In this document: in pieces, positions 1 to 64,000 of the stretch | Numbering within the stretch: the first letter of the stretch is position 1 | How the letters are laid out: each line of letters begins with the position of its first letter | Virus record (IMG/VR): IMGVR_UViG_3300044825_002279 | Location: 345-64,344 of that record | Origin: a virus | Lineage: Duplodnaviria; Caudoviricetes | DNA: 64,000 nt | Reading direction: 5' to 3' (one strand) | Notes under the pieces: model-generated | What the model saw: only the letters and a program-made list of their open reading frames with translations | Told to the model about the DNA's origin: nothing | Database searches by the model: none | Position numbers and translations under genes: made by a program

Positions 1-124
1 CCCGGCACCACGTGAAAGCCTGAAACTCGGCGCCTTCAGCGGTGCGAACGAAGATGCGGAACGTCGGAGCCATGAAACCCTCCCGGGGCTGATGGGCGGA
101 ATTGCCCGTGGCTTGATTGCTCAT
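1..124 (-). CDS. IS passenger ORF, partial (MSNQATG...FRIFVRTAEGAEFQAFTWCR, runs off the left edge)
   Basis: ATG at 124 with AAGGAG RBS; open to position 1; may join the ...VWAEAV* frame at the right edge. Confidence 0.5.
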   Translation of the reverse strand, partial: MSNQATGNSAHQPREGFMAPTFRIFVRTAEGAEFQAFTWCR

Positions 125-169
125 CGCTATCTCCTTGTGAGCGTTCGTCTTATCCGCTCCATAAGTAGA

Positions 170-198
170 TATCTACCCCGGATATCTCGGGGAGTCAA
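170..198 (-). promoter_or_regulatory. Inward sigma70-type promoter in the IS end
   Basis: Minus strand TTGACT-17 bp-TAGATA. Confidence 0.55.
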
Positions 199-211
199 AT
201 ATATAATTCCC
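184..211. repeat. IS1595 terminal inverted repeat
   Basis: Reverse complement GGGAATTATATATTTGACTCCCCGAGAT vs GGGAACTATATACTTCACTCCCCGACAT at 62269. Confidence 0.85.
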
Positions 212-214
212 ATT

Positions 215-535
215 TTATGCGGCCTCCTGGGCCAGGATCGCGGCGATCTCGTCCGCGGTCAGGGCCGGCTCCAGCGTGGGCTGGGCGGCGTCCGAGTCCT
301 CCTCGGCCATGTCGTCCCAGAACCGCTTCTCGGTCTTGGGCCCGGTCGAGATGTGGACGATCCGGCCCCAGGGCAGGTGGATCATCTCGCCGTCGGTGTC
401 CTGGCTCGTCACGCCCAGGAACCCGGCCCGGACCAGGACGCCTAGAGCGCCCTGCCGGCCGTCGTTCAGGCCCAGCATCACGGGCCGGCCGATGTACCTC
501 CGCGCCACCGCGCGGAGGTAGAGGGTCTTGAGCAT
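215..535 (-). CDS. Hypothetical phage early protein
   Basis: 106 aa; coupled to the upstream ORF; stop codon lies inside the IS target duplication. Confidence 0.7.
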   Translation of the reverse strand: MLKTLYLRAVARRYIGRPVMLGLNDGRQGALGVLVRAGFLGVTSQDTDGEMIHLPWGRIVHISTGPKTEKRFWDDMAEEDSDAAQPTLEPALTADEIAAILAQEAA

Positions 536-807
536 CAGGCGCGCCCCTGCTCGGCCGAGATCTCGGCCTCATGGTTCGCCCCGCGGGGCTCATACCGACC
601 GCACCGGTCCTCCTGCTCGATCAGGAGTGAGATCAGGTGACCCAGCTCGTCCCGGTCGAGCGAGAACGCGATGAACCTGGTCCCGGACCGGAACGTCACG
701 AACGCGGCGCCGCCCTTGGTGCACGCGGAAACGCCGATCTCCTGGACCCCGTGCTTGGGGTGGATCTTGGCCAGGGTCTGGCCGTGGAGCTGGAAGCCGT
801 TCGTCAT
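535..807 (-). CDS. Hypothetical phage protein
   Basis: 90 aa, RBS, part of the leftward operon. Confidence 0.7.
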   Translation of the reverse strand: MTNGFQLHGQTLAKIHPKHGVQEIGVSACTKGGAAFVTFRSGTRFIAFSLDRDELGHLISLLIEQEDRCGRYEPRGANHEAEISAEQGRA

Positions 808-855
808 GGCAAATGGTCCTGTGCGTTATCGGGGTGGCGGGGTCAGGCCGGCCGC

Positions 856-1887
856 CTACCCCACCCCGGTGATCTTCTCCGCGACCAGGCGCTCCAGCGC
901 CCCGTACTCGCCGGCCTGGAGCTTCTCCTCCGCGGCCTTGGCGCGGTCGCGGTACAGGACCCAGTAGCGGTCGGCGTCCGCGGCCTCCGAGCGCTCGAGC
1001 CCGGCCCGCAGGGCGGACATGAACGCCATGGCGCCCTTGACGCGCAGGAGGCCAAGCGGGTCGGGGTCGGGGGCCTGAGTGCGCGCGGACTGCTCGTCGC
1101 GGACCAGGCCGGCGACGAGATCGCTGCCGGGGTTGTTCCCCACCAAGGCCTCGAGCTGCTCGTCCGTGGCATCGCGACACCAGTCCCGGACTCGCCCTTC
1201 GACCTCGCCGGGCGTGAGGGCGACCTCCTCGCCGTAGTAGTCGAACAGGTACGCGAGCTGAGCCGGAGCCGAGGCCCGAGCCGTGTCGCGTGCGGTCGGG
1301 GCTGGGGTCACGTCCCGCATCGGCGGCACGTCGTCGACCTCGTCCTCACCCCACACGCCGAGCAAGGTTTCGGGGCAGTGGCGCCGCGCCCAGAACCGCG
1401 CCGCGAAGTACGCGACCTGCTGCTTGGGGTCGGTGCGCCACAGCGAGGAGCTGCCGGCCACCGCCTTGGCCTCGCCGACCGTGATCGAGTAGGTCCGCGG
1501 CGCGTCCTCGCCCCTGAGCGTGGCACTCACCGTGACCCGGCACTTGTCGCCCTCGCCCTCGTAGTCGAAAGCCAGCGGCGCCTTGACCGGCGCGCGGGTG
1601 TTCACCACCGCGGTGACGAGCTTGCCGCCGAACAGCAGCTTGCCCTTGACCGAATAGGTCTCCTGGGCCACCGCGAACGGCGACATCTCCCAGCGTCGGG
1701 CCTGCTCCACCACGAGGAAACAGTCGGCCGGCTTCCCCTGCAGATGATCGGGGACCAGCTTCATCTCGGACATGACGCTCGCGACCTGCATCATGGCCCC
1801 GAACTGGTCCGGGTCGAAGATCGGGTTGTCCATCTGGAACGGCGCCACTTCCGTGGCGGTCGCATGGGGCAGCTTGGCGATAGCCAT
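856..1887 (-). CDS. recT: RecT/Red-beta-like single-strand annealing protein
   Basis: VPDHLQGKPADC...SPFAVAQETY and W...P.QQ..Y.AAR.WARRHCPE.LLGV motifs; early-left position. Confidence 0.8.
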   Translation of the reverse strand: MAIAKLPHATATEVAPFQMDNPIFDPDQFGAMMQVASVMSEMKLVPDHLQGKPADCFLVVEQARRWEMSPFAVAQETYSVKGKLLFGGKLVTAVVNTRAPVKAPLAFDYEGEGDKCRVTVSATLRGEDAPRTYSITVGEAKAVAGSSSLWRTDPKQQVAYFAARFWARRHCPETLLGVWGEDEVDDVPPMRDVTPAPTARDTARASAPAQLAYLFDYYGEEVALTPGEVEGRVRDWCRDATDEQLEALVGNNPGSDLVAGLVRDEQSARTQAPDPDPLGLLRVKGAMAFMSALRAGLERSEAADADRYWVLYRDRAKAAEEKLQAGEYGALERLVAEKITGVG

Positions 1888-1899
1888 CTGATCAGGCTC

Positions 1900-2805
1900 C
1901 TAGGCCACGCGGGCCTTGTAGGACTCGAAGAACCGGACCCCGCTCAACGGCTGGTCCCCGGCGGCGACAAGGCGCTTCAGGGAGTCGGCGTTCTCGCGCA
2001 TGAACGCCCGCATGGCCTTGTCGATCGCGGCCTCGTCGAAGTAGCGGGAGACCTGCCGGGCCGCCTCGACCCGGTCCGTGATCTCGAAATCCATCTTGGT
2101 CGCGAGCGTGGCCGTGCCGCCCAGGGCGCCGCGCGTGCGCGCCAGATCGGCGGCCTTGGCCTGCGCCAGGCGCTGCGCCTCGTCGGCCTCCTCCTGGGCC
2201 CGCCGGGCTGCCTGGAGCGCTTCGAGCTCGCGCTCGCGGGCAGCATCCTCCTCGCGCCGGCGCCGCTCCTCGGCCTCGCGCTGGGCCGCCAGGGCCTGGG
2301 CCGGGTCGACCTTCGGCGTCAGTGCCGCGATCCTGGCGCGCTCGGCCTCCTCGGCAGCCCGACGGGCGGCCTCCTCCTGCTCGCGGATGCGACGCGCCTC
2401 GGCGGCGGCAGCCTCTGCAGCCTCACGGGCCTTGCGGGCCTCCTCCTCGCGGCGACGGCGCTCCTCGTCGGCCTTGGCCCGGAGGTAGGACTGCATCCGG
2501 CGCTCGACCTCGTCGGCGACCTCCTTCAGGCGGGCCGAGAGTTCGGTGAAGAAGCCGTCGACCGTGCGCTTGGCCTTCAGGAAGTCGTCGCCCTCGGCCT
2601 TGCGGGCCGCTTCGGCATCCTTGGCCGCGGCCTTGATCTGCTTCACGAAGCCTGCGGCCTTGTCGATCGTGGCCTCGTCGATCTTGGCCGGAACCCGGTC
2701 GAGCGCTGCCGCGAGCTCGGCGGTGCGGGTCCGCAGTGCCGCGTACTTGTCCGCCAGCCGCTCCTGGATCGGATCGGCGGCCACGGGCGGGAAGTTCGTG
2801 TCCAT
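1900..2805 (-). CDS. Coiled-coil phage protein (recombination-module associated)
   Basis: 301 aa rich in A/E/R heptads with C-terminal GVRFFE; adjacent to RecT. Confidence 0.7.
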   Translation of the reverse strand: MDTNFPPVAADPIQERLADKYAALRTRTAELAAALDRVPAKIDEATIDKAAGFVKQIKAAAKDAEAARKAEGDDFLKAKRTVDGFFTELSARLKEVADEVERRMQSYLRAKADEERRRREEEARKAREAAEAAAAEARRIREQEEAARRAAEEAERARIAALTPKVDPAQALAAQREAEERRRREEDAARERELEALQAARRAQEEADEAQRLAQAKAADLARTRGALGGTATLATKMDFEITDRVEAARQVSRYFDEAAIDKAMRAFMRENADSLKRLVAAGDQPLSGVRFFESYKARVA

Positions 2806-2815
2806 ATTTGACTCC

Positions 2816-3103
2816 TCAGAATAGGCTTGGCGCGCTGGCCAAGTCGAACGTGGGCGATACTGTCTCGGGACTGTGCGCCGCCCCGATGCGATCGAACTCA
2901 GCCTGGCCGATCGGGTGCAGACGGTGGCCCCATTCCTCGTAGCGGGGCCGCTCGTGCCGCTCGGCGCCGACGTAGAGGACCAGCCTGGGGCGATCCGCGA
3001 CCCGGCCGTCGTCGTCGTGCGAGTTCTCGACCCGGATCAGGACCGCGAGCCAGACGCCCTTGCGGGCAGCGCGCATCTTGTAGGTGCCGGGGCGGAGGAT
3101 CAT
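2816..3103 (-). CDS. Hypothetical protein
   Basis: 95 aa, overlapping start/stop chain. Confidence 0.65.
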   Translation of the reverse strand: MILRPGTYKMRAARKGVWLAVLIRVENSHDDDGRVADRPRLVLYVGAERHERPRYEEWGHRLHPIGQAEFDRIGAAHSPETVSPTFDLASAPSLF

Positions 3104-3417
3104 GGGGCGGGGTCCGTCTGGCTGGGCGCCATGTCCGGCCCGGCCTCGCCGAGCTCGGCGCGCAGCCAGTCGCGGTATTCGTCCGTGACCACGGCCCGGC
3201 GCAGGTTGCCGCGCAGCACTGCACCGCGGATCCAGAGGTAGCTTCGGTTGACCGTGTAGCCGATGTGCTCGACCCGGCCGTCGTCGAGACTGTACGCAAC
3301 CCAGATGAACACAGGGGCGTCGTTGGTACTGCTGCCGAACAAGCAGTCCAGATCATGGAGCGACCGGATCGGCTCGCCCGGCCCGTACTTGCGGGGGCGT
3401 TTCATCTTGCCGCTCAT
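3100..3417 (-). CDS. Hypothetical protein
   Basis: 105 aa, ATGA coupling. Confidence 0.6.
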   Translation of the reverse strand: MSGKMKRPRKYGPGEPIRSLHDLDCLFGSSTNDAPVFIWVAYSLDDGRVEHIGYTVNRSYLWIRGAVLRGNLRRAVVTDEYRDWLRAELGEAGPDMAPSQTDPAP

Positions 3418-3617
3418 CTTGCGGTCTCCCTCACCACCCGCCCGGCATCATGCGCCAGGCGCGCCGCCTGGGTCCGGGCCTCGCGCAGCCGGCCCACCAC
3501 CTCGCAGGCGTGGACGTGCTTGGCCTCGGCCACTGCGAGATCAATCGCGGAAACCAGCCGGCAGAGCCGGTGCGCCCTGACCGCGGGGTCGCGGTGCGCC
3601 ACCTGCGGGGGCATCAC
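3414..3617 (-). CDS. Hypothetical protein
   Basis: 67 aa, 4-nt overlaps at both ends. Confidence 0.55.
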   Translation of the reverse strand: MMPPQVAHRDPAVRAHRLCRLVSAIDLAVAEAKHVHACEVVGRLREARTQAARLAHDAGRVVRETAR

Positions 3618-3817
3618 GCGGCTGCCTCGAGCAGGAGCTTGTCGAGCCCGGCCGGATGGACCCGCAGCCTGCGCTCGGCCTCGCGCCGGGTCTCGACCCG
3701 GAGCTGCCGGACCATGCCGGCCGCGTCCTCGAGCCCGAGTTGGCGCAGCCGCACCGTGATGGATTCCAGGTCGGCCAGGACGTAGGCGACCCGGGAGGAC
3801 AGGCGCTGCTGCGTCAT
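3614..3817 (-). CDS. Hypothetical protein (MTQQRLSSRV...)
   Basis: Internal ATG overlapping the upstream stop. Confidence 0.55.
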   Translation of the reverse strand: MTQQRLSSRVAYVLADLESITVRLRQLGLEDAAGMVRQLRVETRREAERRLRVHPAGLDKLLLEAAA

Positions 3818-4074
3818 GAGCCGATCCTTTCCAGGCGGGACATGCGGGTCACGCGGTCGGCTGGGAGGACCATGCGGGTCCAGGTGAGGGCCACGAGCAG
3901 GCCCGGCTCGTCGCGCCCGATGTGGCGGATCACGGCCGGCCGCTCGACGGTGGCCGAGTGGACCCTGCCGCCGATCCAGACGAGCACCGCGTCGCCCTTG
4001 ACGGGCAGCGGCATGGCCGGGGCGAACTGGTGCTCCAGGCCGGCCGGGAGCGTGGCGGGGGTCGGTCGGGTCAT
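3814..4074 (-). CDS. Hypothetical protein (MTRPTPATL...)
   Basis: AGGAGG RBS, ATGA coupling. Confidence 0.6.
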   Translation of the reverse strand: MTRPTPATLPAGLEHQFAPAMPLPVKGDAVLVWIGGRVHSATVERPAVIRHIGRDEPGLLVALTWTRMVLPADRVTRMSRLERIGS

Positions 4075-4478
4075 TCTGCGGCCTCCTGGCCCCATGGTGC
4101 CAGCGCGCCACCGCGGCTCCACCGCTCCTGCGCCTGAACCATCCCCGCCGTGCCGGGCCGCCAGTCGGCGTGCTCGGCCTGTCGCTCGCGGGCGGCGGTC
4201 ACGCTCAGGGCGGCCTTGGTCGCGGCCTTGAGGTGGTCGCCGAGCAGGCTCAGGTGCCGCCGGACCTCGCCGCCGCCCAGGATGCCGTCGCGCTCGACGT
4301 CGGCCTCGTGGGCCAGAGCGCGGAGCAGCGGGGCGGTGTCGGCGTCGATGCTGCAGAGGCCCTCGAGGTCGGCTGTGGCCTCGTCGTAGAGCGCCGAGCT
4401 GAACGGCTGCTCGAGCAGCTTGCGACCGACCGAGACTATGCGCGGCAGGCGGTCCATGTCGGGGGGCAGGCGGCTCAC
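4071..4478 (-). CDS. Hypothetical protein
   Basis: GTG start overlapping the upstream stop; helical composition. Confidence 0.55.
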   Translation of the reverse strand: MSRLPPDMDRLPRIVSVGRKLLEQPFSSALYDEATADLEGLCSIDADTAPLLRALAHEADVERDGILGGGEVRRHLSLLGDHLKAATKAALSVTAARERQAEHADWRPGTAGMVQAQERWSRGGALAPWGQEAAE

Positions 4479-4678
4479 GACACCCACCCGGCAACCTGCC
4501 GCCCGATCTGCCACACGGCCCAGCCGGCGCAGTAGACCGCGACCCAGAGTAGGCTGGTCGCAATGCCCCAGAGCGGCAGCGCGCGGTGGGGCGGCATCCG
4601 GGGCGTGTCGTCGTTCGCGGGCGGGATGCTCGAGGCCGCAGCGGAGATGCCGGCGGCGAGGTGCAGGGGGTCTTGCAT
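4475..4678 (-). CDS. Small membrane protein
   Basis: 67 aa with one hydrophobic segment. Confidence 0.5.
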   Translation of the reverse strand: MQDPLHLAAGISAAASSIPPANDDTPRMPPHRALPLWGIATSLLWVAVYCAGWAVWQIGRQVAGWVS

Positions 4679-4680
4679 GG

Positions 4681-4932
4681 TCAGAACCCCGCCTTGGTCA
4701 GGATGACCTCGCCAGCGGTGACGGACTTGATCACCAGAGTGCCGCTACTGGGCTCTTTGTCCGCGACTTGGGCGTTGAGGAGCAGAAAGTCCCCGGCCCG
4801 GACCATTCGACTGGCTTCGTTGAAGTAACCGGCCCCGAACACCTCGGTCCGGTGATCCTCGGTCCGGTAGTGCCAGAGGCTGAAGCCGTTGGCGTAGCCT
4901 ATGCAGGACAGGTTCTTCGACTGGTATGCCAT
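4681..4932 (-). CDS. Conserved small phage-associated protein (first gene of the PL operon)
   Basis: YANGFSLWHY...AGYFNEA...RAGD motif; GGAG RBS. Confidence 0.75.
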   Translation of the reverse strand: MAYQSKNLSCIGYANGFSLWHYRTEDHRTEVFGAGYFNEASRMVRAGDFLLLNAQVADKEPSSGTLVIKSVTAGEVILTKAGF

Positions 4933-4967
4933 GGGTCACTCCCACACCGCTATGTGCGGCTGGGGTG

Positions 4968-5011
4968 AGCAAAGATCAAAAAGTTGCGCCGGTCAACTCA
5001 ATTTTTTGAGC
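4968..5011 (-). promoter_or_regulatory. PL-like promoter with operators OL1 (4974-4989) and OL2 (4996-5011)
   Basis: Minus-strand TTGACC -35; GATCAA-AAAG-TTGCGC and ACTCAA-TTTT-TTGAGC match the OR sites. Confidence 0.7.
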
Positions 5012-5034
5012 ATCTCCTGCTCAACTCGACCGGC

Positions 5035-5292
5035 TCAGAACGCGCTCGTGCTCCGGCGGCAGCGCTCATCCACGACAGGACCGGCCGCGCGACCGTCGGC
5101 AAGCACGGGCCACGATCCTATCTGCTGCATGTAGGAGTAGCCGCGATCTAGGCACGCCTGGTGCGCGCTCGGCCCGGCGCTGTCGCAGGTCGAGAGCCAC
5201 GCGATCAGGCCGAGCCCGAGAAGCCCCAGGATGGGGAGCGTCGGCCGCGGATTAGCCGGCTTTGCGCTTGGCCGGACTCTGATCCGCGGCAT
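5035..5292 (-). CDS. Small membrane-anchored protein downstream of the repressor (possible exclusion function)
   Basis: TM segment LPILGLLGLGLIAWL and Cys-containing tail; overlaps the repressor 3' end. Confidence 0.55.
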   Translation of the reverse strand: MPRIRVRPSAKPANPRPTLPILGLLGLGLIAWLSTCDSAGPSAHQACLDRGYSYMQQIGSWPVLADGRAAGPVVDERCRRSTSAF

Positions 5293-5638
5293 CGTCTTCG
5301 GCGTCGATCGCGTCCAGGAGCTCGCGGATCAGCGTCACGAGCTGCCGGACATTGCGGGCGCCTGGCTGCGCAGGGGCGCGCACCGGTGGTTCGGAGCCCT
5401 GCTTGGGCAGGTGGTCCAGGAAATCGTCCGCTACCGGGGCCAGCCCGAGGAACTGGTCGGGCGTGATCCTCAGGACCGCGCAAGCCTTCTTGATGTTCCC
5501 GAAGCTCGGGTTCCGGCCTGCCTTCCAGTTCCGTAGCGAGTTGGCCGAGACGCCCAGCCGGCCACCGAGCACGCGATCACGCCAGCCGGTCCTGGCCTCG
5601 ACCGCCTCGATGATCTCGCGCGTGCTCAAGCTTCGCAT
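5252..5638 (-). CDS. cI: CI-like XRE HTH repressor without a peptidase S24 domain
   Basis: LGVSANSLRNWKAGRNPS...L.ITPDQFLG HTH; divergent from a Cro-like gene. Confidence 0.75.
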   Translation of the reverse strand: MRSLSTREIIEAVEARTGWRDRVLGGRLGVSANSLRNWKAGRNPSFGNIKKACAVLRITPDQFLGLAPVADDFLDHLPKQGSEPPVRAPAQPGARNVRQLVTLIRELLDAIDAEDDAADQSPAKRKAG

Positions 5639-5646
5639 GCCCGGAT

Positions 5647-5721
5647 GATTAAAAAGTTGCGCGCCCATTGCACCTGCAATCTTCTGAGCGCTTGACGTGC
5701 TCAAAAAGTTGCGCTTATGCT
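5647..5721 (+). promoter_or_regulatory. OR region: three 16-bp operators (5647-5662, 5674-5689, 5699-5714) and PR
   Basis: GCTCAA-N4-TTGCGC-type palindromes 25-27 bp apart; TTGACG (5692)-18 bp-TATGCT (5716). Confidence 0.75.
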
Positions 5722-5728
5722 CAACGTC

Positions 5729-5938
5729 ATGGACAGCGTCACCAAAGCCATGACGGACCTGCAGCGAAGGCTTAGCGAATGCGGCCTCAGCGCGCCGGTC
5801 GTTGCCAACGCGGCCGGGGTCAAGCCCAACACGGTCCGGCGCTTCCTGCGGACCGGAGCGGCCAATCGGAAATCTCTGGAGCGGATCGAGCGGGCGCTCA
5901 ACGGTTTCGCGCGCGGCGAGAGCGGTCATGCTGCTTGA
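5729..5938 (+). CDS. cro: Cro-like HTH protein
   Basis: VANAAGVKPNTVRRFLRTG HTH; ATG 5729 preferred because ATG 5717 lies inside the -10 box. Confidence 0.75.
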   Translation: MDSVTKAMTDLQRRLSECGLSAPVVANAAGVKPNTVRRFLRTGAANRKSLERIERALNGFARGESGHAA

Positions 5939-6651
5939 TGCCTCAAGGCTGCCATCGGTCGCTGAGGCCGAGCACCCTGGGCGAGCCGACGCTGCGGTGT
6001 CGTCCTGGAGATGTCTAGCCGGTTCGGCACACAGCGGTTCCTCGCTGCGACACCGGGGCACACGATGATGCACCGCAGCAACATGCGGCACGCGTTCACC
6101 GTTCACGGTAGCGATGTAAATCAACCTGGACGTTTCGAGAGACAATGCGTCCTCCGCAGGGCCCTATTCGTGCGCCGCGATACGCTCGGCGATACCCGTC
6201 ACGATGCCGTTATTTCGAATGCGCCGCAAGGTTGCAATTGTGAGCCTTCGGGTCGCGTAGATCGATTTACCGGTAGCGCTCAAGCTGCGAATGTCGCGCT
6301 GGCGACAGGTCGCGACTTCTACGCGAGCCTTAGCCGCAACTCCACAACCCCAGCGGCAGCTGCCGCGCGCTCCCGGGCCCAGGGTGACGCGACAGCTGCC
6401 GGTCGGGTTTCGGGCCAGCTCGGCCCGGCAGTGGACCTGCGGCCCGGCCAATTTGAGGCGTTTCCTCGCAGATTGGGGTGGGCTCCGGCCCGCCCCGTCT
6501 TTCCGGACCCGATCAATCGGACGCCAGACCCGAGAGGGCTTGCCTCGAAGCGGAACACCGCCGAGCCATCCCGAGTCGTGCGGCCGACGTCGCGTACGGC
6601 TTGCCCGCCGGTCGACGGGCATCCCAGACGGTTGACCTCCCTGTACCCACT

Positions 6652-6685
6652 GGGGCGCTGCCACGCGGTGGCGCCCCGCTTCTTT
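6652..6685 (+). terminator. Probable intrinsic terminator (tR-like)
   Basis: GGGGCGCTGCC-ACGC-GGTGGCGCCCC hairpin followed by GCTTCTTT. Confidence 0.45.
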
Positions 6686-6815
6686 CCCAGGCGCGCCGCA
6701 TGAACGCGGCTCCTGATCGCGATCGGTCCGGTGTGCGGACGTCCGGGCCGATCGCCATCGGGGGTGCCCAGACCGCCCCGGGCATCCGCCACCGGCTGCA
6801 ACACCAGGAACGCTG

Positions 6816-7508
6816 ATGCAGATCGCCAAGGTCAAGAGCTCCAAGGGCCTGATCACCATCAGGGCGCAGGAGATCACGGAAGGCCCCGAGGGCGACAACA
6901 TCAAGCAGATCGAGGTCGAGAGCCGCGAGGAGCCCCGGGCCGAGTTCCACGCCGCCATGGGCGACCTGATCGGCCCGGCGCTCCGGATGGTCGAGGCCCC
7001 CGAGGCCTGGGAACAGGTCGCGACCATCTCGGGCCTCTCGATCACCCACGAGGAAGATCGCGGCATGGGGGCGGTCGTGACGCTCCTGATCCCGCTCGAA
7101 TGCGCGCCCTCGCCGCTGGTGATCAACACGCCCTACCTGCCGAGCCACGGCCGAGACGAGAACGACACCGGGCCATGCCTGCCCTCGGCGCTCGTGAGGG
7201 CGGTCGAGCGCGTCCACGACGAGGCGCTGGCCTACCTGGGCGGCGAGCGCGCGCCGTCGGCGCAGACCGACCTGTTCGCCGCACCGGAGCCCGTCTCGCC
7301 GCTGGACACCATCGCCGACGAGCTCGCGCGCGACCCTGCGCCGCCGGCCGACGACACCCGCGACACCGTCACTTTCACCATCCCGGGCCGCGAGCCGGTG
7401 ACCACCAACATGGCCGGCCTCAAGGCCGCCGCCGACAGGCTCCAGTCGGGCGGCATCCGGCCCGCCCGCGGCCGCCGTCCTGCGCGGCCCAACGCCGAGA
7501 TCCACTAG
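6816..7508 (+). CDS. Hypothetical phage protein
   Basis: 230 aa, AGGA RBS, genome-typical codon usage. Confidence 0.75.
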   Translation: MQIAKVKSSKGLITIRAQEITEGPEGDNIKQIEVESREEPRAEFHAAMGDLIGPALRMVEAPEAWEQVATISGLSITHEEDRGMGAVVTLLIPLECAPSPLVINTPYLPSHGRDENDTGPCLPSALVRAVERVHDEALAYLGGERAPSAQTDLFAAPEPVSPLDTIADELARDPAPPADDTRDTVTFTIPGREPVTTNMAGLKAAADRLQSGGIRPARGRRPARPNAEIH

Positions 7509-7539
7509 CCCGATCCGATCACCGCAAGGAACGTCCGCC

Positions 7540-8049
7540 GTGTCCTTCTTCGCCACCAAACCGACCTCGCACCGCTGCACACCTGCCGACATGGTGGGCG
7601 TCTCGATCAAGTGCGTCCGCAAGACCACCAAGCGGGGCCTCCGGCTCTCGATCGGCCCAGGCGTGGCCCGGACCTACGGGCTCGTGCCCGGCACCCGGGT
7701 CAAGATCCTCTGGGGCCGCGACCAGGACGCGGGCTCCATCCTGGTCGCCAAGGTCGAGGTCGGCGGGGCTGCGCTCAGGCTGCCCGGGAACGTCAAGACC
7801 GGGGCGCTCAGCACCGTCGTGGGCTGCCTGCCCGAGAGCCCGATCGCGGATCACCGGCAGGCGCAGTGGCGGCTCCGGTCCGGCACCATGGACCCCGCCA
7901 AGGTGGCGCCCAAGCCGTACCAGGGCGGCGCCGGCTTCGTGCTCAAGCTGCCCCAGTCCTGGTGGGACCTGGAGGCGTCGCCGACCCAGCAGGCGCTCAG
8001 GACCGTCACGGCGGTGCCGATGCCGGCGGCACGGGAGCGGGCGGCCTGA
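7540..8049 (+). CDS. Hypothetical protein
   Basis: 169 aa, AAGGA RBS, GTG start. Confidence 0.7.
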   Translation: MSFFATKPTSHRCTPADMVGVSIKCVRKTTKRGLRLSIGPGVARTYGLVPGTRVKILWGRDQDAGSILVAKVEVGGAALRLPGNVKTGALSTVVGCLPESPIADHRQAQWRLRSGTMDPAKVAPKPYQGGAGFVLKLPQSWWDLEASPTQQALRTVTAVPMPAARERAA

Positions 8050-8050
8050 G

Positions 8051-9529
8051 ATGGCGCTGGCGCTTCGGCCATACCAGGAGCGTCTGATCGCGGACGCCCG
8101 CGAGGCCTTCCGGGAGCACCGGCGCGTCATGCTCCAGGCCCCGACCGGCGCGGGCAAGACCCTGATCTTCGCCTGGCTGTCCCGATCGGTCGCCGAGCGT
8201 GGCCGGCGCGTCTGCATCCTGGCGCACCGGCGCGAGTTGGTCCGGCAGGCGAGCCAGAAGCTCGACGACATGGGCGTGTCCCACGCCGTGGTCGCGGCGG
8301 GCTCGCGAGCGGTCCATCGCGTGCCCGTCACGGTGGCATCGGTCCAGACCCTGGCGCGGCGGCTCGATCTCTACCGCGACGCGTTCGACCTCCTGGTCGT
8401 CGACGAGTGCCACCACGCCACCGCGGGCACCTGGGCGGCGGTCACCGCGGCCTACCCGAAGGCCCGCATCCTGGGCGTCACAGCCACCCCACAGCGCTTG
8501 GATTCGCGGGGCCTCGCGGACGCGTTCGACTGCCTGATCGTCGGCCCCTCGGTCCGGGACCTGATCGCCCAGGGTTTCCTCGCACCCTACCGCGCCTACG
8601 CGCCCGCCGACGGACCCCCGGACCTCTCGCGGGTCAAGCGGGTCGCCGGCGACTACGACAGCCACGCCCTGGCGGAGATCATGTCGGGCGGCAAGCTGGT
8701 CGGCTGTGCGGTCGAGCACTACCGCCGCCACGCCGACGGGCTCCCGGCCGTGGCGTTCTGCGTCACGGTCCAGCACGCCGAGGCCGTGGCCGAGCAGTTC
8801 CGCGCCGAGGGCTACCGGGCCGTGTCGGTCGACGGCTCGCTCCCGGACGATGAGCGCGACCGGCGCATCCGCGGGCTCGAGGACGGTTCGGTCCAGATCC
8901 TGACCTCATGTTCGCTTATCTCCGAGGGCCTCGACATCCCGGGCATCTCGGCCGCGATCCTGTTGCGCCCGACGCAGTCCCTGGGGCTGCATCTCCAGCA
9001 GGTCGGCCGCGCGCTCAGGCCCAAGCCGGACGGCTCGGCGGCCGTGATCCTCGATCATGCGGGCAACTGCTCGCGCCACGGGCTGCCGTGCCAGGACCGC
9101 ACCTGGACCCTGACGCAGAGCCGGCCGGCCAAGAAGCGCGACGCGCCCACGCCGATCCGGACCTGTCAGGAGTGCTACGCGATCGCACCCGCGGCAGCCA
9201 AGCACTGCCCGGCATGCGGGCTCGTGTTCGTGGCCGACGACGGCATCCCGGAGCACGCGGCCGGCGAGCTGGTCGAGATGCGGCCCTCCTGGTGGGCCCC
9301 GGACGGCAGGCCCGCGGTCGAACGCCGGCGGGCCGATATCGATCTGGCCGTGGCCCGGTGCCGAACCTGGGGCGACCTCAAGGATCTCGCGAAGGCGCTC
9401 GGGTTCAAGCCCGGCTGGTGCGCCAAGATCGCCCAGGCCAAGGGATGGAAGCCCACCAAGTTCCGGCCCGGCGGGTTCCCGGTCGAGTTCGCGCCCCGTG
9501 CCGCGGCACCGGTCGAGGCCGCGGCGTGA
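8051..9529 (+). CDS. SF2 DExH helicase with a C-terminal Zn finger
   Basis: LRPYQ, APTGAGKT, VVDECHH, TAT, EGLDIP, QQVGRALR and CxxC...CxxC. Confidence 0.92.
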   Translation: MALALRPYQERLIADAREAFREHRRVMLQAPTGAGKTLIFAWLSRSVAERGRRVCILAHRRELVRQASQKLDDMGVSHAVVAAGSRAVHRVPVTVASVQTLARRLDLYRDAFDLLVVDECHHATAGTWAAVTAAYPKARILGVTATPQRLDSRGLADAFDCLIVGPSVRDLIAQGFLAPYRAYAPADGPPDLSRVKRVAGDYDSHALAEIMSGGKLVGCAVEHYRRHADGLPAVAFCVTVQHAEAVAEQFRAEGYRAVSVDGSLPDDERDRRIRGLEDGSVQILTSCSLISEGLDIPGISAAILLRPTQSLGLHLQQVGRALRPKPDGSAAVILDHAGNCSRHGLPCQDRTWTLTQSRPAKKRDAPTPIRTCQECYAIAPAAAKHCPACGLVFVADDGIPEHAAGELVEMRPSWWAPDGRPAVERRRADIDLAVARCRTWGDLKDLAKALGFKPGWCAKIAQAKGWKPTKFRPGGFPVEFAPRAAAPVEAAA

Positions 9530-9927
9530 GCCCGGAACTCGATCCGGCCATGGGCACCGGCCCGGCCCCGTCGCCGGGTCACTGCGCCCACACGGACCTG
9601 GTGAACCGCACCATGCTGGCGCTCTCGGCCCGTGGCGTCATGTGCTGGCGGAATCCAACCGGCCGGACCCGCACCGCCTCCGGCAGCGTGTTCGGCTTCG
9701 GCCTGGTCGGCTCGGGCGACATCCTGGGCGTCATCCCGCCCAACGGCCGCGCGCTCGCCGTCGAGGTCAAAACCGGCCGCGGCCGCCAGACGCCAGCCCA
9801 GATCCGATTCCAGACGGCGTTCTCGAAACGCGGCGGCCTCTACGTGGTCGCCCGCTGCCCCGGCGATGCCATTCTGGCGATCGAGCACGCAATGGGTAGT
9901 GCCGCCGCCGTGGGTTGGCACGCATGA
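9526..9927 (+). CDS. VRR-NUC-like PD-(D/E)xK nuclease
   Basis: GSGDILG...AVEVKTGRGRQTPAQ..F motif. Confidence 0.8.
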   Translation: MSPELDPAMGTGPAPSPGHCAHTDLVNRTMLALSARGVMCWRNPTGRTRTASGSVFGFGLVGSGDILGVIPPNGRALAVEVKTGRGRQTPAQIRFQTAFSKRGGLYVVARCPGDAILAIEHAMGSAAAVGWHA

Positions 9928-11981
9928 TGGCGAGCCGCCCGCAGGACATGCTCTCGATCGAGCAGATCGCCCTGGCGCTGGGCGGGGCCAAGCGGCTCGG
10001 CTCCGGCGGTTGGTCCTGCCGCTGCCCCGCCCACGAGGACGGCCACGCGTCCCTGAGCCTGTCCGAGAAGGACGGCAAAACTTTATGGCGATGTCATGCG
10101 GGCTGTGATCAGACCGCGGTCCGCGACGCCCTGGTGCAGCGCGGACTCTGGCACGCCAGCGAGCCCGGCCGCGCGGGCACCCCGCACCGGCCGGCCCAGA
10201 AACCCAAGCCGGTCGCCGCCAAGAAGGCCGAGCCCACCCAGATCGGCAAGATCGTCGCGACCTACGACTATGTCGACGTGACCGGCGAGCTGCTGTTCCA
10301 GGTGGTCCGGTTCGATCCGAAGACCTTCCGGCAGAGACGCCCGAACGGCTCCGGGTGGGAGTGGGGCCTCGGCAAGGTCAAGCCGATCCCCTACCGGCTG
10401 CCGGACATCCGGGACGCCCACACGGTGTTCGTCGTCGAGGGCGAGCGCGACGTCGACAACCTCAAGGAGAAGCTCGGCGTCTGCGCCACGAGTAGCCCCA
10501 TGGGGGCCGGCAAGTGGCGCATGGAGTTCGGCGAGTACCTCGAGGGCAAGCACGTCGTGGTGCTGCCCGACAATGACGAGCCCGGCCGGGCCCACGCCGA
10601 GGCCGTGGCCGCGAGCGCCGCCCAATACGGCGCGCGCGCGATCCGGATCGTCAACCTCCCGAACCTGCCCGAGAAGGGCGACGTCTCCGACTGGCTCGCC
10701 GCCGGGGGTACGCTCGAGGACCTCCGGGCCCTGGTGCGCGAAACTTCGCTCTACGGCCGGCCATCCCCCACGGGCTCGGGCGGCGACACGGCCTGGCGCG
10801 CGCGCCTGATCCAGGGCGACCACGGCCCGCTCGGCAACGAGGCCAACGTCGCGATCGCGCTCAACCACGCGCCCGAGCTGGTCGGCCGCATCCGGTTCGA
10901 TGCGTTCCGGACCGCGGTGCAGATGCGCGAGATGCCCTGGGACGCCCGGCCCGAGTGGCGGGACTGGACCGACGACGACGACGTGCACCTGGCGTGCTGG
11001 ATCCAGGAGGCGGGGATCAACTACCCGAGCCACCGGCTGCCGGGCGTCGTCGGTGCCATGGCGGCCAAGATCCAGCATCACCCGGTCCGGGACTATCTCG
11101 ACGGCCTGAAATGGGACGGCGAGCGCCGGCTCGAGACATGGCCGTTCACCTATCTCGGTGCCGCCTACGATGCCGGGAAGGACGCGGCCCTGATCTCGGC
11201 CTTCGGGGCCAAGTGGATGATCTCCGCGGTCGCGCGCGTGTTCCGGCCCGGCTGCAAGGCCGACTGCGCCCTGATCCTCGAAGGCGTCCAGGGGGCCGGC
11301 AAGAGCACCAGCGTCCGGGTCCTGTGCGGGCCCGACTGGTACGCCGACCAGCTCTCGGACATCGGGAACAAGGATGCGTGCCAGGACCTGCGGGGCAAGT
11401 GGGTGATCGAGCTCGCGGAGCTCAAGAACGTCCGGGGTGCCGAGGTCGAGAAGGTCAAGGGCTTCATGTCCCGGGCGGTCGACCACTACCGGCCCAGCTA
11501 CGCCCGCCGCACGGTCGACATCCCGCGCCAGTGCGTCTTCATCGGCAGCACCAACGAGGACGCCTATCTCCACGACACCACGGGCAATCGCCGGTTCTGG
11601 CCGATCAAGGTGGGCCAGATCGAGATCAAGGCGCTGACCCGCGACCGCGACCAGCTCTGGGCCGAGGCGGTGCACCGGTACCGCGAGGGCGACAACTGGT
11701 GGTTGCCGCGCGAGCTCGAGGACAAGGCCGAGAAGGCCCAGGCGGACCGGCTGGAGTACGACACCTGGGCGGCGTTCGTGGAGCCGTGGTTAAGTTCAAA
11801 GTCAGAAGTCACCACCCGCGAACTAATCGTCGAGTGCATCGGCAAAGAAAAAAAGGACATCACGCGGAGTGACGAGACCAGAGCCGCCTACGTGCTGCGC
11901 TCGCTCGGGTTCCGCTCCACCGACACGCGCCACCCAATCTGGGGTTGCCGCGTCTATAAGAGGGTTGACCGCCTTGCGTGA
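9924..11981 (+). CDS. Primase-helicase (Zn finger + TOPRIM + VirE/VapE ATPase)
   Basis: CPAHED...CHAGC, VVEGERD, PDND and EGVQGAGKST...GSTN...TGNRRF. Confidence 0.9.
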   Translation: MMASRPQDMLSIEQIALALGGAKRLGSGGWSCRCPAHEDGHASLSLSEKDGKTLWRCHAGCDQTAVRDALVQRGLWHASEPGRAGTPHRPAQKPKPVAAKKAEPTQIGKIVATYDYVDVTGELLFQVVRFDPKTFRQRRPNGSGWEWGLGKVKPIPYRLPDIRDAHTVFVVEGERDVDNLKEKLGVCATSSPMGAGKWRMEFGEYLEGKHVVVLPDNDEPGRAHAEAVAASAAQYGARAIRIVNLPNLPEKGDVSDWLAAGGTLEDLRALVRETSLYGRPSPTGSGGDTAWRARLIQGDHGPLGNEANVAIALNHAPELVGRIRFDAFRTAVQMREMPWDARPEWRDWTDDDDVHLACWIQEAGINYPSHRLPGVVGAMAAKIQHHPVRDYLDGLKWDGERRLETWPFTYLGAAYDAGKDAALISAFGAKWMISAVARVFRPGCKADCALILEGVQGAGKSTSVRVLCGPDWYADQLSDIGNKDACQDLRGKWVIELAELKNVRGAEVEKVKGFMSRAVDHYRPSYARRTVDIPRQCVFIGSTNEDAYLHDTTGNRRFWPIKVGQIEIKALTRDRDQLWAEAVHRYREGDNWWLPRELEDKAEKAQADRLEYDTWAAFVEPWLSSKSEVTTRELIVECIGKEKKDITRSDETRAAYVLRSLGFRSTDTRHPIWGCRVYKRVDRLA

Positions 11982-12030
11982 CCTATGCGAGCGTGCCCAT
12001 TCGTTCGGCGCAATGCCGGGCGCGGCTGGT

Positions 12031-12339
12031 TCCCCAACCTTTCGGAAACGGCCCCAACCTTCCCCAACCTTTTTCCCAACCTTTATGGTTTGGAATCAAA
12101 GGCTTCACCAACCTCCCCAACCTTTTCCTCGCGCGCACGTATATGGCGCTGTGTCTGACCGATCCATGGTCAGGTCATCACCTCATCATGTCATCATACC
12201 AGTTCGGGTGATCGGTGCGCCGCACCACAGAGATTCCGCCAAAAAGGTTGGGGAGGTTGGTGAACCTATTGATTTTAAACGAAATAGGTTGGGGAAAGGT
12301 TGGGGAAAGGTTGGGGTCGGTAGACAGAGGTTGGGGGAA
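12031..12339. repeat. Putative replication origin: six CCAACCT-core iterons facing six inverted copies
   Basis: (T)CCCCAACCT-like at 12031, 12051, 12061, 12074, 12107, 12114; AGGTTGG at 12245, 12254, 12286, 12297, 12308, 12328; lower GC; directly after the primase-helicase. Confidence 0.75.
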
Positions 12340-12416
12340 GTACGGGACGCGGAGCGCGGGTTGAACCCGCGGTCGCATAGGGCTGGGAAGCCAGCAATCG
12401 CGCGGGTTTCCGCCCC

Positions 12417-12614
12417 ATGACCGCCTACCTCGTCGAGTACCGCCGCCCCGCCGGCCCGTCCTGGTGGGCCAGCTCCGAGGGCGTGACCCTGGAGCCCAGG
12501 GCAGCCGCGAGAATGTCCCACGCCGAGGCGCTCGATCATGTCCGGCGGACCCTGGCGGCCTATCCGGCCGAGGGGCTCAAGGCGCGGGTGGCACTGGCTC
12601 GGAGGGTGGCATGA
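12417..12614 (+). CDS. Hypothetical protein
   Basis: 65 aa, coupled to the next ORF. Confidence 0.55.
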   Translation: MTAYLVEYRRPAGPSWWASSEGVTLEPRAAARMSHAEALDHVRRTLAAYPAEGLKARVALARRVA

Positions 12615-13108
12615 GCCGGACCAAGTCCTCGGCGGCCGCGGCACCCCACCTGCCCTCGGACGACAGCGCCATCCTGGCCGCGGCCGACATGCGGCTCGAG
12701 AACGCCCGGCTCTCGCTCCGGGCCGCCGTCGAGGCCTTGGAGCTCGAGCCCACCTCGGACTGGGCGGAGAACCGGGTCGCGGCCGCCGCCAGGTCGTTCC
12801 GGCTCGAGGCCGTGGCGGGACAGCGGCGCGAGCTCCAGCGGCTCAGGGCCGAGCTGGCGGGTGCGGTGCGGGTACCGGACGCTGGGCGAGGGCTGTTCCT
12901 GGGCCTCTGTCGGGACCGGGACGGCAGCCTACAGGTCGAGCCCTATCCGCCGCAGCTCCGGGACCCGGTGGCCGGCGGCATCGTCCACGCGGCCGACAGC
13001 CCGCTCCACAAGCTCGCGCAGTCCAGCGGTGCCGCCAGTAGCCCCCGCATCGTCATGGGCGACACCCGCCCCGTCGACCCCACGATAGCCGCAGGAGACC
13101 CGGCTTGA
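12611..13108 (+). CDS. Hypothetical protein
   Basis: GGAGG RBS, ATGA overlap. Confidence 0.65.
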   Translation: MSRTKSSAAAAPHLPSDDSAILAAADMRLENARLSLRAAVEALELEPTSDWAENRVAAAARSFRLEAVAGQRRELQRLRAELAGAVRVPDAGRGLFLGLCRDRDGSLQVEPYPPQLRDPVAGGIVHAADSPLHKLAQSSGAASSPRIVMGDTRPVDPTIAAGDPA

Positions 13109-13545
13109 CCCACCCCGTGGATCGCATCCGCGCGGCGCTGCCGCCCGAGTACGTGGACCACTACCGCGGGGAGCCGTGGCAGGTGTCCTGGCCGAAGGTC
13201 GCCGCCGCCCTTGTGGCCCTCGCTCTCGTGGCGGCCGTGTGCTCCGCGATGGCCCAGGCGCAGGACATCAACCGCCCGGCCGAGCCCTTCCCGCCGACCT
13301 GCTTCCCGCTCGCCGACGTCGCGAAATCGCTCGCGGACAAGTACGGCGAGGAGCCCGTCGTCCAGGCGCTCAACGGCAACGGTGGCCTGGTGCAGATCTG
13401 GGCCAGCGAGGGCGGCGCCACCTGGACGCAGATCCTGGTCTCGCCCGGCGGCATGGCCTGCATCGTCGGCGCCGGCGAATCGATCGAGGTCCGCAAGTTC
13501 GGCGGGCCAGGCGAAGGCGGGGCGGGCGGAGGAACCCCGTCATGA
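13105..13545 (+). CDS. Hypothetical membrane/exported protein
   Basis: AGGAG RBS, TM segment, C...YGE.P...W...C pattern. Confidence 0.65.
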   Translation: MTHPVDRIRAALPPEYVDHYRGEPWQVSWPKVAAALVALALVAAVCSAMAQAQDINRPAEPFPPTCFPLADVAKSLADKYGEEPVVQALNGNGGLVQIWASEGGATWTQILVSPGGMACIVGAGESIEVRKFGGPGEGGAGGGTPS

Positions 13546-13727
13546 CCGCCCTGGTCCTGCTCTTCCTCGCCTGCTCGCCCACCGGCTGCCGCGAGGTCGC
13601 CCTCCCGTGGGACGGTGGATTGCAGGCCTGCATGATCCACGGCCAGCAGCTCGTCGCCGCCTACGCGACCGAGCGCGGCCTCACGGTGCCGCGTGGGTAC
13701 CGGTGCACCACGGGTCGCGAGGCGTGA
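13542..13727 (+). CDS. Small Cys-containing exported protein
   Basis: MTALVLLFLACSPTGC...C...C; GGAGG RBS. Confidence 0.6.
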   Translation: MTALVLLFLACSPTGCREVALPWDGGLQACMIHGQQLVAAYATERGLTVPRGYRCTTGREA

Positions 13728-14086
13728 CCACCCGGCTCGCCCGCGACGTGGCCCTGATCGAGCGCCTGTACTTCGACCAGGGCTGGGAACCCGTCGCGAT
13801 CGCGGCCCAGATGCACCGTGACGCCGGCTGGGTCGGCTCCGTGGTGGACCAGCTCCGCCGTGAACCCCAGGGGGGGGCACGCGAGCGGCGCCGCGACGTC
13901 CGGCTGAACCACTCGACCCGCCAGGAGCGGGCCCGCGAGGCATCCCTGCAGCTCGCCGAGATCCGCCGCCAGATCGCGGCGCTGAACCGCGAGGCCCAGC
14001 GGCTCGAGCTGATCTGCGTCACCGCCCGACCCGCACCCGTCCCTCAGCGCAGGACCCAGCCCGATGCCCGAACTGCTGCCGCTTGA
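13724..14086 (+). CDS. HTH + coiled-coil protein, possible late regulator
   Basis: LYFDQGWEPVAIAAQMHRDAGWVGSVV HTH-like segment. Confidence 0.55.
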   Translation: MTTRLARDVALIERLYFDQGWEPVAIAAQMHRDAGWVGSVVDQLRREPQGGARERRRDVRLNHSTRQERAREASLQLAEIRRQIAALNREAQRLELICVTARPAPVPQRRTQPDARTAAA

Positions 14087-14852
14087 CCTGATCCGCCTCG
14101 ACGGCGGAACCCAGACGCGATCGATCACCGACGCCGACACGGTCCACAGCTACGCGGTCGAGATGCAGCGCGGGGACCGGTTCCCGCCCGTCGTGGTGTT
14201 CTTCGACGGCCAGACCCACTGGCTCGCCTCGGGGTTCCACCGGTACTACGCGGCCGAATCCGCATCCCTGGGGCGCATCCTGGCCGACGTCCGGCAGGGC
14301 ACCCAGCGCGACGCGGTCCTGTTCAGCGTCGGCGAGAATGCCGACCACGGGCTGCGGCGGACCAACGAGGACAAGCGCCGCGCGGTCCGCAAGCTGATCG
14401 AGGATCCCGAGTGGTCGCAGTGGAGCGACCGCCGCATCGCCGAGGCCGCGCGGGTCCACCACGACATGGTCTCGGACATGCGCGCCGAGCTGTCGCCAAC
14501 GGCACCGGGCCTGCCCCGGATGCGCACCGTGGAGCGCGGCGGGAACACGTACCAGATCGACACCGCGAACATCGGGCGGACGGCCCCGGCGCAGCCCAGC
14601 CCGGAACCGGCGAATGCGCCCGGTGCCACCCCGAGCCGCCCGGCCGGCATCCGGGAGCCCGAGCGGCCGAACCGGGCGGCCATCACGGTCCAGGCCCTCC
14701 AGGGGATCGAGCGCGCCTGGGGCACGCTCCCGGACCCGTTCGTGGCGGCACTCGACCACCCGGGGTTCGGGATCGAGCAGGCCGAGCGCATCGCCGGGTG
14801 GTTCGACAAGCTCGCCCAGGCGCTCCGGCAGCGGATCGAGCGGGCGGGATAG
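14064..14852 (+). CDS. ParB/Srx-like N-terminal domain + HTH protein
   Basis: FPPVVVFFDG...WLASGFHRY and WSDRRIAEAARV. Confidence 0.75.
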   Translation: MPELLPLDLIRLDGGTQTRSITDADTVHSYAVEMQRGDRFPPVVVFFDGQTHWLASGFHRYYAAESASLGRILADVRQGTQRDAVLFSVGENADHGLRRTNEDKRRAVRKLIEDPEWSQWSDRRIAEAARVHHDMVSDMRAELSPTAPGLPRMRTVERGGNTYQIDTANIGRTAPAQPSPEPANAPGATPSRPAGIREPERPNRAAITVQALQGIERAWGTLPDPFVAALDHPGFGIEQAERIAGWFDKLAQALRQRIERAG

Positions 14853-14873
14853 GCCCAGGAGGACGACGCGGCC

Positions 14874-15179
14874 ATGACCCAGGATCACCTCGCCGACCCG
14901 CCACCGTGCGCGATCCGCCAGCGCGTGATAGAACGCTGGCTCAGCGCCGCCCGGCCGGGCGACCAGATGGTCTACCACCGGGGCGAGCTCTACCGGGACA
15001 AGCTCCGGGACCCGGACCTCGCGGCCGCGGCGCAGAGGATGCTGGAGCTGAGCACGGGCCGGTTTGCGATCATCTCGAAATGCGGCCACGAAAGGGGCCT
15101 GCTGGTCGGATCGCGGACCGTGGAACTCGTGACCCGTCGGGAGCGGGGTGAGCTGGTCTACATGGCCCGCCGCCTGTAG
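14874..15179 (+). CDS. Hypothetical phage protein
   Basis: AGGAGG RBS; PGD..VYHRG motif. Confidence 0.7.
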   Translation: MTQDHLADPPPCAIRQRVIERWLSAARPGDQMVYHRGELYRDKLRDPDLAAAAQRMLELSTGRFAIISKCGHERGLLVGSRTVELVTRRERGELVYMARRL

Positions 15180-15191
15180 GAGCGCGCCCAG

Positions 15192-15587
15192 ATGATGACC
15201 CCCGCCGACCTCCTCCAGTGCCCGGCTTGCACCGCGGTCTCGCCCGGCTCGTGCTGGGACCTCGACCCGCCCGTGACCGGCGAGAGCCCGCGCCACAGCC
15301 CGGCCGACTGGGTGCTCAAGTGCCCGAGCTGCGGGGCCACGCCGATCGTGGTCATGACCGCGCCGCCGGTGCCGGTGCCAGAGCCGAAGCCGCCGGTGCG
15401 GCCCAGGCCGAAACCCAGGGCCAAGCCCAGGGCCAAGCCCAAGCCGGCGCCCAAGCCCCGCCAGGAGCCCGCCAAGCCGCCTCGCAAGCGGGCCGAGCAG
15501 CAGCAGCGCCCAAGGAACCAGCGCCCGGCCCAGGAGCGGCCCGCAGCGCCCCGCAACACCCGCCCCGCTCGCCGCCCCAGGCCGTGA
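15192..15587 (+). CDS. Zn-ribbon protein with a Pro/Lys/Arg-rich tail
   Basis: CPAC...CPSCG followed by PKPRAKPRAKPKP repeats. Confidence 0.6.
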   Translation: MMTPADLLQCPACTAVSPGSCWDLDPPVTGESPRHSPADWVLKCPSCGATPIVVMTAPPVPVPEPKPPVRPRPKPRAKPRAKPKPAPKPRQEPAKPPRKRAEQQQRPRNQRPAQERPAAPRNTRPARRPRP

Positions 15588-15635
15588 CAAACCCCACAGA
15601 CAGCCGCCCGGACCCCGCCTAGTGTGTCCGCCACC

Positions 15636-15953
15636 ATGACCCGCCTCGCCCTCGTCCTGCCCGTCCTGCTCGCCGCCTGTGCCCAGGCCGACAAGCCCGC
15701 GCTCTCGGACTTCACCCCCGAGGCCGACGGCCGCTGGCGGTTCATCGCCCAGTCGACGGGCACCAGCTACCCGCCGGACAGCGCCTCGGCCGAACAGACC
15801 CGCCTCTTGTGGCTCCAGGAGGACGTGATCGCCAACCGGGCCTGCCCGCCGAACGGGGCCTATCGGGTCACGCGCCGGACAGTGCTCCAGGAGGGGCAGA
15901 CCTATATCGGGATCGGGCTGTATCGGATCGTGTACGACGTGGAGTGCCAGTAG
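15636..15953 (+). CDS. Lipoprotein
   Basis: Signal peptide with LAAC lipobox. Confidence 0.7.
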   Translation: MTRLALVLPVLLAACAQADKPALSDFTPEADGRWRFIAQSTGTSYPPDSASAEQTRLLWLQEDVIANRACPPNGAYRVTRRTVLQEGQTYIGIGLYRIVYDVECQ

Positions 15954-16064
15954 CGCGGCACCCCGGCGCGGTACGGTTCTGGACTTCGGGGCCGGTCAGT
16001 AATCGGCTGATTTCTGACCCCGCCGGGCTATCGGGGCTCAGGACCCGCAACAGCCCCGAGCCCC

Positions 16065-17444
16065 ATGTCGCCCGCCCAGCAGAACCCAACGACATGGCCG
16101 GCCGACAAGGTCGAGCGGCGGCCGCTCTCCAGTCTGATCCCCTACGCCCGGAACGCCCGCACCCACAGCGAGGCACAGGTGGCACAAATAGCCGCCAGCA
16201 TGCGCGAGTGGGGCTGGACCAACCCGGTGCTGGTCGACGAGCATGGCGGGGTTATCGCCGGGCACGGCCGGATTCTGGCGGCTCGCCAGCTGGGCATCAC
16301 CGAGGTCCCGGTCATGGTCGCCCGAGGCTGGTCCGAGGGGCAAAAGCGCGCCTACGTCCTGGCGGATAACAAGCTGGCCCTGAACGCCGGCTGGGACGAG
16401 GATCTGCTCAAGGTCGAACTCGCCGACCTGAGCGAACTCGGGATGGACCTCGAACTCATCGGCTTCTCCGGCGACGAGCTGGCCGCGCTCATGGCCGAGA
16501 CGACCGAGGGCCTGACAGACCCCGACGCCGTTCCCGATGTGCCGACCGAGCCCGTGAGCGTCCTGGGCGACGTGTGGGTGCTCGGGCGCCACCGGCTGGC
16601 GTGCGGCGACAGTACGACGGTGGAGGCGGTCGACAAGGCGCTGAACGGCGTCAAGCCGCACCTGATGGTGACCGACCCGCCGTATGGGGTGAAGTACGAC
16701 CCGAACTGGCGCAACGAGGCGGACAGGGCCAACGGCAAAGCCTACCGCGCGAGCGCCGTAGGCAACGTGAGCAACGACGACCGCGCCGACTGGTCGGAGG
16801 CGTGGGCTCTGTTCCCCGGCGACGTGGCCTATGTGTGGCACGCGCCCGGCGGCAACAGCGTAGTCGTCGGCGAGAGCCTCAAGACTGCGGGCTTTGAACT
16901 GCGGATGCAGATCATCTGGGCGAAGTCTCGCCTTGTGATCGGTCGCGGCCATTACCATTGCCAGCACGAGCCTTGCTGGTACGCGGTCAAGAAAGGCGGC
17001 ACCGGCCATTGGTCTGGGAGCCGACAGCAGACAACGCTGTGGTCGATTGAGCACCGCAAATCCGAGACCGGCCACGGCACCCAGAAGCCGGTCGAGTGCA
17101 TGATGCGCCCGATCGACAACAACAGCAGCTTCGGCCAGGCGGTCTACGAGCCGTTCTCGGGCTCGGGCACGACCATCATCGCCGCCGAGATGACCGGCCG
17201 CTGCTGCCACGCCATCGAGCTTGACCCGGCCTATGTCGACGTTGCCGTGCGCCGCTGGCAGGAGTTCTGCGGCAAGGTCGCAACCCATGCCGACACCGGC
17301 CTCACCTTCGCCGAGATGGCATCAGATCGAGGTGTGGTACTGCCCGCTGGATCGGTGGCTGGTGGCCCTCACGGACGGGTGGACCCTGCCGTGGGTAGCG
17401 AGCCCGATGCTGGGGCATCACGGTCAGTACTCAGTGCTGCTTGA
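16065..17444 (+). CDS. ParB-N domain fused to an amino (N6A/N4C) DNA methyltransferase
   Basis: PYARNARTHS...IAGHGR; TDPPY; HGTQKPV; EPFSGSGTT. Confidence 0.9.
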   Translation: MSPAQQNPTTWPADKVERRPLSSLIPYARNARTHSEAQVAQIAASMREWGWTNPVLVDEHGGVIAGHGRILAARQLGITEVPVMVARGWSEGQKRAYVLADNKLALNAGWDEDLLKVELADLSELGMDLELIGFSGDELAALMAETTEGLTDPDAVPDVPTEPVSVLGDVWVLGRHRLACGDSTTVEAVDKALNGVKPHLMVTDPPYGVKYDPNWRNEADRANGKAYRASAVGNVSNDDRADWSEAWALFPGDVAYVWHAPGGNSVVVGESLKTAGFELRMQIIWAKSRLVIGRGHYHCQHEPCWYAVKKGGTGHWSGSRQQTTLWSIEHRKSETGHGTQKPVECMMRPIDNNSSFGQAVYEPFSGSGTTIIAAEMTGRCCHAIELDPAYVDVAVRRWQEFCGKVATHADTGLTFAEMASDRGVVLPAGSVAGGPHGRVDPAVGSEPDAGASRSVLSAA

Positions 17445-17478
17445 GTGGGAATCGGAAATACAAAATGGACCCCGGTGA
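17332..17478 (+). CDS. Small overlapping ORF, paralog of 25991-26113
   Basis: YCPLDRWLVALTDGWTLPWV...GQYSVLLEW aligns with YVPVESWLLALADGWRLPLV...GHSVLMW. Confidence 0.4.
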   Translation: MWYCPLDRWLVALTDGWTLPWVASPMLGHHGQYSVLLEWESEIQNGPR

Positions 17479-17893
17479 AGATCGCCCGCCGCTGACTTCC
17501 GGCAAGGTCTACGTCCCGACCGAGAAGGACAGGCGCATCGTCGAGATGATGATCGCGGGCGGCATCACGCAAGAGGGCGTGGCCCGAGCCCTCGGCATCT
17601 GTGTCGACACCCTGGTGAAGAACTATCGGCCAGAGATCGACGGGGCGGTCGACAAGGCCAACGCCCAGGTGGCGGGCTCGCTGTTCAGAAAAGCGGTGAG
17701 CGACAATCACCCCAACGGGGTCACGGCCGCGATCTTCTGGCTCAAGACCAGGGCCAAGTGGCGCGAGACCAGCAGCGTGGAAGTAACCGGCGCCGACGGC
17801 GCACCTCTCGGCATGGTCCTCGGTGCCGCCGAGGTGGCTGCACTGCCCGACGAGAAGCTCGAGGATGCGTTTCGCACGCTGTCGTCCGGCTGA
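17441..17893 (+). CDS. terS: Terminase small subunit-like HTH protein
   Basis: HTH plus TAAIFWLKTRAKWRE...EVTGADG; directly upstream of TerL; alternative start at 17465. Confidence 0.75.
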   Translation: MSGNRKYKMDPGEDRPPLTSGKVYVPTEKDRRIVEMMIAGGITQEGVARALGICVDTLVKNYRPEIDGAVDKANAQVAGSLFRKAVSDNHPNGVTAAIFWLKTRAKWRETSSVEVTGADGAPLGMVLGAAEVAALPDEKLEDAFRTLSSG

Positions 17894-17896
17894 GCC

Positions 17897-19525
17897 GTGC
17901 CCGCCGCCACCGCCCCCCGCCAGATCGAGATCCCGCCGCTCCGCCCGGCCTGCCCGCACCTGTTCGGCCCGGACGGCGAGATCGACCGCACCCTGCTGCG
18001 GGCCGAGCGCGAGCGCCGGCTGCGGGTCTACCAACTGGGCGCCGCCGAGCCACGATTCGCCGCCCGCTGCATCGTCCAGTGCCGCGCCGACCCGCTCTGG
18101 TTCTTCGACAACTTCGCCTCGACGTTCGATCCGCGGATCAAGCTCACGGTGCCGATGATCCTGTGGCCCAAGCAGCGGGACTACGTGACCTGGGTCCTGG
18201 AGCGAATCGCCGAGGCGCAGGACTTCGTCACCGAGAAGAGCCGCGACGTGGGCGTGACCTACATGCACGTCGGGATCGCGGTCTGGTGCTGGCGATTCGA
18301 CGACGGCTTCAAGACCACGTTCTGCGCCAACAAGCTCGACCTCGTGGACGTCAGGGGCAACCCGGACAGCATCTTCGAGAAGATCCGGGCGCTGATCCGC
18401 GGCCTGCCCAAGTGGCTGCTGCCCGAGGGCTGGAACCGGGCCAAGCACGACCGCGAGGCCCTGATCCTCAACCCCCAGAACGGCAACGTGATCTCCGGCG
18501 AGGGCGGCGACAACGCTGGTCGCGGCGGCAGGTCTAGCTTGTACGTGGTCGACGAGGCAGCCCACGTTGAGCGGGCCGACCGGGTCAATGCCGCGACCTC
18601 GGCCAATGCCCGCTCGCGGGGCTGGACCTCCTCGGTGAACGGCAACGGCAACCTGTTCTACCGCCTGGCGCACGGCGGCGACGTCGGGGTGTTCCGGTTC
18701 CACTGGCGGGACGACCCCCGCAAAAACGACGCCTGGGCGGCCAAGAAGCGGCGCGACCTGACCCCCGTCGTGTTCGCCCAGGAGTACGATCTCGACTATG
18801 GGGCCTCGATCGCCGGGCTGGTGATCCCCATGCCGTGGGTCGACGCGGCGCGCGAGCTCTACCGCCGGCTCGGCGACCAGATCGCGACGTTCCGCGCAGC
18901 CAAGGGTGTCGCCGGTGTCGACGTCGGCGGCGGCAAGGCCGAATCCGTGGTGGTGGTCAAGCACGGGCCGGTGCTCGGCATGCCGCATGCCCGGGTCGAC
19001 CAGGACGGCGTCAACATGGCCTACTGGGCGCTCGACATCGCCAAGGCCGAGAACGCGGGGCTGCTCAACTACGACGCGCCCGGCATCGGCTACCACATCG
19101 GGGCCATCCTGCAGCGCGCCGAGGGCTCGGACGTCCGGGTCCGGGGTGTCAACACCGGCGAGCCGCCGACCGACGTGGTCTGGCCCGACGAGCGGACCAG
19201 CCGTGACAAGTTCGCGAACCTCAAGGCCGAGCTGTGGTGGCGGGCCCGCGAGGCGTTCAACCGCTCATGGCTGCATCTTCGGCATTTGGACGGCGATCCC
19301 GAGGGTATCGAGTACCCCGCCAACGAGGTGATCCTGATGGCCGACGATACCGAGCTCGCCCGGCAGCTCAGCACCCCGCGGTACTTCCGGACGGAGCGCG
19401 GCAAGATCATGATCGAGACCAAGGACCAGCTCCGCTCGCGCGGGATTGCCAGCCCCGATCGGGCCGACGCCGCGGTCCTGGCGTTCCACGACGGCACCGG
19501 CGTCCTGTTCTACATCGGGGCCTGA
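17897..19525 (+). CDS. terL: Terminase large subunit
   Basis: EKSRDVGVT Walker A, GRGGR, VVDEAAH, GVDVG, SPDRADA. Confidence 0.9.
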   Translation: MPAATAPRQIEIPPLRPACPHLFGPDGEIDRTLLRAERERRLRVYQLGAAEPRFAARCIVQCRADPLWFFDNFASTFDPRIKLTVPMILWPKQRDYVTWVLERIAEAQDFVTEKSRDVGVTYMHVGIAVWCWRFDDGFKTTFCANKLDLVDVRGNPDSIFEKIRALIRGLPKWLLPEGWNRAKHDREALILNPQNGNVISGEGGDNAGRGGRSSLYVVDEAAHVERADRVNAATSANARSRGWTSSVNGNGNLFYRLAHGGDVGVFRFHWRDDPRKNDAWAAKKRRDLTPVVFAQEYDLDYGASIAGLVIPMPWVDAARELYRRLGDQIATFRAAKGVAGVDVGGGKAESVVVVKHGPVLGMPHARVDQDGVNMAYWALDIAKAENAGLLNYDAPGIGYHIGAILQRAEGSDVRVRGVNTGEPPTDVVWPDERTSRDKFANLKAELWWRAREAFNRSWLHLRHLDGDPEGIEYPANEVILMADDTELARQLSTPRYFRTERGKIMIETKDQLRSRGIASPDRADAAVLAFHDGTGVLFYIGA

Positions 19526-19527
19526 CG

Positions 19528-21804
19528 ATGCGGGCCACGTCGCGGGGCGGCAAGGTCCGGCGCGGCATCCCGGCCGCCTGGCCCGGCGCCAGGCCGGAGC
19601 GCAAGGTCTCGGCCGTAGGGCCGATGATCGCCCAGTTCGCGGCCGGCCAGCCCCAGTTCACGCCCCGGCGCTACGACCGCCTGGCCGACGAGGCCTACAC
19701 CCGCAACGTCATCGCCTACCAGTGCGTGCGGCTGATCTCCGATGCCGTGGCGTCGCTCCGGTGGTCGCTATTCCGCGGCGAGCAGGAGATCGAGAAGCAC
19801 CCGATCGTCGACCTGATCCAGCGCCAGAACCCCATGACCCGCGGGGCTCGGTGGTGGCGCGAGCTCGTGGCCTACCATCTCCTGGCCGGCAACGCCTACG
19901 TCGAGGCCGTGACCGGGCTGCGCGACAACGCCCCGCCGTCCGAGCTGTGGAACCTGCGGCCCGACCGGGTCAAGGTGATCCCCGGCGACCAGGGCATGCC
20001 CAAGGCCTACCGGTACGAGGTCAACGGCCAGACCCACGACTTCCCGGTCGACCCCGTCAAGGGTGCGGGCCGGCTGCTGCACATCCGCGAGTTCCACCCG
20101 CTCAACGACTGGTACGGGTTCAGCCCGGTCGAGGCCGCGGCCCGCTACGTCGACATGGACAACGCGGCCAGCGACCAGAACATCCGCCAGCTGCAGAACG
20201 GTGCGAGCCCCTCGGGGCTCATGATCTTCAAGAACAAGCTCGAGGCCGACCAGATCGCCCAGGCCGAGGCCAAGGTCCGGGAGAAGCTGTCCGGCACCGA
20301 CAATGCCGGCCGGGTCCTGGTCCTGGGCGGCGACTGGGACTTCAAGCGGATCTCCGAGACCAACGTCGACATGCAGTGGCTCGACGGCCTCTCGGAATCG
20401 GCGCGCCGCATCTGCGCCGCGTGGAATGTGCCGCACATCCTCGTCGTCGCCGGCGAGAGCACGTACAACAACCGCGAGAATGCCCGGGTCGAGCTGTGGC
20501 TGCACTGTGTGCTGCCCTACGTCGACATGCTGCTGGGCGACCTCAACCCGTGGCTGTCCGACCTGTTCGGCGACGAGATCCAGCTCCGCTACGACCGGCA
20601 GGCGATCACCGCCCTGGAGCCGGTCCGGCGCGCCACCCGCGAGCAGTCCAGGGCCGACTACCAGGCGCGCCTGATCACGCTCAACGAAGCCCGGGCCGAG
20701 ATCGACTACGGCGAGATGCCGGACGGGGACCAGCTGGCGCCGCAGGTCGAGGCCGGCGTGGCGCGCGGTGTGGCCGAGCACGGCCTGTCTCTGGACCAGG
20801 ATCGGGCCGAGAAGGATTTCGAGCGCACCACCCGGCGGGCCGAACTGAACGCCCAGCGCGAGGAGGCCCGGGCCGCGGCGGCACGCCAGCAGGTCCTCGA
20901 AGACGGCCAGACGGCCCACGAGCGGGCCCTGGACCTGGAGAAACTCCGGGCGGCGCGCAAGGCCGAGGAGATGGGCGAGGGCTGGGCCGTGGTCCGGCAT
21001 CTCGTCAAGGCGGCCGACGCTGGCGATCTGGAGCGCAAGATCGAGCCCGGCGACTATGCCGACCTCCCGGGCGGGCTGCCCGACGACGCCCTGGCGGAAG
21101 CGACCCGGCAGGCGCTCCAGGACATCGTGCGCGATTTCGGGCAGAAGACCTTCCAGGAGATCGGGCTCGACATCGGGTTCGACATCGCCAACCCGGCGGT
21201 GCAGGACTTCCTCGAGGAGTTCGCGGGCGAGCGGATCCGCGATATGGTGGGCGCCACCACGCGGCGCGAGCTCGGCGAGGCCCTGGCCAAGGTGACCCGC
21301 GAGGGCCCGACATTCTCCAAGCTCACCCGGGCCGTCATGGACGTGTTCGAGCGTGCCGACCGCGAGCGTGCCGAGGTGATCGCCCGGACCGAGACCACGC
21401 GGGCCGCCGGGTTCGGCTCGCAGCGGGCCATGGAGCTGGGGAACGTCGAGCGGAAGACCTGGATTTCGTCGCGGGATAATTTCGTTCGTGAGCAGCATGC
21501 GGAGTTGGATGGTCAGACCGTGCCAGCCACCGAGCCCTTCAACTGGGAGGGCAACGAGGCGATGTACCCCGGCGGGTTCAGCAAGGCCGCGCTCTCGGTG
21601 AATTGCCGCTGCATAGCCGTGGCGATCCCCGACGAGAAGGCCGCCGAGGCCCTTTCGACCAAGGATGCCCGGGCCGAGGCGTGGTCGCTGAAGGACAACC
21701 TGCTGCTGCACCACGAGCGGATCCTGACCGCGGCGCTGCGCGAGGGGTTCGCGCGGCAGATGCGGGCGGTGCTCACCGGGCTCGGGGATCGGCTCGCGTC
21801 GTGA
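19528..21804 (+). CDS. HK97-type portal fused to a Mu gpF/SPP1 gp7-like head morphogenesis domain
   Basis: GNAY, LRPDRV, HPLNDWYGFSP, ITLNEAR, then IARTET...KTW...VREQH..LDG...NCRC with no stop between. Confidence 0.85.
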   Translation: MRATSRGGKVRRGIPAAWPGARPERKVSAVGPMIAQFAAGQPQFTPRRYDRLADEAYTRNVIAYQCVRLISDAVASLRWSLFRGEQEIEKHPIVDLIQRQNPMTRGARWWRELVAYHLLAGNAYVEAVTGLRDNAPPSELWNLRPDRVKVIPGDQGMPKAYRYEVNGQTHDFPVDPVKGAGRLLHIREFHPLNDWYGFSPVEAAARYVDMDNAASDQNIRQLQNGASPSGLMIFKNKLEADQIAQAEAKVREKLSGTDNAGRVLVLGGDWDFKRISETNVDMQWLDGLSESARRICAAWNVPHILVVAGESTYNNRENARVELWLHCVLPYVDMLLGDLNPWLSDLFGDEIQLRYDRQAITALEPVRRATREQSRADYQARLITLNEARAEIDYGEMPDGDQLAPQVEAGVARGVAEHGLSLDQDRAEKDFERTTRRAELNAQREEARAAAARQQVLEDGQTAHERALDLEKLRAARKAEEMGEGWAVVRHLVKAADAGDLERKIEPGDYADLPGGLPDDALAEATRQALQDIVRDFGQKTFQEIGLDIGFDIANPAVQDFLEEFAGERIRDMVGATTRRELGEALAKVTREGPTFSKLTRAVMDVFERADRERAEVIARTETTRAAGFGSQRAMELGNVERKTWISSRDNFVREQHAELDGQTVPATEPFNWEGNEAMYPGGFSKAALSVNCRCIAVAIPDEKAAEALSTKDARAEAWSLKDNLLLHHERILTAALREGFARQMRAVLTGLGDRLAS

Positions 21805-22028
21805 TCATCGAATGGACCACCTACCCGGTCCACGACCGTGCCGGCCGCTTGCTCGGCCACCTCACGGTGCTGCACCCCTCCGACGGCGAGATCGTCCACA
21901 AGGTCTGGGGCGAGCCCGGCCGCACTGAGTGCCGCTCGCGGTTCGATCCGGTGCGGCGGTGCTATGTGGTGGACGAGGGATTTCCGCTGGGCAGGTTGCC
22001 GACGTTCGAGGCGGCGCGGCGCCAGTAG
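21801..22028 (+). CDS. Hypothetical protein
   Basis: GTGA overlap with the portal stop; 75 aa. Confidence 0.5.
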   Translation: MIIEWTTYPVHDRAGRLLGHLTVLHPSDGEIVHKVWGEPGRTECRSRFDPVRRCYVVDEGFPLGRLPTFEAARRQ

Positions 22029-22214
22029 ACGGTCGCGGCGGGCAAGCAATCCGTTCGGTTTCCCCAGTGGAGGGAAGCGGGGGAGGGGTCGGCCCCTACA
22101 GCAGCCAGCCGAACCGCATGCGGCGCCTCAGCAGTGCCATGACCGATGGGGGAAGTAGCGTTGGCGGGCGCTTGATGTAGCTGCGCCGCCGCTTCCGGTT
22201 CGCCAATGCGAGCT

Positions 22215-22448
22215 TCATTGAGACGCGTGCCCCACCGGGATCCCAAACAGGCCGAAGACCGCCAGGGTCAAGACCACAGCCGCGACCGCCATCACTCCGG
22301 CCGGCACGCCGAGCAGCAGCGCCGCGATCGCGCCGACCAGGCCGGTGAGGCTCAGAACGGCGAGCACTCCGGGCCAGATTGTCCGCGCAGGTTCGCCCGA
22401 AGGCATCGGGAAGCGCCGCAGCCATTCATGGAGCATCAAGGGGCGCAT
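22215..22448 (-). CDS. Small two-TM membrane protein (opposite-strand moron)
   Basis: AGGAG RBS; two hydrophobic helices; antisense to the head operon. Confidence 0.6.
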   Translation of the reverse strand: MRPLMLHEWLRRFPMPSGEPARTIWPGVLAVLSLTGLVGAIAALLLGVPAGVMAVAAVVLTLAVFGLFGIPVGHASQ

Positions 22449-22753
22449 TGGGTACTCCTGAGGGTTCGCCGCCGGCCGGGCGCTACTCCGGCTCGGATCG
22501 CATTCGTCAGGGGCGAGCCGTACGGCTACCGGTCTGACAACAGGCGGGTTGCTTGGCCCACGGCGATCAACCCGTGGCGCTACCCCTGGCCTCGATCCGC
22601 TGGTTCCGCGCGTGTCTGCTCTCCACGCCGCGGCGGCCCCGCTTTGTAACACTTCGCCGTCCGTTTGTAACGCGTCCGGGCCCGACACTTTCGGCATACC
22701 CCGCCGCACGCCTCGCCTAGCGCTCGCTCCGTGCCCCGTCATGGAGTCGCGCC

Positions 22754-23455
22754 TTGTCCCTCGAGGTCAAGTTTCTCTCGATCGCGGAATCCGGCCTCGC
22801 CCTGAAGTCCGAGGACGGCGAGCCCGTGCGGATCGAGGGCTATGCCTCCACGTTCGGCGGCAAGCCCGACAGCTACGGCGACACCATCGTCAAGGGTGCG
22901 TTCACCAAGACGATCCAGGACTGGGGCAAGCGCAAGTATCGGCTCCCGATGCTGCTCGATCACTACAGCGCGCCCATCGGGCTCTGGACCGAACTGCGTG
23001 AAGACAATCGCGGCCTGTGGGCCAAGGGCGAGCTGACGCCGGGCCACACCCTGGCCTGTGACGTGGCCGCCAGCCTGAAGCACGGGGCCGTCTCGGGCCT
23101 GAGCATCGGCTACCGGCCGATCAAGTATACCATGCTGGACAACGGGCAGCGCCGGCAGCTCGACGAGATCGAGCTCGGCGAGATCTCCGTGGTCGGGCGC
23201 CCCGCCAACGATGCCGCTCGGGTCGAGCGGGTCAAGGCGGCCGAGTGCCAGACCGTGCGGGAACTGGAGCAATGGCTGCGTGAGCGCGGCCTGTCGCACT
23301 GGCAGGCCAAGCTGCTCTGCGCCGGCGGATTCGACGCCCTCAAGCAGGCTCGGGACGAGCGGCAAGAGGGCGCAAACGGCAACGATGACCCTCGGGACGA
23401 GGGGGCGGCGGCCGGTGAGTTCCTGGAGGCCCTGCGGGCGCTCCGGGTGGCTTGA
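22754..23455 (+). CDS. HK97-family prohead protease
   Basis: IEGYASTFG, GLSIGY, EISVV..PAN. Confidence 0.9.
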   Translation: MSLEVKFLSIAESGLALKSEDGEPVRIEGYASTFGGKPDSYGDTIVKGAFTKTIQDWGKRKYRLPMLLDHYSAPIGLWTELREDNRGLWAKGELTPGHTLACDVAASLKHGAVSGLSIGYRPIKYTMLDNGQRRQLDEIELGEISVVGRPANDAARVERVKAAECQTVRELEQWLRERGLSHWQAKLLCAGGFDALKQARDERQEGANGNDDPRDEGAAAGEFLEALRALRVA

Positions 23456-23480
23456 ACCCCTATCTAACGGATTCCGACAG

Positions 23481-24869
23481 ATGACGGACCTGACCGAGGT
23501 CGCCGCAGAGGTCAAGCGCGAGATCGCGCGGATCGGCGACGACACCAAGAAGCTTCACGACACGTTCCAGCGCGACCTCAAGGCCGCCCGCGACCTCGCC
23601 GAGGAAGGCAAGGCCGACGCCGGCGCGGTCAAGGCGCTCCTCGAGAGTGCGACGACCAAGTTCGAGACCCTGGAGGCCAAGCAGCGCGAGAGCGAGGCCC
23701 GGGTGCTCTCCGAGGTCGACAAGGTGGGCGCCGCCCTGCGCCGCGTGCACCAGGGCGACCGCAGCGTCGACCTGCCCAAGGCCACGCACCTCGAGGCCCT
23801 GGAGTTCAAGAAGGCCGCGATGTCGGTCCGGGACGAGGCCAAGGCCCAGTCGTTCCGAACCCTGCAGCTGGGCGACGGCGACGTCGAGCGCTACGCCGAG
23901 TACTGCAAGGCGTTCGAGACCCTGTGCCGCAAGGGCGAAAAGTCCCTCAGCTCCGAGGAATACAAGGCCCTCACGACCGGGTCCGACCCGAACGGCGGCT
24001 ACGTGGTCCCGGCCGCGATGTCGCAGCGGATCATGACGATCGTCTACGAGACCTCGCCGATGGACACCATCGCGACGGTCGAGACCATCGGCACCGACCG
24101 CCTGGAGATCCCGATCGACGAGGGCGAGGGCGCCTGCGGCTGGGTCGGCGAAGAGGAGAGCCGGGCCGAGACCGGCACCGCCACGTTCGGCGTCCAGGTG
24201 ATCCCCGTCCACGAGATCTACGCCAAGCCCCGGGCGACGCAGCGCGTCCTCGAGGACTCGAGCCTGGACCTCGAGGGCTGGCTCGCCCGCAAGAACGGCG
24301 ACAAGATGGCCCGCACGGCCAACACGGCGTTCATCAGCGGGAACGGGGTCAAGAAGGCCCGCGGGCTGATGAGCTACACCAGCTCGGCCTCCGCGGCGTC
24401 GCGCGGCACGCCCATGCACTACGTCTCGGGTGCGGCAGCCCTGCTCACCCCGGACGTGATCAAGAACCTGCCGCTCAAGGCGCTCAAGGAGCCCTACCAC
24501 CCGAACGCCCGGTGGCTCATGAAGCGCGCCGCCCTGGCGGCGATCGCGATCTTCCGCGACGACAGCGGGGCCTCGGCCGGCACCGGCCAGTACCTCTGGA
24601 CCCCCGGCCTGCGGGACAACTCGATCCAGAGCCAGCTTGCCGGCTACCCGATCACCCTGGCCGACGACATGCCGGCCGTGGGCGCCGGTAACTTCCCGGT
24701 GGCGTTCGGCGACTTCCGGCAGGCCTACACGATCGTGCGGCGCCTGGGGATCACCACCCTGCGCGACCCGTACTCGGCCAAGCCCTTCGTGGAGTTCTAC
24801 AGCCGGATGCGGGTCGGGGCCGACGTCACGAATTTCGAGGCGTTCGTCCTGATCAAGTGCTCGACGTAA
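23481..24869 (+). CDS. HK97-fold major capsid protein
   Basis: Coiled-coil delta domain; GGYVVP, AFISGNG, FGDF..AY.IV. Confidence 0.92.
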   Translation: MTDLTEVAAEVKREIARIGDDTKKLHDTFQRDLKAARDLAEEGKADAGAVKALLESATTKFETLEAKQRESEARVLSEVDKVGAALRRVHQGDRSVDLPKATHLEALEFKKAAMSVRDEAKAQSFRTLQLGDGDVERYAEYCKAFETLCRKGEKSLSSEEYKALTTGSDPNGGYVVPAAMSQRIMTIVYETSPMDTIATVETIGTDRLEIPIDEGEGACGWVGEEESRAETGTATFGVQVIPVHEIYAKPRATQRVLEDSSLDLEGWLARKNGDKMARTANTAFISGNGVKKARGLMSYTSSASAASRGTPMHYVSGAAALLTPDVIKNLPLKALKEPYHPNARWLMKRAALAAIAIFRDDSGASAGTGQYLWTPGLRDNSIQSQLAGYPITLADDMPAVGAGNFPVAFGDFRQAYTIVRRLGITTLRDPYSAKPFVEFYSRMRVGADVTNFEAFVLIKCST

Positions 24870-24961
24870 CGGTCCGAGTGCTCGTCAAGTCCTCAGCAGT
24901 AGAGCGCGGCCGTGGGCAGGAAATGCCCCGGCCGCAACTCTAACCCCCACGGAGGCCCCCG

Positions 24962-25399
24962 ATGGCCATCAATCTCCACGAGCTGCACAACTCGATCAAG
25001 TACGAGCCGGGCTATGGCCCGGTCGCGACCGCAGTCGCCGACAACACCGCGATGGCGACCGCGATCATCGACACGCAGGGGTATCAGGCGGTCGAGTTCA
25101 TCATCCAGACGGGCACCCTGGCCGACGCGGATGCCACGTTCGCGGTCACGATCGCGCAGAGCGACGCCTCGAACATGGCCAGCCCCGAGGCGGTCCCGTC
25201 CGAGTGCCTCGTCGGCACCCTGGCGGCGGCGAGCTTCACCTTCGCGGCCGACGGCGTGGTCAAGACCATTGGCGTGGTGCCGTCCAAGGGCGCGGGCAAG
25301 CGGTACATCCAGCTGACCGTCACGCCCTCGGGTAACTCCGGTGCAGCGCCCATGGCAGTCGTCGTGGCCAAGTTGCCCCTGACGTACCCGGCCGCCTGA
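24962..25399 (+). CDS. Probable head decoration/structural protein
   Basis: Beta-rich 145 aa directly after the capsid gene; GGAGG RBS. Confidence 0.65.
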   Translation: MAINLHELHNSIKYEPGYGPVATAVADNTAMATAIIDTQGYQAVEFIIQTGTLADADATFAVTIAQSDASNMASPEAVPSECLVGTLAAASFTFAADGVVKTIGVVPSKGAGKRYIQLTVTPSGNSGAAPMAVVVAKLPLTYPAA

Positions 25400-25462
25400 C
25401 CACTTGGTTCGTGATGCGGCGGGGTGGGCCTCAAGCTCGCCCCGCCGGCATGGGAGACCGCC

Positions 25463-25753
25463 ATGGCGGCTGTGATCGCTCTTCGTCGGTTCGGCTATGC
25501 CGGTGACGCCCTGGGGCTCACCACGCTCTACGTCGAGCCCGGGCAGGAGTTCGACCTCCCGGACGACATGGTCCCGAGCCTCATGGCCGAGGGCTACGTC
25601 GCCCCCGCGGGCCGGATGGCCGACACCATGGCGCCCCCGCTGGAGACCAAGCCCGAGCCTGCGCCGCTCGCGACCCAGGACCCCGAGGGGCTGGTGACGC
25701 CGGCGGCCGAGCCGCTGGAGACCAAGCCGGCGCCGCGCCGCAGGAAGGCCTGA
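25463..25753 (+). CDS. Hypothetical head-associated protein
   Basis: GGGAG RBS; repeated LETKP; typical position after the capsid gene. Confidence 0.65.
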   Translation: MAAVIALRRFGYAGDALGLTTLYVEPGQEFDLPDDMVPSLMAEGYVAPAGRMADTMAPPLETKPEPAPLATQDPEGLVTPAAEPLETKPAPRRRKA

Positions 25754-25754
25754 C

Positions 25755-25991
25755 ATGCGGATCGCAGCCATGGCGGCCATGCTGGCGGTAGCCCACGGGA
25801 CGGCGATGGCCGGCGACCGTGATCAGGTCCGCGACGGCTCGTGGCGGGACCGGACCACCGACACCAGCCGCTCGCTCGACGCCCGCGCCGCCGAGGCCCT
25901 GGCCTGGAGCCGCACCGCCGAGGGCCAGCGCGCCGGGTGCGGGTGCTCGCCCGATCGCAGCAACGGCCAAGCGGACGCGGCGGGGTTCTGA
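25755..25991 (+). CDS. Small exported hypothetical protein
   Basis: Signal-peptide-like N-terminus; TGATG coupling. Confidence 0.55.
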   Translation: MRIAAMAAMLAVAHGTAMAGDRDQVRDGSWRDRTTDTSRSLDARAAEALAWSRTAEGQRAGCGCSPDRSNGQADAAGF

Positions 25992-26113
25992 TGCTCACCC
26001 GCTACGTGCCCGTGGAGTCGTGGCTGCTGGCCCTCGCAGACGGCTGGCGCCTCCCGCTCGTGCCCGACACCAACCCGACCGGGCATAGCGTGCTCATGTG
26101 GAGGTGGGCGTGA
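25991..26113 (+). CDS. 40-aa protein coupled to the methyltransferase gene
   Basis: TGATG and GTGA overlaps at both ends; paralog at 17332-17478. Confidence 0.55.
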   Translation: MLTRYVPVESWLLALADGWRLPLVPDTNPTGHSVLMWRWA

Positions 26114-26760
26114 GGGTCGAGACCATCGGCGACGCGACCCTGTATCTCGGCGACTGCCGCGATGTGCTCCCGACGCTGGGGTTCGGCTACGCGCTGATTA
26201 CCGATCCACCCTATGGCCTGGGCGACCTTTGGCAAGGCGGCAAGGTCAAGTGGCGGCTGCACCATGGCAAGGTCGATTGGGACGCTGATGCTGTGCTTGG
26301 CTTGGCCGAGCTAGTTCTGCCCCACGCCGACAAGGCGATCATCTGGGGCGGGCATCTGTACGACCTGCCCAATGGGCGCGGCTGGCTCATCTGGGACAAG
26401 ATCGTCCGCGAGTTCACGTCCGGGCATTGCGAACTAGCGTGGACTAATCTCGACCAGCCGGTGCGCGCGTTTAGCTATTCGCATGGGGCGCTGGCAACCG
26501 AGGGTAAGGTTCACCCGACGCAGAAGCCGGTCCCGCTCATGGAGTGGTGCGTCGAGTTCACGAGCGGCACCGTGCTCGACCCGTTCTGCGGCGCGGGCTC
26601 GACCGGCGTCGCGTGCGCCAATCTTGGCCGCCGGTTCATCGGCATCGAGCGCGAGGTCGAGTGGTTCGACCACGCCTGCCGCCGTATCGAGGCCGCCTAC
26701 CGCCAACCCAGCCTCTTCACCGAGCCCGTCGCCCGCCCCGTGCAGGAGGCCATGCTGTGA
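26110..26760 (+). CDS. Orphan amino (N4C/N6A) DNA methyltransferase
   Basis: GDC, ITDPPYG, HPTQKP, DPFCGAGSTG. Confidence 0.88.
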   Translation: MRVETIGDATLYLGDCRDVLPTLGFGYALITDPPYGLGDLWQGGKVKWRLHHGKVDWDADAVLGLAELVLPHADKAIIWGGHLYDLPNGRGWLIWDKIVREFTSGHCELAWTNLDQPVRAFSYSHGALATEGKVHPTQKPVPLMEWCVEFTSGTVLDPFCGAGSTGVACANLGRRFIGIEREVEWFDHACRRIEAAYRQPSLFTEPVARPVQEAML

Positions 26761-26915
26761 GCGGCCTCGTCGTTTGCCTCGCCCTGGCGTGCTTCGCCCT
26801 CTCGTTCGCGGCCCTCGGCGCTGGGGATGTCGCGACGTGGGGCTGGTGCATGGCGATGGCCGGGGCGCTGGCGGGGTGGGTGTACTACGGCGGCATCGAG
26901 GAGCGCGGGGTATGA
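26757..26915 (+). CDS. Small two-TM protein
   Basis: 52 aa, hydrophobic; AGGAGG RBS. Confidence 0.5.
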   Translation: MSGLVVCLALACFALSFAALGAGDVATWGWCMAMAGALAGWVYYGGIEERGV

Positions 26916-27015
26916 GCCGCGCCGGGTGGACGCCCGAATGGCTGGCCGAACACCTCGCCGGGAAGGTGGCGCAGGTCGAGCAGCGACCCGAGGCGCAGCC
27001 GGCTTCTGACCCCTG

Positions 27016-27693
27016 ATGGCCATCATCTCGACCACCACGGCGGCGACGCGGCGCAGCCTCACGACGGCCGAGCGCTACCGCGAGCTGATGCCCGCGACCG
27101 ACGCCCTGGAGGCCAAGCTCGAATCCCTGATCGGGCAGGCGACCGCCGCGATCGAGCGCTACCTCGGCCGCATCGTCGCCCGCGAGCGCGTCACGGAGCG
27201 GCTGCGCCTCGACGCCTCGACGGTGTGCTGCGTCCTGGAGCGCCGGCCCGTGGTGACGATCCACGCCGTCACGGTCGAGGGCCAGGCGCTCGACGCCACC
27301 CGGTACCGGGTCGAGAACCCCTCGGCGGGGCTGCTGCGCCTGGAGGGCTCTGGCCCCAACGCGCTGTGGGACGAGCTGGTCGGCCAGTACGGCCAGGGTG
27401 ACTACGGCTACCGCTCCGGCCCGCCGCGCACGCTGGTCTACGAGATCGACTACACGGCCGGCTTCGCGGTGCCGGGCCAGGGGATCGACCCGGTGACCCT
27501 GCCCGACGACCTAGAGGCCGCGTGCCAGCTGGCGGTGCGCGGCGTCCTGGAGCGGCAGGAGCGCAGCGCCGGCGTCGTGTCCGAGAAGCTCGGCGATGCC
27601 TCGTGGACCTATGCCCCCGCCGCGGTGACCGCCGGCCTGCTCACCGACGACGTCAAGGCCCTGATCGACCCCTATCGAAACGTGGCGCTCTGA
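27016..27693 (+). CDS. Head-tail connector (gp6/gp15-like)
   Basis: AIERYLGR, IDYTAGF, LPDDL, SEKLGDAS, LIDPYR. Confidence 0.8.
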   Translation: MAIISTTTAATRRSLTTAERYRELMPATDALEAKLESLIGQATAAIERYLGRIVARERVTERLRLDASTVCCVLERRPVVTIHAVTVEGQALDATRYRVENPSAGLLRLEGSGPNALWDELVGQYGQGDYGYRSGPPRTLVYEIDYTAGFAVPGQGIDPVTLPDDLEAACQLAVRGVLERQERSAGVVSEKLGDASWTYAPAAVTAGLLTDDVKALIDPYRNVAL

Positions 27694-27694
27694 G

Positions 27695-28057
27695 ATGCCC
27701 GTGATGTCGCCCCGCATGCTGCCGCAGCGGGTCCGGATCGAGCGCCTGACGCGCGTCTCGGACGGCCAGCGCGGCTGGGTCGAGAGCCGCATCCTGATCG
27801 TGGCTGCTGCTGCCTGCCGCCTGGGCTCGGCCCGACTGTCGACCTTCCAGGCCCAGGACGGCCAGCTGGTCTCCGAGGTCCAGCGCGATGCGTGGTTCAA
27901 GCGAGAGACCGACGTCCGGGTCGGCGACGTCCTGACGCTCGCGGGCCAGACCCTGGAGCTACGGGTCGAGAGCGTCGAAATCCAGGCCGATGGCGCCTAC
28001 CGCAAGGCCAAGGTCACGGACGAGCAGCCGGACCCGGGCGTGGCGGTGGCGGCGTGA
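27695..28057 (+). CDS. Head closure/adaptor protein
   Basis: Size and position; RV.IER...DG..GW. Confidence 0.65.
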   Translation: MPVMSPRMLPQRVRIERLTRVSDGQRGWVESRILIVAAAACRLGSARLSTFQAQDGQLVSEVQRDAWFKRETDVRVGDVLTLAGQTLELRVESVEIQADGAYRKAKVTDEQPDPGVAVAA

Positions 28058-28530
28058 GCCAGAACGTCCTCCTCGACGACCTGAACCTGCGGATCAAGCT
28101 GCGCCGCATCCTGCTCGACGCGGGCCGCAAGGCCGGGGCCGGGATGGCGGGCCACCTGCAGCGCAAGCTCAACGTCTCGGCCCGGGTCGGCACGCCCGGC
28201 AGCGAGAAGGCCCGCAAGGCCGCGGCCAAGAAGGCCCGGCGCCGCGTGGCCCGGTTCCTGTTCCAGGCCAGCAAGCCCGGCGAGGCGCCGCGGAAGCGAA
28301 CCGGCACGCTGCAGAAGTCGGTCGCGGCCGAGCTGCGCTACGACCTGGGCCGGGAAACCCTCACGGTCCGGGTCGGGACCAACGTCGAGTATGGCCGGCA
28401 CCTGGAGTACGGGACGCGCAAGATGGCGGCGCGGCCATGGCTCAGGCCGGGGCTGGTGGAGTACGGGCCGACGTTCAACCGCGTGGTGCTCGCCGAGATC
28501 CGGCGGCAGATCCGCGGCGGGGCGATCTAG
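28054..28530 (+). CDS. HK97 gp10-like neck protein
   Basis: RTGTLQKS...VGTNVEYG..LEYGT.KMAARPWLRP. Confidence 0.8.
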   Translation: MSQNVLLDDLNLRIKLRRILLDAGRKAGAGMAGHLQRKLNVSARVGTPGSEKARKAAAKKARRRVARFLFQASKPGEAPRKRTGTLQKSVAAELRYDLGRETLTVRVGTNVEYGRHLEYGTRKMAARPWLRPGLVEYGPTFNRVVLAEIRRQIRGGAI

Positions 28531-28575
28531 GGTGGTCGGCCCCGAACCGCGCCTCACCCGGCACCGTGAACCCTG

Positions 28576-29001
28576 ATGGCCGCCGGCATCCCCGACGCCC
28601 TGGGCGACGCCATCGCGGCCGACCCCGAGTTCGCGGACTGGCTGGCGCGTTACCGGGACGAGCCCGCGATCTTCTCGGCCGACCTGGCACCGCCCGACGC
28701 CACCATGCCCTATCTCGCGATCGGCCTGGCGATCACGGACGTCGGCTCGCCGCTGCTGTCCGGCCGCGAGGGCCCGCGCGACGTGGTGCGCGATCTCAAG
28801 CTCTGGGCGCCCGCCACCGGCAGCGTGGCCCAGATCGACGCCAAGGCCGAGCGGCTGCGCGAGATCCTGGCCGGCCGCGTGATCCAGGTCGCGGGCTACC
28901 AGGGTGCGCGGGTCTCGGTGGTCAACGGCCCGGTGGGGCTTTCGGCAGACGACGACGCCTACGGCCGCCTAGTCACGGTCCGGGTCCATCTGACCAGGTG
29001 A
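28576..29001 (+). CDS. Tail completion/terminator protein
   Basis: 141 aa, PY..IG motif, position before the tail tube. Confidence 0.65.
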   Translation: MAAGIPDALGDAIAADPEFADWLARYRDEPAIFSADLAPPDATMPYLAIGLAITDVGSPLLSGREGPRDVVRDLKLWAPATGSVAQIDAKAERLREILAGRVIQVAGYQGARVSVVNGPVGLSADDDAYGRLVTVRVHLTR

Positions 29002-29010
29002 TGTGACGGC

Positions 29011-29352
29011 ATGGCGACGCTCTCAGTCCAGACCAAGTCCGCAGTGGGCAAGTCGTTCTCGCTCGCGGCGGCCACCAGCGGCGGCGACGTCGTGCCGAAC
29101 ACCGACGGCGGTGTCGTCGTGCTCGTCCAGAACGCCGACGCCAGCGCCAAGACCGTGACGGTCAAGTCCTACTACGCGGCCACGCCCCCGGCCGGCACCG
29201 CCAAGACGGATCTGGCCGTCGTGGTCGCAGCCGGCGAGGTCGCGAAGATCGGGCCGCTCGACGCCCAGACATGGAACAACTCCAGCGCCCAGGTGGAGCT
29301 CACCTACTCGGCCGTGACGAATGTCAAGGTCGCGGCCTACAAGGGGTCCTGA
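29011..29352 (+). CDS. Hypothetical virion protein
   Basis: Beta-rich, Ala/Val/Thr-rich 113 aa in the tail operon. Confidence 0.65.
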   Translation: MATLSVQTKSAVGKSFSLAAATSGGDVVPNTDGGVVVLVQNADASAKTVTVKSYYAATPPAGTAKTDLAVVVAAGEVAKIGPLDAQTWNNSSAQVELTYSAVTNVKVAAYKGS

Positions 29353-29355
29353 TAG

Positions 29356-29766
29356 ATGACGGTCGCCACGATCGACTCCCAGGGCACGCTGGTCGCGGTT
29401 GACGGCGTGGTCGTCGGGGGCGTCAAGGGCGTCTCCGGCCTGGGCTCCGGCTCGCCGTCCGAGCGTGACCGGACCACCCTGGCCGATACCAAGTTCAAGC
29501 GCATCGGCATGGGCCTGCGCGACGGCGGGCAGGTGACGCTCGACATCCTGGTCGACACCACCGACGCCGGCCAGCGCAAGCTCTACCGCTACTGGAAGGA
29601 CGCGACGCGCGGATCGTTCACCCTGACCCTGGTGAACGGCTCGACCCGGACCTTCTACGCCTACGTGACCACCTTCGCCGAGAATCTCAATTCCGACACG
29701 GACGTCATGGGCTCGTGCCAGCTCCGCGTCGACGGCGAGATCACCGGCTTCCCGGACCCGAGCTGA
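29356..29766 (+). CDS. Tail tube (major tail) protein
   Basis: D.TTL...GLRDGG...F.AYV...LRVDG pattern. Confidence 0.8.
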   Translation: MTVATIDSQGTLVAVDGVVVGGVKGVSGLGSGSPSERDRTTLADTKFKRIGMGLRDGGQVTLDILVDTTDAGQRKLYRYWKDATRGSFTLTLVNGSTRTFYAYVTTFAENLNSDTDVMGSCQLRVDGEITGFPDPS

Positions 29767-29772
29767 TAGCCC

Positions 29773-30195
29773 ATGACCGATGACGCCGTCCCGCTGGAGA
29801 TCGGCGGCCATCGCCTGACGCTCCGCTACCCCCTGGGCGTCCTGAGCGGCATTCAGCGCCGCCTCGGGTGTCGCGACCTCGAGGACGTCCTGGCCCGCGT
29901 CGAGGCCCTGCAGCCACCCATGCCGGCCGACGGCCAGACGCTCGACGCCCGCCGGTGGATCATGGGCGTGGACCTGATCGACCTCCAGGAAATCGCCTGG
30001 TACGGCATCGGCCCGGGCGGCGGCCACGCTGTGTTCCCGACCTCGGACGATCTCGGGCTGGCGATCAAGGGCAACATGCTGGCCCAGGTCCTGGTCGCGA
30101 TCGCCCACGGGGTGGCCGTCCAGTTCGCCAATCCCGCAGCCGCCCCGGACAACCCCGACCCCCCTCCGGTGGCGGGGGCGAGCCCCTCGGCCTAG
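29773..30195 (+). CDS. Tail assembly chaperone (gpG-like)
   Basis: Between tail tube and tape measure; slippery site near the 3' end. Confidence 0.7.
   Translation: MTDDAVPLEIGGHRLTLRYPLGVLSGIQRRLGCRDLEDVLARVEALQPPMPADGQTLDARRWIMGVDLIDLQEIAWYGIGPGGGHAVFPTSDDLGLAIKGNMLAQVLVAIAHGVAVQFANPAAAPDNPDPPPVAGASPSA
30159..30165 (+). other. Probable -1 programmed frameshift site C CCC CCT
   Basis: In-frame X XXY YYZ heptamer; -1 frame open to 30539. Confidence 0.6.
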
Positions 30196-30200
30196 AGGGG

Positions 30201-30539
30201 ATGGTCGAGACCGCGATCGCGTGGTTCGGCCTCTCGCTTCCCGCCGCCCTGGACCTCACGCTCTACCAGTACCGGGTCTACCATCGCGCACAGCGGCGCA
30301 CGATCCGTGACCAGCACGAGCGCGACATGCGCCTGGCGTGGCTCACGGCCGCGATGACCACCAAGCCGATCACCTACAAGGCCCTGGAGCGCCTGATCGC
30401 CGGCAAGGGCTCGGAGGATCCCGAGCTGCAGATCCGGCGCGAGCGCATCATGGCCGAGTTCGACGACGCCTACATGGCCGAGCGGGCGGCCGAGAAGGCT
30501 GCGGCCATGAGTGCCCAGGATACCAACCATGGCGGGTGA
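30201..30539 (+). CDS. Tail assembly chaperone C-terminal part (gpT-like)
   Basis: -1 frame relative to gpG; directly precedes the tape measure gene. Confidence 0.65.
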   Translation: MVETAIAWFGLSLPAALDLTLYQYRVYHRAQRRTIRDQHERDMRLAWLTAAMTTKPITYKALERLIAGKGSEDPELQIRRERIMAEFDDAYMAERAAEKAAAMSAQDTNHGG

Positions 30540-32721
30540 GAAGGTCGGCGAGGCGTTCGTCGAGCTGCACTACAAGCTCGACACGCTGCAGCGGGACCTC
30601 CAGGCCGCCAAGGCCCAGGTCACGTCGCAGGTCGGCCAGCTCGCCGCCACGACGCGGCAGCAGACCGATCGCATGTTCGACGGGGTCGAGCCGCAGCTCG
30701 GCCGGATCGGCTCGGCGGTCGGCACGCTGCGGACCTTCATCGTGGGGGCGTTCGCGATCCAGGCCGTCCAGGCCGTGACGGCGTTCACCACCAAGATCGT
30801 CGAGTCCGGCTCGCAGGTCCAGCAGCTCCGCGCCCGGCTGGACCAGTCGCTGGGCTCCGGCGCGTTCGACGACGTCGCGGCCTCGGCCAACCGGCTCGGC
30901 ATCGGGATCAAGGATGCGGCCGACGCCACGGCCCGGTTCGGGCTGGCGGCCCAGGACATCGGGCTCACCCGCGACCAGGTGATCAGCCTCACCGAGACCG
31001 TGGTCAAGCTCGGCCGGGTCGGCGGCAGCTCGGCGCAGGAAGTCAGCAACGGCATGTTCCAGCTCGCCCAGGCCCTGGCCTCGGGCAAGCTGTCGGGCGA
31101 CGAACTGCGGTCCGTGCTGGAGTCGGTCCCGGAGGTCGCCCGGGCGATCGCGCGCGAGCTCGGCGTGGGGATCGGCGAGCTGCGCGCCATGGGCTCCGAG
31201 GGCAAGCTCACGGCCGACGTGGTCTCCGGTGCCTTGCTCCGGGCTGCCGACGATGCCGCCGCCCGGTTCGCCGAGCTGCCGGCCTCGCTCGAGCAGTCCC
31301 AGGCCCGGTGGGAGAACGCCGCGACCCAGCTGTTCGCGGCGCTGGACGCCAAGCTCCAGGGCTCTGCGATCTTCAAGTGGTTCAACGAGGCCCGGGTGGG
31401 CTTCGCCGAGGGCCTCGCGGTCGACCTTGGCGGCGGCTCGGCCGAGACGCAGATGCGGGTCCTCCAGGACCGGCTCAAGTCGCTCCAGGACGGCAACAGC
31501 TTCCTGGGCGAGAACAACGGCCTCATCGGGGACGTCCAGGCCCAGATCGACGACCTGCAGCGGCTCGACCGCGAGCTGAAGAAAATGGATCGCGAGCGCT
31601 CGCCGGCCAGTTCGGGCGAGACGCGCGGGCCAAACCCGCAGTCGCTCTATCCGGTGCGCACCGTCGAGGACGAGAAGGTCGCGGCCGACTACCGCGACGA
31701 TGCCCGCCGGAACGCCGCGGACCTGAAGCGCGACCGCGAGCAGGCCGCCAGCGAGGCCGCGGCCGCCCAGAAGCGGTCCAACGCCGAGACCGCACGGCTC
31801 AACCGCGAGAAGGAGGCCGAGGCCCGCCGGGTCGCGGCCGCCGAGAAGGAAGCCCTCGACGTCCGGACCCGGCAGATCAACGACAGCGCCGACGCCCGGT
31901 GGGAAGCCCAGCAGCGGGCCGCCGAACAGCGCCGGGATCTCACCCTGGAGACCCTCGCCGAGGAGGAGCGCCTCCTCAAGGAAAACGACCCCCGGGGCTA
32001 CTACGAGCTGACCGGGGACACCGAGTACGCCAAGATTTACGATCCTGCCGCAGGTGCGACCGACGCGCTCCGCGAGCTCGGCGAGGAGTCGATGCGCTAC
32101 GGCGAGATGCTGGGCAACGGCATCCGGGCCGGGGCCGACGTCGTGGCCGAGAGCCTGACCCGTATGGCCACCACGGGCAAGCTGCAGATCGGCGAGCTGC
32201 TGAAGTCGATCGCGGACCTCGCGGTGTCGATGGCGATCCAGCTGGGCGTCAAGGCTGCGTTCGGGGCGGCGGGGAACTACTTCTCGGGCGGCGGTGCGGC
32301 AGGCGGTGGGCAGGCGGCGGCCGCCGGGTTCGCCAAGGGCGGGGCGTTCAACCGCGGCGAAGTCGTGCCTCTGGCCCGCGGCGGGATCATCAGTTCGGCG
32401 ACCATCGTGCCCCTGGCCCGTGGTGCGGCCCTCATGGGCGAGGCCGGGCCCGAGGCCGTGATGCCGCTCGGGCGCGACAGCCAGGGCCGGCTCGGCGTGC
32501 GCGGCGGTGGCGGCGGGACCGTGGTGAACATCATCGACCAGCGCTCGGCCGCGGCCCCCGCGGTGGAGACCCAGCGGGGCACCGGTGCGGGCGGAATGGA
32601 GCGGATCACGATGATCATCCGGGCCGAGGCCCGTGCCGAGACGATTCGGACCATCGGGGGCGGTGGGGCTGATCCGGCCCTGCGCGAGCGGTTCGGCGTG
32701 GCGCCCAGGACGCGCCGCTGA
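30529..32721 (+). CDS. Tape measure protein
   Basis: QLAQALASGKLSGDELRSVLE domain; C-terminal FAKGG...GEAGPEAVMPL. Confidence 0.9.
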   Translation: MAGEKVGEAFVELHYKLDTLQRDLQAAKAQVTSQVGQLAATTRQQTDRMFDGVEPQLGRIGSAVGTLRTFIVGAFAIQAVQAVTAFTTKIVESGSQVQQLRARLDQSLGSGAFDDVAASANRLGIGIKDAADATARFGLAAQDIGLTRDQVISLTETVVKLGRVGGSSAQEVSNGMFQLAQALASGKLSGDELRSVLESVPEVARAIARELGVGIGELRAMGSEGKLTADVVSGALLRAADDAAARFAELPASLEQSQARWENAATQLFAALDAKLQGSAIFKWFNEARVGFAEGLAVDLGGGSAETQMRVLQDRLKSLQDGNSFLGENNGLIGDVQAQIDDLQRLDRELKKMDRERSPASSGETRGPNPQSLYPVRTVEDEKVAADYRDDARRNAADLKRDREQAASEAAAAQKRSNAETARLNREKEAEARRVAAAEKEALDVRTRQINDSADARWEAQQRAAEQRRDLTLETLAEEERLLKENDPRGYYELTGDTEYAKIYDPAAGATDALRELGEESMRYGEMLGNGIRAGADVVAESLTRMATTGKLQIGELLKSIADLAVSMAIQLGVKAAFGAAGNYFSGGGAAGGGQAAAAGFAKGGAFNRGEVVPLARGGIISSATIVPLARGAALMGEAGPEAVMPLGRDSQGRLGVRGGGGGTVVNIIDQRSAAAPAVETQRGTGAGGMERITMIIRAEARAETIRTIGGGGADPALRERFGVAPRTRR

Positions 32722-33092
32722 TGGCCCTCGCCGACTGGCCCACCACGCTGCCGCGCTACCCAAACATGGAGGGGCTGACGGTTACGATGCCGAAGCTCCT
32801 GCTGTCCAGCCCGATGGACCAGGGGCCGCCCAAGGTTCGCCGCCAGACCACGGCAAACTACTGGCCGGTGTCCTGCATCTACGACCTGAGCGACGCCCAG
32901 GCCGCGATCCTGGTGGACTTCGTGCACGTCACCCTGGCCGGCGGGGCTCTGCCGTTCAACTGGTTCCACCCGCTCTACCGCAGCACCGCCCAGGCCTGCG
33001 TCGCCCGGTTCGATCCCGATAATCCGGTGGCATGGGCCCCGGCCTCGGGCGACGCCTGGCTGGCGGCGCTGCGCCTCATGATCATCCCGTGA
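32721..33092 (+). CDS. Distal tail protein (gpM-like)
   Basis: WP..LP...GP.KVRR...PFNW; follows the tape measure gene. Confidence 0.7.
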   Translation: MALADWPTTLPRYPNMEGLTVTMPKLLLSSPMDQGPPKVRRQTTANYWPVSCIYDLSDAQAAILVDFVHVTLAGGALPFNWFHPLYRSTAQACVARFDPDNPVAWAPASGDAWLAALRLMIIP

Positions 33093-33589
33093 GGTCCCTC
33101 AACGCAGCGCTCCAGTACGCGATGCTGCAGCAGGACTCGGCCGAGGTCCCGCTGGTCCTCCTGACGATCACGCACCCGTCGTTCCCCGAGCCGATCCGGC
33201 TGGTCAACAACGGGGTATCGAGCGACGGCTCGACCAACATCGTGCGCCCCGAGGGGACCTACGTCGCGTTCCCGTTCGACCTCGAGCTACCGTCCGACAT
33301 GGACAACGAGGGACCCAAGGCCAAGCTCACCGTCTCGAACGTGAGCCGCGAGATCGTGGCCATCGCGCGCACCGGCGGCGAGGCGCCCCAGGTCACCCTG
33401 GAGGTCATCGCCGGGACCTCCCCGCTGGAGCCGGGCCCGAAGTTCGGCCCGCTGCGGTTCGGCACGCCGGAGATCACCGACCTGACCGTGAGCACCGACC
33501 TGGTCTCGACGGACGAGAGCCTGATGTCGGCCACCTACCTGCGGTTCGACGCCGTGCACTTCCCGGCGATGCTGCGGGCCGCCAGCTAG
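33089..33589 (+). CDS. Minor tail protein (DUF1833/gpL-like)
   Basis: LLTITHP...IRLVNN...PFDLELP...SNVSREI. Confidence 0.75.
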   Translation: MRSLNAALQYAMLQQDSAEVPLVLLTITHPSFPEPIRLVNNGVSSDGSTNIVRPEGTYVAFPFDLELPSDMDNEGPKAKLTVSNVSREIVAIARTGGEAPQVTLEVIAGTSPLEPGPKFGPLRFGTPEITDLTVSTDLVSTDESLMSATYLRFDAVHFPAMLRAAS

Positions 33590-34323
33590 CGATAGCTGGC
33601 GAGGATGTTGCCCTGGAACCGCCAGGAACCGCCGCAGTCGTGCTGCCCGTCGCCGAGCCTGACGTTCGTCATGCCGTAGAAGTTCGGGACCACGATATTG
33701 GCCGAGTAGAACAGCAGCCGCTGCCAGAACGGCGGCGCGCTGGTGTGCATGAGGTCGGTGAGATTGGTGCCGGGGATCATGTAGCCTCGGGTCACGACAG
33801 CACCGCTCTCGTGCCCGCAGCCGGCGAGGTGGCCGATCTCGTGCGCGAAGACCCATTCGTTGGCACCGTTGCACCGGTCGACATCGCAAGCCACGAAGGC
33901 GTCCGACTGGCTGCGGGACGGCTGGTTACCGGCGATGCCGGTGTTGAACTGGCCCTCGCCATAGTCGGCGATCAGGACCACAACGTCGCCGGCCCACTTG
34001 TTGCGCTGGGTGTGCACCACGTCGAGCTTGCCGTCGCCCACGGCGATGATGCGGTCGATGTCGGTGTAGAGGTCGGTCTCGCGGTAGGAGCCGAACTTGT
34101 AGAGCCCGGCGACGCTCACGGTATGCCCGGCCTGAGATGTCAGCAGCGCCCGGTTCGTGTTCTCCATCATGCGGCTGGCGTAGTATGCCACCGAGCCGTG
34201 GCTCGCGATCATCTTGGCCTCGGCCTTTGCCGTGTAGGTCACGAGCACGCGGATGTCCGCGGCCTGGACTGGCGCGGCGAAGAACAGGGCGGCGAGGGCC
34301 ACCGCAATCGTCTTGAGCATCAT
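33586..34323 (-). CDS. Secreted metzincin (reprolysin/M12B-like) zinc metalloprotease, opposite-strand moron
   Basis: Signal peptide (...APVQA); HEIGHLAGCGH = HExxHxxGxxH; Met-turn DLMH. Confidence 0.85.
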   Translation of the reverse strand: MMLKTIAVALAALFFAAPVQAADIRVLVTYTAKAEAKMIASHGSVAYYASRMMENTNRALLTSQAGHTVSVAGLYKFGSYRETDLYTDIDRIIAVGDGKLDVVHTQRNKWAGDVVVLIADYGEGQFNTGIAGNQPSRSQSDAFVACDVDRCNGANEWVFAHEIGHLAGCGHESGAVVTRGYMIPGTNLTDLMHTSAPPFWQRLLFYSANIVVPNFYGMTNVRLGDGQHDCGGSWRFQGNILASYR

Positions 34324-34420
34324 CCCATCCCGCGTGGTTGCGATGCTGCCCGCTAACCCGCGCGAGTTCCTGGAACTGCCGATTCCGCCCCGGGCCGACC
34401 CACCCCCGATCGACCCGAAG

Positions 34421-34864
34421 ATGAACTTGCGCAATCCGGAAATCCGGCCCGATTTCTTGCGGATCGACCCCGCACCCTACATCGGCCTGCCCTATCGGCG
34501 CGGCGGCCGCGAGCGCCCCGCGGTGGACTGCTGGGGCCTAGTCCGTTTGGTCTATGCCGAGCAGCTCGGGATCGAGCTCGACCCGCACGGCGACACCGTG
34601 GGCGTCCTGGGCCAGATCGCGGCCGAGGCCCGGGCCTGGATTCCGGTCCCGGCATCCGAGCTGCGGACCGCCGACGTGCTGCTGCTGCGCAGGATCGGCA
34701 GACCGTTCCACGTCGGGGTGGTCATAGACCCTGGCCTGCTCCTGCACACAGACGAGGGTCATGACGCAGTCCTGCAGCCCCTCGCCCGTATCGCGGACCG
34801 GTTCCAGGGCTACCGCCATCCAGGGCTTGTCCCTGGGCGCCCTCCCGCTCTACGTCAGCCATAG
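34421..34864 (+). CDS. NlpC/P60 tail assembly protein (gpK-like)
   Basis: YIGLPY..GGR...DCWGLV...HVGV...LLH; start uncertain (34343 or 34421). Confidence 0.8.
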   Translation: MNLRNPEIRPDFLRIDPAPYIGLPYRRGGRERPAVDCWGLVRLVYAEQLGIELDPHGDTVGVLGQIAAEARAWIPVPASELRTADVLLLRRIGRPFHVGVVIDPGLLLHTDEGHDAVLQPLARIADRFQGYRHPGLVPGRPPALRQP

Positions 34865-37800
34865 GCCGCACCCGTTCGACCTGCGGGCGGTCCGGGTGGA
34901 GCTGCCCTACGGGCTCACGATCGCCGAGATCCTGGAGGTCGCCTGCGCCGACCCCGCGCTGCGCCGGACCATGTCGGTCAGGATCGCCGGCCACGACATT
35001 CCGGCCGCCGTCTGGCATCGGGTCAGGCCCAAGCCCGGCGTGCTGATCGAGGCGGTGCCGCTGCCGCTCGGTGGCGACACGCTGCGGACGATCCTGATCA
35101 TCGCCGTCGTGGCTGCTGCGATGGCTGCCGGTGCCTGGATCGCCGGGCCGGCGCTGCTGGGTGCCACCGGGGCCACCTTCACCTTCGCGTCGGCCGGCAT
35201 CGGCGGCGCCCTGACCCTGGGCGGCATGCTGGCCCTCAACGCCCTGATCCCCCCGGCCAAGCCGCAGATCGACCAGCCGACCACGACCAGCCCCACCTAC
35301 GGGATCGAGGGCGCCCAGAACTCGGCGCGGATCAACGCCCCGGTCCCGGTCGTCATGGGCGTGCACAAGGTCGTGCCGTCCCTGGCCGCCCCGTGGACCA
35401 CGCTCCTCGACGACGACGACGAGTACCTCTACGGGCTCCTGTGCTGGAGCGTCGGCCCGGCCTCGGTCTCCTCAATCAAGATCGGCGACACCCCGGTCGA
35501 GAACTTCCAGGGCGTGCAGCTCGAGCACTATCTGGGCGACACCACGACCAGTCCGACCTTCACGCTCTACCCCTCGCAGGTCACGATCACGGCGGTCTCG
35601 GCCCTGCTGCTCAGCGGCCGGCGCCAGGTGCGCCAGACCGACACCGACACCGACTACGCCATCCTCGAGTTCCAGTTCCGCGAGGGCGCGATCAAGCTCT
35701 CCGATTCCACGGGCGACGAGCTCGGCGTCACGATCACCCTGCGCTACCGCTACCGCCTGGTCGGCGCCGGCACCTGGAGCGCCGAGACCGAGACCAACGT
35801 CGCGGGCAAGCAGGCCAGCCCCAAGCGCACCGCGCGCCGGATCGCGTTCCCCAGCCGCGGCCAGTACGAGATCGAGGTCTGGAGGGTCACGGGCGATACC
35901 AGCAGCAGCTCGATCAACGACAAGCTCTGGTGGGAGAACATCAAGTCGGTGAACTACGACCCGCCGGTGCGCAAGTGCCAGGGTCTGGTCCTCACCGCGA
36001 TCAAGATCAAGGCGTCGAACCAGCTCTCGGGCGTGATCCGCGACCTCAACGGCATCGTCACGTCCTACCGCCCGGCGTGGAACGGCTCGGCCTGGATCTA
36101 CGTGCCGACCTCGCAGCCGGCAGCCCTGTTCCGCGGCCTGCTGCAAGGCAACAGCCTCAAGCGGCCCGTGCCCGACGACGAGATCGACCTCGCCCAGCTC
36201 CAGTACTGGGCCACGGTGACGGAGCCGGCTCAGCAGTACTGCAACTTCGTCATCGACCGGGACCTGAGCGTCTGGGAGGCGCTCTCGATCATTGCGGCCA
36301 CCGGCCGGGCCACGCCGACCAGGATCAACGGCAAGTGGTCCGTCGTGATCGACGAGCCCAAGGGCGTCCCGGCCCAGATGTTCACCGCCCGGAACTGCCG
36401 CAACTTCATGGCCCGGCGCATCTTCGCCGACGAGCCCCACGCCCTGCGGGTGCAGTTCGTCGATGCCGGGGCCGGCTACACGACCCAGACCCGCGACGTC
36501 TACTATGACGGCTACGACGCCAGCACCGCGACGGAGTTCGAGGAGGCGGAGTTCCCCGGGGTCACCAACGCGGACCAGCTCTGGCGCATGGCCCGCTGGC
36601 GCATGGCCGAGGGCAGGCTCCGCGCCGAGGCCTACACGTTCGAGACGGACTTCGAGCACCTGATCGCCACCCGCGGCGACCTCATCATGGTGCAGCACTC
36701 GGCGCCGCTCTGGGGACGCTCGGCCGGCCGGATCAGGCGCGTGCTGCTCAATGCCGGCGGGCTCATGGAGGCCCTGGAGCTCGACGAGGCGGTGGTCTTC
36801 GACGGCGCCGGCGACTTCGTGATCCGGATTCGCCTGTCGAACAATGCCCAGATCGTGCTCGATATCACCGAGCCCGTCGGCGAGACCCGGATCGTCTTTG
36901 TCGAGCCTCCGGTCGCCAACAGCTTCGTGATCGCACCGGGCGACCTCTACGTCATCGGCCTGCAGGACGAGGAGGCGGTCAAGCTCCTGATCCGCGGGAT
37001 CGAGCCGATCGGCGACCTCGCGGCCCGGATCACCTGCGTCCCGTACCACCCGGCGGTCTACACGGCCCACCTGGGCACCGTGCCGGATTGGGACCCCAAC
37101 ATCACGGCGGTCCCGGGCCAGGAGGCGCCGATCATCCGGGGCGTCACGTCCGGGGATGCCGCCGGCGTGCGAAACGCCGACGGCTCGCTGACCATGCGCG
37201 CGCTGGTCCTGCTGTGGGACGACGGCACCCGGCCCCTGGCGACCCTGTCCGGGGTCGACGTCGCGTGGAAGCGGCTCGACGACGAGGGGCCGTTCAACAT
37301 CATCCAGGCCCCGCCGGAGGCCACCACGGTGGCTATCGTCGGTGTGCCGGTCGACACCACGCTGCGGATCAACGCGCGCTACCGCTTCTCGACCGGGCGC
37401 CTGGGCCGGTGGGGCTCGGAGGTCCAACCCTACATCGCACCGCCCACCATCCCGCCGGCCGACGTCAAGGGCCTGATCATCGACGGGCTCTACCTGCGCT
37501 GGATTCACGCCTCGGGCGGCGATCACAAGGGGTTCCTGATCAAGTGGAGCCCGGTCGGCGGGCAGCCCTGGGAAGAGTGCGAGGACGTCACCGACCAGGC
37601 CGTCACCGCGACCGAGTTCCCGACGGCCGCAATCCCGGACGGCGCGCGCCAGATCCTGATCAAGGCGGTGACGATCCACGGGGTCCAGAGCGTCAGCCCG
37701 GCCAGGGCCACGGCCGAGGCCGGGTTCGCCTTCAGCCGCATCGACGTTGGCAACGACAGCCTGCGGACCCGCGGCTTCCCCGGCACGGTCGTCAATGCGG

Positions 37801-38486
37801 TCAAGATCGGCGGCGAGCTGCGCGGGCTCGACAACTCGCTGTTCCTGGACGGCGGCGGCCGCTGGCTGGTCCCGGAAGGTGCCGACTGGCTGGAGCCCAG
37901 CTGGGCCGAGGTCACGTACATCTGCAACGTCTACACGCCGACCACGCTGCTGCGCACCGACCGGATCTACCTGGACTACGACATCCAGGGCGATTTCAAG
38001 CTGGCCTACCGGTGGGGCACGGCCGACCTCGCGTTCGCGGCTTTCGTCGATCCGGTCCCCGACGGCCTGCTGACCGGCAACTTCAACGATCCGGTGGGCA
38101 GCTCGGTCGACGAGGAGGTGCTGCTGGTCTGGCGCGCATGGCGCCAGGGCATCCCGGCCTTGCCGAATCAGCCCCTGCAACTGCGCTGCATCATCGCCGG
38201 CGGCGGCACCGTCCAGCCCCTGATTCGCGAGCTTCGGCTGCGGTTCGACGCCGAGGAAATCCAGGAGACCTTCAGCAATCTCCCGATCGGCCCGGCCAGC
38301 ACCTTCGTACCCAAGCAGCGGACGTACCGCAAGGTCGCCTACGTTCTCGGCAGTATCACCGCCCCCTCCACGGCTACGACCTTCGTCGTCGACGGCAAGG
38401 CGCCGAATGCTATCCGCGTTCGGCTCACCAATGCCGCCGGCGCCGACGTCGCGGGGTTCGCTGACGTCCGCATTGGAGGCGGTTGA
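34761..38486 (+). CDS. Tail tip/host specificity protein (gpI+gpJ-like)
   Basis: ~1240 aa; VPVVMG, phage tail-tip core, FN3-like C-terminal region; TTG 34827 is a possible start. Confidence 0.85.
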   Translation: MTQSCSPSPVSRTGSRATAIQGLSLGALPLYVSHRPHPFDLRAVRVELPYGLTIAEILEVACADPALRRTMSVRIAGHDIPAAVWHRVRPKPGVLIEAVPLPLGGDTLRTILIIAVVAAAMAAGAWIAGPALLGATGATFTFASAGIGGALTLGGMLALNALIPPAKPQIDQPTTTSPTYGIEGAQNSARINAPVPVVMGVHKVVPSLAAPWTTLLDDDDEYLYGLLCWSVGPASVSSIKIGDTPVENFQGVQLEHYLGDTTTSPTFTLYPSQVTITAVSALLLSGRRQVRQTDTDTDYAILEFQFREGAIKLSDSTGDELGVTITLRYRYRLVGAGTWSAETETNVAGKQASPKRTARRIAFPSRGQYEIEVWRVTGDTSSSSINDKLWWENIKSVNYDPPVRKCQGLVLTAIKIKASNQLSGVIRDLNGIVTSYRPAWNGSAWIYVPTSQPAALFRGLLQGNSLKRPVPDDEIDLAQLQYWATVTEPAQQYCNFVIDRDLSVWEALSIIAATGRATPTRINGKWSVVIDEPKGVPAQMFTARNCRNFMARRIFADEPHALRVQFVDAGAGYTTQTRDVYYDGYDASTATEFEEAEFPGVTNADQLWRMARWRMAEGRLRAEAYTFETDFEHLIATRGDLIMVQHSAPLWGRSAGRIRRVLLNAGGLMEALELDEAVVFDGAGDFVIRIRLSNNAQIVLDITEPVGETRIVFVEPPVANSFVIAPGDLYVIGLQDEEAVKLLIRGIEPIGDLAARITCVPYHPAVYTAHLGTVPDWDPNITAVPGQEAPIIRGVTSGDAAGVRNADGSLTMRALVLLWDDGTRPLATLSGVDVAWKRLDDEGPFNIIQAPPEATTVAIVGVPVDTTLRINARYRFSTGRLGRWGSEVQPYIAPPTIPPADVKGLIIDGLYLRWIHASGGDHKGFLIKWSPVGGQPWEECEDVTDQAVTATEFPTAAIPDGARQILIKAVTIHGVQSVSPARATAEAGFAFSRIDVGNDSLRTRGFPGTVVNAVKIGGELRGLDNSLFLDGGGRWLVPEGADWLEPSWAEVTYICNVYTPTTLLRTDRIYLDYDIQGDFKLAYRWGTADLAFAAFVDPVPDGLLTGNFNDPVGSSVDEEVLLVWRAWRQGIPALPNQPLQLRCIIAGGGTVQPLIRELRLRFDAEEIQETFSNLPIGPASTFVPKQRTYRKVAYVLGSITAPSTATTFVVDGKAPNAIRVRLTNAAGADVAGFADVRIGGG

Positions 38487-40475
38487 TTGAGCGCTCGCGC
38501 AACCCTGCCGGCCGGCGTCCTGTGGGCCGAGGAGCCGCGCACCCCGTCCCTGGGCGTGGCCTATTCGGTCTGGGAGGCACTCTACGGGGTGCAGATCGCC
38601 GAGCAGGCCGCACCCGACGAGATCACCCTGGTCGAAGGCGTGGCGTCGCTCGCCACCTCGGCGCAGGCCCGCCTGCTGCCGCAGATCGCCGACACGCCCG
38701 ACGAGCTCGACCGGATCGACCTCAGCACGGTCGGCCAGGGTCGCGTGGTGCGTCTGTCGTGCGGGACCTTCACCGACGAGAGCGGCTCGGCCGCGATCAC
38801 GATCCGCCACCGTGCGGGCGGGATCATCAACAGCGGCGAGTTCGTCCTGGCCGACGAGGCCGACATTGTCCTGCAGGACCCGGCCGAGTGGCTGATGGTG
38901 CAGCGCATCGGGAGCCAGTTCTGGCAGATCAGGCCGATCGGGTCCGGGCGGATCTCCCGGCTTTCGCAGAACCTCGACATGCAGGGCTATGCCGCGTTCG
39001 GGGGCAGCTACTTCGTCGATAGCCACGCGAGTTCGGCGCGGACCATCACGACCGACGACCGCGGCAAGGAATTGGTGAACACGGTCTCCTGCGTCTACAC
39101 GCTGCCGATGGCACAGCCGGCATCCTCGGCGTTGCAGTGGGCCGTGGGCGACTTCGTCCTCTTCCGTCAGGAAGGCCCGGCCTGCTCGTTCCGGACCTCG
39201 CTGGGCTCCACGCCGCGCAACCTCGACAATCACGACCGCGGCCGCGGCGTCGGCTCCAAGATGGAGTGCGAGCTGATCCGGGTCTCGCCCACGTTCCTGT
39301 GGGCCCTGGTCGGCCAGACCCAGAGTGCGGGCTCGGGGCCGGCGCCGGTCGAGCGCGTCTATGCCCATGTCGCCAGCGCCAGCACGATCACGACTGACGC
39401 CGCGTCGACCGCCTGGAAGAACGCCCAGGCGTTGGTGCACACCCCGGGCTCGAACGAGCGCTGGCTCTACCTCGCGCACTGTGGCTTCAAGTCCAGCAAC
39501 TCGCAGAGCAACACCGGTGCGGAGCTGCGATTCCAGCGGGCGGAGATTACGGGCGGGCCGCAGCTCGGCTGCCCGCGCTACACGGCCCACCAGGATGCGC
39601 CGCTGCTGATGACGGCTGCCGCCTATGGCGTGAGCCCCGGGTCCCAGACGCTGAACATCGACGTCAAGGTCGGGAACGGCACCTATGCCGCCTCGGTGTT
39701 CTCGCCCGCGATCATCGGCATCCGACTCGCATCGGACGAGTTCCTGAGCCAGGCCGCCGGCTCCGCGAACAACGTCACCAACACGACCTATGTCGACTTG
39801 ATCACGATGACGGAGACCTTCGCGGCGGACGATTACTACTTCTTCGTCTGGGGCGACTACGGCTCGGTGAATACCCTGGGCGTCACCGTGGCGGTCGAGG
39901 TCGACGGCGTGCTCCGCCATGAAAAGGCGATCGGCCGCAACACCGGGCTCAATGGCTACTTCGGCTTCGTGATCCCGGCCACCTTCACCTCCGGATCGAA
40001 GACGATCAAGCTGAAGGTGAAGGGCAACGGCGCCTACAACTCGACCATCCAGAACATGGGCATCTGCGCGCTCCGGAAGGCCAACTTCAACGACGTGGCC
40101 GCAGCCAACAGCCCCACCGGCGTGACCACGACCGCCACGGCCTATCAGGACTTCACCACCGTCTCCAAGTCGCTCACGAGCGGCTGGGACTACCTGGTGC
40201 TGGCGGACCTCGACACCAAGCTGGACGTCGAAGGCAGCTCGCCAAGCGTCAAGGCGCAGATGGTGCGCAACGGTACCCGCGTCGGCAGCGAAAGCCGCAC
40301 CGTGCCTCGGGCCGCCAATGAATACGCCCCGGTCACCTTCGGGGCCATGGCCGTGCTGGTGAAGTCGCTCGAAGAGGACACCTTCGCCTTGCAGTACGCG
40401 AGCGGCCGAACCACGGACACGGCGGACGTCAAGGAAGGGACCGTGCTGGTCCTGGCCTTGGCGCCGACCGCCTGA
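38487..40475 (+). CDS. Tail fibre/receptor-binding-like protein
   Basis: 662 aa beta-rich, after gpJ; N-terminal domain resembles that of 45263-46294. Confidence 0.7.
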   Translation: MSARATLPAGVLWAEEPRTPSLGVAYSVWEALYGVQIAEQAAPDEITLVEGVASLATSAQARLLPQIADTPDELDRIDLSTVGQGRVVRLSCGTFTDESGSAAITIRHRAGGIINSGEFVLADEADIVLQDPAEWLMVQRIGSQFWQIRPIGSGRISRLSQNLDMQGYAAFGGSYFVDSHASSARTITTDDRGKELVNTVSCVYTLPMAQPASSALQWAVGDFVLFRQEGPACSFRTSLGSTPRNLDNHDRGRGVGSKMECELIRVSPTFLWALVGQTQSAGSGPAPVERVYAHVASASTITTDAASTAWKNAQALVHTPGSNERWLYLAHCGFKSSNSQSNTGAELRFQRAEITGGPQLGCPRYTAHQDAPLLMTAAAYGVSPGSQTLNIDVKVGNGTYAASVFSPAIIGIRLASDEFLSQAAGSANNVTNTTYVDLITMTETFAADDYYFFVWGDYGSVNTLGVTVAVEVDGVLRHEKAIGRNTGLNGYFGFVIPATFTSGSKTIKLKVKGNGAYNSTIQNMGICALRKANFNDVAAANSPTGVTTTATAYQDFTTVSKSLTSGWDYLVLADLDTKLDVEGSSPSVKAQMVRNGTRVGSESRTVPRAANEYAPVTFGAMAVLVKSLEEDTFALQYASGRTTDTADVKEGTVLVLALAPTA

Positions 40476-43400
40476 TGCTCACCGTACCCATCGCTGCCAT
40501 CGTCGGCACCGCGGGCGCGCGCGGCACCCCACCCACGCCAGAGCTGATCTGCGTCGGCGAGACCATCCGGATGCGGACCACCGATCCCTCGACGGTGAGC
40601 TTCAACCCGGTGCTCAACGACGTGACCAACGACGGCGCCACCGTCGACATCGTCAGCCTGGACCCCCTGGCGGCGACGGTCGGGACGGTAGGCCGCACCG
40701 GCAACGTCGTGACGTTCACCAAGGCCCCGGGATACGCCGGGACCTTCGATCTGATCTATCACGCGCGCTCGAGCACCGGAGCTGAGGCCGACGGCATCAT
40801 CAGCTTCATCGTCGACGGCACCACCAGCGTCGACTTCGTCACCGGTGTCGCTGATACCCTGGACATCGAGATCGGGGCCACGACGCGCGACTTCGACGTG
40901 CTCGCCAACGACACCGGCAGCGGGCCGATCGAGATCACTCCCGGCAGCATCGTACAGCCGACCGGCGGGCCGACGCTCAGCATCGTGGGCGGGATGCTGC
41001 GGGTGACCCGGAACTCGGCGGCGATCGGCAGCTATGCCGGCGGCTCCTATCGGCCGCGGCTGGTCTCCGGTGCGGTGACTGCCTCGCCGGTGGCGCTCAC
41101 CGTACGCGTGGTCTCGGCCACCGTCGTGGCGCCAGACTTCACCGTGGTGGTCCCGATCACCGCGGCATCGCCGTTCCCGATCGACGCCCTGGCGCGCTGC
41201 AGCGGCTCCGGCCCGATCGAGCTCCACCCCACGGGGTTGATCGCGCCGACCGGCGCCAGTGACACCGCGGCGATCGTCAGTGGCAAGATCAACTACACCC
41301 GCGGCACGACTCCGGTCGGCGTCTACACCATGGGCTACAAGGCCCGGCTGGTCGCCACGCCCTCGATCGAGGACGCCGGAACGATCACGATCAGGGTGAT
41401 CGCGAACTGGCACCAGGGCCGGCCCCGCCGCGGCGGCCGCGCCTGGGCCACCGGCTACCGCGAGATGGGCGCCTCGGCCGCAACCTGGATCGCGAACAAC
41501 GGCAACGCCGACGTTTATTGCGGCGTCATCGCCCGGCCGGGGACCTCCGACACTACATGGGAGGGCATCTGGGGCGGGCTCGACAGCGAGGCTCCCACCG
41601 CAGTTACGGTGCAGGCCAGCTCGCAGCTCGACTGGTCGACCGGCGACTTCGGGACGCACGCCCGCGCCCTGCCGATCGACGGGGCCTTCCTGCTGGCCGA
41701 ATGTGAGTTGTTCCCGGCGAGCTACCAGCCCGCCAGTGCCACCGACCTGCGCATCTGGGACCTGATCGACGGCGGGACCCTGGACGCCGGCTACCTGCGC
41801 ATGGGCGCCCGCCTGCGCAAGAACCTCCTCGCCCTGGGCTGGTGGGACCTGGATCGCTTCGTCCTGGTGCCGTGTCCTGGCATGAACGTCGCGGGCGTGA
41901 TCGGCCGCGTCTTCTCCGCCACCCGCACCCGCCACAAGACTGCGATGCAGCGGGTCTACGCCAAGCTGCGCGAGGGCTTCGGCAGCCGCCTGCGCATCGC
42001 CCACGTCGTCGGCCGGAAGGCGCATCTGGGCGGGACCGACCTCTCGGACTGGATTCCATCCAACGCAGCCGGCGGCGTCGATGCGGTCGGGCTCAACTTC
42101 GATCCCAGCGCCCTGGTGACCAACGAGGCAACCTTCGACAAGTACCTGTCCGGTTGGGACAGCGCCAGCTACGGGATGATCGACGACGTCCTGCGCGCGG
42201 CCGCGACCCTGTCGGTTCCGGTCATCGTGCCTCGCTGGGCGCCGCTCGCGCGCGTCACCGCCGGCGAGAACCCGTGCCCGGTCGCCGACGTCGTGGCGCA
42301 GCAGTTCTCCAAGTTCCTCCGCGCCCAGGCGGCGGCCGGCAACCTCGTGTGCGACTGCATGAGCGGCCCCGAGTTGCTCAACAGCACGGGCTATGCTGGC
42401 ACCGATACCGCGGGCATCGCGGCCTGGACCCGGATGGTCGCGGACATCAGGGCGATCTGGAAGGGCACGCCGCTCAGCCCGATCCCGAGCCTCACGCTGG
42501 TCGCGACCAGCGTCACCATGGTCGACGGCGACAACCAGGAGGACGCCAACCCGCTCGCGGCCGCCACCGGCTCGGAGTCGGTGGGCGTCCGGCGCGTGAC
42601 CGAGGTCCCCGCCGGGATGACAGCCTCGGTCGTCGGCAGCGGCCCCGCAGCCAGGGTGCGGATCAATCGCGGCACCGCGGCCCCAGGCACCAGAACGGTG
42701 CGGGCCGAGATGGCCCTGGGCTCCGTCCCTTACTTCACCGACGCGCAGATCGACGTCAACCTGCAGGGGCCGCTGTCGACAAGCGATCTGTCGCCCGAAA
42801 ACCCGTTCAACTATCTCAGCGCCCATCACCGCCCGCTTGGTGCCGACCTCCAGTTTGGCATCCCGCCGAGCGTAAAGTTCGACAGGATAGGGGCTGCAAG
42901 CGCGGCCTCGGATTACACCGGCGGGACCAACACGCGCGGCCGCATCGCCATGGTCGGCGCCATGGTGCTGGCGGGCGAGGACAAGCCCGTCCACGTCGTC
43001 ACATCTAGCATGAAAACCGGCCACTGGCTGAAGGACGCCGACAGCACGCCGACTACCGGCTACAACATGCCTGCCCCGCCGGCCACCTACGACATCAAGG
43101 TCCCGGCTCCGGCCGATGTGGTCCCGCCCTACCCGACGGATGGTGACGCCGAGGTCGCGTTCTGGCCGCGCGACGGCGGCACTGTCGACATGGTCGATAC
43201 CTTTTTCCACGCCCGGTACACCGGCACGCGCGGGGACGGCAGCTACGATTTCCTGGCCGACAAGCGCAGCAGCTGGCCTCTGGGCGGAACCGACGTTCCC
43301 GATGGATCGCCGGGCGATGCCGGCCCGAGCGCCTCGCGCCTGCGGCATCCCTACGGCACGGTAACGGGATTGGAGTGCAACGCAGCCACTCCTCTGATCC

Positions 43401-45259
43401 AGCACACGATGCGGCTGTACTGCACCCGGCACAGCCACAAGAACACGGTCGGCGACCCCGCAACAGTCCCAGCCGACATCGCCCGGACCGTCGCCGCCAG
43501 CGCGCCGCCAGAAGCGCACATCATGGGTGATCGCGCCGTGTGGGCGGCCTACGGCAAGGACAAGTGGAACCCGCCGTTCGATGACCCCACCACGACGTAT
43601 TGCGACAATCGCGGGGACATTCCCTACGGCACGATCCTGACGCTCAAGGAAGCCGACTACAACACGCTGAGGGCGACCTCGGGGCTCAACGCCCTTCAGC
43701 TCGCGATGATCGATGCCTGGTATCTCTACGGCGGCCGGGTCTGCGACGGGCACGGGGACTTCGTCACCAACCCGACCCCGGCCGACGGTCGCGGCCCGAG
43801 GTTGGCGGTGCTGCGCATAAGCACGGACGGCAAGATCAGCTCCGCCAACGAGGCGAAGTTGAACGAAGTCCTGGCTCTGATCTTCCCCCACCTCTGGCCG
43901 GTCAAGAACCCTCGCTACCACTTCGCCGAGAGCGAGGTCTACAGCGTGGTCGGCAGCGACTTCTACGGCTACCCCTATTGCGGCGGCGGCGGCCCACGCC
44001 ACCCGACCAAGTCCATCAACACGGCATGGGACCGGCCGACGGTCACACCACCGCCGCCGCCGAGCGGCGGGGTGTCGATCGACAACCCGTTCAACTTCAA
44101 GAGCGCCCATCACCGGCCGATCGGCGCCGGTGTGCGCTTCGGCATCCCGCCCGCGGTGGACTACAACGACACTCGCTCGGTCAACACGACCAGCGCCTAC
44201 ACCGGCGGCAATGAGGGCGAGCGCGGCCGAATCAAGAACTTCGGCCAGATGCAGTTCGGCGCCGACAAGCCGATGTACTCGGTCACTGCGTCGATGACGT
44301 CGCGGACGATCAGCAAGACTGCCGAGAGCAAGCCGGCAAGCGGGCACAACCTGCCCATCACGATCAAGATCCCGGATCGCACCACGGTCGACCCGCCCTA
44401 CCCGACCGACCATGACGGCGTGATCGCGTTCTGGCCGCGCAACGGTGGCACCGCCGACATCTGCGACAGCTTCTTCCAGTTCCGGGACTCCGCGACCCAC
44501 GCCTACAGGGCGTCCAAGGTCAACAGCTGGCCCATCGCCGGCATGGACGCCTATGACAACGGGACGGGCGACCCTGGCGCGTCGGCGACCAAGTTGCGCC
44601 ACCCCTACGGGGTCGTCATGGGCCACGAGCTCAACGGCGGCTCCGACGGTACGCCGGCGATACGCCACGCCCTGCGGCTGTTCGTGACCCGGCATAGCCA
44701 CAAGAACCCCGGCCCCGTAGCTCCCGCCTCGACGCACCTGTTCAACCTCAAGAACGTCTGGCCGGCCCACGGCAAGGATGGCTTCTCGAGCGTACCCGGC
44801 GAGGACAATCAGGGCGACACGCCCTATGGGACGCTCTTCACGCTGAAGACCGCCGACTTCAACACTCTGATGGCCCGGCCGGGGCTCACCCTGGCCCAGA
44901 AGGCCATGATCGAGTGCTGGTACTACTATGGCGGCCGCGCGGTCGACGGGCACGGCGATTCGATCCCGAACCCGACTCCAAGCGACGGCCGCGGCGCCAG
45001 GCTGGGCACCATCCGGATCAGCGACGACGGGCGGATCAAGAACTCGGTCGTCAGCGAACTGAACGCCATCTTCCCCCTCATCTTGCCGCTGCTGTGGCCG
45101 GTGTTCAACCCGCGCTACCACTTCCGCGACACCGACGAGCTGTTCAACTCTCCCGGCAACCCAGGGCACGGCTATTACTATGTCGGCGGCGGCGGCCCTC
45201 GGAGCGCCACCAAGTCCATCAACACCGCCTACGACCGGCCCACGGCCGCGGGGATCTGA
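40475..45259 (+). CDS. Large multidomain adhesin-like protein: Ig-like repeats, degenerate GH26-like barrel, two tandem copies of an unknown ~400-aa domain
   Basis: DVLAND-type Ig repeats; PGMN/PRW in place of EMN/EW; NPFN..SAHHRP to GGGGPR...SINTA.D twice. Confidence 0.75.
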   Translation: MLTVPIAAIVGTAGARGTPPTPELICVGETIRMRTTDPSTVSFNPVLNDVTNDGATVDIVSLDPLAATVGTVGRTGNVVTFTKAPGYAGTFDLIYHARSSTGAEADGIISFIVDGTTSVDFVTGVADTLDIEIGATTRDFDVLANDTGSGPIEITPGSIVQPTGGPTLSIVGGMLRVTRNSAAIGSYAGGSYRPRLVSGAVTASPVALTVRVVSATVVAPDFTVVVPITAASPFPIDALARCSGSGPIELHPTGLIAPTGASDTAAIVSGKINYTRGTTPVGVYTMGYKARLVATPSIEDAGTITIRVIANWHQGRPRRGGRAWATGYREMGASAATWIANNGNADVYCGVIARPGTSDTTWEGIWGGLDSEAPTAVTVQASSQLDWSTGDFGTHARALPIDGAFLLAECELFPASYQPASATDLRIWDLIDGGTLDAGYLRMGARLRKNLLALGWWDLDRFVLVPCPGMNVAGVIGRVFSATRTRHKTAMQRVYAKLREGFGSRLRIAHVVGRKAHLGGTDLSDWIPSNAAGGVDAVGLNFDPSALVTNEATFDKYLSGWDSASYGMIDDVLRAAATLSVPVIVPRWAPLARVTAGENPCPVADVVAQQFSKFLRAQAAAGNLVCDCMSGPELLNSTGYAGTDTAGIAAWTRMVADIRAIWKGTPLSPIPSLTLVATSVTMVDGDNQEDANPLAAATGSESVGVRRVTEVPAGMTASVVGSGPAARVRINRGTAAPGTRTVRAEMALGSVPYFTDAQIDVNLQGPLSTSDLSPENPFNYLSAHHRPLGADLQFGIPPSVKFDRIGAASAASDYTGGTNTRGRIAMVGAMVLAGEDKPVHVVTSSMKTGHWLKDADSTPTTGYNMPAPPATYDIKVPAPADVVPPYPTDGDAEVAFWPRDGGTVDMVDTFFHARYTGTRGDGSYDFLADKRSSWPLGGTDVPDGSPGDAGPSASRLRHPYGTVTGLECNAATPLIQHTMRLYCTRHSHKNTVGDPATVPADIARTVAASAPPEAHIMGDRAVWAAYGKDKWNPPFDDPTTTYCDNRGDIPYGTILTLKEADYNTLRATSGLNALQLAMIDAWYLYGGRVCDGHGDFVTNPTPADGRGPRLAVLRISTDGKISSANEAKLNEVLALIFPHLWPVKNPRYHFAESEVYSVVGSDFYGYPYCGGGGPRHPTKSINTAWDRPTVTPPPPPSGGVSIDNPFNFKSAHHRPIGAGVRFGIPPAVDYNDTRSVNTTSAYTGGNEGERGRIKNFGQMQFGADKPMYSVTASMTSRTISKTAESKPASGHNLPITIKIPDRTTVDPPYPTDHDGVIAFWPRNGGTADICDSFFQFRDSATHAYRASKVNSWPIAGMDAYDNGTGDPGASATKLRHPYGVVMGHELNGGSDGTPAIRHALRLFVTRHSHKNPGPVAPASTHLFNLKNVWPAHGKDGFSSVPGEDNQGDTPYGTLFTLKTADFNTLMARPGLTLAQKAMIECWYYYGGRAVDGHGDSIPNPTPSDGRGARLGTIRISDDGRIKNSVVSELNAIFPLILPLLWPVFNPRYHFRDTDELFNSPGNPGHGYYYVGGGGPRSATKSINTAYDRPTAAGI

Positions 45260-45262
45260 GCC

Positions 45263-46294
45263 ATGCCGAGCTTTCCCGCTCCCGGCAGCTTCGCGGTCCG
45301 CGCCGGGACCAACGCCACCCGCGGGCCGCTGTTCGAGAACTTCCTGGCGGCCACCAAGAACGTGGTCGGCGGCGAGGGCCAGGCCACGGTCAACATCGTC
45401 GGCGGGGTGATCTCGCCCGTGACGTGGCGGGTCTTCGTCGACGTCGAGGGCGGGGCCGCGGCCTCGGACGATCTGGACCTGGTCTCGGCTGGCTCGGAGT
45501 TCCACGGCGGGGCGGTGATCGTGATCTCGGCCGCGGCCGACACCCGCACGATCGTGGTGCGGAATCTGGCCGGCAACATCATCCTCAAGTCGGCCACGTT
45601 CTCGCTCAAGGGCGTCTGGGCCCGGCTGTGGCTGCAGTATGACGGGACCAACTGGGTCGAACTCGCGCGCGACTACGGCCAGGACCGGGTGCAGGAGCGC
45701 ACCGTCCTGGGGATCACGGGTGCAGCGCCGGTCTCTGGCCAGCCCGCGACCTACAGCCACGCGACCGGGGCGGAGGCCCAGGCGGGGACGAGCGAGACCG
45801 CCACGATGACACCGCTCGCCGTCGCGGTCGCGATGGGGACCGCAGCCCTCGCGATCGACGGCCGGCCGGTGGCCGCGTCCCTCGTGGGCGGGGACAACTT
45901 CCTGCTGTCGCGCAGCGGCACGCTCTACAAGATCAGCATCGCGGCCCTGCTGGCGCCGAGCTTCATCGCCTACGCTTCGACGGGCGAGCTCGGCATCGCG
46001 TCGGGCGCCACCTCGTTCGCGGCCCACAGCATGGGCGGCCAGCCGACCCTGGTCCGGGCCTACTACCGCTGCAAGACCGCCGAGGGCGGCTACAATGTCG
46101 GGATGGAAGTCCCGGTCGAGTGCATGATCCACGAGGAGGGCGTGCGCCGGGTCACGTTCGGCGCCGACGCGACGAACTACTACTACCAGATGTCCAGCAC
46201 GGCCGCGGCGGTCCGGGGCATCAACCGCACCAGCGGGGCGGCGTTCAACCTGACCAATGCCAACTGGCGGTTGTTCCTGCGCATGTGGCGATAG
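45263..46294 (+). CDS. Tail fibre-like protein
   Basis: L.YDGTNWVE, AT.AEA.AGT....MTP spacer, H.MG.QP..V C-terminal domain. Confidence 0.7.
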   Translation: MPSFPAPGSFAVRAGTNATRGPLFENFLAATKNVVGGEGQATVNIVGGVISPVTWRVFVDVEGGAAASDDLDLVSAGSEFHGGAVIVISAAADTRTIVVRNLAGNIILKSATFSLKGVWARLWLQYDGTNWVELARDYGQDRVQERTVLGITGAAPVSGQPATYSHATGAEAQAGTSETATMTPLAVAVAMGTAALAIDGRPVAASLVGGDNFLLSRSGTLYKISIAALLAPSFIAYASTGELGIASGATSFAAHSMGGQPTLVRAYYRCKTAEGGYNVGMEVPVECMIHEEGVRRVTFGADATNYYYQMSSTAAAVRGINRTSGAAFNLTNANWRLFLRMWR

Positions 46295-46368
46295 CGGCCG
46301 GGGTAATTCGGCAGACCGGCGGACAGGCCCGGCGGTAGGGCGGGCGGGAGCAAAGGCCCGGAGCCCCG

Positions 46369-47196
46369 ATGGAAGCCAACCGACAGGCCTGGATGGATCT
46401 CCTGTTCTCCGACGATGTCGAGGGCGGCTGGTCCGACAGGCCCAAGAGCGCCGACCCCGGCGGCAAGACCATGCGGGGCATCACGCTCGGCTGCTACTCG
46501 GATTTCCTGGGCCGCGAGGCCACGGCCGACGAGCTGCGCCAGATCAGTGAAGAGACCGCCCGCGAGATCGCGATCACGATGTTCTGGAACCCGGTCTCGG
46601 GCGACAGCTTGCCGGGCGGTGTCGACATCCTGGCGGCGGATTTCGCGTTCCACAGTCATTGGACCCGCGCGGCCAAGGAGCTGCAGAAGCTGGTCGGCGT
46701 GAAGGTCGACGGCTTCGTCGGCCCCAATACGATCTCGGCCGCGCGCAAGCAGGACCAGCAGGAGCTGGTGACCCGCTACTGCGACGCCCGCATGGACTTC
46801 CTCGAGGGCCTGTCGAACTGGGAACCGAACGCCCGGGGCTGGCGCAAGCGCGTGACCCTGATGCGCGACCTCGCCCGCAAGAAAATCCAGGCGCGCCCGA
46901 CCCTGACCGCGGCGCTGACCAATCCCGAGGTGGTCGGCACCGCCACGGCCGCGGCCGCGGGAGCCACCGGGATCGGATGGTATCTCGACCAGCTCGGGCC
47001 GCTGTTCGAGACCGTCAAGGGCCTGATCGACCCGGCCTATCTGCAGAAGCTCCAGTCCGTGGACGCGACCGTCGCGGCGTCGAGCGCCGGAGACCCGCTG
47101 CCGGCCCTGGCCCTCATGGCCTACATGACGGCCACGAGCGCGTTCGCGGTCTGGCGGATCGTCCAGACGTTCCGCAAGGGCAGGGTGATCGCATGA
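46369..47196 (+). CDS. GH108 endolysin with PG-binding region and hydrophobic C-terminal extension
   Basis: EGGW...DPGG.T..GIT, LQKLVG...DG..GP.T, GW.KRV. Confidence 0.88.
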   Translation: MEANRQAWMDLLFSDDVEGGWSDRPKSADPGGKTMRGITLGCYSDFLGREATADELRQISEETAREIAITMFWNPVSGDSLPGGVDILAADFAFHSHWTRAAKELQKLVGVKVDGFVGPNTISAARKQDQQELVTRYCDARMDFLEGLSNWEPNARGWRKRVTLMRDLARKKIQARPTLTAALTNPEVVGTATAAAAGATGIGWYLDQLGPLFETVKGLIDPAYLQKLQSVDATVAASSAGDPLPALALMAYMTATSAFAVWRIVQTFRKGRVIA

Positions 47197-47294
47197 ACCC
47201 CGCCCGCCGCCACCCGCCGCTCCCCTGGCCGCCCCTGGCCGCCCAGCTGGCCGCCGTAACCCTGTGCGGCCTGTTCTCGGCCATCTGGCCATGA
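47193..47294 (+). CDS. 33-aa single-TM peptide in the lysis cassette
   Basis: ATGA overlaps with both neighbours. Confidence 0.4.
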   Translation: MNPARRHPPLPWPPLAAQLAAVTLCGLFSAIWP

Positions 47295-47533
47295 TGGAGC
47301 TCCTGGCCGGATTCCTCGCCCCGTTCGGCGGCTGGCTCGCTCTGGCGGCCGCCGCGTTCGGGCTCGTGAAGTACCGAGAGTTCCGTGCCCGCAAGGAGAC
47401 CCGCGATGCCGTCCAGGCCGACAGCGACCGGGCCGACCGGGATGCTCTGGCGCGCCGCGTGGAGAGCGACCGTCGCCTCGATCGCCCTGGCGTGGCTGGC
47501 GGGGTGCGCACCCGGCACACGCGGCCCGAGTAG
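47291..47533 (+). CDS. i-spanin-like protein
   Basis: N-terminal TM plus charged helix, after the endolysin. Confidence 0.6.
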   Translation: MMELLAGFLAPFGGWLALAAAAFGLVKYREFRARKETRDAVQADSDRADRDALARRVESDRRLDRPGVAGGVRTRHTRPE

Positions 47534-47681
47534 CGTGTGCCCGCTCGTGGAGCCGATCGACCTCACGGCCGCGGGCTGGGCAGCACTGGAGCAGGCCGAC
47601 CCCAAGGGTGCGGCGCGAATCGACCGCCACAACTGCTGGTACGACGAAGAGTGCGGCTCCGGCTGCGAACCTGGAGAGTGA
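47442..47681 (+). CDS. o-spanin-like lipoprotein
   Basis: LAGC lipobox; overlaps the i-spanin in the +1 frame. Confidence 0.6.
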   Translation: MLWRAAWRATVASIALAWLAGCAPGTRGPSSVCPLVEPIDLTAAGWAALEQADPKGAARIDRHNCWYDEECGSGCEPGE

Positions 47682-47682
47682 G

Positions 47683-47823
47683 ATGGACTGGCTCTGGATC
47701 TTGCTTGCCCTCGCCGTGCTCGCCGGAGCCGTGTGGTGGACACTGCGCGGCCCTGGCGGCGGCGATGACGACACGACCCAGCAGCGCTGGGGCGGCGGCG
47801 GTGGGCGCGGCCGGGGCCGTTGA
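47683..47823 (+). CDS. Small single-TM protein
   Basis: MDWLWILLALAVLAGAVWW; GGAG RBS. Confidence 0.55.
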   Translation: MDWLWILLALAVLAGAVWWTLRGPGGGDDDTTQQRWGGGGGRGRGR

Positions 47824-48536
47824 CACCGATGCAGTCCGCGCCGCACCATCCGGGCCATGCGACGGTGGTGGCTCCTGGCGACGCTCTCCGCGCTCCTGGC
47901 GGCCTGCCGGGAGCGGATCGTCGGCTGGGGGGCGGGCGGGGCACGCCGACGCCGCAGACCATCGCCACCCGACCGCGGCTAGTCCTCGCCTGGCTGTGCC
48001 TGCTCATCGCCGGCATGGCCATGGCGCTCACCGGACAGGTCACGTGGCGCATCGGCGGCCATGAGGTGTACGGCGAGTATGTCGTGGAGTTCCTGGCGCT
48101 GGGTGCGGCCGGGTTCGCCCTGCTCGTGTTCGGGCTGCGGAGCCTGCCCGAGCTGATCGCCGCGCGCGTCACGCTCGGCCTGGCGCTGGTCTCGCCTATC
48201 ACCGCCGCGTGGTCGTCCGACTGGTACTGGTCCGCCGAGCTGCTGCTGCACCTCGCCATCGTCGGCCAGCTTGCCGCGTGGGGGCGCGAGGCCCGGCGCA
48301 TGGGCTCCAATGAGGCTTGGCCGGTTGGCGTCATGTTCGCCGGCATGGCGGTCGAGGCGGTCAACATCGCCTGGAAGATGACGCTCGGTCCTGACGTTCC
48401 GGCCGGGTGCGACGCCGCGTTTTACCTCTCGTGCACTGCCAGCCCGCACGCCGCGATGGCGCTGCCGCTGCTGATGACCCTGGCTATGGTGCCATGGTGG
48501 CTCGGCATCCGCGCCCCGTGGCGGCGGCGGAGCTAG
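47820..48536 (+). CDS. Multi-pass membrane protein
   Basis: About six hydrophobic segments; start uncertain. Confidence 0.6.
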   Translation: MTPMQSAPHHPGHATVVAPGDALRAPGGLPGADRRLGGGRGTPTPQTIATRPRLVLAWLCLLIAGMAMALTGQVTWRIGGHEVYGEYVVEFLALGAAGFALLVFGLRSLPELIAARVTLGLALVSPITAAWSSDWYWSAELLLHLAIVGQLAAWGREARRMGSNEAWPVGVMFAGMAVEAVNIAWKMTLGPDVPAGCDAAFYLSCTASPHAAMALPLLMTLAMVPWWLGIRAPWRRRS

Positions 48537-48775
48537 ACCTTGCATGGCTGGTCCTGGCGATAGCGTTAGGGGTCGCGGCAATCGCACCATTTTGGCTAAA
48601 ATCCAACCCACCGGACGCCTTGGACGCGCGCACGAAAGAGCTGCGCGAGGAATTCGCACGGCAAGCCGAGGTCGATGCGGAGCGCATGGCTAGGATCGAG
48701 GCGGAGCTGGCGGCGCTCAAGCGGTGGATCGCCCAGGAATTCGATGCGCTGCGCTCCCGGCGGCCACGGTCGTGA
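48518..48775 (+). CDS. TM + coiled-coil protein
   Basis: LAWLVLAIALGVAAIAPFW then heptads; start uncertain. Confidence 0.5.
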   Translation: MAAAELDLAWLVLAIALGVAAIAPFWLKSNPPDALDARTKELREEFARQAEVDAERMARIEAELAALKRWIAQEFDALRSRRPRS

Positions 48776-49137
48776 CCACCGAAGGCGCACTGGCCGAGAA
48801 GGTCCGCCGGCTCGAGCGCGACGTCGAGGATCTCGAGCAGCGGGTCGAGGCCGCGCACCGCCGGGCAGAGGCGGCAGGCGGGGCCGCGGAGACCGCTATC
48901 GCCGAGGTCGGCCGGGTCAATGTGAACCTGCAGCACACCACGCGGATTGCCCAGGGCGTGGACGCCGCGCTCAAGACCCGGATGCAGGAGGAGGAGGTGC
49001 AGCGCCGGTCGCAAAGCGCGATCTGGCGCATGGTGCAGATCGCCGCCAGCTTGGGGCTGTTCGCATGGTCGCTGTTCACCGGCAAGCTCTCGACCACCCT
49101 GGAATATCTGCGGCAGCTCGCGGCGGGGCCAAAGTGA
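48772..49137 (+). CDS. Coiled-coil + C-terminal TM protein (holin/XhlA-like architecture)
   Basis: GTGA overlap; VRRLERDVEDLEQRV heptads, then a TM. Confidence 0.55.
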   Translation: MTTEGALAEKVRRLERDVEDLEQRVEAAHRRAEAAGGAAETAIAEVGRVNVNLQHTTRIAQGVDAALKTRMQEEEVQRRSQSAIWRMVQIAASLGLFAWSLFTGKLSTTLEYLRQLAAGPK

Positions 49138-49634
49138 GCGAGGTCGTCTATCGGCGGATCACCTGGGCGCACCGGCTGCTGGTGTGGCCTATCGTGCTCC
49201 TGTGCGGCGTCATCCCGGTCCTGATCTACGAGCAGGAGATCCGCGCCTTCTTCCGCCCGCCACCATTCGAGACGCTGGCCTCCCGCGGCGAGCTGATGCC
49301 CAACGGCCGCTGGAGGGTGACCTTCGACTTCAACGTCCGGGAGCAGTGCAGAGATGTGACCTGGCGCAAGTCGTTCCTGTTTCAGGGCCACGGCAACTAT
49401 GTGCTGCTCGATGCCGTGGACGCGATCAGCCCGAACGCCCGGCCGGCGGTGCAGGCGGGCGGTGCCAGCAAGCCCGGCCCGCTGGAGTTCTGGCTGGAGT
49501 ACGAGCCCATCCCCGGCGAGGTCGGCGCGTTCCTTGTCATCGGCTACTTCTCCGGCTGCCCGTCGGGCGCGGATCAGATCGTCAACCTGCCGCCCGTGGC
49601 GGTGGACTGGAGCGGTCTCGCCGCCCCCGGCTAA
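49134..49634 (+). CDS. Membrane-anchored hypothetical protein
   Basis: N-terminal TM and a Cys-containing beta domain. Confidence 0.6.
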   Translation: MSEVVYRRITWAHRLLVWPIVLLCGVIPVLIYEQEIRAFFRPPPFETLASRGELMPNGRWRVTFDFNVREQCRDVTWRKSFLFQGHGNYVLLDAVDAISPNARPAVQAGGASKPGPLEFWLEYEPIPGEVGAFLVIGYFSGCPSGADQIVNLPPVAVDWSGLAAPG

Positions 49635-49743
49635 TCGGCTGACTCCCGCACGCCCCGGCCGCATCCACGGCACACCACAGCCGCGGACAGAGCGCCCATG
49701 ACGTTCCCGACCTCGCGCCGGCAGCCGGGCGCGGTCCGCTAAG

Positions 49744-52700
49744 ATGGCAGCCGCCGCTCCGGTTCTGCTCGGCACGCCCTCGGGCGCTTCGGCCGCCACG
49801 GTCACCTCCGGCTCGGTCACGCCGACCCCGCACCACGTCATGGTGGTCCAGGGCTGCGCCCGCGTGAGCCTCGGAACGGCGCCGGCGTCCATCACCCTGA
49901 CCAACTCCGCCGGTTGGACCTTCACCCAGATCGACGACTTCCCGTCGGCCAGCGGGGTGAGCCCTAGCCTGCGGCAGACGATATGGGTGATCGAGGTCCC
50001 GGACCCTTCCGTGTCGCTCACGGTCACGCTGAATTGCGTGGGCGCCAACACGATGCAGATCACCATGTTCGAGGTCCCGGGCGTCCTCGCCTCGGTGAGC
50101 AATCTGGGTCACGACGACAGCACCGCCGGTGATCCGGCCGTGACGATCAGCGCTCCGGCGACGAGCAGCCTGGTGCTCGGGATCGCGGCTTTCGCCGGCA
50201 CCACGTCGCCGGCGACGTCGCCGCTGGCCACCGAGCTGGTCGAGACGATCGCGAACCAGATCACGTCGGAGATCCGCTACACGCTGGGCAGCGGCCCTTC
50301 CTCGGCGACCTGGAGCACCGCGAACGCGCGCTCGGTGGGCACGCTGATCGAGTTCGTCGCCAGGACGGCCTTCAGCATGGCGGTGGCGGCCGGCAGCTTG
50401 GCGGCGGCCGGCCAGGCGCTCGGCGCCAGAACGGACCGCCGGGTGGCCGTGGCGGCCGGTTCGTGCACGGCCTCCGGCCAAGTCCTCGCCCTGCGCGCGG
50501 CGCGCATCATGGCGCTCGACGCCGCGACCTTCACCCATGCCGGCCAGGCGCTCGCACTCCGGGCCGATCGTAGACTGGCGCTTGCGGCAGCGGCTTACGT
50601 GGCGACCCCGCAGGACCTCACGATCCGCCCGCCGATCCGGATCACGCTCGCGGCCGGTTCGTTCGCCGCCACCGCCCAGCCGACAACCCTGCTGCTGGCC
50701 CGCAGTCTGGTGGCCGCGACCGGAAGCTACGGCATCACGGGCCCGCCTCTGGCCCTGCGGCTCGGCCGCGCCATGGCTACGGCCGCCGGCGCGTTCACGG
50801 CTACCGGGCGCGACATCTTCCTGCTGACCCAGGACCCGAGCGCGATCCAGCGCCCGACCGTCCTGACCGCCAAGGGCGTCTCGGCCAACGCCCTCACCAC
50901 CGACAATTTCCCCACGACCCCTGGCGCGCTCCTGATCGTCCAGGCGGCGTCCCGCCTCGCATCGGGCACGGCGCCGGACACGATCTCGATCACGGGCTCG
51001 GCCGGCCTGACATGGGAGCCCGAGGACGATTTCCCGTCGGCGAGCGGCACCAGCCCGAGCTCGCGCCAGACGGTCTGGACCGCGGTGGTGCCGACCGACG
51101 CTACCGTGATGAACGTCGCGCTTGCCTGCACCAATGCCGCGCAGCTCGGCGTCGTGGTCTACGAGATCCCCGCCGGGGCTTCGCCGACGATCACCAATGT
51201 CGGCCACGCCGCCAGCAGTGTCGGCGATCCGTCGGCCAGCATATCGACGCCCAAGACCCCGAGCATGGTCCTGGGGCTCGCGGCCTTCGCGGGCACCAGC
51301 GCTCCGTCGGCCTCGCCGCTGGCGCGCGCGATCCGCTCCGCCGGCCTGACCTCGACGGGCCTCTACCTCGAGGCGCGATACACGCTCGGGACCGGGCCTT
51401 CCTCGGCCGCCTGGACGTCCGCGAACGCCCGGTCGGTCGGAGCGCTCCTGGAGATCGAGAGCGCCGGCTACCAGCTGGCGCTTGAGGCAGGTTCGTTCGC
51501 TGCCGCCGGTCAGGACCTGGCGTTGCGGGCCGGGCGCAGCCTCGCCGTGGCCGCCGGTTCGTTCGCCGCTACCGGGCAGGCCCTGGCGCCGCAGCTGGCC
51601 CGCCGGATCGGGCCGGTGGCCGGGGCGCTCACCCTCGCCAGCGACGGGCTGATCCTGCGTCGTGGCCGCCCGGTGATCGTCGCGGCCGGATCGTTCACGC
51701 TCACCGGGCGCGCGGTGGCGCTCAAGTTCGGGCGCAACCTGTCGCTGGCCACAGGGGCGTTCACGCTCTCGGGGCAGGCGCTGGCGCTGCGGGCCGGGCG
51801 CACGTTGCCCCTGGCGGCCGCCGCGTTCGCGTTCACCGGGGGCAGCCTTACCCTCGCGGTCGGCAAGCGGTTCCCGGTCGAGGCCGGGACTTTCACGCTC
51901 GCGGGGCAAACGCTGGCGACCCGGCTCGGGCTGGCGCTGCCGCTGGGCGCCGGATCGTTCACGCTTGCGGGCGTCGCGCTCACGCTGCGCTACGGCAAGG
52001 GCATCGCGGTCACCGGGGGCGAGTTCGCCGCCTCGCCGGTCGACCTCATCCTGCGGGCCGATCGCGTGCTGCCAGCCGAGGCGGCGGCGTTCGCGGCCAC
52101 CGGGGAGGATCTGGTCCCGCGCAAGGGTTACTATCTCAGTCCGGCCGCCGGCGACTTCACGGTCGCGGGGCAGGATCTCGGCGGGCGCCTGGGCTATACG
52201 ATCAGGATCGATCCGGCCGCGTGCGAGGTCGTGGGCTACGATCTGGCGCTGGTGCACGGCTACCCCGTGGCGCTGGGCGCCGGGGACTTTGCCGCGGCCG
52301 GCCAGGACCTGGTGCTGCGCGGCGGGTTCAATCTCCCGGTTGAGCGCCTCGACCTCAGTATTGCGACCGAATCGCTGGGCCTCGGCGCAGCCCGCATCGT
52401 TCAGATCGAGGCCGGATCGTTCGCCCTGACCGGCCAGGACCTTTCTCCTCGCGCCGGCCGGATGCTGTTGCCCGCCCCGGGCGCGATCTCCCTATCCGGC
52501 CAGGACCTGGCGCTTGAGGCGGGGCGCGTACTGCCGGCCGGTGCCGGGGCGTTCCTGGCCACACCGCGCGAGACGCCGCTCACCCGCAGCCGCCTGTTCC
52601 CGTTGGGCGCTGGATCCTTCCCGCTGCAATCGGACGGCCTCGGCTTCGTCGTCGAGCGCCGGATGGCCGTCGAGCCCGGGGCGTTCCTGGTGGCGGGCGT

Positions 52701-53880
52701 CGCGGTCACCCTGGAGCGACCTCGGTTGCTGGCGCTGGATCCCGGCGAGTTCACCGCGGCCGGCCAGGATCTCGGGTTCCCGGTCACGCGAGCGCTGCTG
52801 CCGGGCGTCGGCGAGTTCACGATCTCCGGCCAGGACCTCGGCACCGCAGCGGCGCGCCGGATCGGGCTTGCGGCCGTCGCCGTCGCCGTGTCGGGCCAGG
52901 ATCTGGCGCTGGCGGCCGCGCGCGAGCTCGCGCCAGAGGCGGGGGCATTCACGCTCGCCGGCCAGTCAGCTTCACTGCGGCCCGATCGGTCCCTGGCCGT
53001 CGGACCCGGTACCGTGGATCTCACCAGCGGCGACCTGGTGTCCCGGCGCGGGGTCTCCCTGGAGGTCGCGGCGGGCGAGTTCGCCGCCACGGGGCTGGAC
53101 CTCGTGTTCCGGGCCGATCGGCGGCTGGCGCCCGAGCCCGGCGCGTTCACGGCCGCGCCCGAGGACACCGGCCTTTTCCACGGTCCCCGGATGTCGGTCG
53201 AGGCCGGCGAGTTCGCGCTCTCGGGCGGCGATCTCGTGGCCGGTCGCCACATCACGAGCCCGGTCGAGCCCGGCGAGTTCGCGCTCGCCAGCGTCGCGGC
53301 GATCATGCGAGCCACCCGAAGCATCGACCTGTGGCGCGGCGTGCTCGAACTCGGCGCCGGCTCTCTCACCCTCACCCTGGCGCGGTCGATCACCTTTCGC
53401 CGGCGGGTCAATCTCGCGGGCGCCTTCGACCTGCGGCGCGAACTCGCCGGCAGCGTCCGGCAGCCGATCCCGGCCAGCTTTCGGCTGCGCTACGTTTTCG
53501 CCGCGTCCACGGTCCGCCCCGCAACAGGTGGCGATGTCCCGATGGTCGTGTGTCCCGACGAGACGATCCAGCGAGCCCAGGATGTGATCCTGGAGTTCCT
53601 GGTCGCCGGTGGCGCCGGGGCCGCGGCCGCGCAGTGGTACCTGGCGCCCAGCCGCGGCACCGCCGCCGCCAGCCGCCTGCTCACCGTCGTGAGCCCGACG
53701 AACGTCACGATCACCGACGTGGGTGCCGACGCCAAGGTCGAGATCCTGATCACCAGCACCCAGACCGAGAGCCTGCCGGTCGGCCGGTTCTTCCATCAGC
53801 TCTGGGTCGAGGATGCGCAAGGCCATGACGTGCCCGTGGCCGAGGGCGTGCTGGTCGTCGACGACAGTCTGAAGAACTAG
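49744..53880 (+). CDS. Long fibre-like repeat protein: duplicated ~200-aa domain, many ~20-aa AGxFxxxGQxLxL repeats, C-terminal globular domain
   Basis: DDFPSASG.SPS.RQT.W and RYTLG.GPSSA.W..ANARSVG each occur twice; repeats visible throughout. Confidence 0.75.
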   Translation: MAAAAPVLLGTPSGASAATVTSGSVTPTPHHVMVVQGCARVSLGTAPASITLTNSAGWTFTQIDDFPSASGVSPSLRQTIWVIEVPDPSVSLTVTLNCVGANTMQITMFEVPGVLASVSNLGHDDSTAGDPAVTISAPATSSLVLGIAAFAGTTSPATSPLATELVETIANQITSEIRYTLGSGPSSATWSTANARSVGTLIEFVARTAFSMAVAAGSLAAAGQALGARTDRRVAVAAGSCTASGQVLALRAARIMALDAATFTHAGQALALRADRRLALAAAAYVATPQDLTIRPPIRITLAAGSFAATAQPTTLLLARSLVAATGSYGITGPPLALRLGRAMATAAGAFTATGRDIFLLTQDPSAIQRPTVLTAKGVSANALTTDNFPTTPGALLIVQAASRLASGTAPDTISITGSAGLTWEPEDDFPSASGTSPSSRQTVWTAVVPTDATVMNVALACTNAAQLGVVVYEIPAGASPTITNVGHAASSVGDPSASISTPKTPSMVLGLAAFAGTSAPSASPLARAIRSAGLTSTGLYLEARYTLGTGPSSAAWTSANARSVGALLEIESAGYQLALEAGSFAAAGQDLALRAGRSLAVAAGSFAATGQALAPQLARRIGPVAGALTLASDGLILRRGRPVIVAAGSFTLTGRAVALKFGRNLSLATGAFTLSGQALALRAGRTLPLAAAAFAFTGGSLTLAVGKRFPVEAGTFTLAGQTLATRLGLALPLGAGSFTLAGVALTLRYGKGIAVTGGEFAASPVDLILRADRVLPAEAAAFAATGEDLVPRKGYYLSPAAGDFTVAGQDLGGRLGYTIRIDPAACEVVGYDLALVHGYPVALGAGDFAAAGQDLVLRGGFNLPVERLDLSIATESLGLGAARIVQIEAGSFALTGQDLSPRAGRMLLPAPGAISLSGQDLALEAGRVLPAGAGAFLATPRETPLTRSRLFPLGAGSFPLQSDGLGFVVERRMAVEPGAFLVAGVAVTLERPRLLALDPGEFTAAGQDLGFPVTRALLPGVGEFTISGQDLGTAAARRIGLAAVAVAVSGQDLALAAARELAPEAGAFTLAGQSASLRPDRSLAVGPGTVDLTSGDLVSRRGVSLEVAAGEFAATGLDLVFRADRRLAPEPGAFTAAPEDTGLFHGPRMSVEAGEFALSGGDLVAGRHITSPVEPGEFALASVAAIMRATRSIDLWRGVLELGAGSLTLTLARSITFRRRVNLAGAFDLRRELAGSVRQPIPASFRLRYVFAASTVRPATGGDVPMVVCPDETIQRAQDVILEFLVAGGAGAAAAQWYLAPSRGTAAASRLLTVVSPTNVTITDVGADAKVEILITSTQTESLPVGRFFHQLWVEDAQGHDVPVAEGVLVVDDSLKN

Positions 53881-53898
53881 CCCCGCCAGGAGTAAGTC

Positions 53899-54324
53899 AT
53901 GGCCACGTTCACGAAGTTCCAGGGATTTGTGGAGGCGCTTGCCGAGAAGAAGCATAATCTCGGCGCCGACACACTGCGGTACTACCTGACCAATACCGCA
54001 CCCGACGCCGCCGCCGACTTCGTCAAGGCCGATCTCCCGACCGAGATCAGCGCCGGCAACGGCTACACGGCCGGCGGCCCCTCGATCACGATCAGCAGCT
54101 CGGCCCAGACCTCGGGTACCTACAAGCTGGTGATCGCCGACGTGACGATCACGGCAGCCGGCGGCTCGATTGGCCCGTTCCGCTACATCGTGCTCTACAA
54201 CGACACGGCGTCCAACGACGAGCTGATCGGCTACTTCGACTACGGGAGCTCGATCACCCTGCAGGACACCGAGACGTTCACGTTGGACGCGGATGCGACC
54301 AACGGCATCCTGACGATCGCCTGA
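53899..54324 (+). CDS. Conserved phage virion protein (probable fibre base/adaptor)
   Basis: [32 protein letters not shown]; AGGAG RBS. Confidence 0.7.
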
Positions 54325-54349
54325 GCCTCAGCCGCAGCCGGGGACAGCC

Positions 54350-55225
54350 ATGGCGATCTTCGACCGGGCCCAGCAGGCCTTCAACGATGCCGTCGACGCC
54401 GAGATAGGGGACCGGATCGCCTCGGCCGTGACCCCGATCGAGGAAGTCGCGGCCGGGGCTGCCCGGGATGCGACCGAGGCGTTGGCCGTGGCGCGGGGAG
54501 TGCCCGCCGGCCCCCAGGGCGAGCCTGGGGAGCCAGGGCCTATTGGCCCCCAGGGCGAGCCGGGACCGGCCGGCGCCCAGGGCCCGGAGGGGCCGCAGGG
54601 CCCGGAGGGGCCGCAGGGCCTGCGTGGGCCGGCCGGTCCCGATGGCGCGCCAGGACCGCAGGGCGAGCGCGGCCCGACCGGCCTGCCCGGTCGCGATGGC
54701 CTGGACGGGCTGCCCGGCGCTCGCGGCGAGGTCGGGCCGGCCGGGCCGACGGGCGAGCGTGGGCCGGAGGGTCCGCAGGGCCTCATCGGGTCGCAAGGGG
54801 TTCCTGGCCCCGCGGGCCCGGCCGGTCCCCAAGGCTCCGCAGGCCCGGCTGGCACCGTCGGCCCCACTGGCGCCGACGGTGCGCCAGCCACGGTCACGCT
54901 CGAGTTCGGACCGGTGACGGCGTTCCCCTACGTGCCCAACGCCGCCGACGCGGTGGGCGGGCAGATCCTGCTGGCGCCGGCGGCCACAGCGCAGGTCATT
55001 CTCCCGGCCGGGCTCCACTCGGCTGGTGCGCCTGCCGGGTTCCGGAGCTGGCGCAACGTCGTGTTCCTGATCGAGCCCAACGTCAGCGTGACGTTCATCG
55101 CCGGCGTGGGTGCGACCCTGCGGGCGACTGCGGACCTGGCGCCGATCTCGAGCTACGTCGCGACCGGACCGCTGCGCGCGGTGGTCATGCAGACCAACGG
55201 CACCGACTGGCGGCTGCTGCGGTGA
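54350..55225 (+). CDS. Collagen-like fibre protein
   Basis: About 42 uninterrupted G-X-Y triplets and a C-terminal beta domain. Confidence 0.85.
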
Positions 55226-56439
55226 CCCCGCTGGCACGCCAGCTTGTCGGCCGCGACCCGGACATGGCGCGGCTGCTGGTCAATCCGTACAACCGGTGGA
55301 GCGCGCATCATCGCCCGCTCGGCCGCGGCATCCGCTACGGCATCCCGCCCGCGACGCTGCAGGCGAGGGTCGCCGATCCGATCTACGTGCCGGGGATCGA
55401 GGGGTCGCGCGGCCGGCTGGCGAACGCCACCATGTTCCGCCTGGGCCTCAACAAGCCCGGCGTGAAGCACGCCTATTGGGTCGAGCCCGGGCACCCGATG
55501 CGGGAGGTCGAGTTCCAGGCGCTGGCGCCAGGGGGCGGGCAGGGCAACGGCGACGGCCTGCCGGTGACGCTGCGGCTGCCGCCCCAGAACGCGACCACCT
55601 TCTACCCGCCCTATGCCGGCAGTCCGACCAACCCGGCCGCCGACGATCGCGACAACGAGATCCTGTTCTTCCCGCGCGGCGGCCTGCAGATCGACATGGC
55701 CGACTGCTTCCCGCAGTTCGTCTACGACAGCAAGCGGCCCGGGACGGCCGGCGGCAAGGCGTCGGCTCGATCGCGCCTGAGCTTCGGCCTCGGTGGCCGC
55801 GACGTCCGCGACCGGTGGGATGATCCCGGCAGCTGGGGCCCGAGCGCCATGGGCTGGCGGCTCCTGGGCGGGGTGCTGCGGCGCGCCGAGTGCGACGTGT
55901 TCTCGGACACGCCGCGGCCGGTCAACCACCTCCTGATCGCGACCGCCACCCGGCACAGCAACGCCGGGGCGCCGGCCAGTGCCCATATCCTGTCGCGCTT
56001 CGTCTCCTACCCGGGCTGGGGCACCGATACCCCGCTCCTGGCCGGCGAGAACCTGGGCGACCTGCCCTACGGCTCGATCCTCACGATCCGCGACATCGAT
56101 CTGGCCCTGCGCGAGCTCCTGGGCCTTAGCCCGTTCGGCAAGGTGCTGTTCGACACCATAGCGGGTTACGGCCTCTGCCTCGCCGACGGCCAGGGCCAGA
56201 CGGTCGACGGTGGCGGCGTTGTGCAGATGCGGGTCGATTGGGGTTGGGTGCCGGGCTCACCCGAGCATGCGCAGGTCGATGCCGACCTGATCAAGCTGCT
56301 GCCGCTGCTCTACCCCGTGTTCAACCCGCGCGGCCATGTCGGCGGCGACGCGCCCGAGATCTGGACCGACGGCCTGCCCTACGTCGGAGGTGGCGGCCCA
56401 AGGCTCGCCGGCAGCATCAACACGGCCTGGGATGCCTGA
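55222..56439 (+). CDS. Stand-alone copy of the unknown domain duplicated in 40475-45259
   Basis: [12 protein letters not shown]...GIPP, TRHS, GD.PYG, PVFNPR, GGGGPR...SINTAWD. Confidence 0.75.
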
Positions 56440-56448
56440 CCGGCCGAG

Positions 56449-57240
56449 CTAGGCGAAGATGTCCAGGTGGTCGATCGGCAGGTGCCCCAGCACGTTGCTG
56501 AGCTCGATCGCGTCGTTCTCGACCCGGATCGTGAGCGCGCCTCGTGTCGGGTCGTAGACGACGTCGAGCCCGCCACCATCGCCGTCGGCGTCGGTCAGGG
56601 CACCATCATCGTTGGTGTCGAGCCAGTCCTTGGCCGTGGCGTCATCGGCCATCAGGGTGCCGTCCTCGTAGTAGATCGAGAGGCTCAGCCGCTCGCCCGG
56701 CGTGTAGTCGGCCCACAGGACCGTCATGCCGTCGGCGCCGACCCGGAACGCCATGTCGACCTGATCGGCGCCCTCGTTGCCGTAGATCACGGTCGGGCCC
56801 TGCATGTCCTCGAGGGTGAAGCTGGGGTGCAGGCTGCCGTCGCTGGCCTGCGATTGCCACCCGAAGTCGTCCCACTCGCCGGTCGAGATCACGTCGTCGC
56901 CGGCGCCGGCCTCGGTCACGCCATGGCAGAGCACGATCGTGTCGTTGCCATCCCCGCCATAGACCAGGGAGAAGTTCTGCCCGGCCACGATCAGGTCGTC
57001 GCCGCGCCCGCCGTCGATGAAGGCATAGCCGTTGCCGGCGCTGAGGCTGTCCTGGCCGTCCTTGCCCCAGAGCTCGTCGTAGCCGGCGCCTCCGTCGATC
57101 GCGTCAGCACCCAGCCCGCCATAAAGCCGGTCATTGCCGCCAAACCCGAAGATCACGTCGTCCCCGGCCTTGCCCGCGATGAGCTCTCCGGCCTCGGTGC
57201 CGAGCAGGGTGTCGGCCCTGGCGGTGCCCTGGATGGCCAT
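56449..57240 (-). CDS. RTX/hemolysin-type calcium-binding repeat protein (moron)
   Basis: Multiple GGxGxDxL nonapeptides; acidic; GGAG RBS; opposite strand next to attP. Confidence 0.85.
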   Translation of the reverse strand: MAIQGTARADTLLGTEAGELIAGKAGDDVIFGFGGNDRLYGGLGADAIDGGAGYDELWGKDGQDSLSAGNGYAFIDGGRGDDLIVAGQNFSLVYGGDGNDTIVLCHGVTEAGAGDDVISTGEWDDFGWQSQASDGSLHPSFTLEDMQGPTVIYGNEGADQVDMAFRVGADGMTVLWADYTPGERLSLSIYYEDGTLMADDATAKDWLDTNDDGALTDADGDGGGLDVVYDPTRGALTIRVENDAIELSNVLGHLPIDHLDIFA

Positions 57241-57464
57241 GTGTGCGCTCCCCGTTGGTTAGGCGGGCATCATGCGCCGGATGCGGGGCCGAGGCTTGTG
57301 GGAAAACGCACACGGCGCGGGCACAGTTCCGCGGCTGACTGGACGGGCTGCTGTGCCGCCGGACGCTCCGCTGCCGGCGTCGCTCTGTTCGCTTGATGCG
57401 TTAGACGCGCTGCCGGAAAGTCAGGGATCGCCTGACTTCCGGGCTTCCCGCCGCGATCTCTGCC

Positions 57465-57509
57465 CGGTTTTCAAGACCGCTCCGTTAAACCAAGCTCCGG
57501 CACCCATCC
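57465..57509 (-). pseudogene. 5' half of tRNA-Ser(UGA): acceptor 5' strand, D arm and anticodon arm only
   Basis: GGATGGG TG CCGGAGCTTGGTTTAACGG A GCGGT CTTGAAA ACCG; no T arm and no CCCATCC 3' acceptor strand downstream. Confidence 0.75.
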
Positions 57510-57523
57510 TGGCCTGAAACCCG

Positions 57524-57552
57524 CACATACGCTCGGTTCGGTCAGCTTTCAA
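57524..57552 (-). promoter_or_regulatory. Promoter reading into the tRNA 5' half
   Basis: TTGAAA-17 bp-TATGTG, 14 bp upstream of tRNA G1. Confidence 0.55.
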
Positions 57553-57868
57553 CCTGTGCCGAACCGCTGCCGCCTGTGCCGTGTTCTGTGCCGGTGCGTT
57601 CCGGGGGCAGCGGCCCGGGATAGAGCTTCTCCCATCCCGCCGGCGGGGGCTTGGAATGCTGCAGGTAGCAGCCCTGGTGGCCGCCGGCGCTGAGCATGTT
57701 GGCCATTAGCCCCAGCTCGTCGGCGGCGTCGGCGCGGCCCTGGTCGCGCAGCTCGTCCGAGCGCCGGCGCAGGAACAGGATGGCGTCGGCCCGCTCGAGG
57801 CATCGGTCCGCGCTCAGACCGTCCCATTCGGCCGGCCAGTGGACGATCAGGTCGGGTGCCCTACCCAT
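57542..57868 (-). CDS. Hypothetical protein
   Basis: GAGGGGG RBS; 3' end overlaps the att arm repeats. Confidence 0.5.
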   Translation of the reverse strand: MGRAPDLIVHWPAEWDGLSADRCLERADAILFLRRRSDELRDQGRADAADELGLMANMLSAGGHQGCYLQHSKPPPAGWEKLYPGPLPPERTGTEHGTGGSGSAQVES

Positions 57869-57913
57869 TCTCGTCCCCCTCGCGATCGGTTGCGCGCTGC
57901 TCATCTTCGGAGA

Positions 57914-58816
57914 TCACGGCTTATCCGCCTTAGCGGCCGCCTCGCGGGCCTTGGCGGCGGCCATGGCATCCTTCCACTCCTGGGTGTCGCGGTGCCAGCT
58001 GGGCTGGCCGGTAGCCCGGTCGTAGGTGGACATGGCGCCCAGGATCTCGAGCGCCCAGACCGAGAGCCGATCCAGAGGCAGGTCGGGCAGCTTGCCCTCG
58101 CCGTCCTGCACGATAACGCCGCGCTGCATGAAAGAATCCATGATCACCTGGTCGAGCGACGGCCTGGGCCAGGGCTGCCTGATCCATTCGGGCTTGGGCT
58201 CAGCGTTGCGCGATTGGAAGGTGACCTCGGAGTCCCCCGCGTCGAAGTCCTCGCCCGGTCCCCGTGGATACAGGTGGGGCTGCCAGTCCATGTCCCCCGC
58301 AGCCAGGGGCGGTGGGTGCTCCCGCTGGATCTCCGCCCTCGCCGGGATCGAGCACTTGATCGGGTGGTTGATCGGGCCCGGATCGGGGTCGACCCGCCCA
58401 TGCCCTTCCAGGATGGGCATCGGCCAGCCGGGCACCGGCTCGATCCAGGTTCTCGCGTCCGGCATCGTGAACCTGCTGCCGTAGGGCGCCATCCCCTTGA
58501 TCTTGAGGGTCTTCAGCGGCCGGAGCGAGGGGCGCAGCTCGAGCCAGGCCGCCTCGATGTCGATCCACTCCGGGCACGGGTCGGGGTAGAGCTCCACCTT
58601 GAGCTCGCGCGGCAGCTCGCAGGTGAGGTAGGCCTCGTCCGGCTTTTTCGGCCGGCCGACGAGCTCGATCGGGATCCGGACGCCGAAGTAGGCGATCTTG
58701 TCGACCAGCTTGCGCCCGGCTTCGTTGTCGGCGAAGCGGGTCAGCCACCGGCCCACGTCGTCGAGGTCGATCGAGAGGATCTCGATCAGGCCGGACGGGT
58801 GCGGAGGTTCGGTCAT
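57914..58816 (-). CDS. Hypothetical protein downstream of int
   Basis: 300 aa Pro/Trp-rich; GGAG RBS; genome-typical codon usage. Confidence 0.7.
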   Translation of the reverse strand: MTEPPHPSGLIEILSIDLDDVGRWLTRFADNEAGRKLVDKIAYFGVRIPIELVGRPKKPDEAYLTCELPRELKVELYPDPCPEWIDIEAAWLELRPSLRPLKTLKIKGMAPYGSRFTMPDARTWIEPVPGWPMPILEGHGRVDPDPGPINHPIKCSIPARAEIQREHPPPLAAGDMDWQPHLYPRGPGEDFDAGDSEVTFQSRNAEPKPEWIRQPWPRPSLDQVIMDSFMQRGVIVQDGEGKLPDLPLDRLSVWALEILGAMSTYDRATGQPSWHRDTQEWKDAMAAAKAREAAAKADKP

Positions 58817-58832
58817 GTGGTGGTCGCTCCGG

Positions 58833-59837
58833 TTAGGCCCCGGCCGCCAGGCGCTTGGCCGTGACGGCTTCCTCGGGCGTGAGGAAGTCGAGGTAGATCT
58901 CGGTGGTGGCGATGGTGCTGTGGCCCAGGATCTGCTGCAGGGCGTAGATCGAGCCGCCGTCGCGCAGGTAGCGGACCGCGAACAGGTGGCGCAGATCGTG
59001 GGTGCGGAACGGGACGCCGGCGGCCTTCCTGAGCTGGTGCAGGTAGCTGGCGAGGTTGTGGTAGCGGTCGGCACCGCCGTCGCGGGTCGGGTGCCAGAAC
59101 ACGAACGGGCAGCCCAGCCGCCGCGGTGTGCCGTGAAGTGTGCCGAGTGCCGCTGCCGTGAGCGGCACCGCCCGGGCCCGGCCGGTCTTGCTGCGCTCGA
59201 CCTGGAGCGCTGCCCGGGCCAGGTCGACCTGGCGCCAGGTGAGGCCGGCCGCCTCCTCGAGGCGCAGGCCCGTCTGCTCGAGCAGGCGGACCAGCGGCCG
59301 CAGGCGGGCGGGCAGGGCGGCCTGCAGCTGCTCGACCTGGTCCTCGGTCGGCAGCACGATCGGGTCGCGGCGCTCGCGGATCAGGCCGCGGTCATAGGCG
59401 CGGGCCGGGTTGGCCGGGAGCCAGCCCCAGCCCACGGCCGCCTGGAGCACGGCCGAGACGGCGGTGAGGTCGCGGCGGCGGGTGGCGTTGGTGATGCCGG
59501 GGCGGCCCGCGATGCGCGCCAGCACCCTGCGGTCGATCTCGTCGAGGTGGAGCGGGGCCAGGACGTCGCCGGCGACCTTGAGGCTCGACATGTAGCGGCG
59601 CAGCGTGGCCGGGCGCAGCGCCTGGGGTGCGACCTCGGCATGCCAACGCAGGGCGGCCTCCGCCCACAGGCGGCGCTCGTCGCCCCAGGCGGCGCGGCCG
59701 AGCCGATCGAGCTCTAGCCTGGCCCGCTCCTGGGCGAGCTTCCGAACACCCGTGCGTAGGCTTCGGCGATGCTCGCGACCGGCGATGGTGACCCGGAGCC
59801 ACCAGACCTGGCCGCGCCGGTAGAGATGGTCCGGCAC
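58833..59837 (-). CDS. int: Tyrosine integrase
   Basis: TGLRLEE, SKTGRAR, HDLRH, LGHS, TEIY catalytic residues; N-terminal arm-binding segment. Confidence 0.93.
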   Translation of the reverse strand: MPDHLYRRGQVWWLRVTIAGREHRRSLRTGVRKLAQERARLELDRLGRAAWGDERRLWAEAALRWHAEVAPQALRPATLRRYMSSLKVAGDVLAPLHLDEIDRRVLARIAGRPGITNATRRRDLTAVSAVLQAAVGWGWLPANPARAYDRGLIRERRDPIVLPTEDQVEQLQAALPARLRPLVRLLEQTGLRLEEAAGLTWRQVDLARAALQVERSKTGRARAVPLTAAALGTLHGTPRRLGCPFVFWHPTRDGGADRYHNLASYLHQLRKAAGVPFRTHDLRHLFAVRYLRDGGSIYALQQILGHSTIATTEIYLDFLTPEEAVTAKRLAAGA

Positions 59838-60016
59838 CGCGCTGCCCTCCCTTCCGCATCCTCGATCCACCGTAGCACCGCCTCGCGGCGGAATGTCCAG
59901 ACCCGGCCGAGCCGGGCCGCACTCGGGATCTCGCCACGGGCCGCCATCTGCTGCACCCCGCGCTCGCCCAGCCCGGTGAGTGCGACGACGTCGGCGACGC
60001 GGATGCGGGTCACCAT
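59714..60016 (-). CDS. xis: Excisionase-like HTH protein
   Basis: VADVVALTGL...GEIP.A.RLGRVWTF...V.RW; overlaps the int 5' end. Confidence 0.75.
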   Translation of the reverse strand: MVTRIRVADVVALTGLGERGVQQMAARGEIPSAARLGRVWTFRREAVLRWIEDAEGRAARCRTISTGAARSGGSGSPSPVASIAEAYARVFGSSPRSGPG

Positions 60017-60462
60017 CGCGGTGCGGCGTCCCACTCGGCGCGGTCCTGGTCGATCGGGTCGGCTACAAGCGCCCGATCTTCGGCGGCGGGGCGCAGGAAG
60101 AGAAACTCAGGGCCACCGGCTAGTGCGCATAGGGCAATCGCGGGCAGCGTGCGTGACGCCGGCCCCGCGCGCTGCTCGGGCTCCTGCACCGGCTCCAGCT
60201 CGATCGTCCAGTCCTGCGGCAGGGGCACCAGGTCGGCGTCGACCGCAGGGACGGCGGCGAGCACGGCCTGGTGCAGCCGATCGTTCAGCGCGACCTCGGC
60301 CTGCTCAAAGAGCCGGGTGCGCTCGGTGGCCGGGTGCACGGGCTCGGCATCCGCGCCGATCCAGCACAGCACGATCTCGATCGCCGTGGCGCCGATCGCG
60401 GCTTGCTGCGCGGGCGACAGCTTCGCCCACTCGGCCGAGCCGGAGAGGAAGGGGGCGGTCAT
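60010..60462 (-). CDS. Hypothetical protein
   Basis: ATGA coupling; 150 aa. Confidence 0.6.
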   Translation of the reverse strand: MTAPFLSGSAEWAKLSPAQQAAIGATAIEIVLCWIGADAEPVHPATERTRLFEQAEVALNDRLHQAVLAAVPAVDADLVPLPQDWTIELEPVQEPEQRAGPASRTLPAIALCALAGGPEFLFLRPAAEDRALVADPIDQDRAEWDAAPRW

Positions 60463-60773
60463 CTGCCGACCTCGGTTCCGTCGAGCCACGCGAACTGAGC
60501 GAGCGGGAAGTGCGCCCCGCAAGCGACGCAGAACGTCCCGCTGTAGAACTGAGGGTCACGCGCATAGGTCTCGGCGATCGCCTGTCCCATCCTGGTCTCG
60601 GTCCCGCAGGTGCGGTGCCGGTAGGAGTGACGGAGGGGGCGGACGAAGCCCTTGGCTCGCTCGTCGGCCGAGAGCACGACGTAGCCCTTTTGTTGGCCGT
60701 CGGGGCGCAGCTCGCGGTGGTCGGGGGTGACGGGCGAGCCGTCCGTCAGGGTGGTGCGAGGGCGCTCTGTCAC
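60459..60773 (-). CDS. Conserved Zn-binding phage protein
   Basis: HxxCG...TFCxxC..HFP motif. Confidence 0.7.
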   Translation of the reverse strand: MTERPRTTLTDGSPVTPDHRELRPDGQQKGYVVLSADERAKGFVRPLRHSYRHRTCGTETRMGQAIAETYARDPQFYSGTFCVACGAHFPLAQFAWLDGTEVGR

Positions 60774-60973
60774 AGCTTGCTCCTAACCTCGAGCACGAAC
60801 ATCCGGGTCTCTTGGTCGATTCGCATCGTCATGATCTGGCCGGCGTTGGCGTCGACCTCAGCGACAGGGATTTCGACGCGGCCGCCGGCGGAGCGGACCA
60901 GAGCCAGAAGCACCTGCTCCTTGAGCACCGGCAGCATGCGCTGCAGCTCGGCCTTCGCCCGGTCCGCGCTCAC
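60770..60973 (-). CDS. Hypothetical protein
   Basis: 67 aa with 4-nt overlaps. Confidence 0.55.
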   Translation of the reverse strand: MSADRAKAELQRMLPVLKEQVLLALVRSAGGRVEIPVAEVDANAGQIMTMRIDQETRMFVLEVRSKL

Positions 60974-62262
60974 GCCCGCGCCCTCAGCCCGCGCATCCGC
61001 TCCTCGCGGTCGAGGATCGCCTGGGCCTTGTCGATCAGCTCCTGGGTGGCGATCAGCTTGCCGTTCACCTTCCAGCCGTTGCGCTGCTCCATCACGGAGT
61101 AGTCGCGGCGGCGGAGTTCGACAGCCGCGTTCTTGGCCGTCATGGGTGCGGGGTCGTTCAGCTGGGCGAGGACCTGGACGTCGGAGACCAGGGGCGCGCG
61201 CGGGGCGGCGGTGGGCGGTGACGGTGGGGTTGGCGCGGGAGCCGGGTCCACGGCTGGCAGCTCGGATGCGGGCTCGACCACGGTCACCGGCTCGGGCTCT
61301 GCCACCGGTTCGAGCTCGGGCTCAGGCTCCACCGGCCGCGCCACCTGGGCGGCCATGCGGGCGTAGACTCTGCTGCGCGCGGTATCGACAGCTGAGCCGA
61401 AGCGACCTGATTCCGCTACCTGGGCGTCGGCGAGATCCGGCCGCACCATCTTGGGCGGGCCGAGGTGCAAGGCATCGCCATGGATCACGCCGTTGCGGAT
61501 CAGGCCGTAGATGGCCCCGAAGCTGACTCCCAGCATAGCGCCGTAGGTCTGGCAGTCGACGAAGCCCTCGGGCGCGGGGGAGGCGGGCTCTGCCGCAGGT
61601 TGCTCAGCGGGCTCCGCAACCGGATCCGAAACCTCGCCCTGTTTGACAACCGGATCGGCCGAAGCGGAAACCTCGACCGTCCCTGGGTCAACCGGATCGG
61701 CCGCAATGGAAACCTCTGAGGCCGAGACGGGAACCTCTGCGGGCGGGTCCTCCCACGGGGCGGGCAAGGTATGTGCGTCACACACATCCCTGGGCTCGAG
61801 ATCGGCCGCAGGCGTCGGATCACCCCAGGCCCGCCCAAACGCCGCGTCGAGATCCTCGGCTGTGGCTTCCGGTCCGAGGTAGCCGGGCTCGGCCAGACCG
61901 ACAGCCTCCTCGGGCTCGACGAACCCGCGCTCGACCAGATCGGCCACGAACTGCCGCTCGACCGTCGCCGGCGGAATAGGATCGGAATAAATCTCGCCGT
62001 TCTGCCCAGGCTCGGCGGCGGCCTCCGGCATAATTTCCGGCATATTTGGCGCCGGTTCCGGCGTGCCCACTGCGACCGGGAAATCCGCCAAGCCCGGCAC
62101 CACGAACAGGTCGGGCGCCACCTCGAACAGCGCGCGGCGGTAGCCCTCCAGGGCGACCTGGGCGGACTCCCACCGCCGGAACGCATCCTCGCGCTGGGCG
62201 ACCGCCGCGGTGATTGCCTGGAGCAGCTCGACCGAGCGGGGCATGGCCGGGGGGTGGTCCAT
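60970..62262 (-). CDS. Pro/Glu-rich hypothetical protein with an internal HTH-like segment
   Basis: ATG abuts the IS target duplication; YGAMLGVSFGAIYGLIRNG. Confidence 0.6.
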   Translation of the reverse strand: MDHPPAMPRSVELLQAITAAVAQREDAFRRWESAQVALEGYRRALFEVAPDLFVVPGLADFPVAVGTPEPAPNMPEIMPEAAAEPGQNGEIYSDPIPPATVERQFVADLVERGFVEPEEAVGLAEPGYLGPEATAEDLDAAFGRAWGDPTPAADLEPRDVCDAHTLPAPWEDPPAEVPVSASEVSIAADPVDPGTVEVSASADPVVKQGEVSDPVAEPAEQPAAEPASPAPEGFVDCQTYGAMLGVSFGAIYGLIRNGVIHGDALHLGPPKMVRPDLADAQVAESGRFGSAVDTARSRVYARMAAQVARPVEPEPELEPVAEPEPVTVVEPASELPAVDPAPAPTPPSPPTAAPRAPLVSDVQVLAQLNDPAPMTAKNAAVELRRRDYSVMEQRNGWKVNGKLIATQELIDKAQAILDREERMRGLRARA

Positions 62263-62268
62263 TTTATG

Positions 62269-62296
62269 GGGAACTATATACTTCACTCCCCGACAT
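62269..62296. repeat. IS1595 terminal inverted repeat
   Basis: 24/28 match to the reverse complement of 184-211. Confidence 0.85.
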
Positions 62297-62426
62297 CCTT
62301 TTTAGCCTTCCGTTCCTCGCGTTCGATCTTCTTCGCCACCTTCGCAGCGGCCTCGCCTTTGCCCTTGGGGCGGTAGGCCAGAACGTGCGTCGTGAAGGCG
62401 TCGAGGGCTTTCAAAATCTCGGTCAT
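62283..62426 (-). CDS. 47-aa basic ORF downstream of the transposase
   Basis: ATGA-coupled; VLAYRPK followed by a Lys-rich tail. Confidence 0.5.
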   Translation of the reverse strand: MTEILKALDAFTTHVLAYRPKGKGEAAAKVAKKIEREERKAKKDVGE

Positions 62427-63340
62427 GCGATCAAGTCCTTGTAGGTCAGACGCGGGCCGGTAGCGGCCATGAGAAGGCTGGTGATCCGGTCGAGCGTGTG
62501 GTGCTTCACGTCGCCGTCGTTGAGCCGGAAAGTGAACTCGCTAACGTAGCGGTCCAGATGCTTCGCGCTGGCACTGTGATAGACGCCGTGGAGGCCGCGC
62601 TTCATCACTGCCCAGACGCTTTCGATGCTGTTTGTGGTCACGCCGTCGCGGACGTATTCGCCCTGCCCATGGGCGACCGTCTCGTGCCGATAGAACAGCC
62701 CATCGAGCCCGAGGTAGCCGCCATGCTCGTCGGTATGGAGCGTAGAGCCCGGCTCGACGTGGCCGTGAACGGCGCGGTGGAGCGTGTTGGCGGACGTGTT
62801 CGGGATCACACCGGCCTTCGTCCGACCGCCCTTCTCGCGCATCCCCAGCACCGCAGTCTTGCCGACCGCACCGCGCCCAGCGTTAAGCTTCTTGCCCTTG
62901 TGCTTGTTGGCTTCCTTACCGCCAACATACATCTCGTCGATCTCGACGAAGCCGCGCAGGACGGTCGGATCGTTCCCGCAGGCTTCGCGGAGCCGCTGAA
63001 GCATGAACCACGCGGACTTTTGCGTGACCCCGATCTGCTTCGCCAGTTGAAGGCTGGAAATGCCCTTCCGGGCCGTGACCAGCAGATACATGGCGTAGAG
63101 CCACTTGTGCAGCGGGATATGGCTGCGCTCGAAGATGGTCGCGGTGCGAACGGTGAAGTCCGTCTTGCAGGCATTGCAGCGGTAGAAGCCGCCCTTGCGC
63201 GTGGTGATCCGCTTGGCCTCGTCGCAGGCCGGGCAGACGGCGCCGTCAGGCCACCGCTTACCCTCCATGTAGACCCGCGCGGCTTCCGCGTCGGGGAACA
63301 TTTGGAAAAGCTCGAACGTGGAGATCGTGGACTTGCTCAT
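62423..63340 (-). CDS. IS1595-family (ISXO2-like) DDE transposase
   Basis: N-terminal CPAC...C..C Zn ribbon; VEIDEMY, HTDE, TNSIESVW, Y..EF.FR.N. Confidence 0.93.
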   Translation of the reverse strand: MSKSTISTFELFQMFPDAEAARVYMEGKRWPDGAVCPACDEAKRITTRKGGFYRCNACKTDFTVRTATIFERSHIPLHKWLYAMYLLVTARKGISSLQLAKQIGVTQKSAWFMLQRLREACGNDPTVLRGFVEIDEMYVGGKEANKHKGKKLNAGRGAVGKTAVLGMREKGGRTKAGVIPNTSANTLHRAVHGHVEPGSTLHTDEHGGYLGLDGLFYRHETVAHGQGEYVRDGVTTNSIESVWAVMKRGLHGVYHSASAKHLDRYVSEFTFRLNDGDVKHHTLDRITSLLMAATGPRLTYKDLIA

Positions 63341-63567
63341 TGCCCATGCATCTTCTGTTCGAGGAAGAAAAGGCTGTTCTGGATGCCTTGAGAGGCATCG
63401 CCGCCGTCCATGGCATCTGCGATGCGCTTAAGGCTGACGGCGATTGAGGTAAGCGCGGCATCCGAGATACACGTGGTGACAGTCTTCGCCTCGCGCTCGA
63501 ACCGACCGTCCAATTCGTGCGGCTTGCTGAGCATGTCGGACAGCGGATCGGGATGAGGGCCGCTCAC
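63337..63567 (-). CDS. IS passenger hypothetical protein
   Basis: 76 aa with SIAVSLKRIAD motif; coupled to the transposase. Confidence 0.6.
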   Translation of the reverse strand: MSGPHPDPLSDMLSKPHELDGRFEREAKTVTTCISDAALTSIAVSLKRIADAMDGGDASQGIQNSLFFLEQKMHGQ

Positions 63568-63761
63568 AGGTCATACTCCGAAGTCACGCCGGTTAGCGAG
63601 AACTCGCGCTCCAAGTGATGTAGTTCGGCCTTCAAATCCTCGATGTCGTCGAGGGTGTATGAAGGGTCACCTCGCGCCTCGTCCAGATGGACGCGAGCGG
63701 CCTCGATCTCCAAGGCGAGGGCGCGAGCGCGGCGGTAGTTGGGGCGAAGAACGCTATGCAT
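63564..63761 (-). CDS. IS passenger hypothetical protein
   Basis: 65 aa; AAGGAG RBS. Confidence 0.55.
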   Translation of the reverse strand: MHSVLRPNYRRARALALEIEAARVHLDEARGDPSYTLDDIEDLKAELHHLEREFSLTGVTSEYDL

Positions 63762-63773
63762 GTCGGGCTCCTT

Positions 63774-63980
63774 TCAGGAGGTCATAGAGGCGGGGAGTTC
63801 GCGGGAGGCGAAGCCGAAGAACCGGGCGCGCTCATGTTGAGACCGCCAGTCATCGTAGGCGGCCCATTCAAGCGAGCCATCCGCCATGTAGCGGAAGACG
63901 CGACGGGTTAGGCCCTTGCGAAGCACAGGCTCAACCATGACGGTTGAGCCATTGGGGCCGATTTCAAGCGTGACGGCCAT
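63774..63980 (-). CDS. IS passenger hypothetical protein
   Basis: 68 aa; GGAGG RBS; TAATG coupling. Confidence 0.55.
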   Translation of the reverse strand: MAVTLEIGPNGSTVMVEPVLRKGLTRRVFRYMADGSLEWAAYDDWRSQHERARFFGFASRELPASMTS

Positions 63981-64000
63981 TAGACCGCCTCCGCCCAGAC

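Follow-up and report, generated by a model that had tools for sequence, protein, structure and literature searches.

A temperate phage attachment site that probably supplies the 5' half of a host tRNA-Ser(UGA) gene

A site on the minus strand of a 64,000-nt stretch of viral DNA (hereafter the window; positions 345 to 64,344 of IMG/VR record IMGVR_UViG_3300044825_002279) was characterized. We consider it very probable that this site is a genuine attP, belonging to a siphovirus-like temperate phage of an alphaproteobacterial host, and that it supplies the 5' half of tRNA-Ser(UGA). As a rule, attP contains the tRNA's 3' half, as stated in PMC10865867 and PMC8371274. In the textbook view the element carries the 3' part, which leaves the rebuilt tRNA under the host promoter.

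The record is linear, 64,344 nt long and 70% G+C, with a CheckV completeness of 85%, and its PHROG matches are those of a temperate tailed phage (Table 1). The tyrosine integrase is the sole PF00589 match in the record. Its open frame extends to 60062, so the start codon is uncertain; residues R203, H291, R294, H317 and Y326 are invariant in an alignment of 11 relatives. The distance from the end of int to the tRNA start is 1.32 kb, in agreement with the 1.3 kb or so given in an earlier note made from the sequence, and the site lies downstream of the int stop codon on the same strand. An attP placed downstream of int is the lambda-like layout. A frame of 120 codons (ORF120) lies between int and attP, its 3' end overlapping the arm repeats. 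It has no Pfam or PHROG family, and comparison with an integrated relative (G200, below) gave no protein match besides the arm-repeat DNA; ORF120 may not be a real gene. In the right-hand 4 kb of the record are an IS1595-family transposase and ORFs that belong to no phage family.

Table 1. Features of the window referred to in the text, with their coordinates.
Feature	Position	Strand	Basis or comment
Primase/helicase	9900..11981		PHROG
ParB-methyltransferase	16011..17444		PHROG
Large terminase	17894..19525		PHROG
Major head protein	23103..24869		PHROG
J-like tail protein	34728..38486		PHROG
P'-arm repeats	57319..57358	minus	one direct CGGCACAG and one inverted 7-of-8 copy
tRNA-Ser(UGA) 5' part	57465..57509	minus	putative attP/attB identity block: acceptor 5' strand, D arm, anticodon stem-loop to ACCG
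Core GGT/CTTGAAA/ACC	57466..57478	minus	3-bp inverted repeat around the 7-nt anticodon loop
Putative promoter TTGAAA-17-TATGTG	57524..57552	minus	sequence reading
P-arm repeats	57554..57593	minus	three direct copies of CGGCACAG; putative arm-type Int sites
ORF120 (120 aa), between int and attP	57542..57904	minus	3' end overlaps arm repeats; GC3 0.83
Tyrosine integrase	58833..59870	minus	PF00589, E 5.9e-25

The sequence GGATGGGTGCCGGAGCTTGGTTTAACGGAGCGGTCTTGAAAACCG reads as the first 45 nt of tRNA-Ser(UGA), running from the acceptor strand as far as the anticodon stem's 3' side and lacking a T arm. On the minus strand the acceptor strand GGATGGG is followed by TG, the D arm and A-GCGGT-CTTGAAA-ACCG, with the anticodon loop CTTGAAA at 57475..57469. 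The base after ACCG is G where closure of the stem needs C, so that the tRNA pattern ends at the last anticodon-stem pair, and the DNA past this point reads as nothing tRNA-like. A partial nhmmer match of the piece to a tRNA-Ser(UGA) profile was obtained. ARAGORN found no tRNA genes and no complete cloverleaf in the 64-kb window, and no tRNA when given attP alone. In Rfam, 57200..57700 matched no tRNA even with the threshold relaxed to E ≤ 10, and the T-loop motif GGTTCGAATCC had no match in the window at up to one mismatch. The site thus holds the 5' part only, without the T arm and 3' acceptor strand of a 3'-part tRNA attP. Both the end of the pattern at the last anticodon-stem pair and the lack of a complete tRNA here are as the earlier note had described them.

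The agreement with complete tRNA genes is close outside the D arm. The acceptor strand together with U8/G9 (9/9 nt), and position 26 together with the anticodon stem-loop through ACCG (17/17 nt), are the same as in 10 of 11 complete host-type tRNA-Ser(UGA) genes; the sole mismatch is a C for G at the first stem position of one gene (L110). Judged by this agreement, the likeness of the piece to a tRNA exceeds chance. The 13-nt core, GGTCTTGAAAACC, occurs only once in the window at up to two mismatches. Its inverted GGT/ACC repeat probably represents the core-type Int sites, and the 7-nt loop between them would be the overlap within which strands are exchanged. A hairpin just past the core (57395..57470) was considered and rejected as a feature, its z of -1.43 being not unusual and its structure imperfect in a relative.

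Short repeats flank the core. CGGCACAG (which reads CTGTGCCG on the plus strand) has seven exact copies in the window, four of which lie within 57351..57593. Three of these are on the int side (57593-86, 57581-74 and 57561-54). One direct copy (57358-51) is found on the other side of the core, together with an inverted copy that matches at 7 of 8 positions (57326..57319), and the three-plus-two arrangement seen in the earlier note is therefore correct. The expectation is ~0.02 copies per 243 bp, calculated from a shuffle mean of 5.0 per 64 kb. The 58 alignment columns that hold the P-arm repeats show two differences from attR of G200, while their flanks diverge. CGGCACA repeats occupy the equivalent place in L041 and L074, and two direct copies and one inverted copy lie at a similar distance on the P' side in L094. 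Repeats that flank the core on both sides and are kept in relatives are the pattern of arm-type sites, and binding by Int is predicted.

The core is bridged by contigs of four public runs, which come from three samples and two studies. Contigs of X1 and X2 span 56293..59500 and those of X3 span 55777..57744; X4, from the other study, on wastewater, bridges 57402..57660 with no differences. As P-O-P' is bridged by contigs from two studies, it is not an assembly chimera. No junction at the core was present among the loose ends listed in the bridging contigs, which drop rare variants. X1-X3 may be the source of the record. Of the public runs that contain the stretch, none is registered as RNA. 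The exact 45-mer had no matches in viral contigs and none in genome contigs, two scans of metagenome contigs with phage D-arm patterns gave no matches, and a distant blastn of 56400..60100 against a phage collection gave none. No integrated copy of this very phage was found by these searches of viral, genome and metagenome contigs or in 151 sampled genomes.

Junctions were found in a related provirus. A degenerate pattern for the host-type 5' half matched 15 viral stretches, two of which share one IMG/VR contig of 54,046 nt (G200). At the first of these (L142), int is 88% identical to that of the window in amino acids and 89% in nucleotides (BLAST: window 60013..58837 at 89%); it is intact beside attR, and a complete tRNA-Ser(UGA) lies ~1.1 kb beyond it on the same strand. 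At the second (L145), ~47.7 kb upstream of L142 and on the same strand, there is a 5' half ending ...AAAACCG. By BLAST, window 57605..57465 (P arm through core) is 80% identical to L142, and window 57509..57350 (tRNA start through P' arm) is 90% identical to L145. In a three-way alignment attP is like attR to the left of the core and like attL to its right, the switch coming after the core block. The two 5' halves of G200 differ at 1 nt, the DNA preceding the displaced half is unrelated to that preceding the rebuilt gene, and the tail genes between the junctions are collinear with those of the window at 64-74% nucleotide identity. We conclude from these alignments that G200 is the Campbell product expected from a window-like attP. 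The search for attL and attR junctions suggested by the earlier note thus succeeded in a relative; for the exact phage, the collections searched gave no match.

A different origin of the piece would be a phage-encoded tRNA-Ser gene that has decayed, losing its 3' half, and that is unrelated to integration. Phages often carry tRNA genes, and a remnant would fit the failure of ARAGORN and Rfam to see a tRNA. We give this explanation very little credence. The tRNA likeness breaks off precisely at the anticodon-stem edge, the point at which the att identity blocks of the relatives end, and the piece keeps its place after int across integrases that are only ~40% identical. The flanking arm repeats are also kept in relatives, pairing of the D stem is preserved through two flipped pairs, and the piece appears as a junction in integrated G200. 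Those relatives in which int is followed by a complete tRNA have, in addition, a 5' fragment displaced to another place, indicating that they are lysogens and not phages with an intact tRNA gene.

Displaced fragments of this kind were seen in several genomes. In a complete chromosome (G155), tRNA-Ser(GCU) 5' halves at 1,053,131 and 1,025,829 and a full gene at 967,347 lie on one strand. An integrase of the family (L049) adjoins the middle half, and the native upstream region, with TTGACG, a 17-nt spacer and TACAG, is repeated in the P arm that precedes the full gene. Single contigs of G110 and G132 carry a 5' fragment 16.6 kb and 9.5 kb, respectively, upstream of a full tRNA-Ser(UGA). In G110 a tblastn match to the window integrase (28% identity) immediately precedes the tRNA; G132 has no tblastn match to it, and the ORF in that place resembles, by eye, a tyrosine recombinase. 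In G190 and G187 the fragments are 61 kb and 40.6 kb upstream of int, which is 25-28% identical to that of the window and is followed by the full tRNA-Ser(UGA). No second 5' half was found in the assembly of G002 (L074). In G001, attL and attR are on two contigs, with int and then the full tRNA on one. Its displaced half sits behind a gene that we take to resemble CTP synthase, and the ORF past both sites is presumably Rha-like. The ORF past the displaced half is 82% identical to the ORF past the full tRNA; the presence of related ORFs after both sites indicates that a second element, in a tandem array, is probably present.

A tandem arrangement may also exist in G200. The flank upstream of its displaced half contains a terminase-like ORF (weak Pfam matches below the cut-off) and other ORFs without a match, so this half may be part of an adjacent element in a tandem array instead of the original copy of the host. 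Against Acetobacteraceae genomes, the host flank of G200 gave matches of only 64-72% identity. The window itself could be such an array, with int and the 5' half in one element and the DNA below 57465 (an RTX-repeat gene and tail genes) in a second. Within an array, int, 5' half and P' arm would look exactly like an attP. Neighbouring-element signs in G001 and G200 and the two displaced halves in a row in G155 add to this possibility, as does a record that is linear and judged 85% complete. We nevertheless regard it as very unlikely. There is one integrase and one core copy only in the record, and contig depth is alike across the core (32 versus 27 in X1). In G200, moreover, window-like P' and P arms enclose one element, and its tail genes are collinear with those of the window, which shows that both arms belong to one phage type. 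Were the window an array after all, a 5'-type element would nonetheless have the 5' half as its P arm.

The host is inferred to be alphaproteobacterial and Acetobacteraceae-like (Roseomonas family), from the likeness of the tRNA sequences. The 3' fragment at a Roseomonas MAG locus (L062) ends CCCATCC-GCCA. Out of 151 sampled Acetobacteraceae genomes, 125 matched the query by BLAST, essentially in the tRNA part only and at 79-93% identity; a single match was obtained in 107 of the 125, although numbers of matches do not equal copy numbers. The P arm of the window had no match in the 151 genomes. Eleven complete tRNA-Ser(UGA) genes were taken from the best loci, a twelfth locus with a shifted extraction being left out. 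All 11 begin with GGATGGG and end with CCCATCC-G-CCA, the 3' acceptor strand predicted in the earlier note; the stem is GCGGT in 10 and CCGGT in L110. The host consensus is GGATGGG-TG-GCC-GAG(C/T)GGT(T/C)TAA-GGC-A-(G/C)CGGT-CTTGAAA-ACCG...CCCATCC-G-CCA.

Comparison with this consensus revealed a phage-specific D arm. The phage D stem is CCG/CGG versus GCC/GGC in the host, so that both outer pairs are flipped and pairing is kept, and the D loop is 2 nt longer than that of the host and retains the GG dinucleotide. The phage D-arm 22-mer had no matches at up to three mismatches in the 151 sampled Acetobacteraceae genomes. The acceptor strand and the anticodon arm are the same as in the host genes, L110 alone excepted. 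When the P arm and loop of the window were joined in silico to the 3' parts of the host genes, ARAGORN recognized a tRNA-Ser(tga) in 11/11 cases, each starting at the phage G1. Together with attR and attL of G200, these valid recombinants support the earlier proposal that the phage replaces the 5' part of the tRNA by crossing over in the anticodon loop.

The D arm also bears on a reading in which the record is an integrated prophage that ends at 57465. The 5' half, ORF120, int and the rest to 64000 would then be host DNA, and the host tRNA would have been split and left unrepaired. IMG/VR records can include host flanks, and the right-hand 4 kb, with its transposase and its ORFs without phage families, would suit a flank. 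This seems to us scarcely credible. The D arm is absent within three mismatches from the 151 sampled genomes and is thus unlike the host copy, and viral contigs and lysogens alike repeatedly show int linked to the half. The record has no second core or 3' half, and no other integrase that could serve the supposed prophage.

The preferred reading, a 5'-half attP, raises the question of how the rebuilt gene is transcribed. On the minus strand, TTGAAA (57552..57547) is followed by a 17-nt spacer and TATGTG (57529..57524), which ends 14 nt before the tRNA start. The hexamers and the 14-nt distance are those given in the earlier note; its call of a promoter was not reproduced by a sigma-70 scan of the window, which does not report the motif because the -10 matches at 3/6 positions and lacks the final T. 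The scan also found no site upstream of any 5' half in the 5'-type relatives L041, L074, L008 and L011. L142 has TTGAAA-17-TAGTAA in the equivalent place, 15 nt before the tRNA; as the two arms are 80% identical, this conservation is not independent. Several native host upstream regions show, by eye, TTGnnn, 16-18 nt and then TAnnnn ~10-12 nt before the tRNA, and this likeness makes the geometry of the window motif plausible. Only 1 nt separates the -35 hexamer from the third arm repeat; the two adjoin, and the overlap of the putative promoter with Int arm sites claimed in the earlier note is not borne out. A promoter role for TTGAAA-17-TATGTG is putative, and read-through from int would be an equally good source of transcription for the rebuilt tRNA. 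RNase P processing is established in tRNA maturation.

We propose the following course of events. The minus-strand order would be int, the three arm-type repeats, a short upstream region, the 45-nt tRNA-Ser(UGA) start and the P' arm with its repeats. The integrase would bind both the arm repeats and the GGT/ACC inverted repeat in the anticodon stem, and strand exchange in the host tRNA-Ser(UGA) gene would occur within the 7-nt anticodon loop, its exact position there being presumptive. At the far junction, the host promoter and host 5' half would be left as a dead fragment. At the int-proximal junction, the phage 5' half would be joined to the host 3' half to give a complete tRNA-Ser(UGA), which would rely on phage-side transcription and bear the phage-specific D arm. 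Transcription would start at TTGAAA-17-TATGTG, or come from int read-through followed by RNase P processing. Excision would be the reverse of integration.

The lysogen would in this way depend on phage-side transcription for its tRNA-Ser(UGA) and, for this phage, on a phage-specific D arm. A further step, which we think unlikely, is that the phage half is more than a passive copy, and that lysogeny rewrites an apparently single host tRNA-Ser(UGA), perhaps in the service of the prophage. Were this so, transcription would come from DNA that abuts the Int arm sites. Nucleases that target tRNA might see the tRNA differently, or tRNA supply might be tied to the state of the prophage. The repeated switching between 3' and 5' types described below (at least three times) would then reflect selection, not accident. 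Control of an essential tRNA by the prophage, as advanced in the earlier note, is speculation.

Williams in 2002 reportedly described the anticodon-loop sublocation of tRNA-targeting integrases and bacterial exceptions. The window shares with a canonical anticodon-loop attP the adjoining tyrosine integrase, arm repeats on both sides, a stem-loop core with a 7-nt overlap and the rebuilding of the tRNA. It differs in that the identity block covers tRNA positions 1 to ~43 and not the 3' part. A 5' identity block means that the rebuilt gene is parted from its native promoter and that what remains, upstream of the element, is a 5' fragment.

The novelty implied in the earlier note was too high, since the 5'-half arrangement is already in print and is common among relatives of the window integrase. 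A review mentions it for archaeal pTN3-like elements and, rarely, for bacteria (PMC8371274), and the Islander method, as outlined in PMC4383910, allows for a 5' fragment upstream of the tRNA gene. In the pTN3-like integrases of Thermococcales, attB is likewise the tRNA 5' half and the full tRNA is cut off from its original promoter (PMC5495485, Cossu et al., 2017; PMC8371274). According to these sources, the attP of pTN3 falls within the integrase gene itself, so that integration splits it, and expression of the tRNA is attributed to the integrase promoter; the attP of the window lies 1.3 kb downstream of int, which remains whole, and it belongs to another integrase family and a bacterial host. 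Islands at dusA also replace the 5' end of their target gene, with a putative -35/-10 upstream after integration, but the target there is protein-coding, the integrase family is unrelated and there is no stem-loop core (PMC4482086, Farrugia et al., 2015). In tRNA-dependent lysogeny of mycobacteriophages the lysogen similarly depends on a phage-supplied tRNA sequence (PMC10865867, Guerrero-Bustamante and Hatfull, 2024). In that system a whole phage tRNA gene is involved, the common core is ~10 bp and no tRNA is rebuilt, whereas in the window a 45-nt block would rebuild the gene and no complete tRNA is present. Given these accounts of 5' use (pTN3, rare bacteria, Islander and dusA), the arrangement in the window is a known, rarely described one; the literature searched gave no further account of 5'-half use. 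What is added here is a natural lysogen of a close relative, the frequency and repeated switching of the polarity, and a phage-specific D arm.

The frequency was assessed in relatives of the integrase. Ten viral contigs encode integrases 39-45% identical to that of the window, and none of their loci has a complete tRNA. The 13-nt core lies ~110 nt past the int stop codon, on the int strand, in 6/10. The usual 3'-part attP is seen in L002, L004, L005 and L006, where the variable arm, T arm and acceptor-CCA come after the core. In L008 and L011 the acceptor strand and D arm precede the core and unrelated DNA follows it, as in the window. The occurrence of the same core with either side indicates that the tRNA half used can be the 5' or the 3' one within one integrase family.

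When the integrase alignment was run against species-representative genomes, 80 further loci were obtained, mostly from Alphaproteobacteria. Loci were typed with ARAGORN and with nhmmer profiles of tRNA-Ser(UGA) and tRNA-Ser(GCU) within 2 kb after int; L002 and L036, 'full' by nhmmer, were typed as 3' part because ARAGORN sees no tRNA in them. Among 91 loci (the window, 10 viral and 80 genomic), 37 were typable, giving 24 of 3' type and 13 of 5' type. The 5'-type loci have a co-oriented 5' half only (three: the window, L008 and L011), a co-oriented full tRNA-Ser(UGA) (two: L041 and L074) or a convergent tRNA-Ser(GCU) 5' half (eight: L015, L020, L024, L047, L049, L052, L056 and L060). The 3'-type loci have a co-oriented 3' part (11: L002, L004, L005, L006, L022, L025, L027, L035, L036, L037 and L062) or a convergent full tRNA with its 3' end nearest int (13: 12 GCU and 1 UGA). 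In the remaining 54 loci a tRNA-Ser piece was lacking, other tRNAs gave only weak matches, or the contig ended. On this typing of loci, 5'-half polarity is common among relatives of the window integrase. The search of viral contigs with a single integrase missed the 88% relative later found by the pattern scan, and the counts of relatives are therefore lower bounds.

The opposite polarity thus works in bacteria, making up about one-third of the typable loci in one alphaproteobacterial integrase family and arising in several independent switches. Mappers of islands and prophages that seek only 3' fragments will misplace the ends of 5'-type elements. Such elements also offer a natural system for finding what has to be brought along (a promoter and a 5' half that is correct) by an element that takes over the front of an RNA gene.

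The switches were counted on a maximum-likelihood tree of 36 typed integrases and three outgroups, from which L085 was left out as too short. The 5' label changes five times on this tree, and its well-supported branches force at least three changes. A single origin of the 5' type was obtained in 0/200 bootstrap trees, from a bootstrap that was not fully settled. The window integrase falls in a supported trio with two 3'-type integrases.

The 5' polarity was also found outside the family of the window's integrase. Two viral contigs (L140 and L141) encode a more distant tyrosine integrase (26–29% identity) followed by a full, co-oriented tRNA-Ser(UGA), and a third (L143) carries another GGATGGG-type 5' half that stands alone. 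Therefore, 5' polarity at tRNA-Ser(UGA) is used by at least two integrase families.

Elements whose attP brings the tRNA 5' half (5'-type) can also lie in series. In one complete chromosome (G155:C1:967347-1053172; loci L135, L049 and L134), two such elements form a tandem array at tRNA-Ser(GCU). In the inner element, the P arm brings, besides the 5' half, a duplicate of the native promoter region of the tRNA, and the outer element has arm repeats of the GGTGCCA type, as in two other lysogens with a displaced 5' fragment (G110 and G132). In a further genome (G001), a putatively Rha-like ORF is 82% identical between two loci (L094 and L041), lying 3' of the displaced 5' half and of the rebuilt tRNA alike. 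Its presence behind both suggests that two related elements lie in tandem: one of the 5'-type, the other possibly of the 3'-type, that is, bringing the 3' part of the tRNA.

A different arrangement was observed in a Roseomonas MAG. At one locus (L102, G003:C50:5125-8171), a displaced tRNA-Ser(UGA) 5' half is cut directly after the anticodon loop, and 35 nt past it lies a second, different tRNA-Ser(UGA), which is complete (GGAGCGG...). On another contig of this MAG (L062), a relative of the window's integrase precedes the displaced 3' fragment that corresponds to this 5' half (...CCCATCCGCCA). Together, the two loci look as if an element had split the host tRNA-Ser(UGA) gene and supplied a whole replacement tRNA, an arrangement reminiscent of tRNA-dependent lysogeny (PMC10865867).

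In the integrated relative G200, a terminase-like ORF is encoded upstream of the displaced 5' half (L145). This upstream DNA matched 34 of the 151 sampled family genomes at 64–72% nucleotide identity, at positions away from their tRNA-Ser. The G200 prophage may be abutted by a second phage-like element or by a GTA-like cluster.

Within the window, an RTX-repeat ORF directly adjoins attP on the P' side and runs opposite to the tail genes; it matched no PHROG family and may be a lysogenic-conversion gene (moron). The collagen-repeat ORF that closes the tail module probably encodes a tail fibre. An IS1595-family transposase lies amid the phage's early-side genes, which run leftward, and the methyltransferase-like protein carries a ParB-like nuclease or partition domain at its N-terminal end.

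Features of the window and of the G200 locus L145
Feature	Position	Strand	Match
DNA methyltransferase PHROG match	16011-17444	+	phrog_498, E 3.4e-142
ORF with collagen triple-helix repeats	54350-55225	+	PF01391, E 2e-21
RTX-type ORF (calcium-binding nonapeptide repeats), 263 aa	56449-57240	-	PF00353, E 1.4e-16
IS1595-family transposase	62423-63340	-	PF12762, E 1.5e-45; zinc ribbon PF12760
Terminase-like ORF, G200	L145 5921-7480 (G200 contig 48699-50258)	-	weak terminase RNaseH-like matches, under Pfam cut-offs
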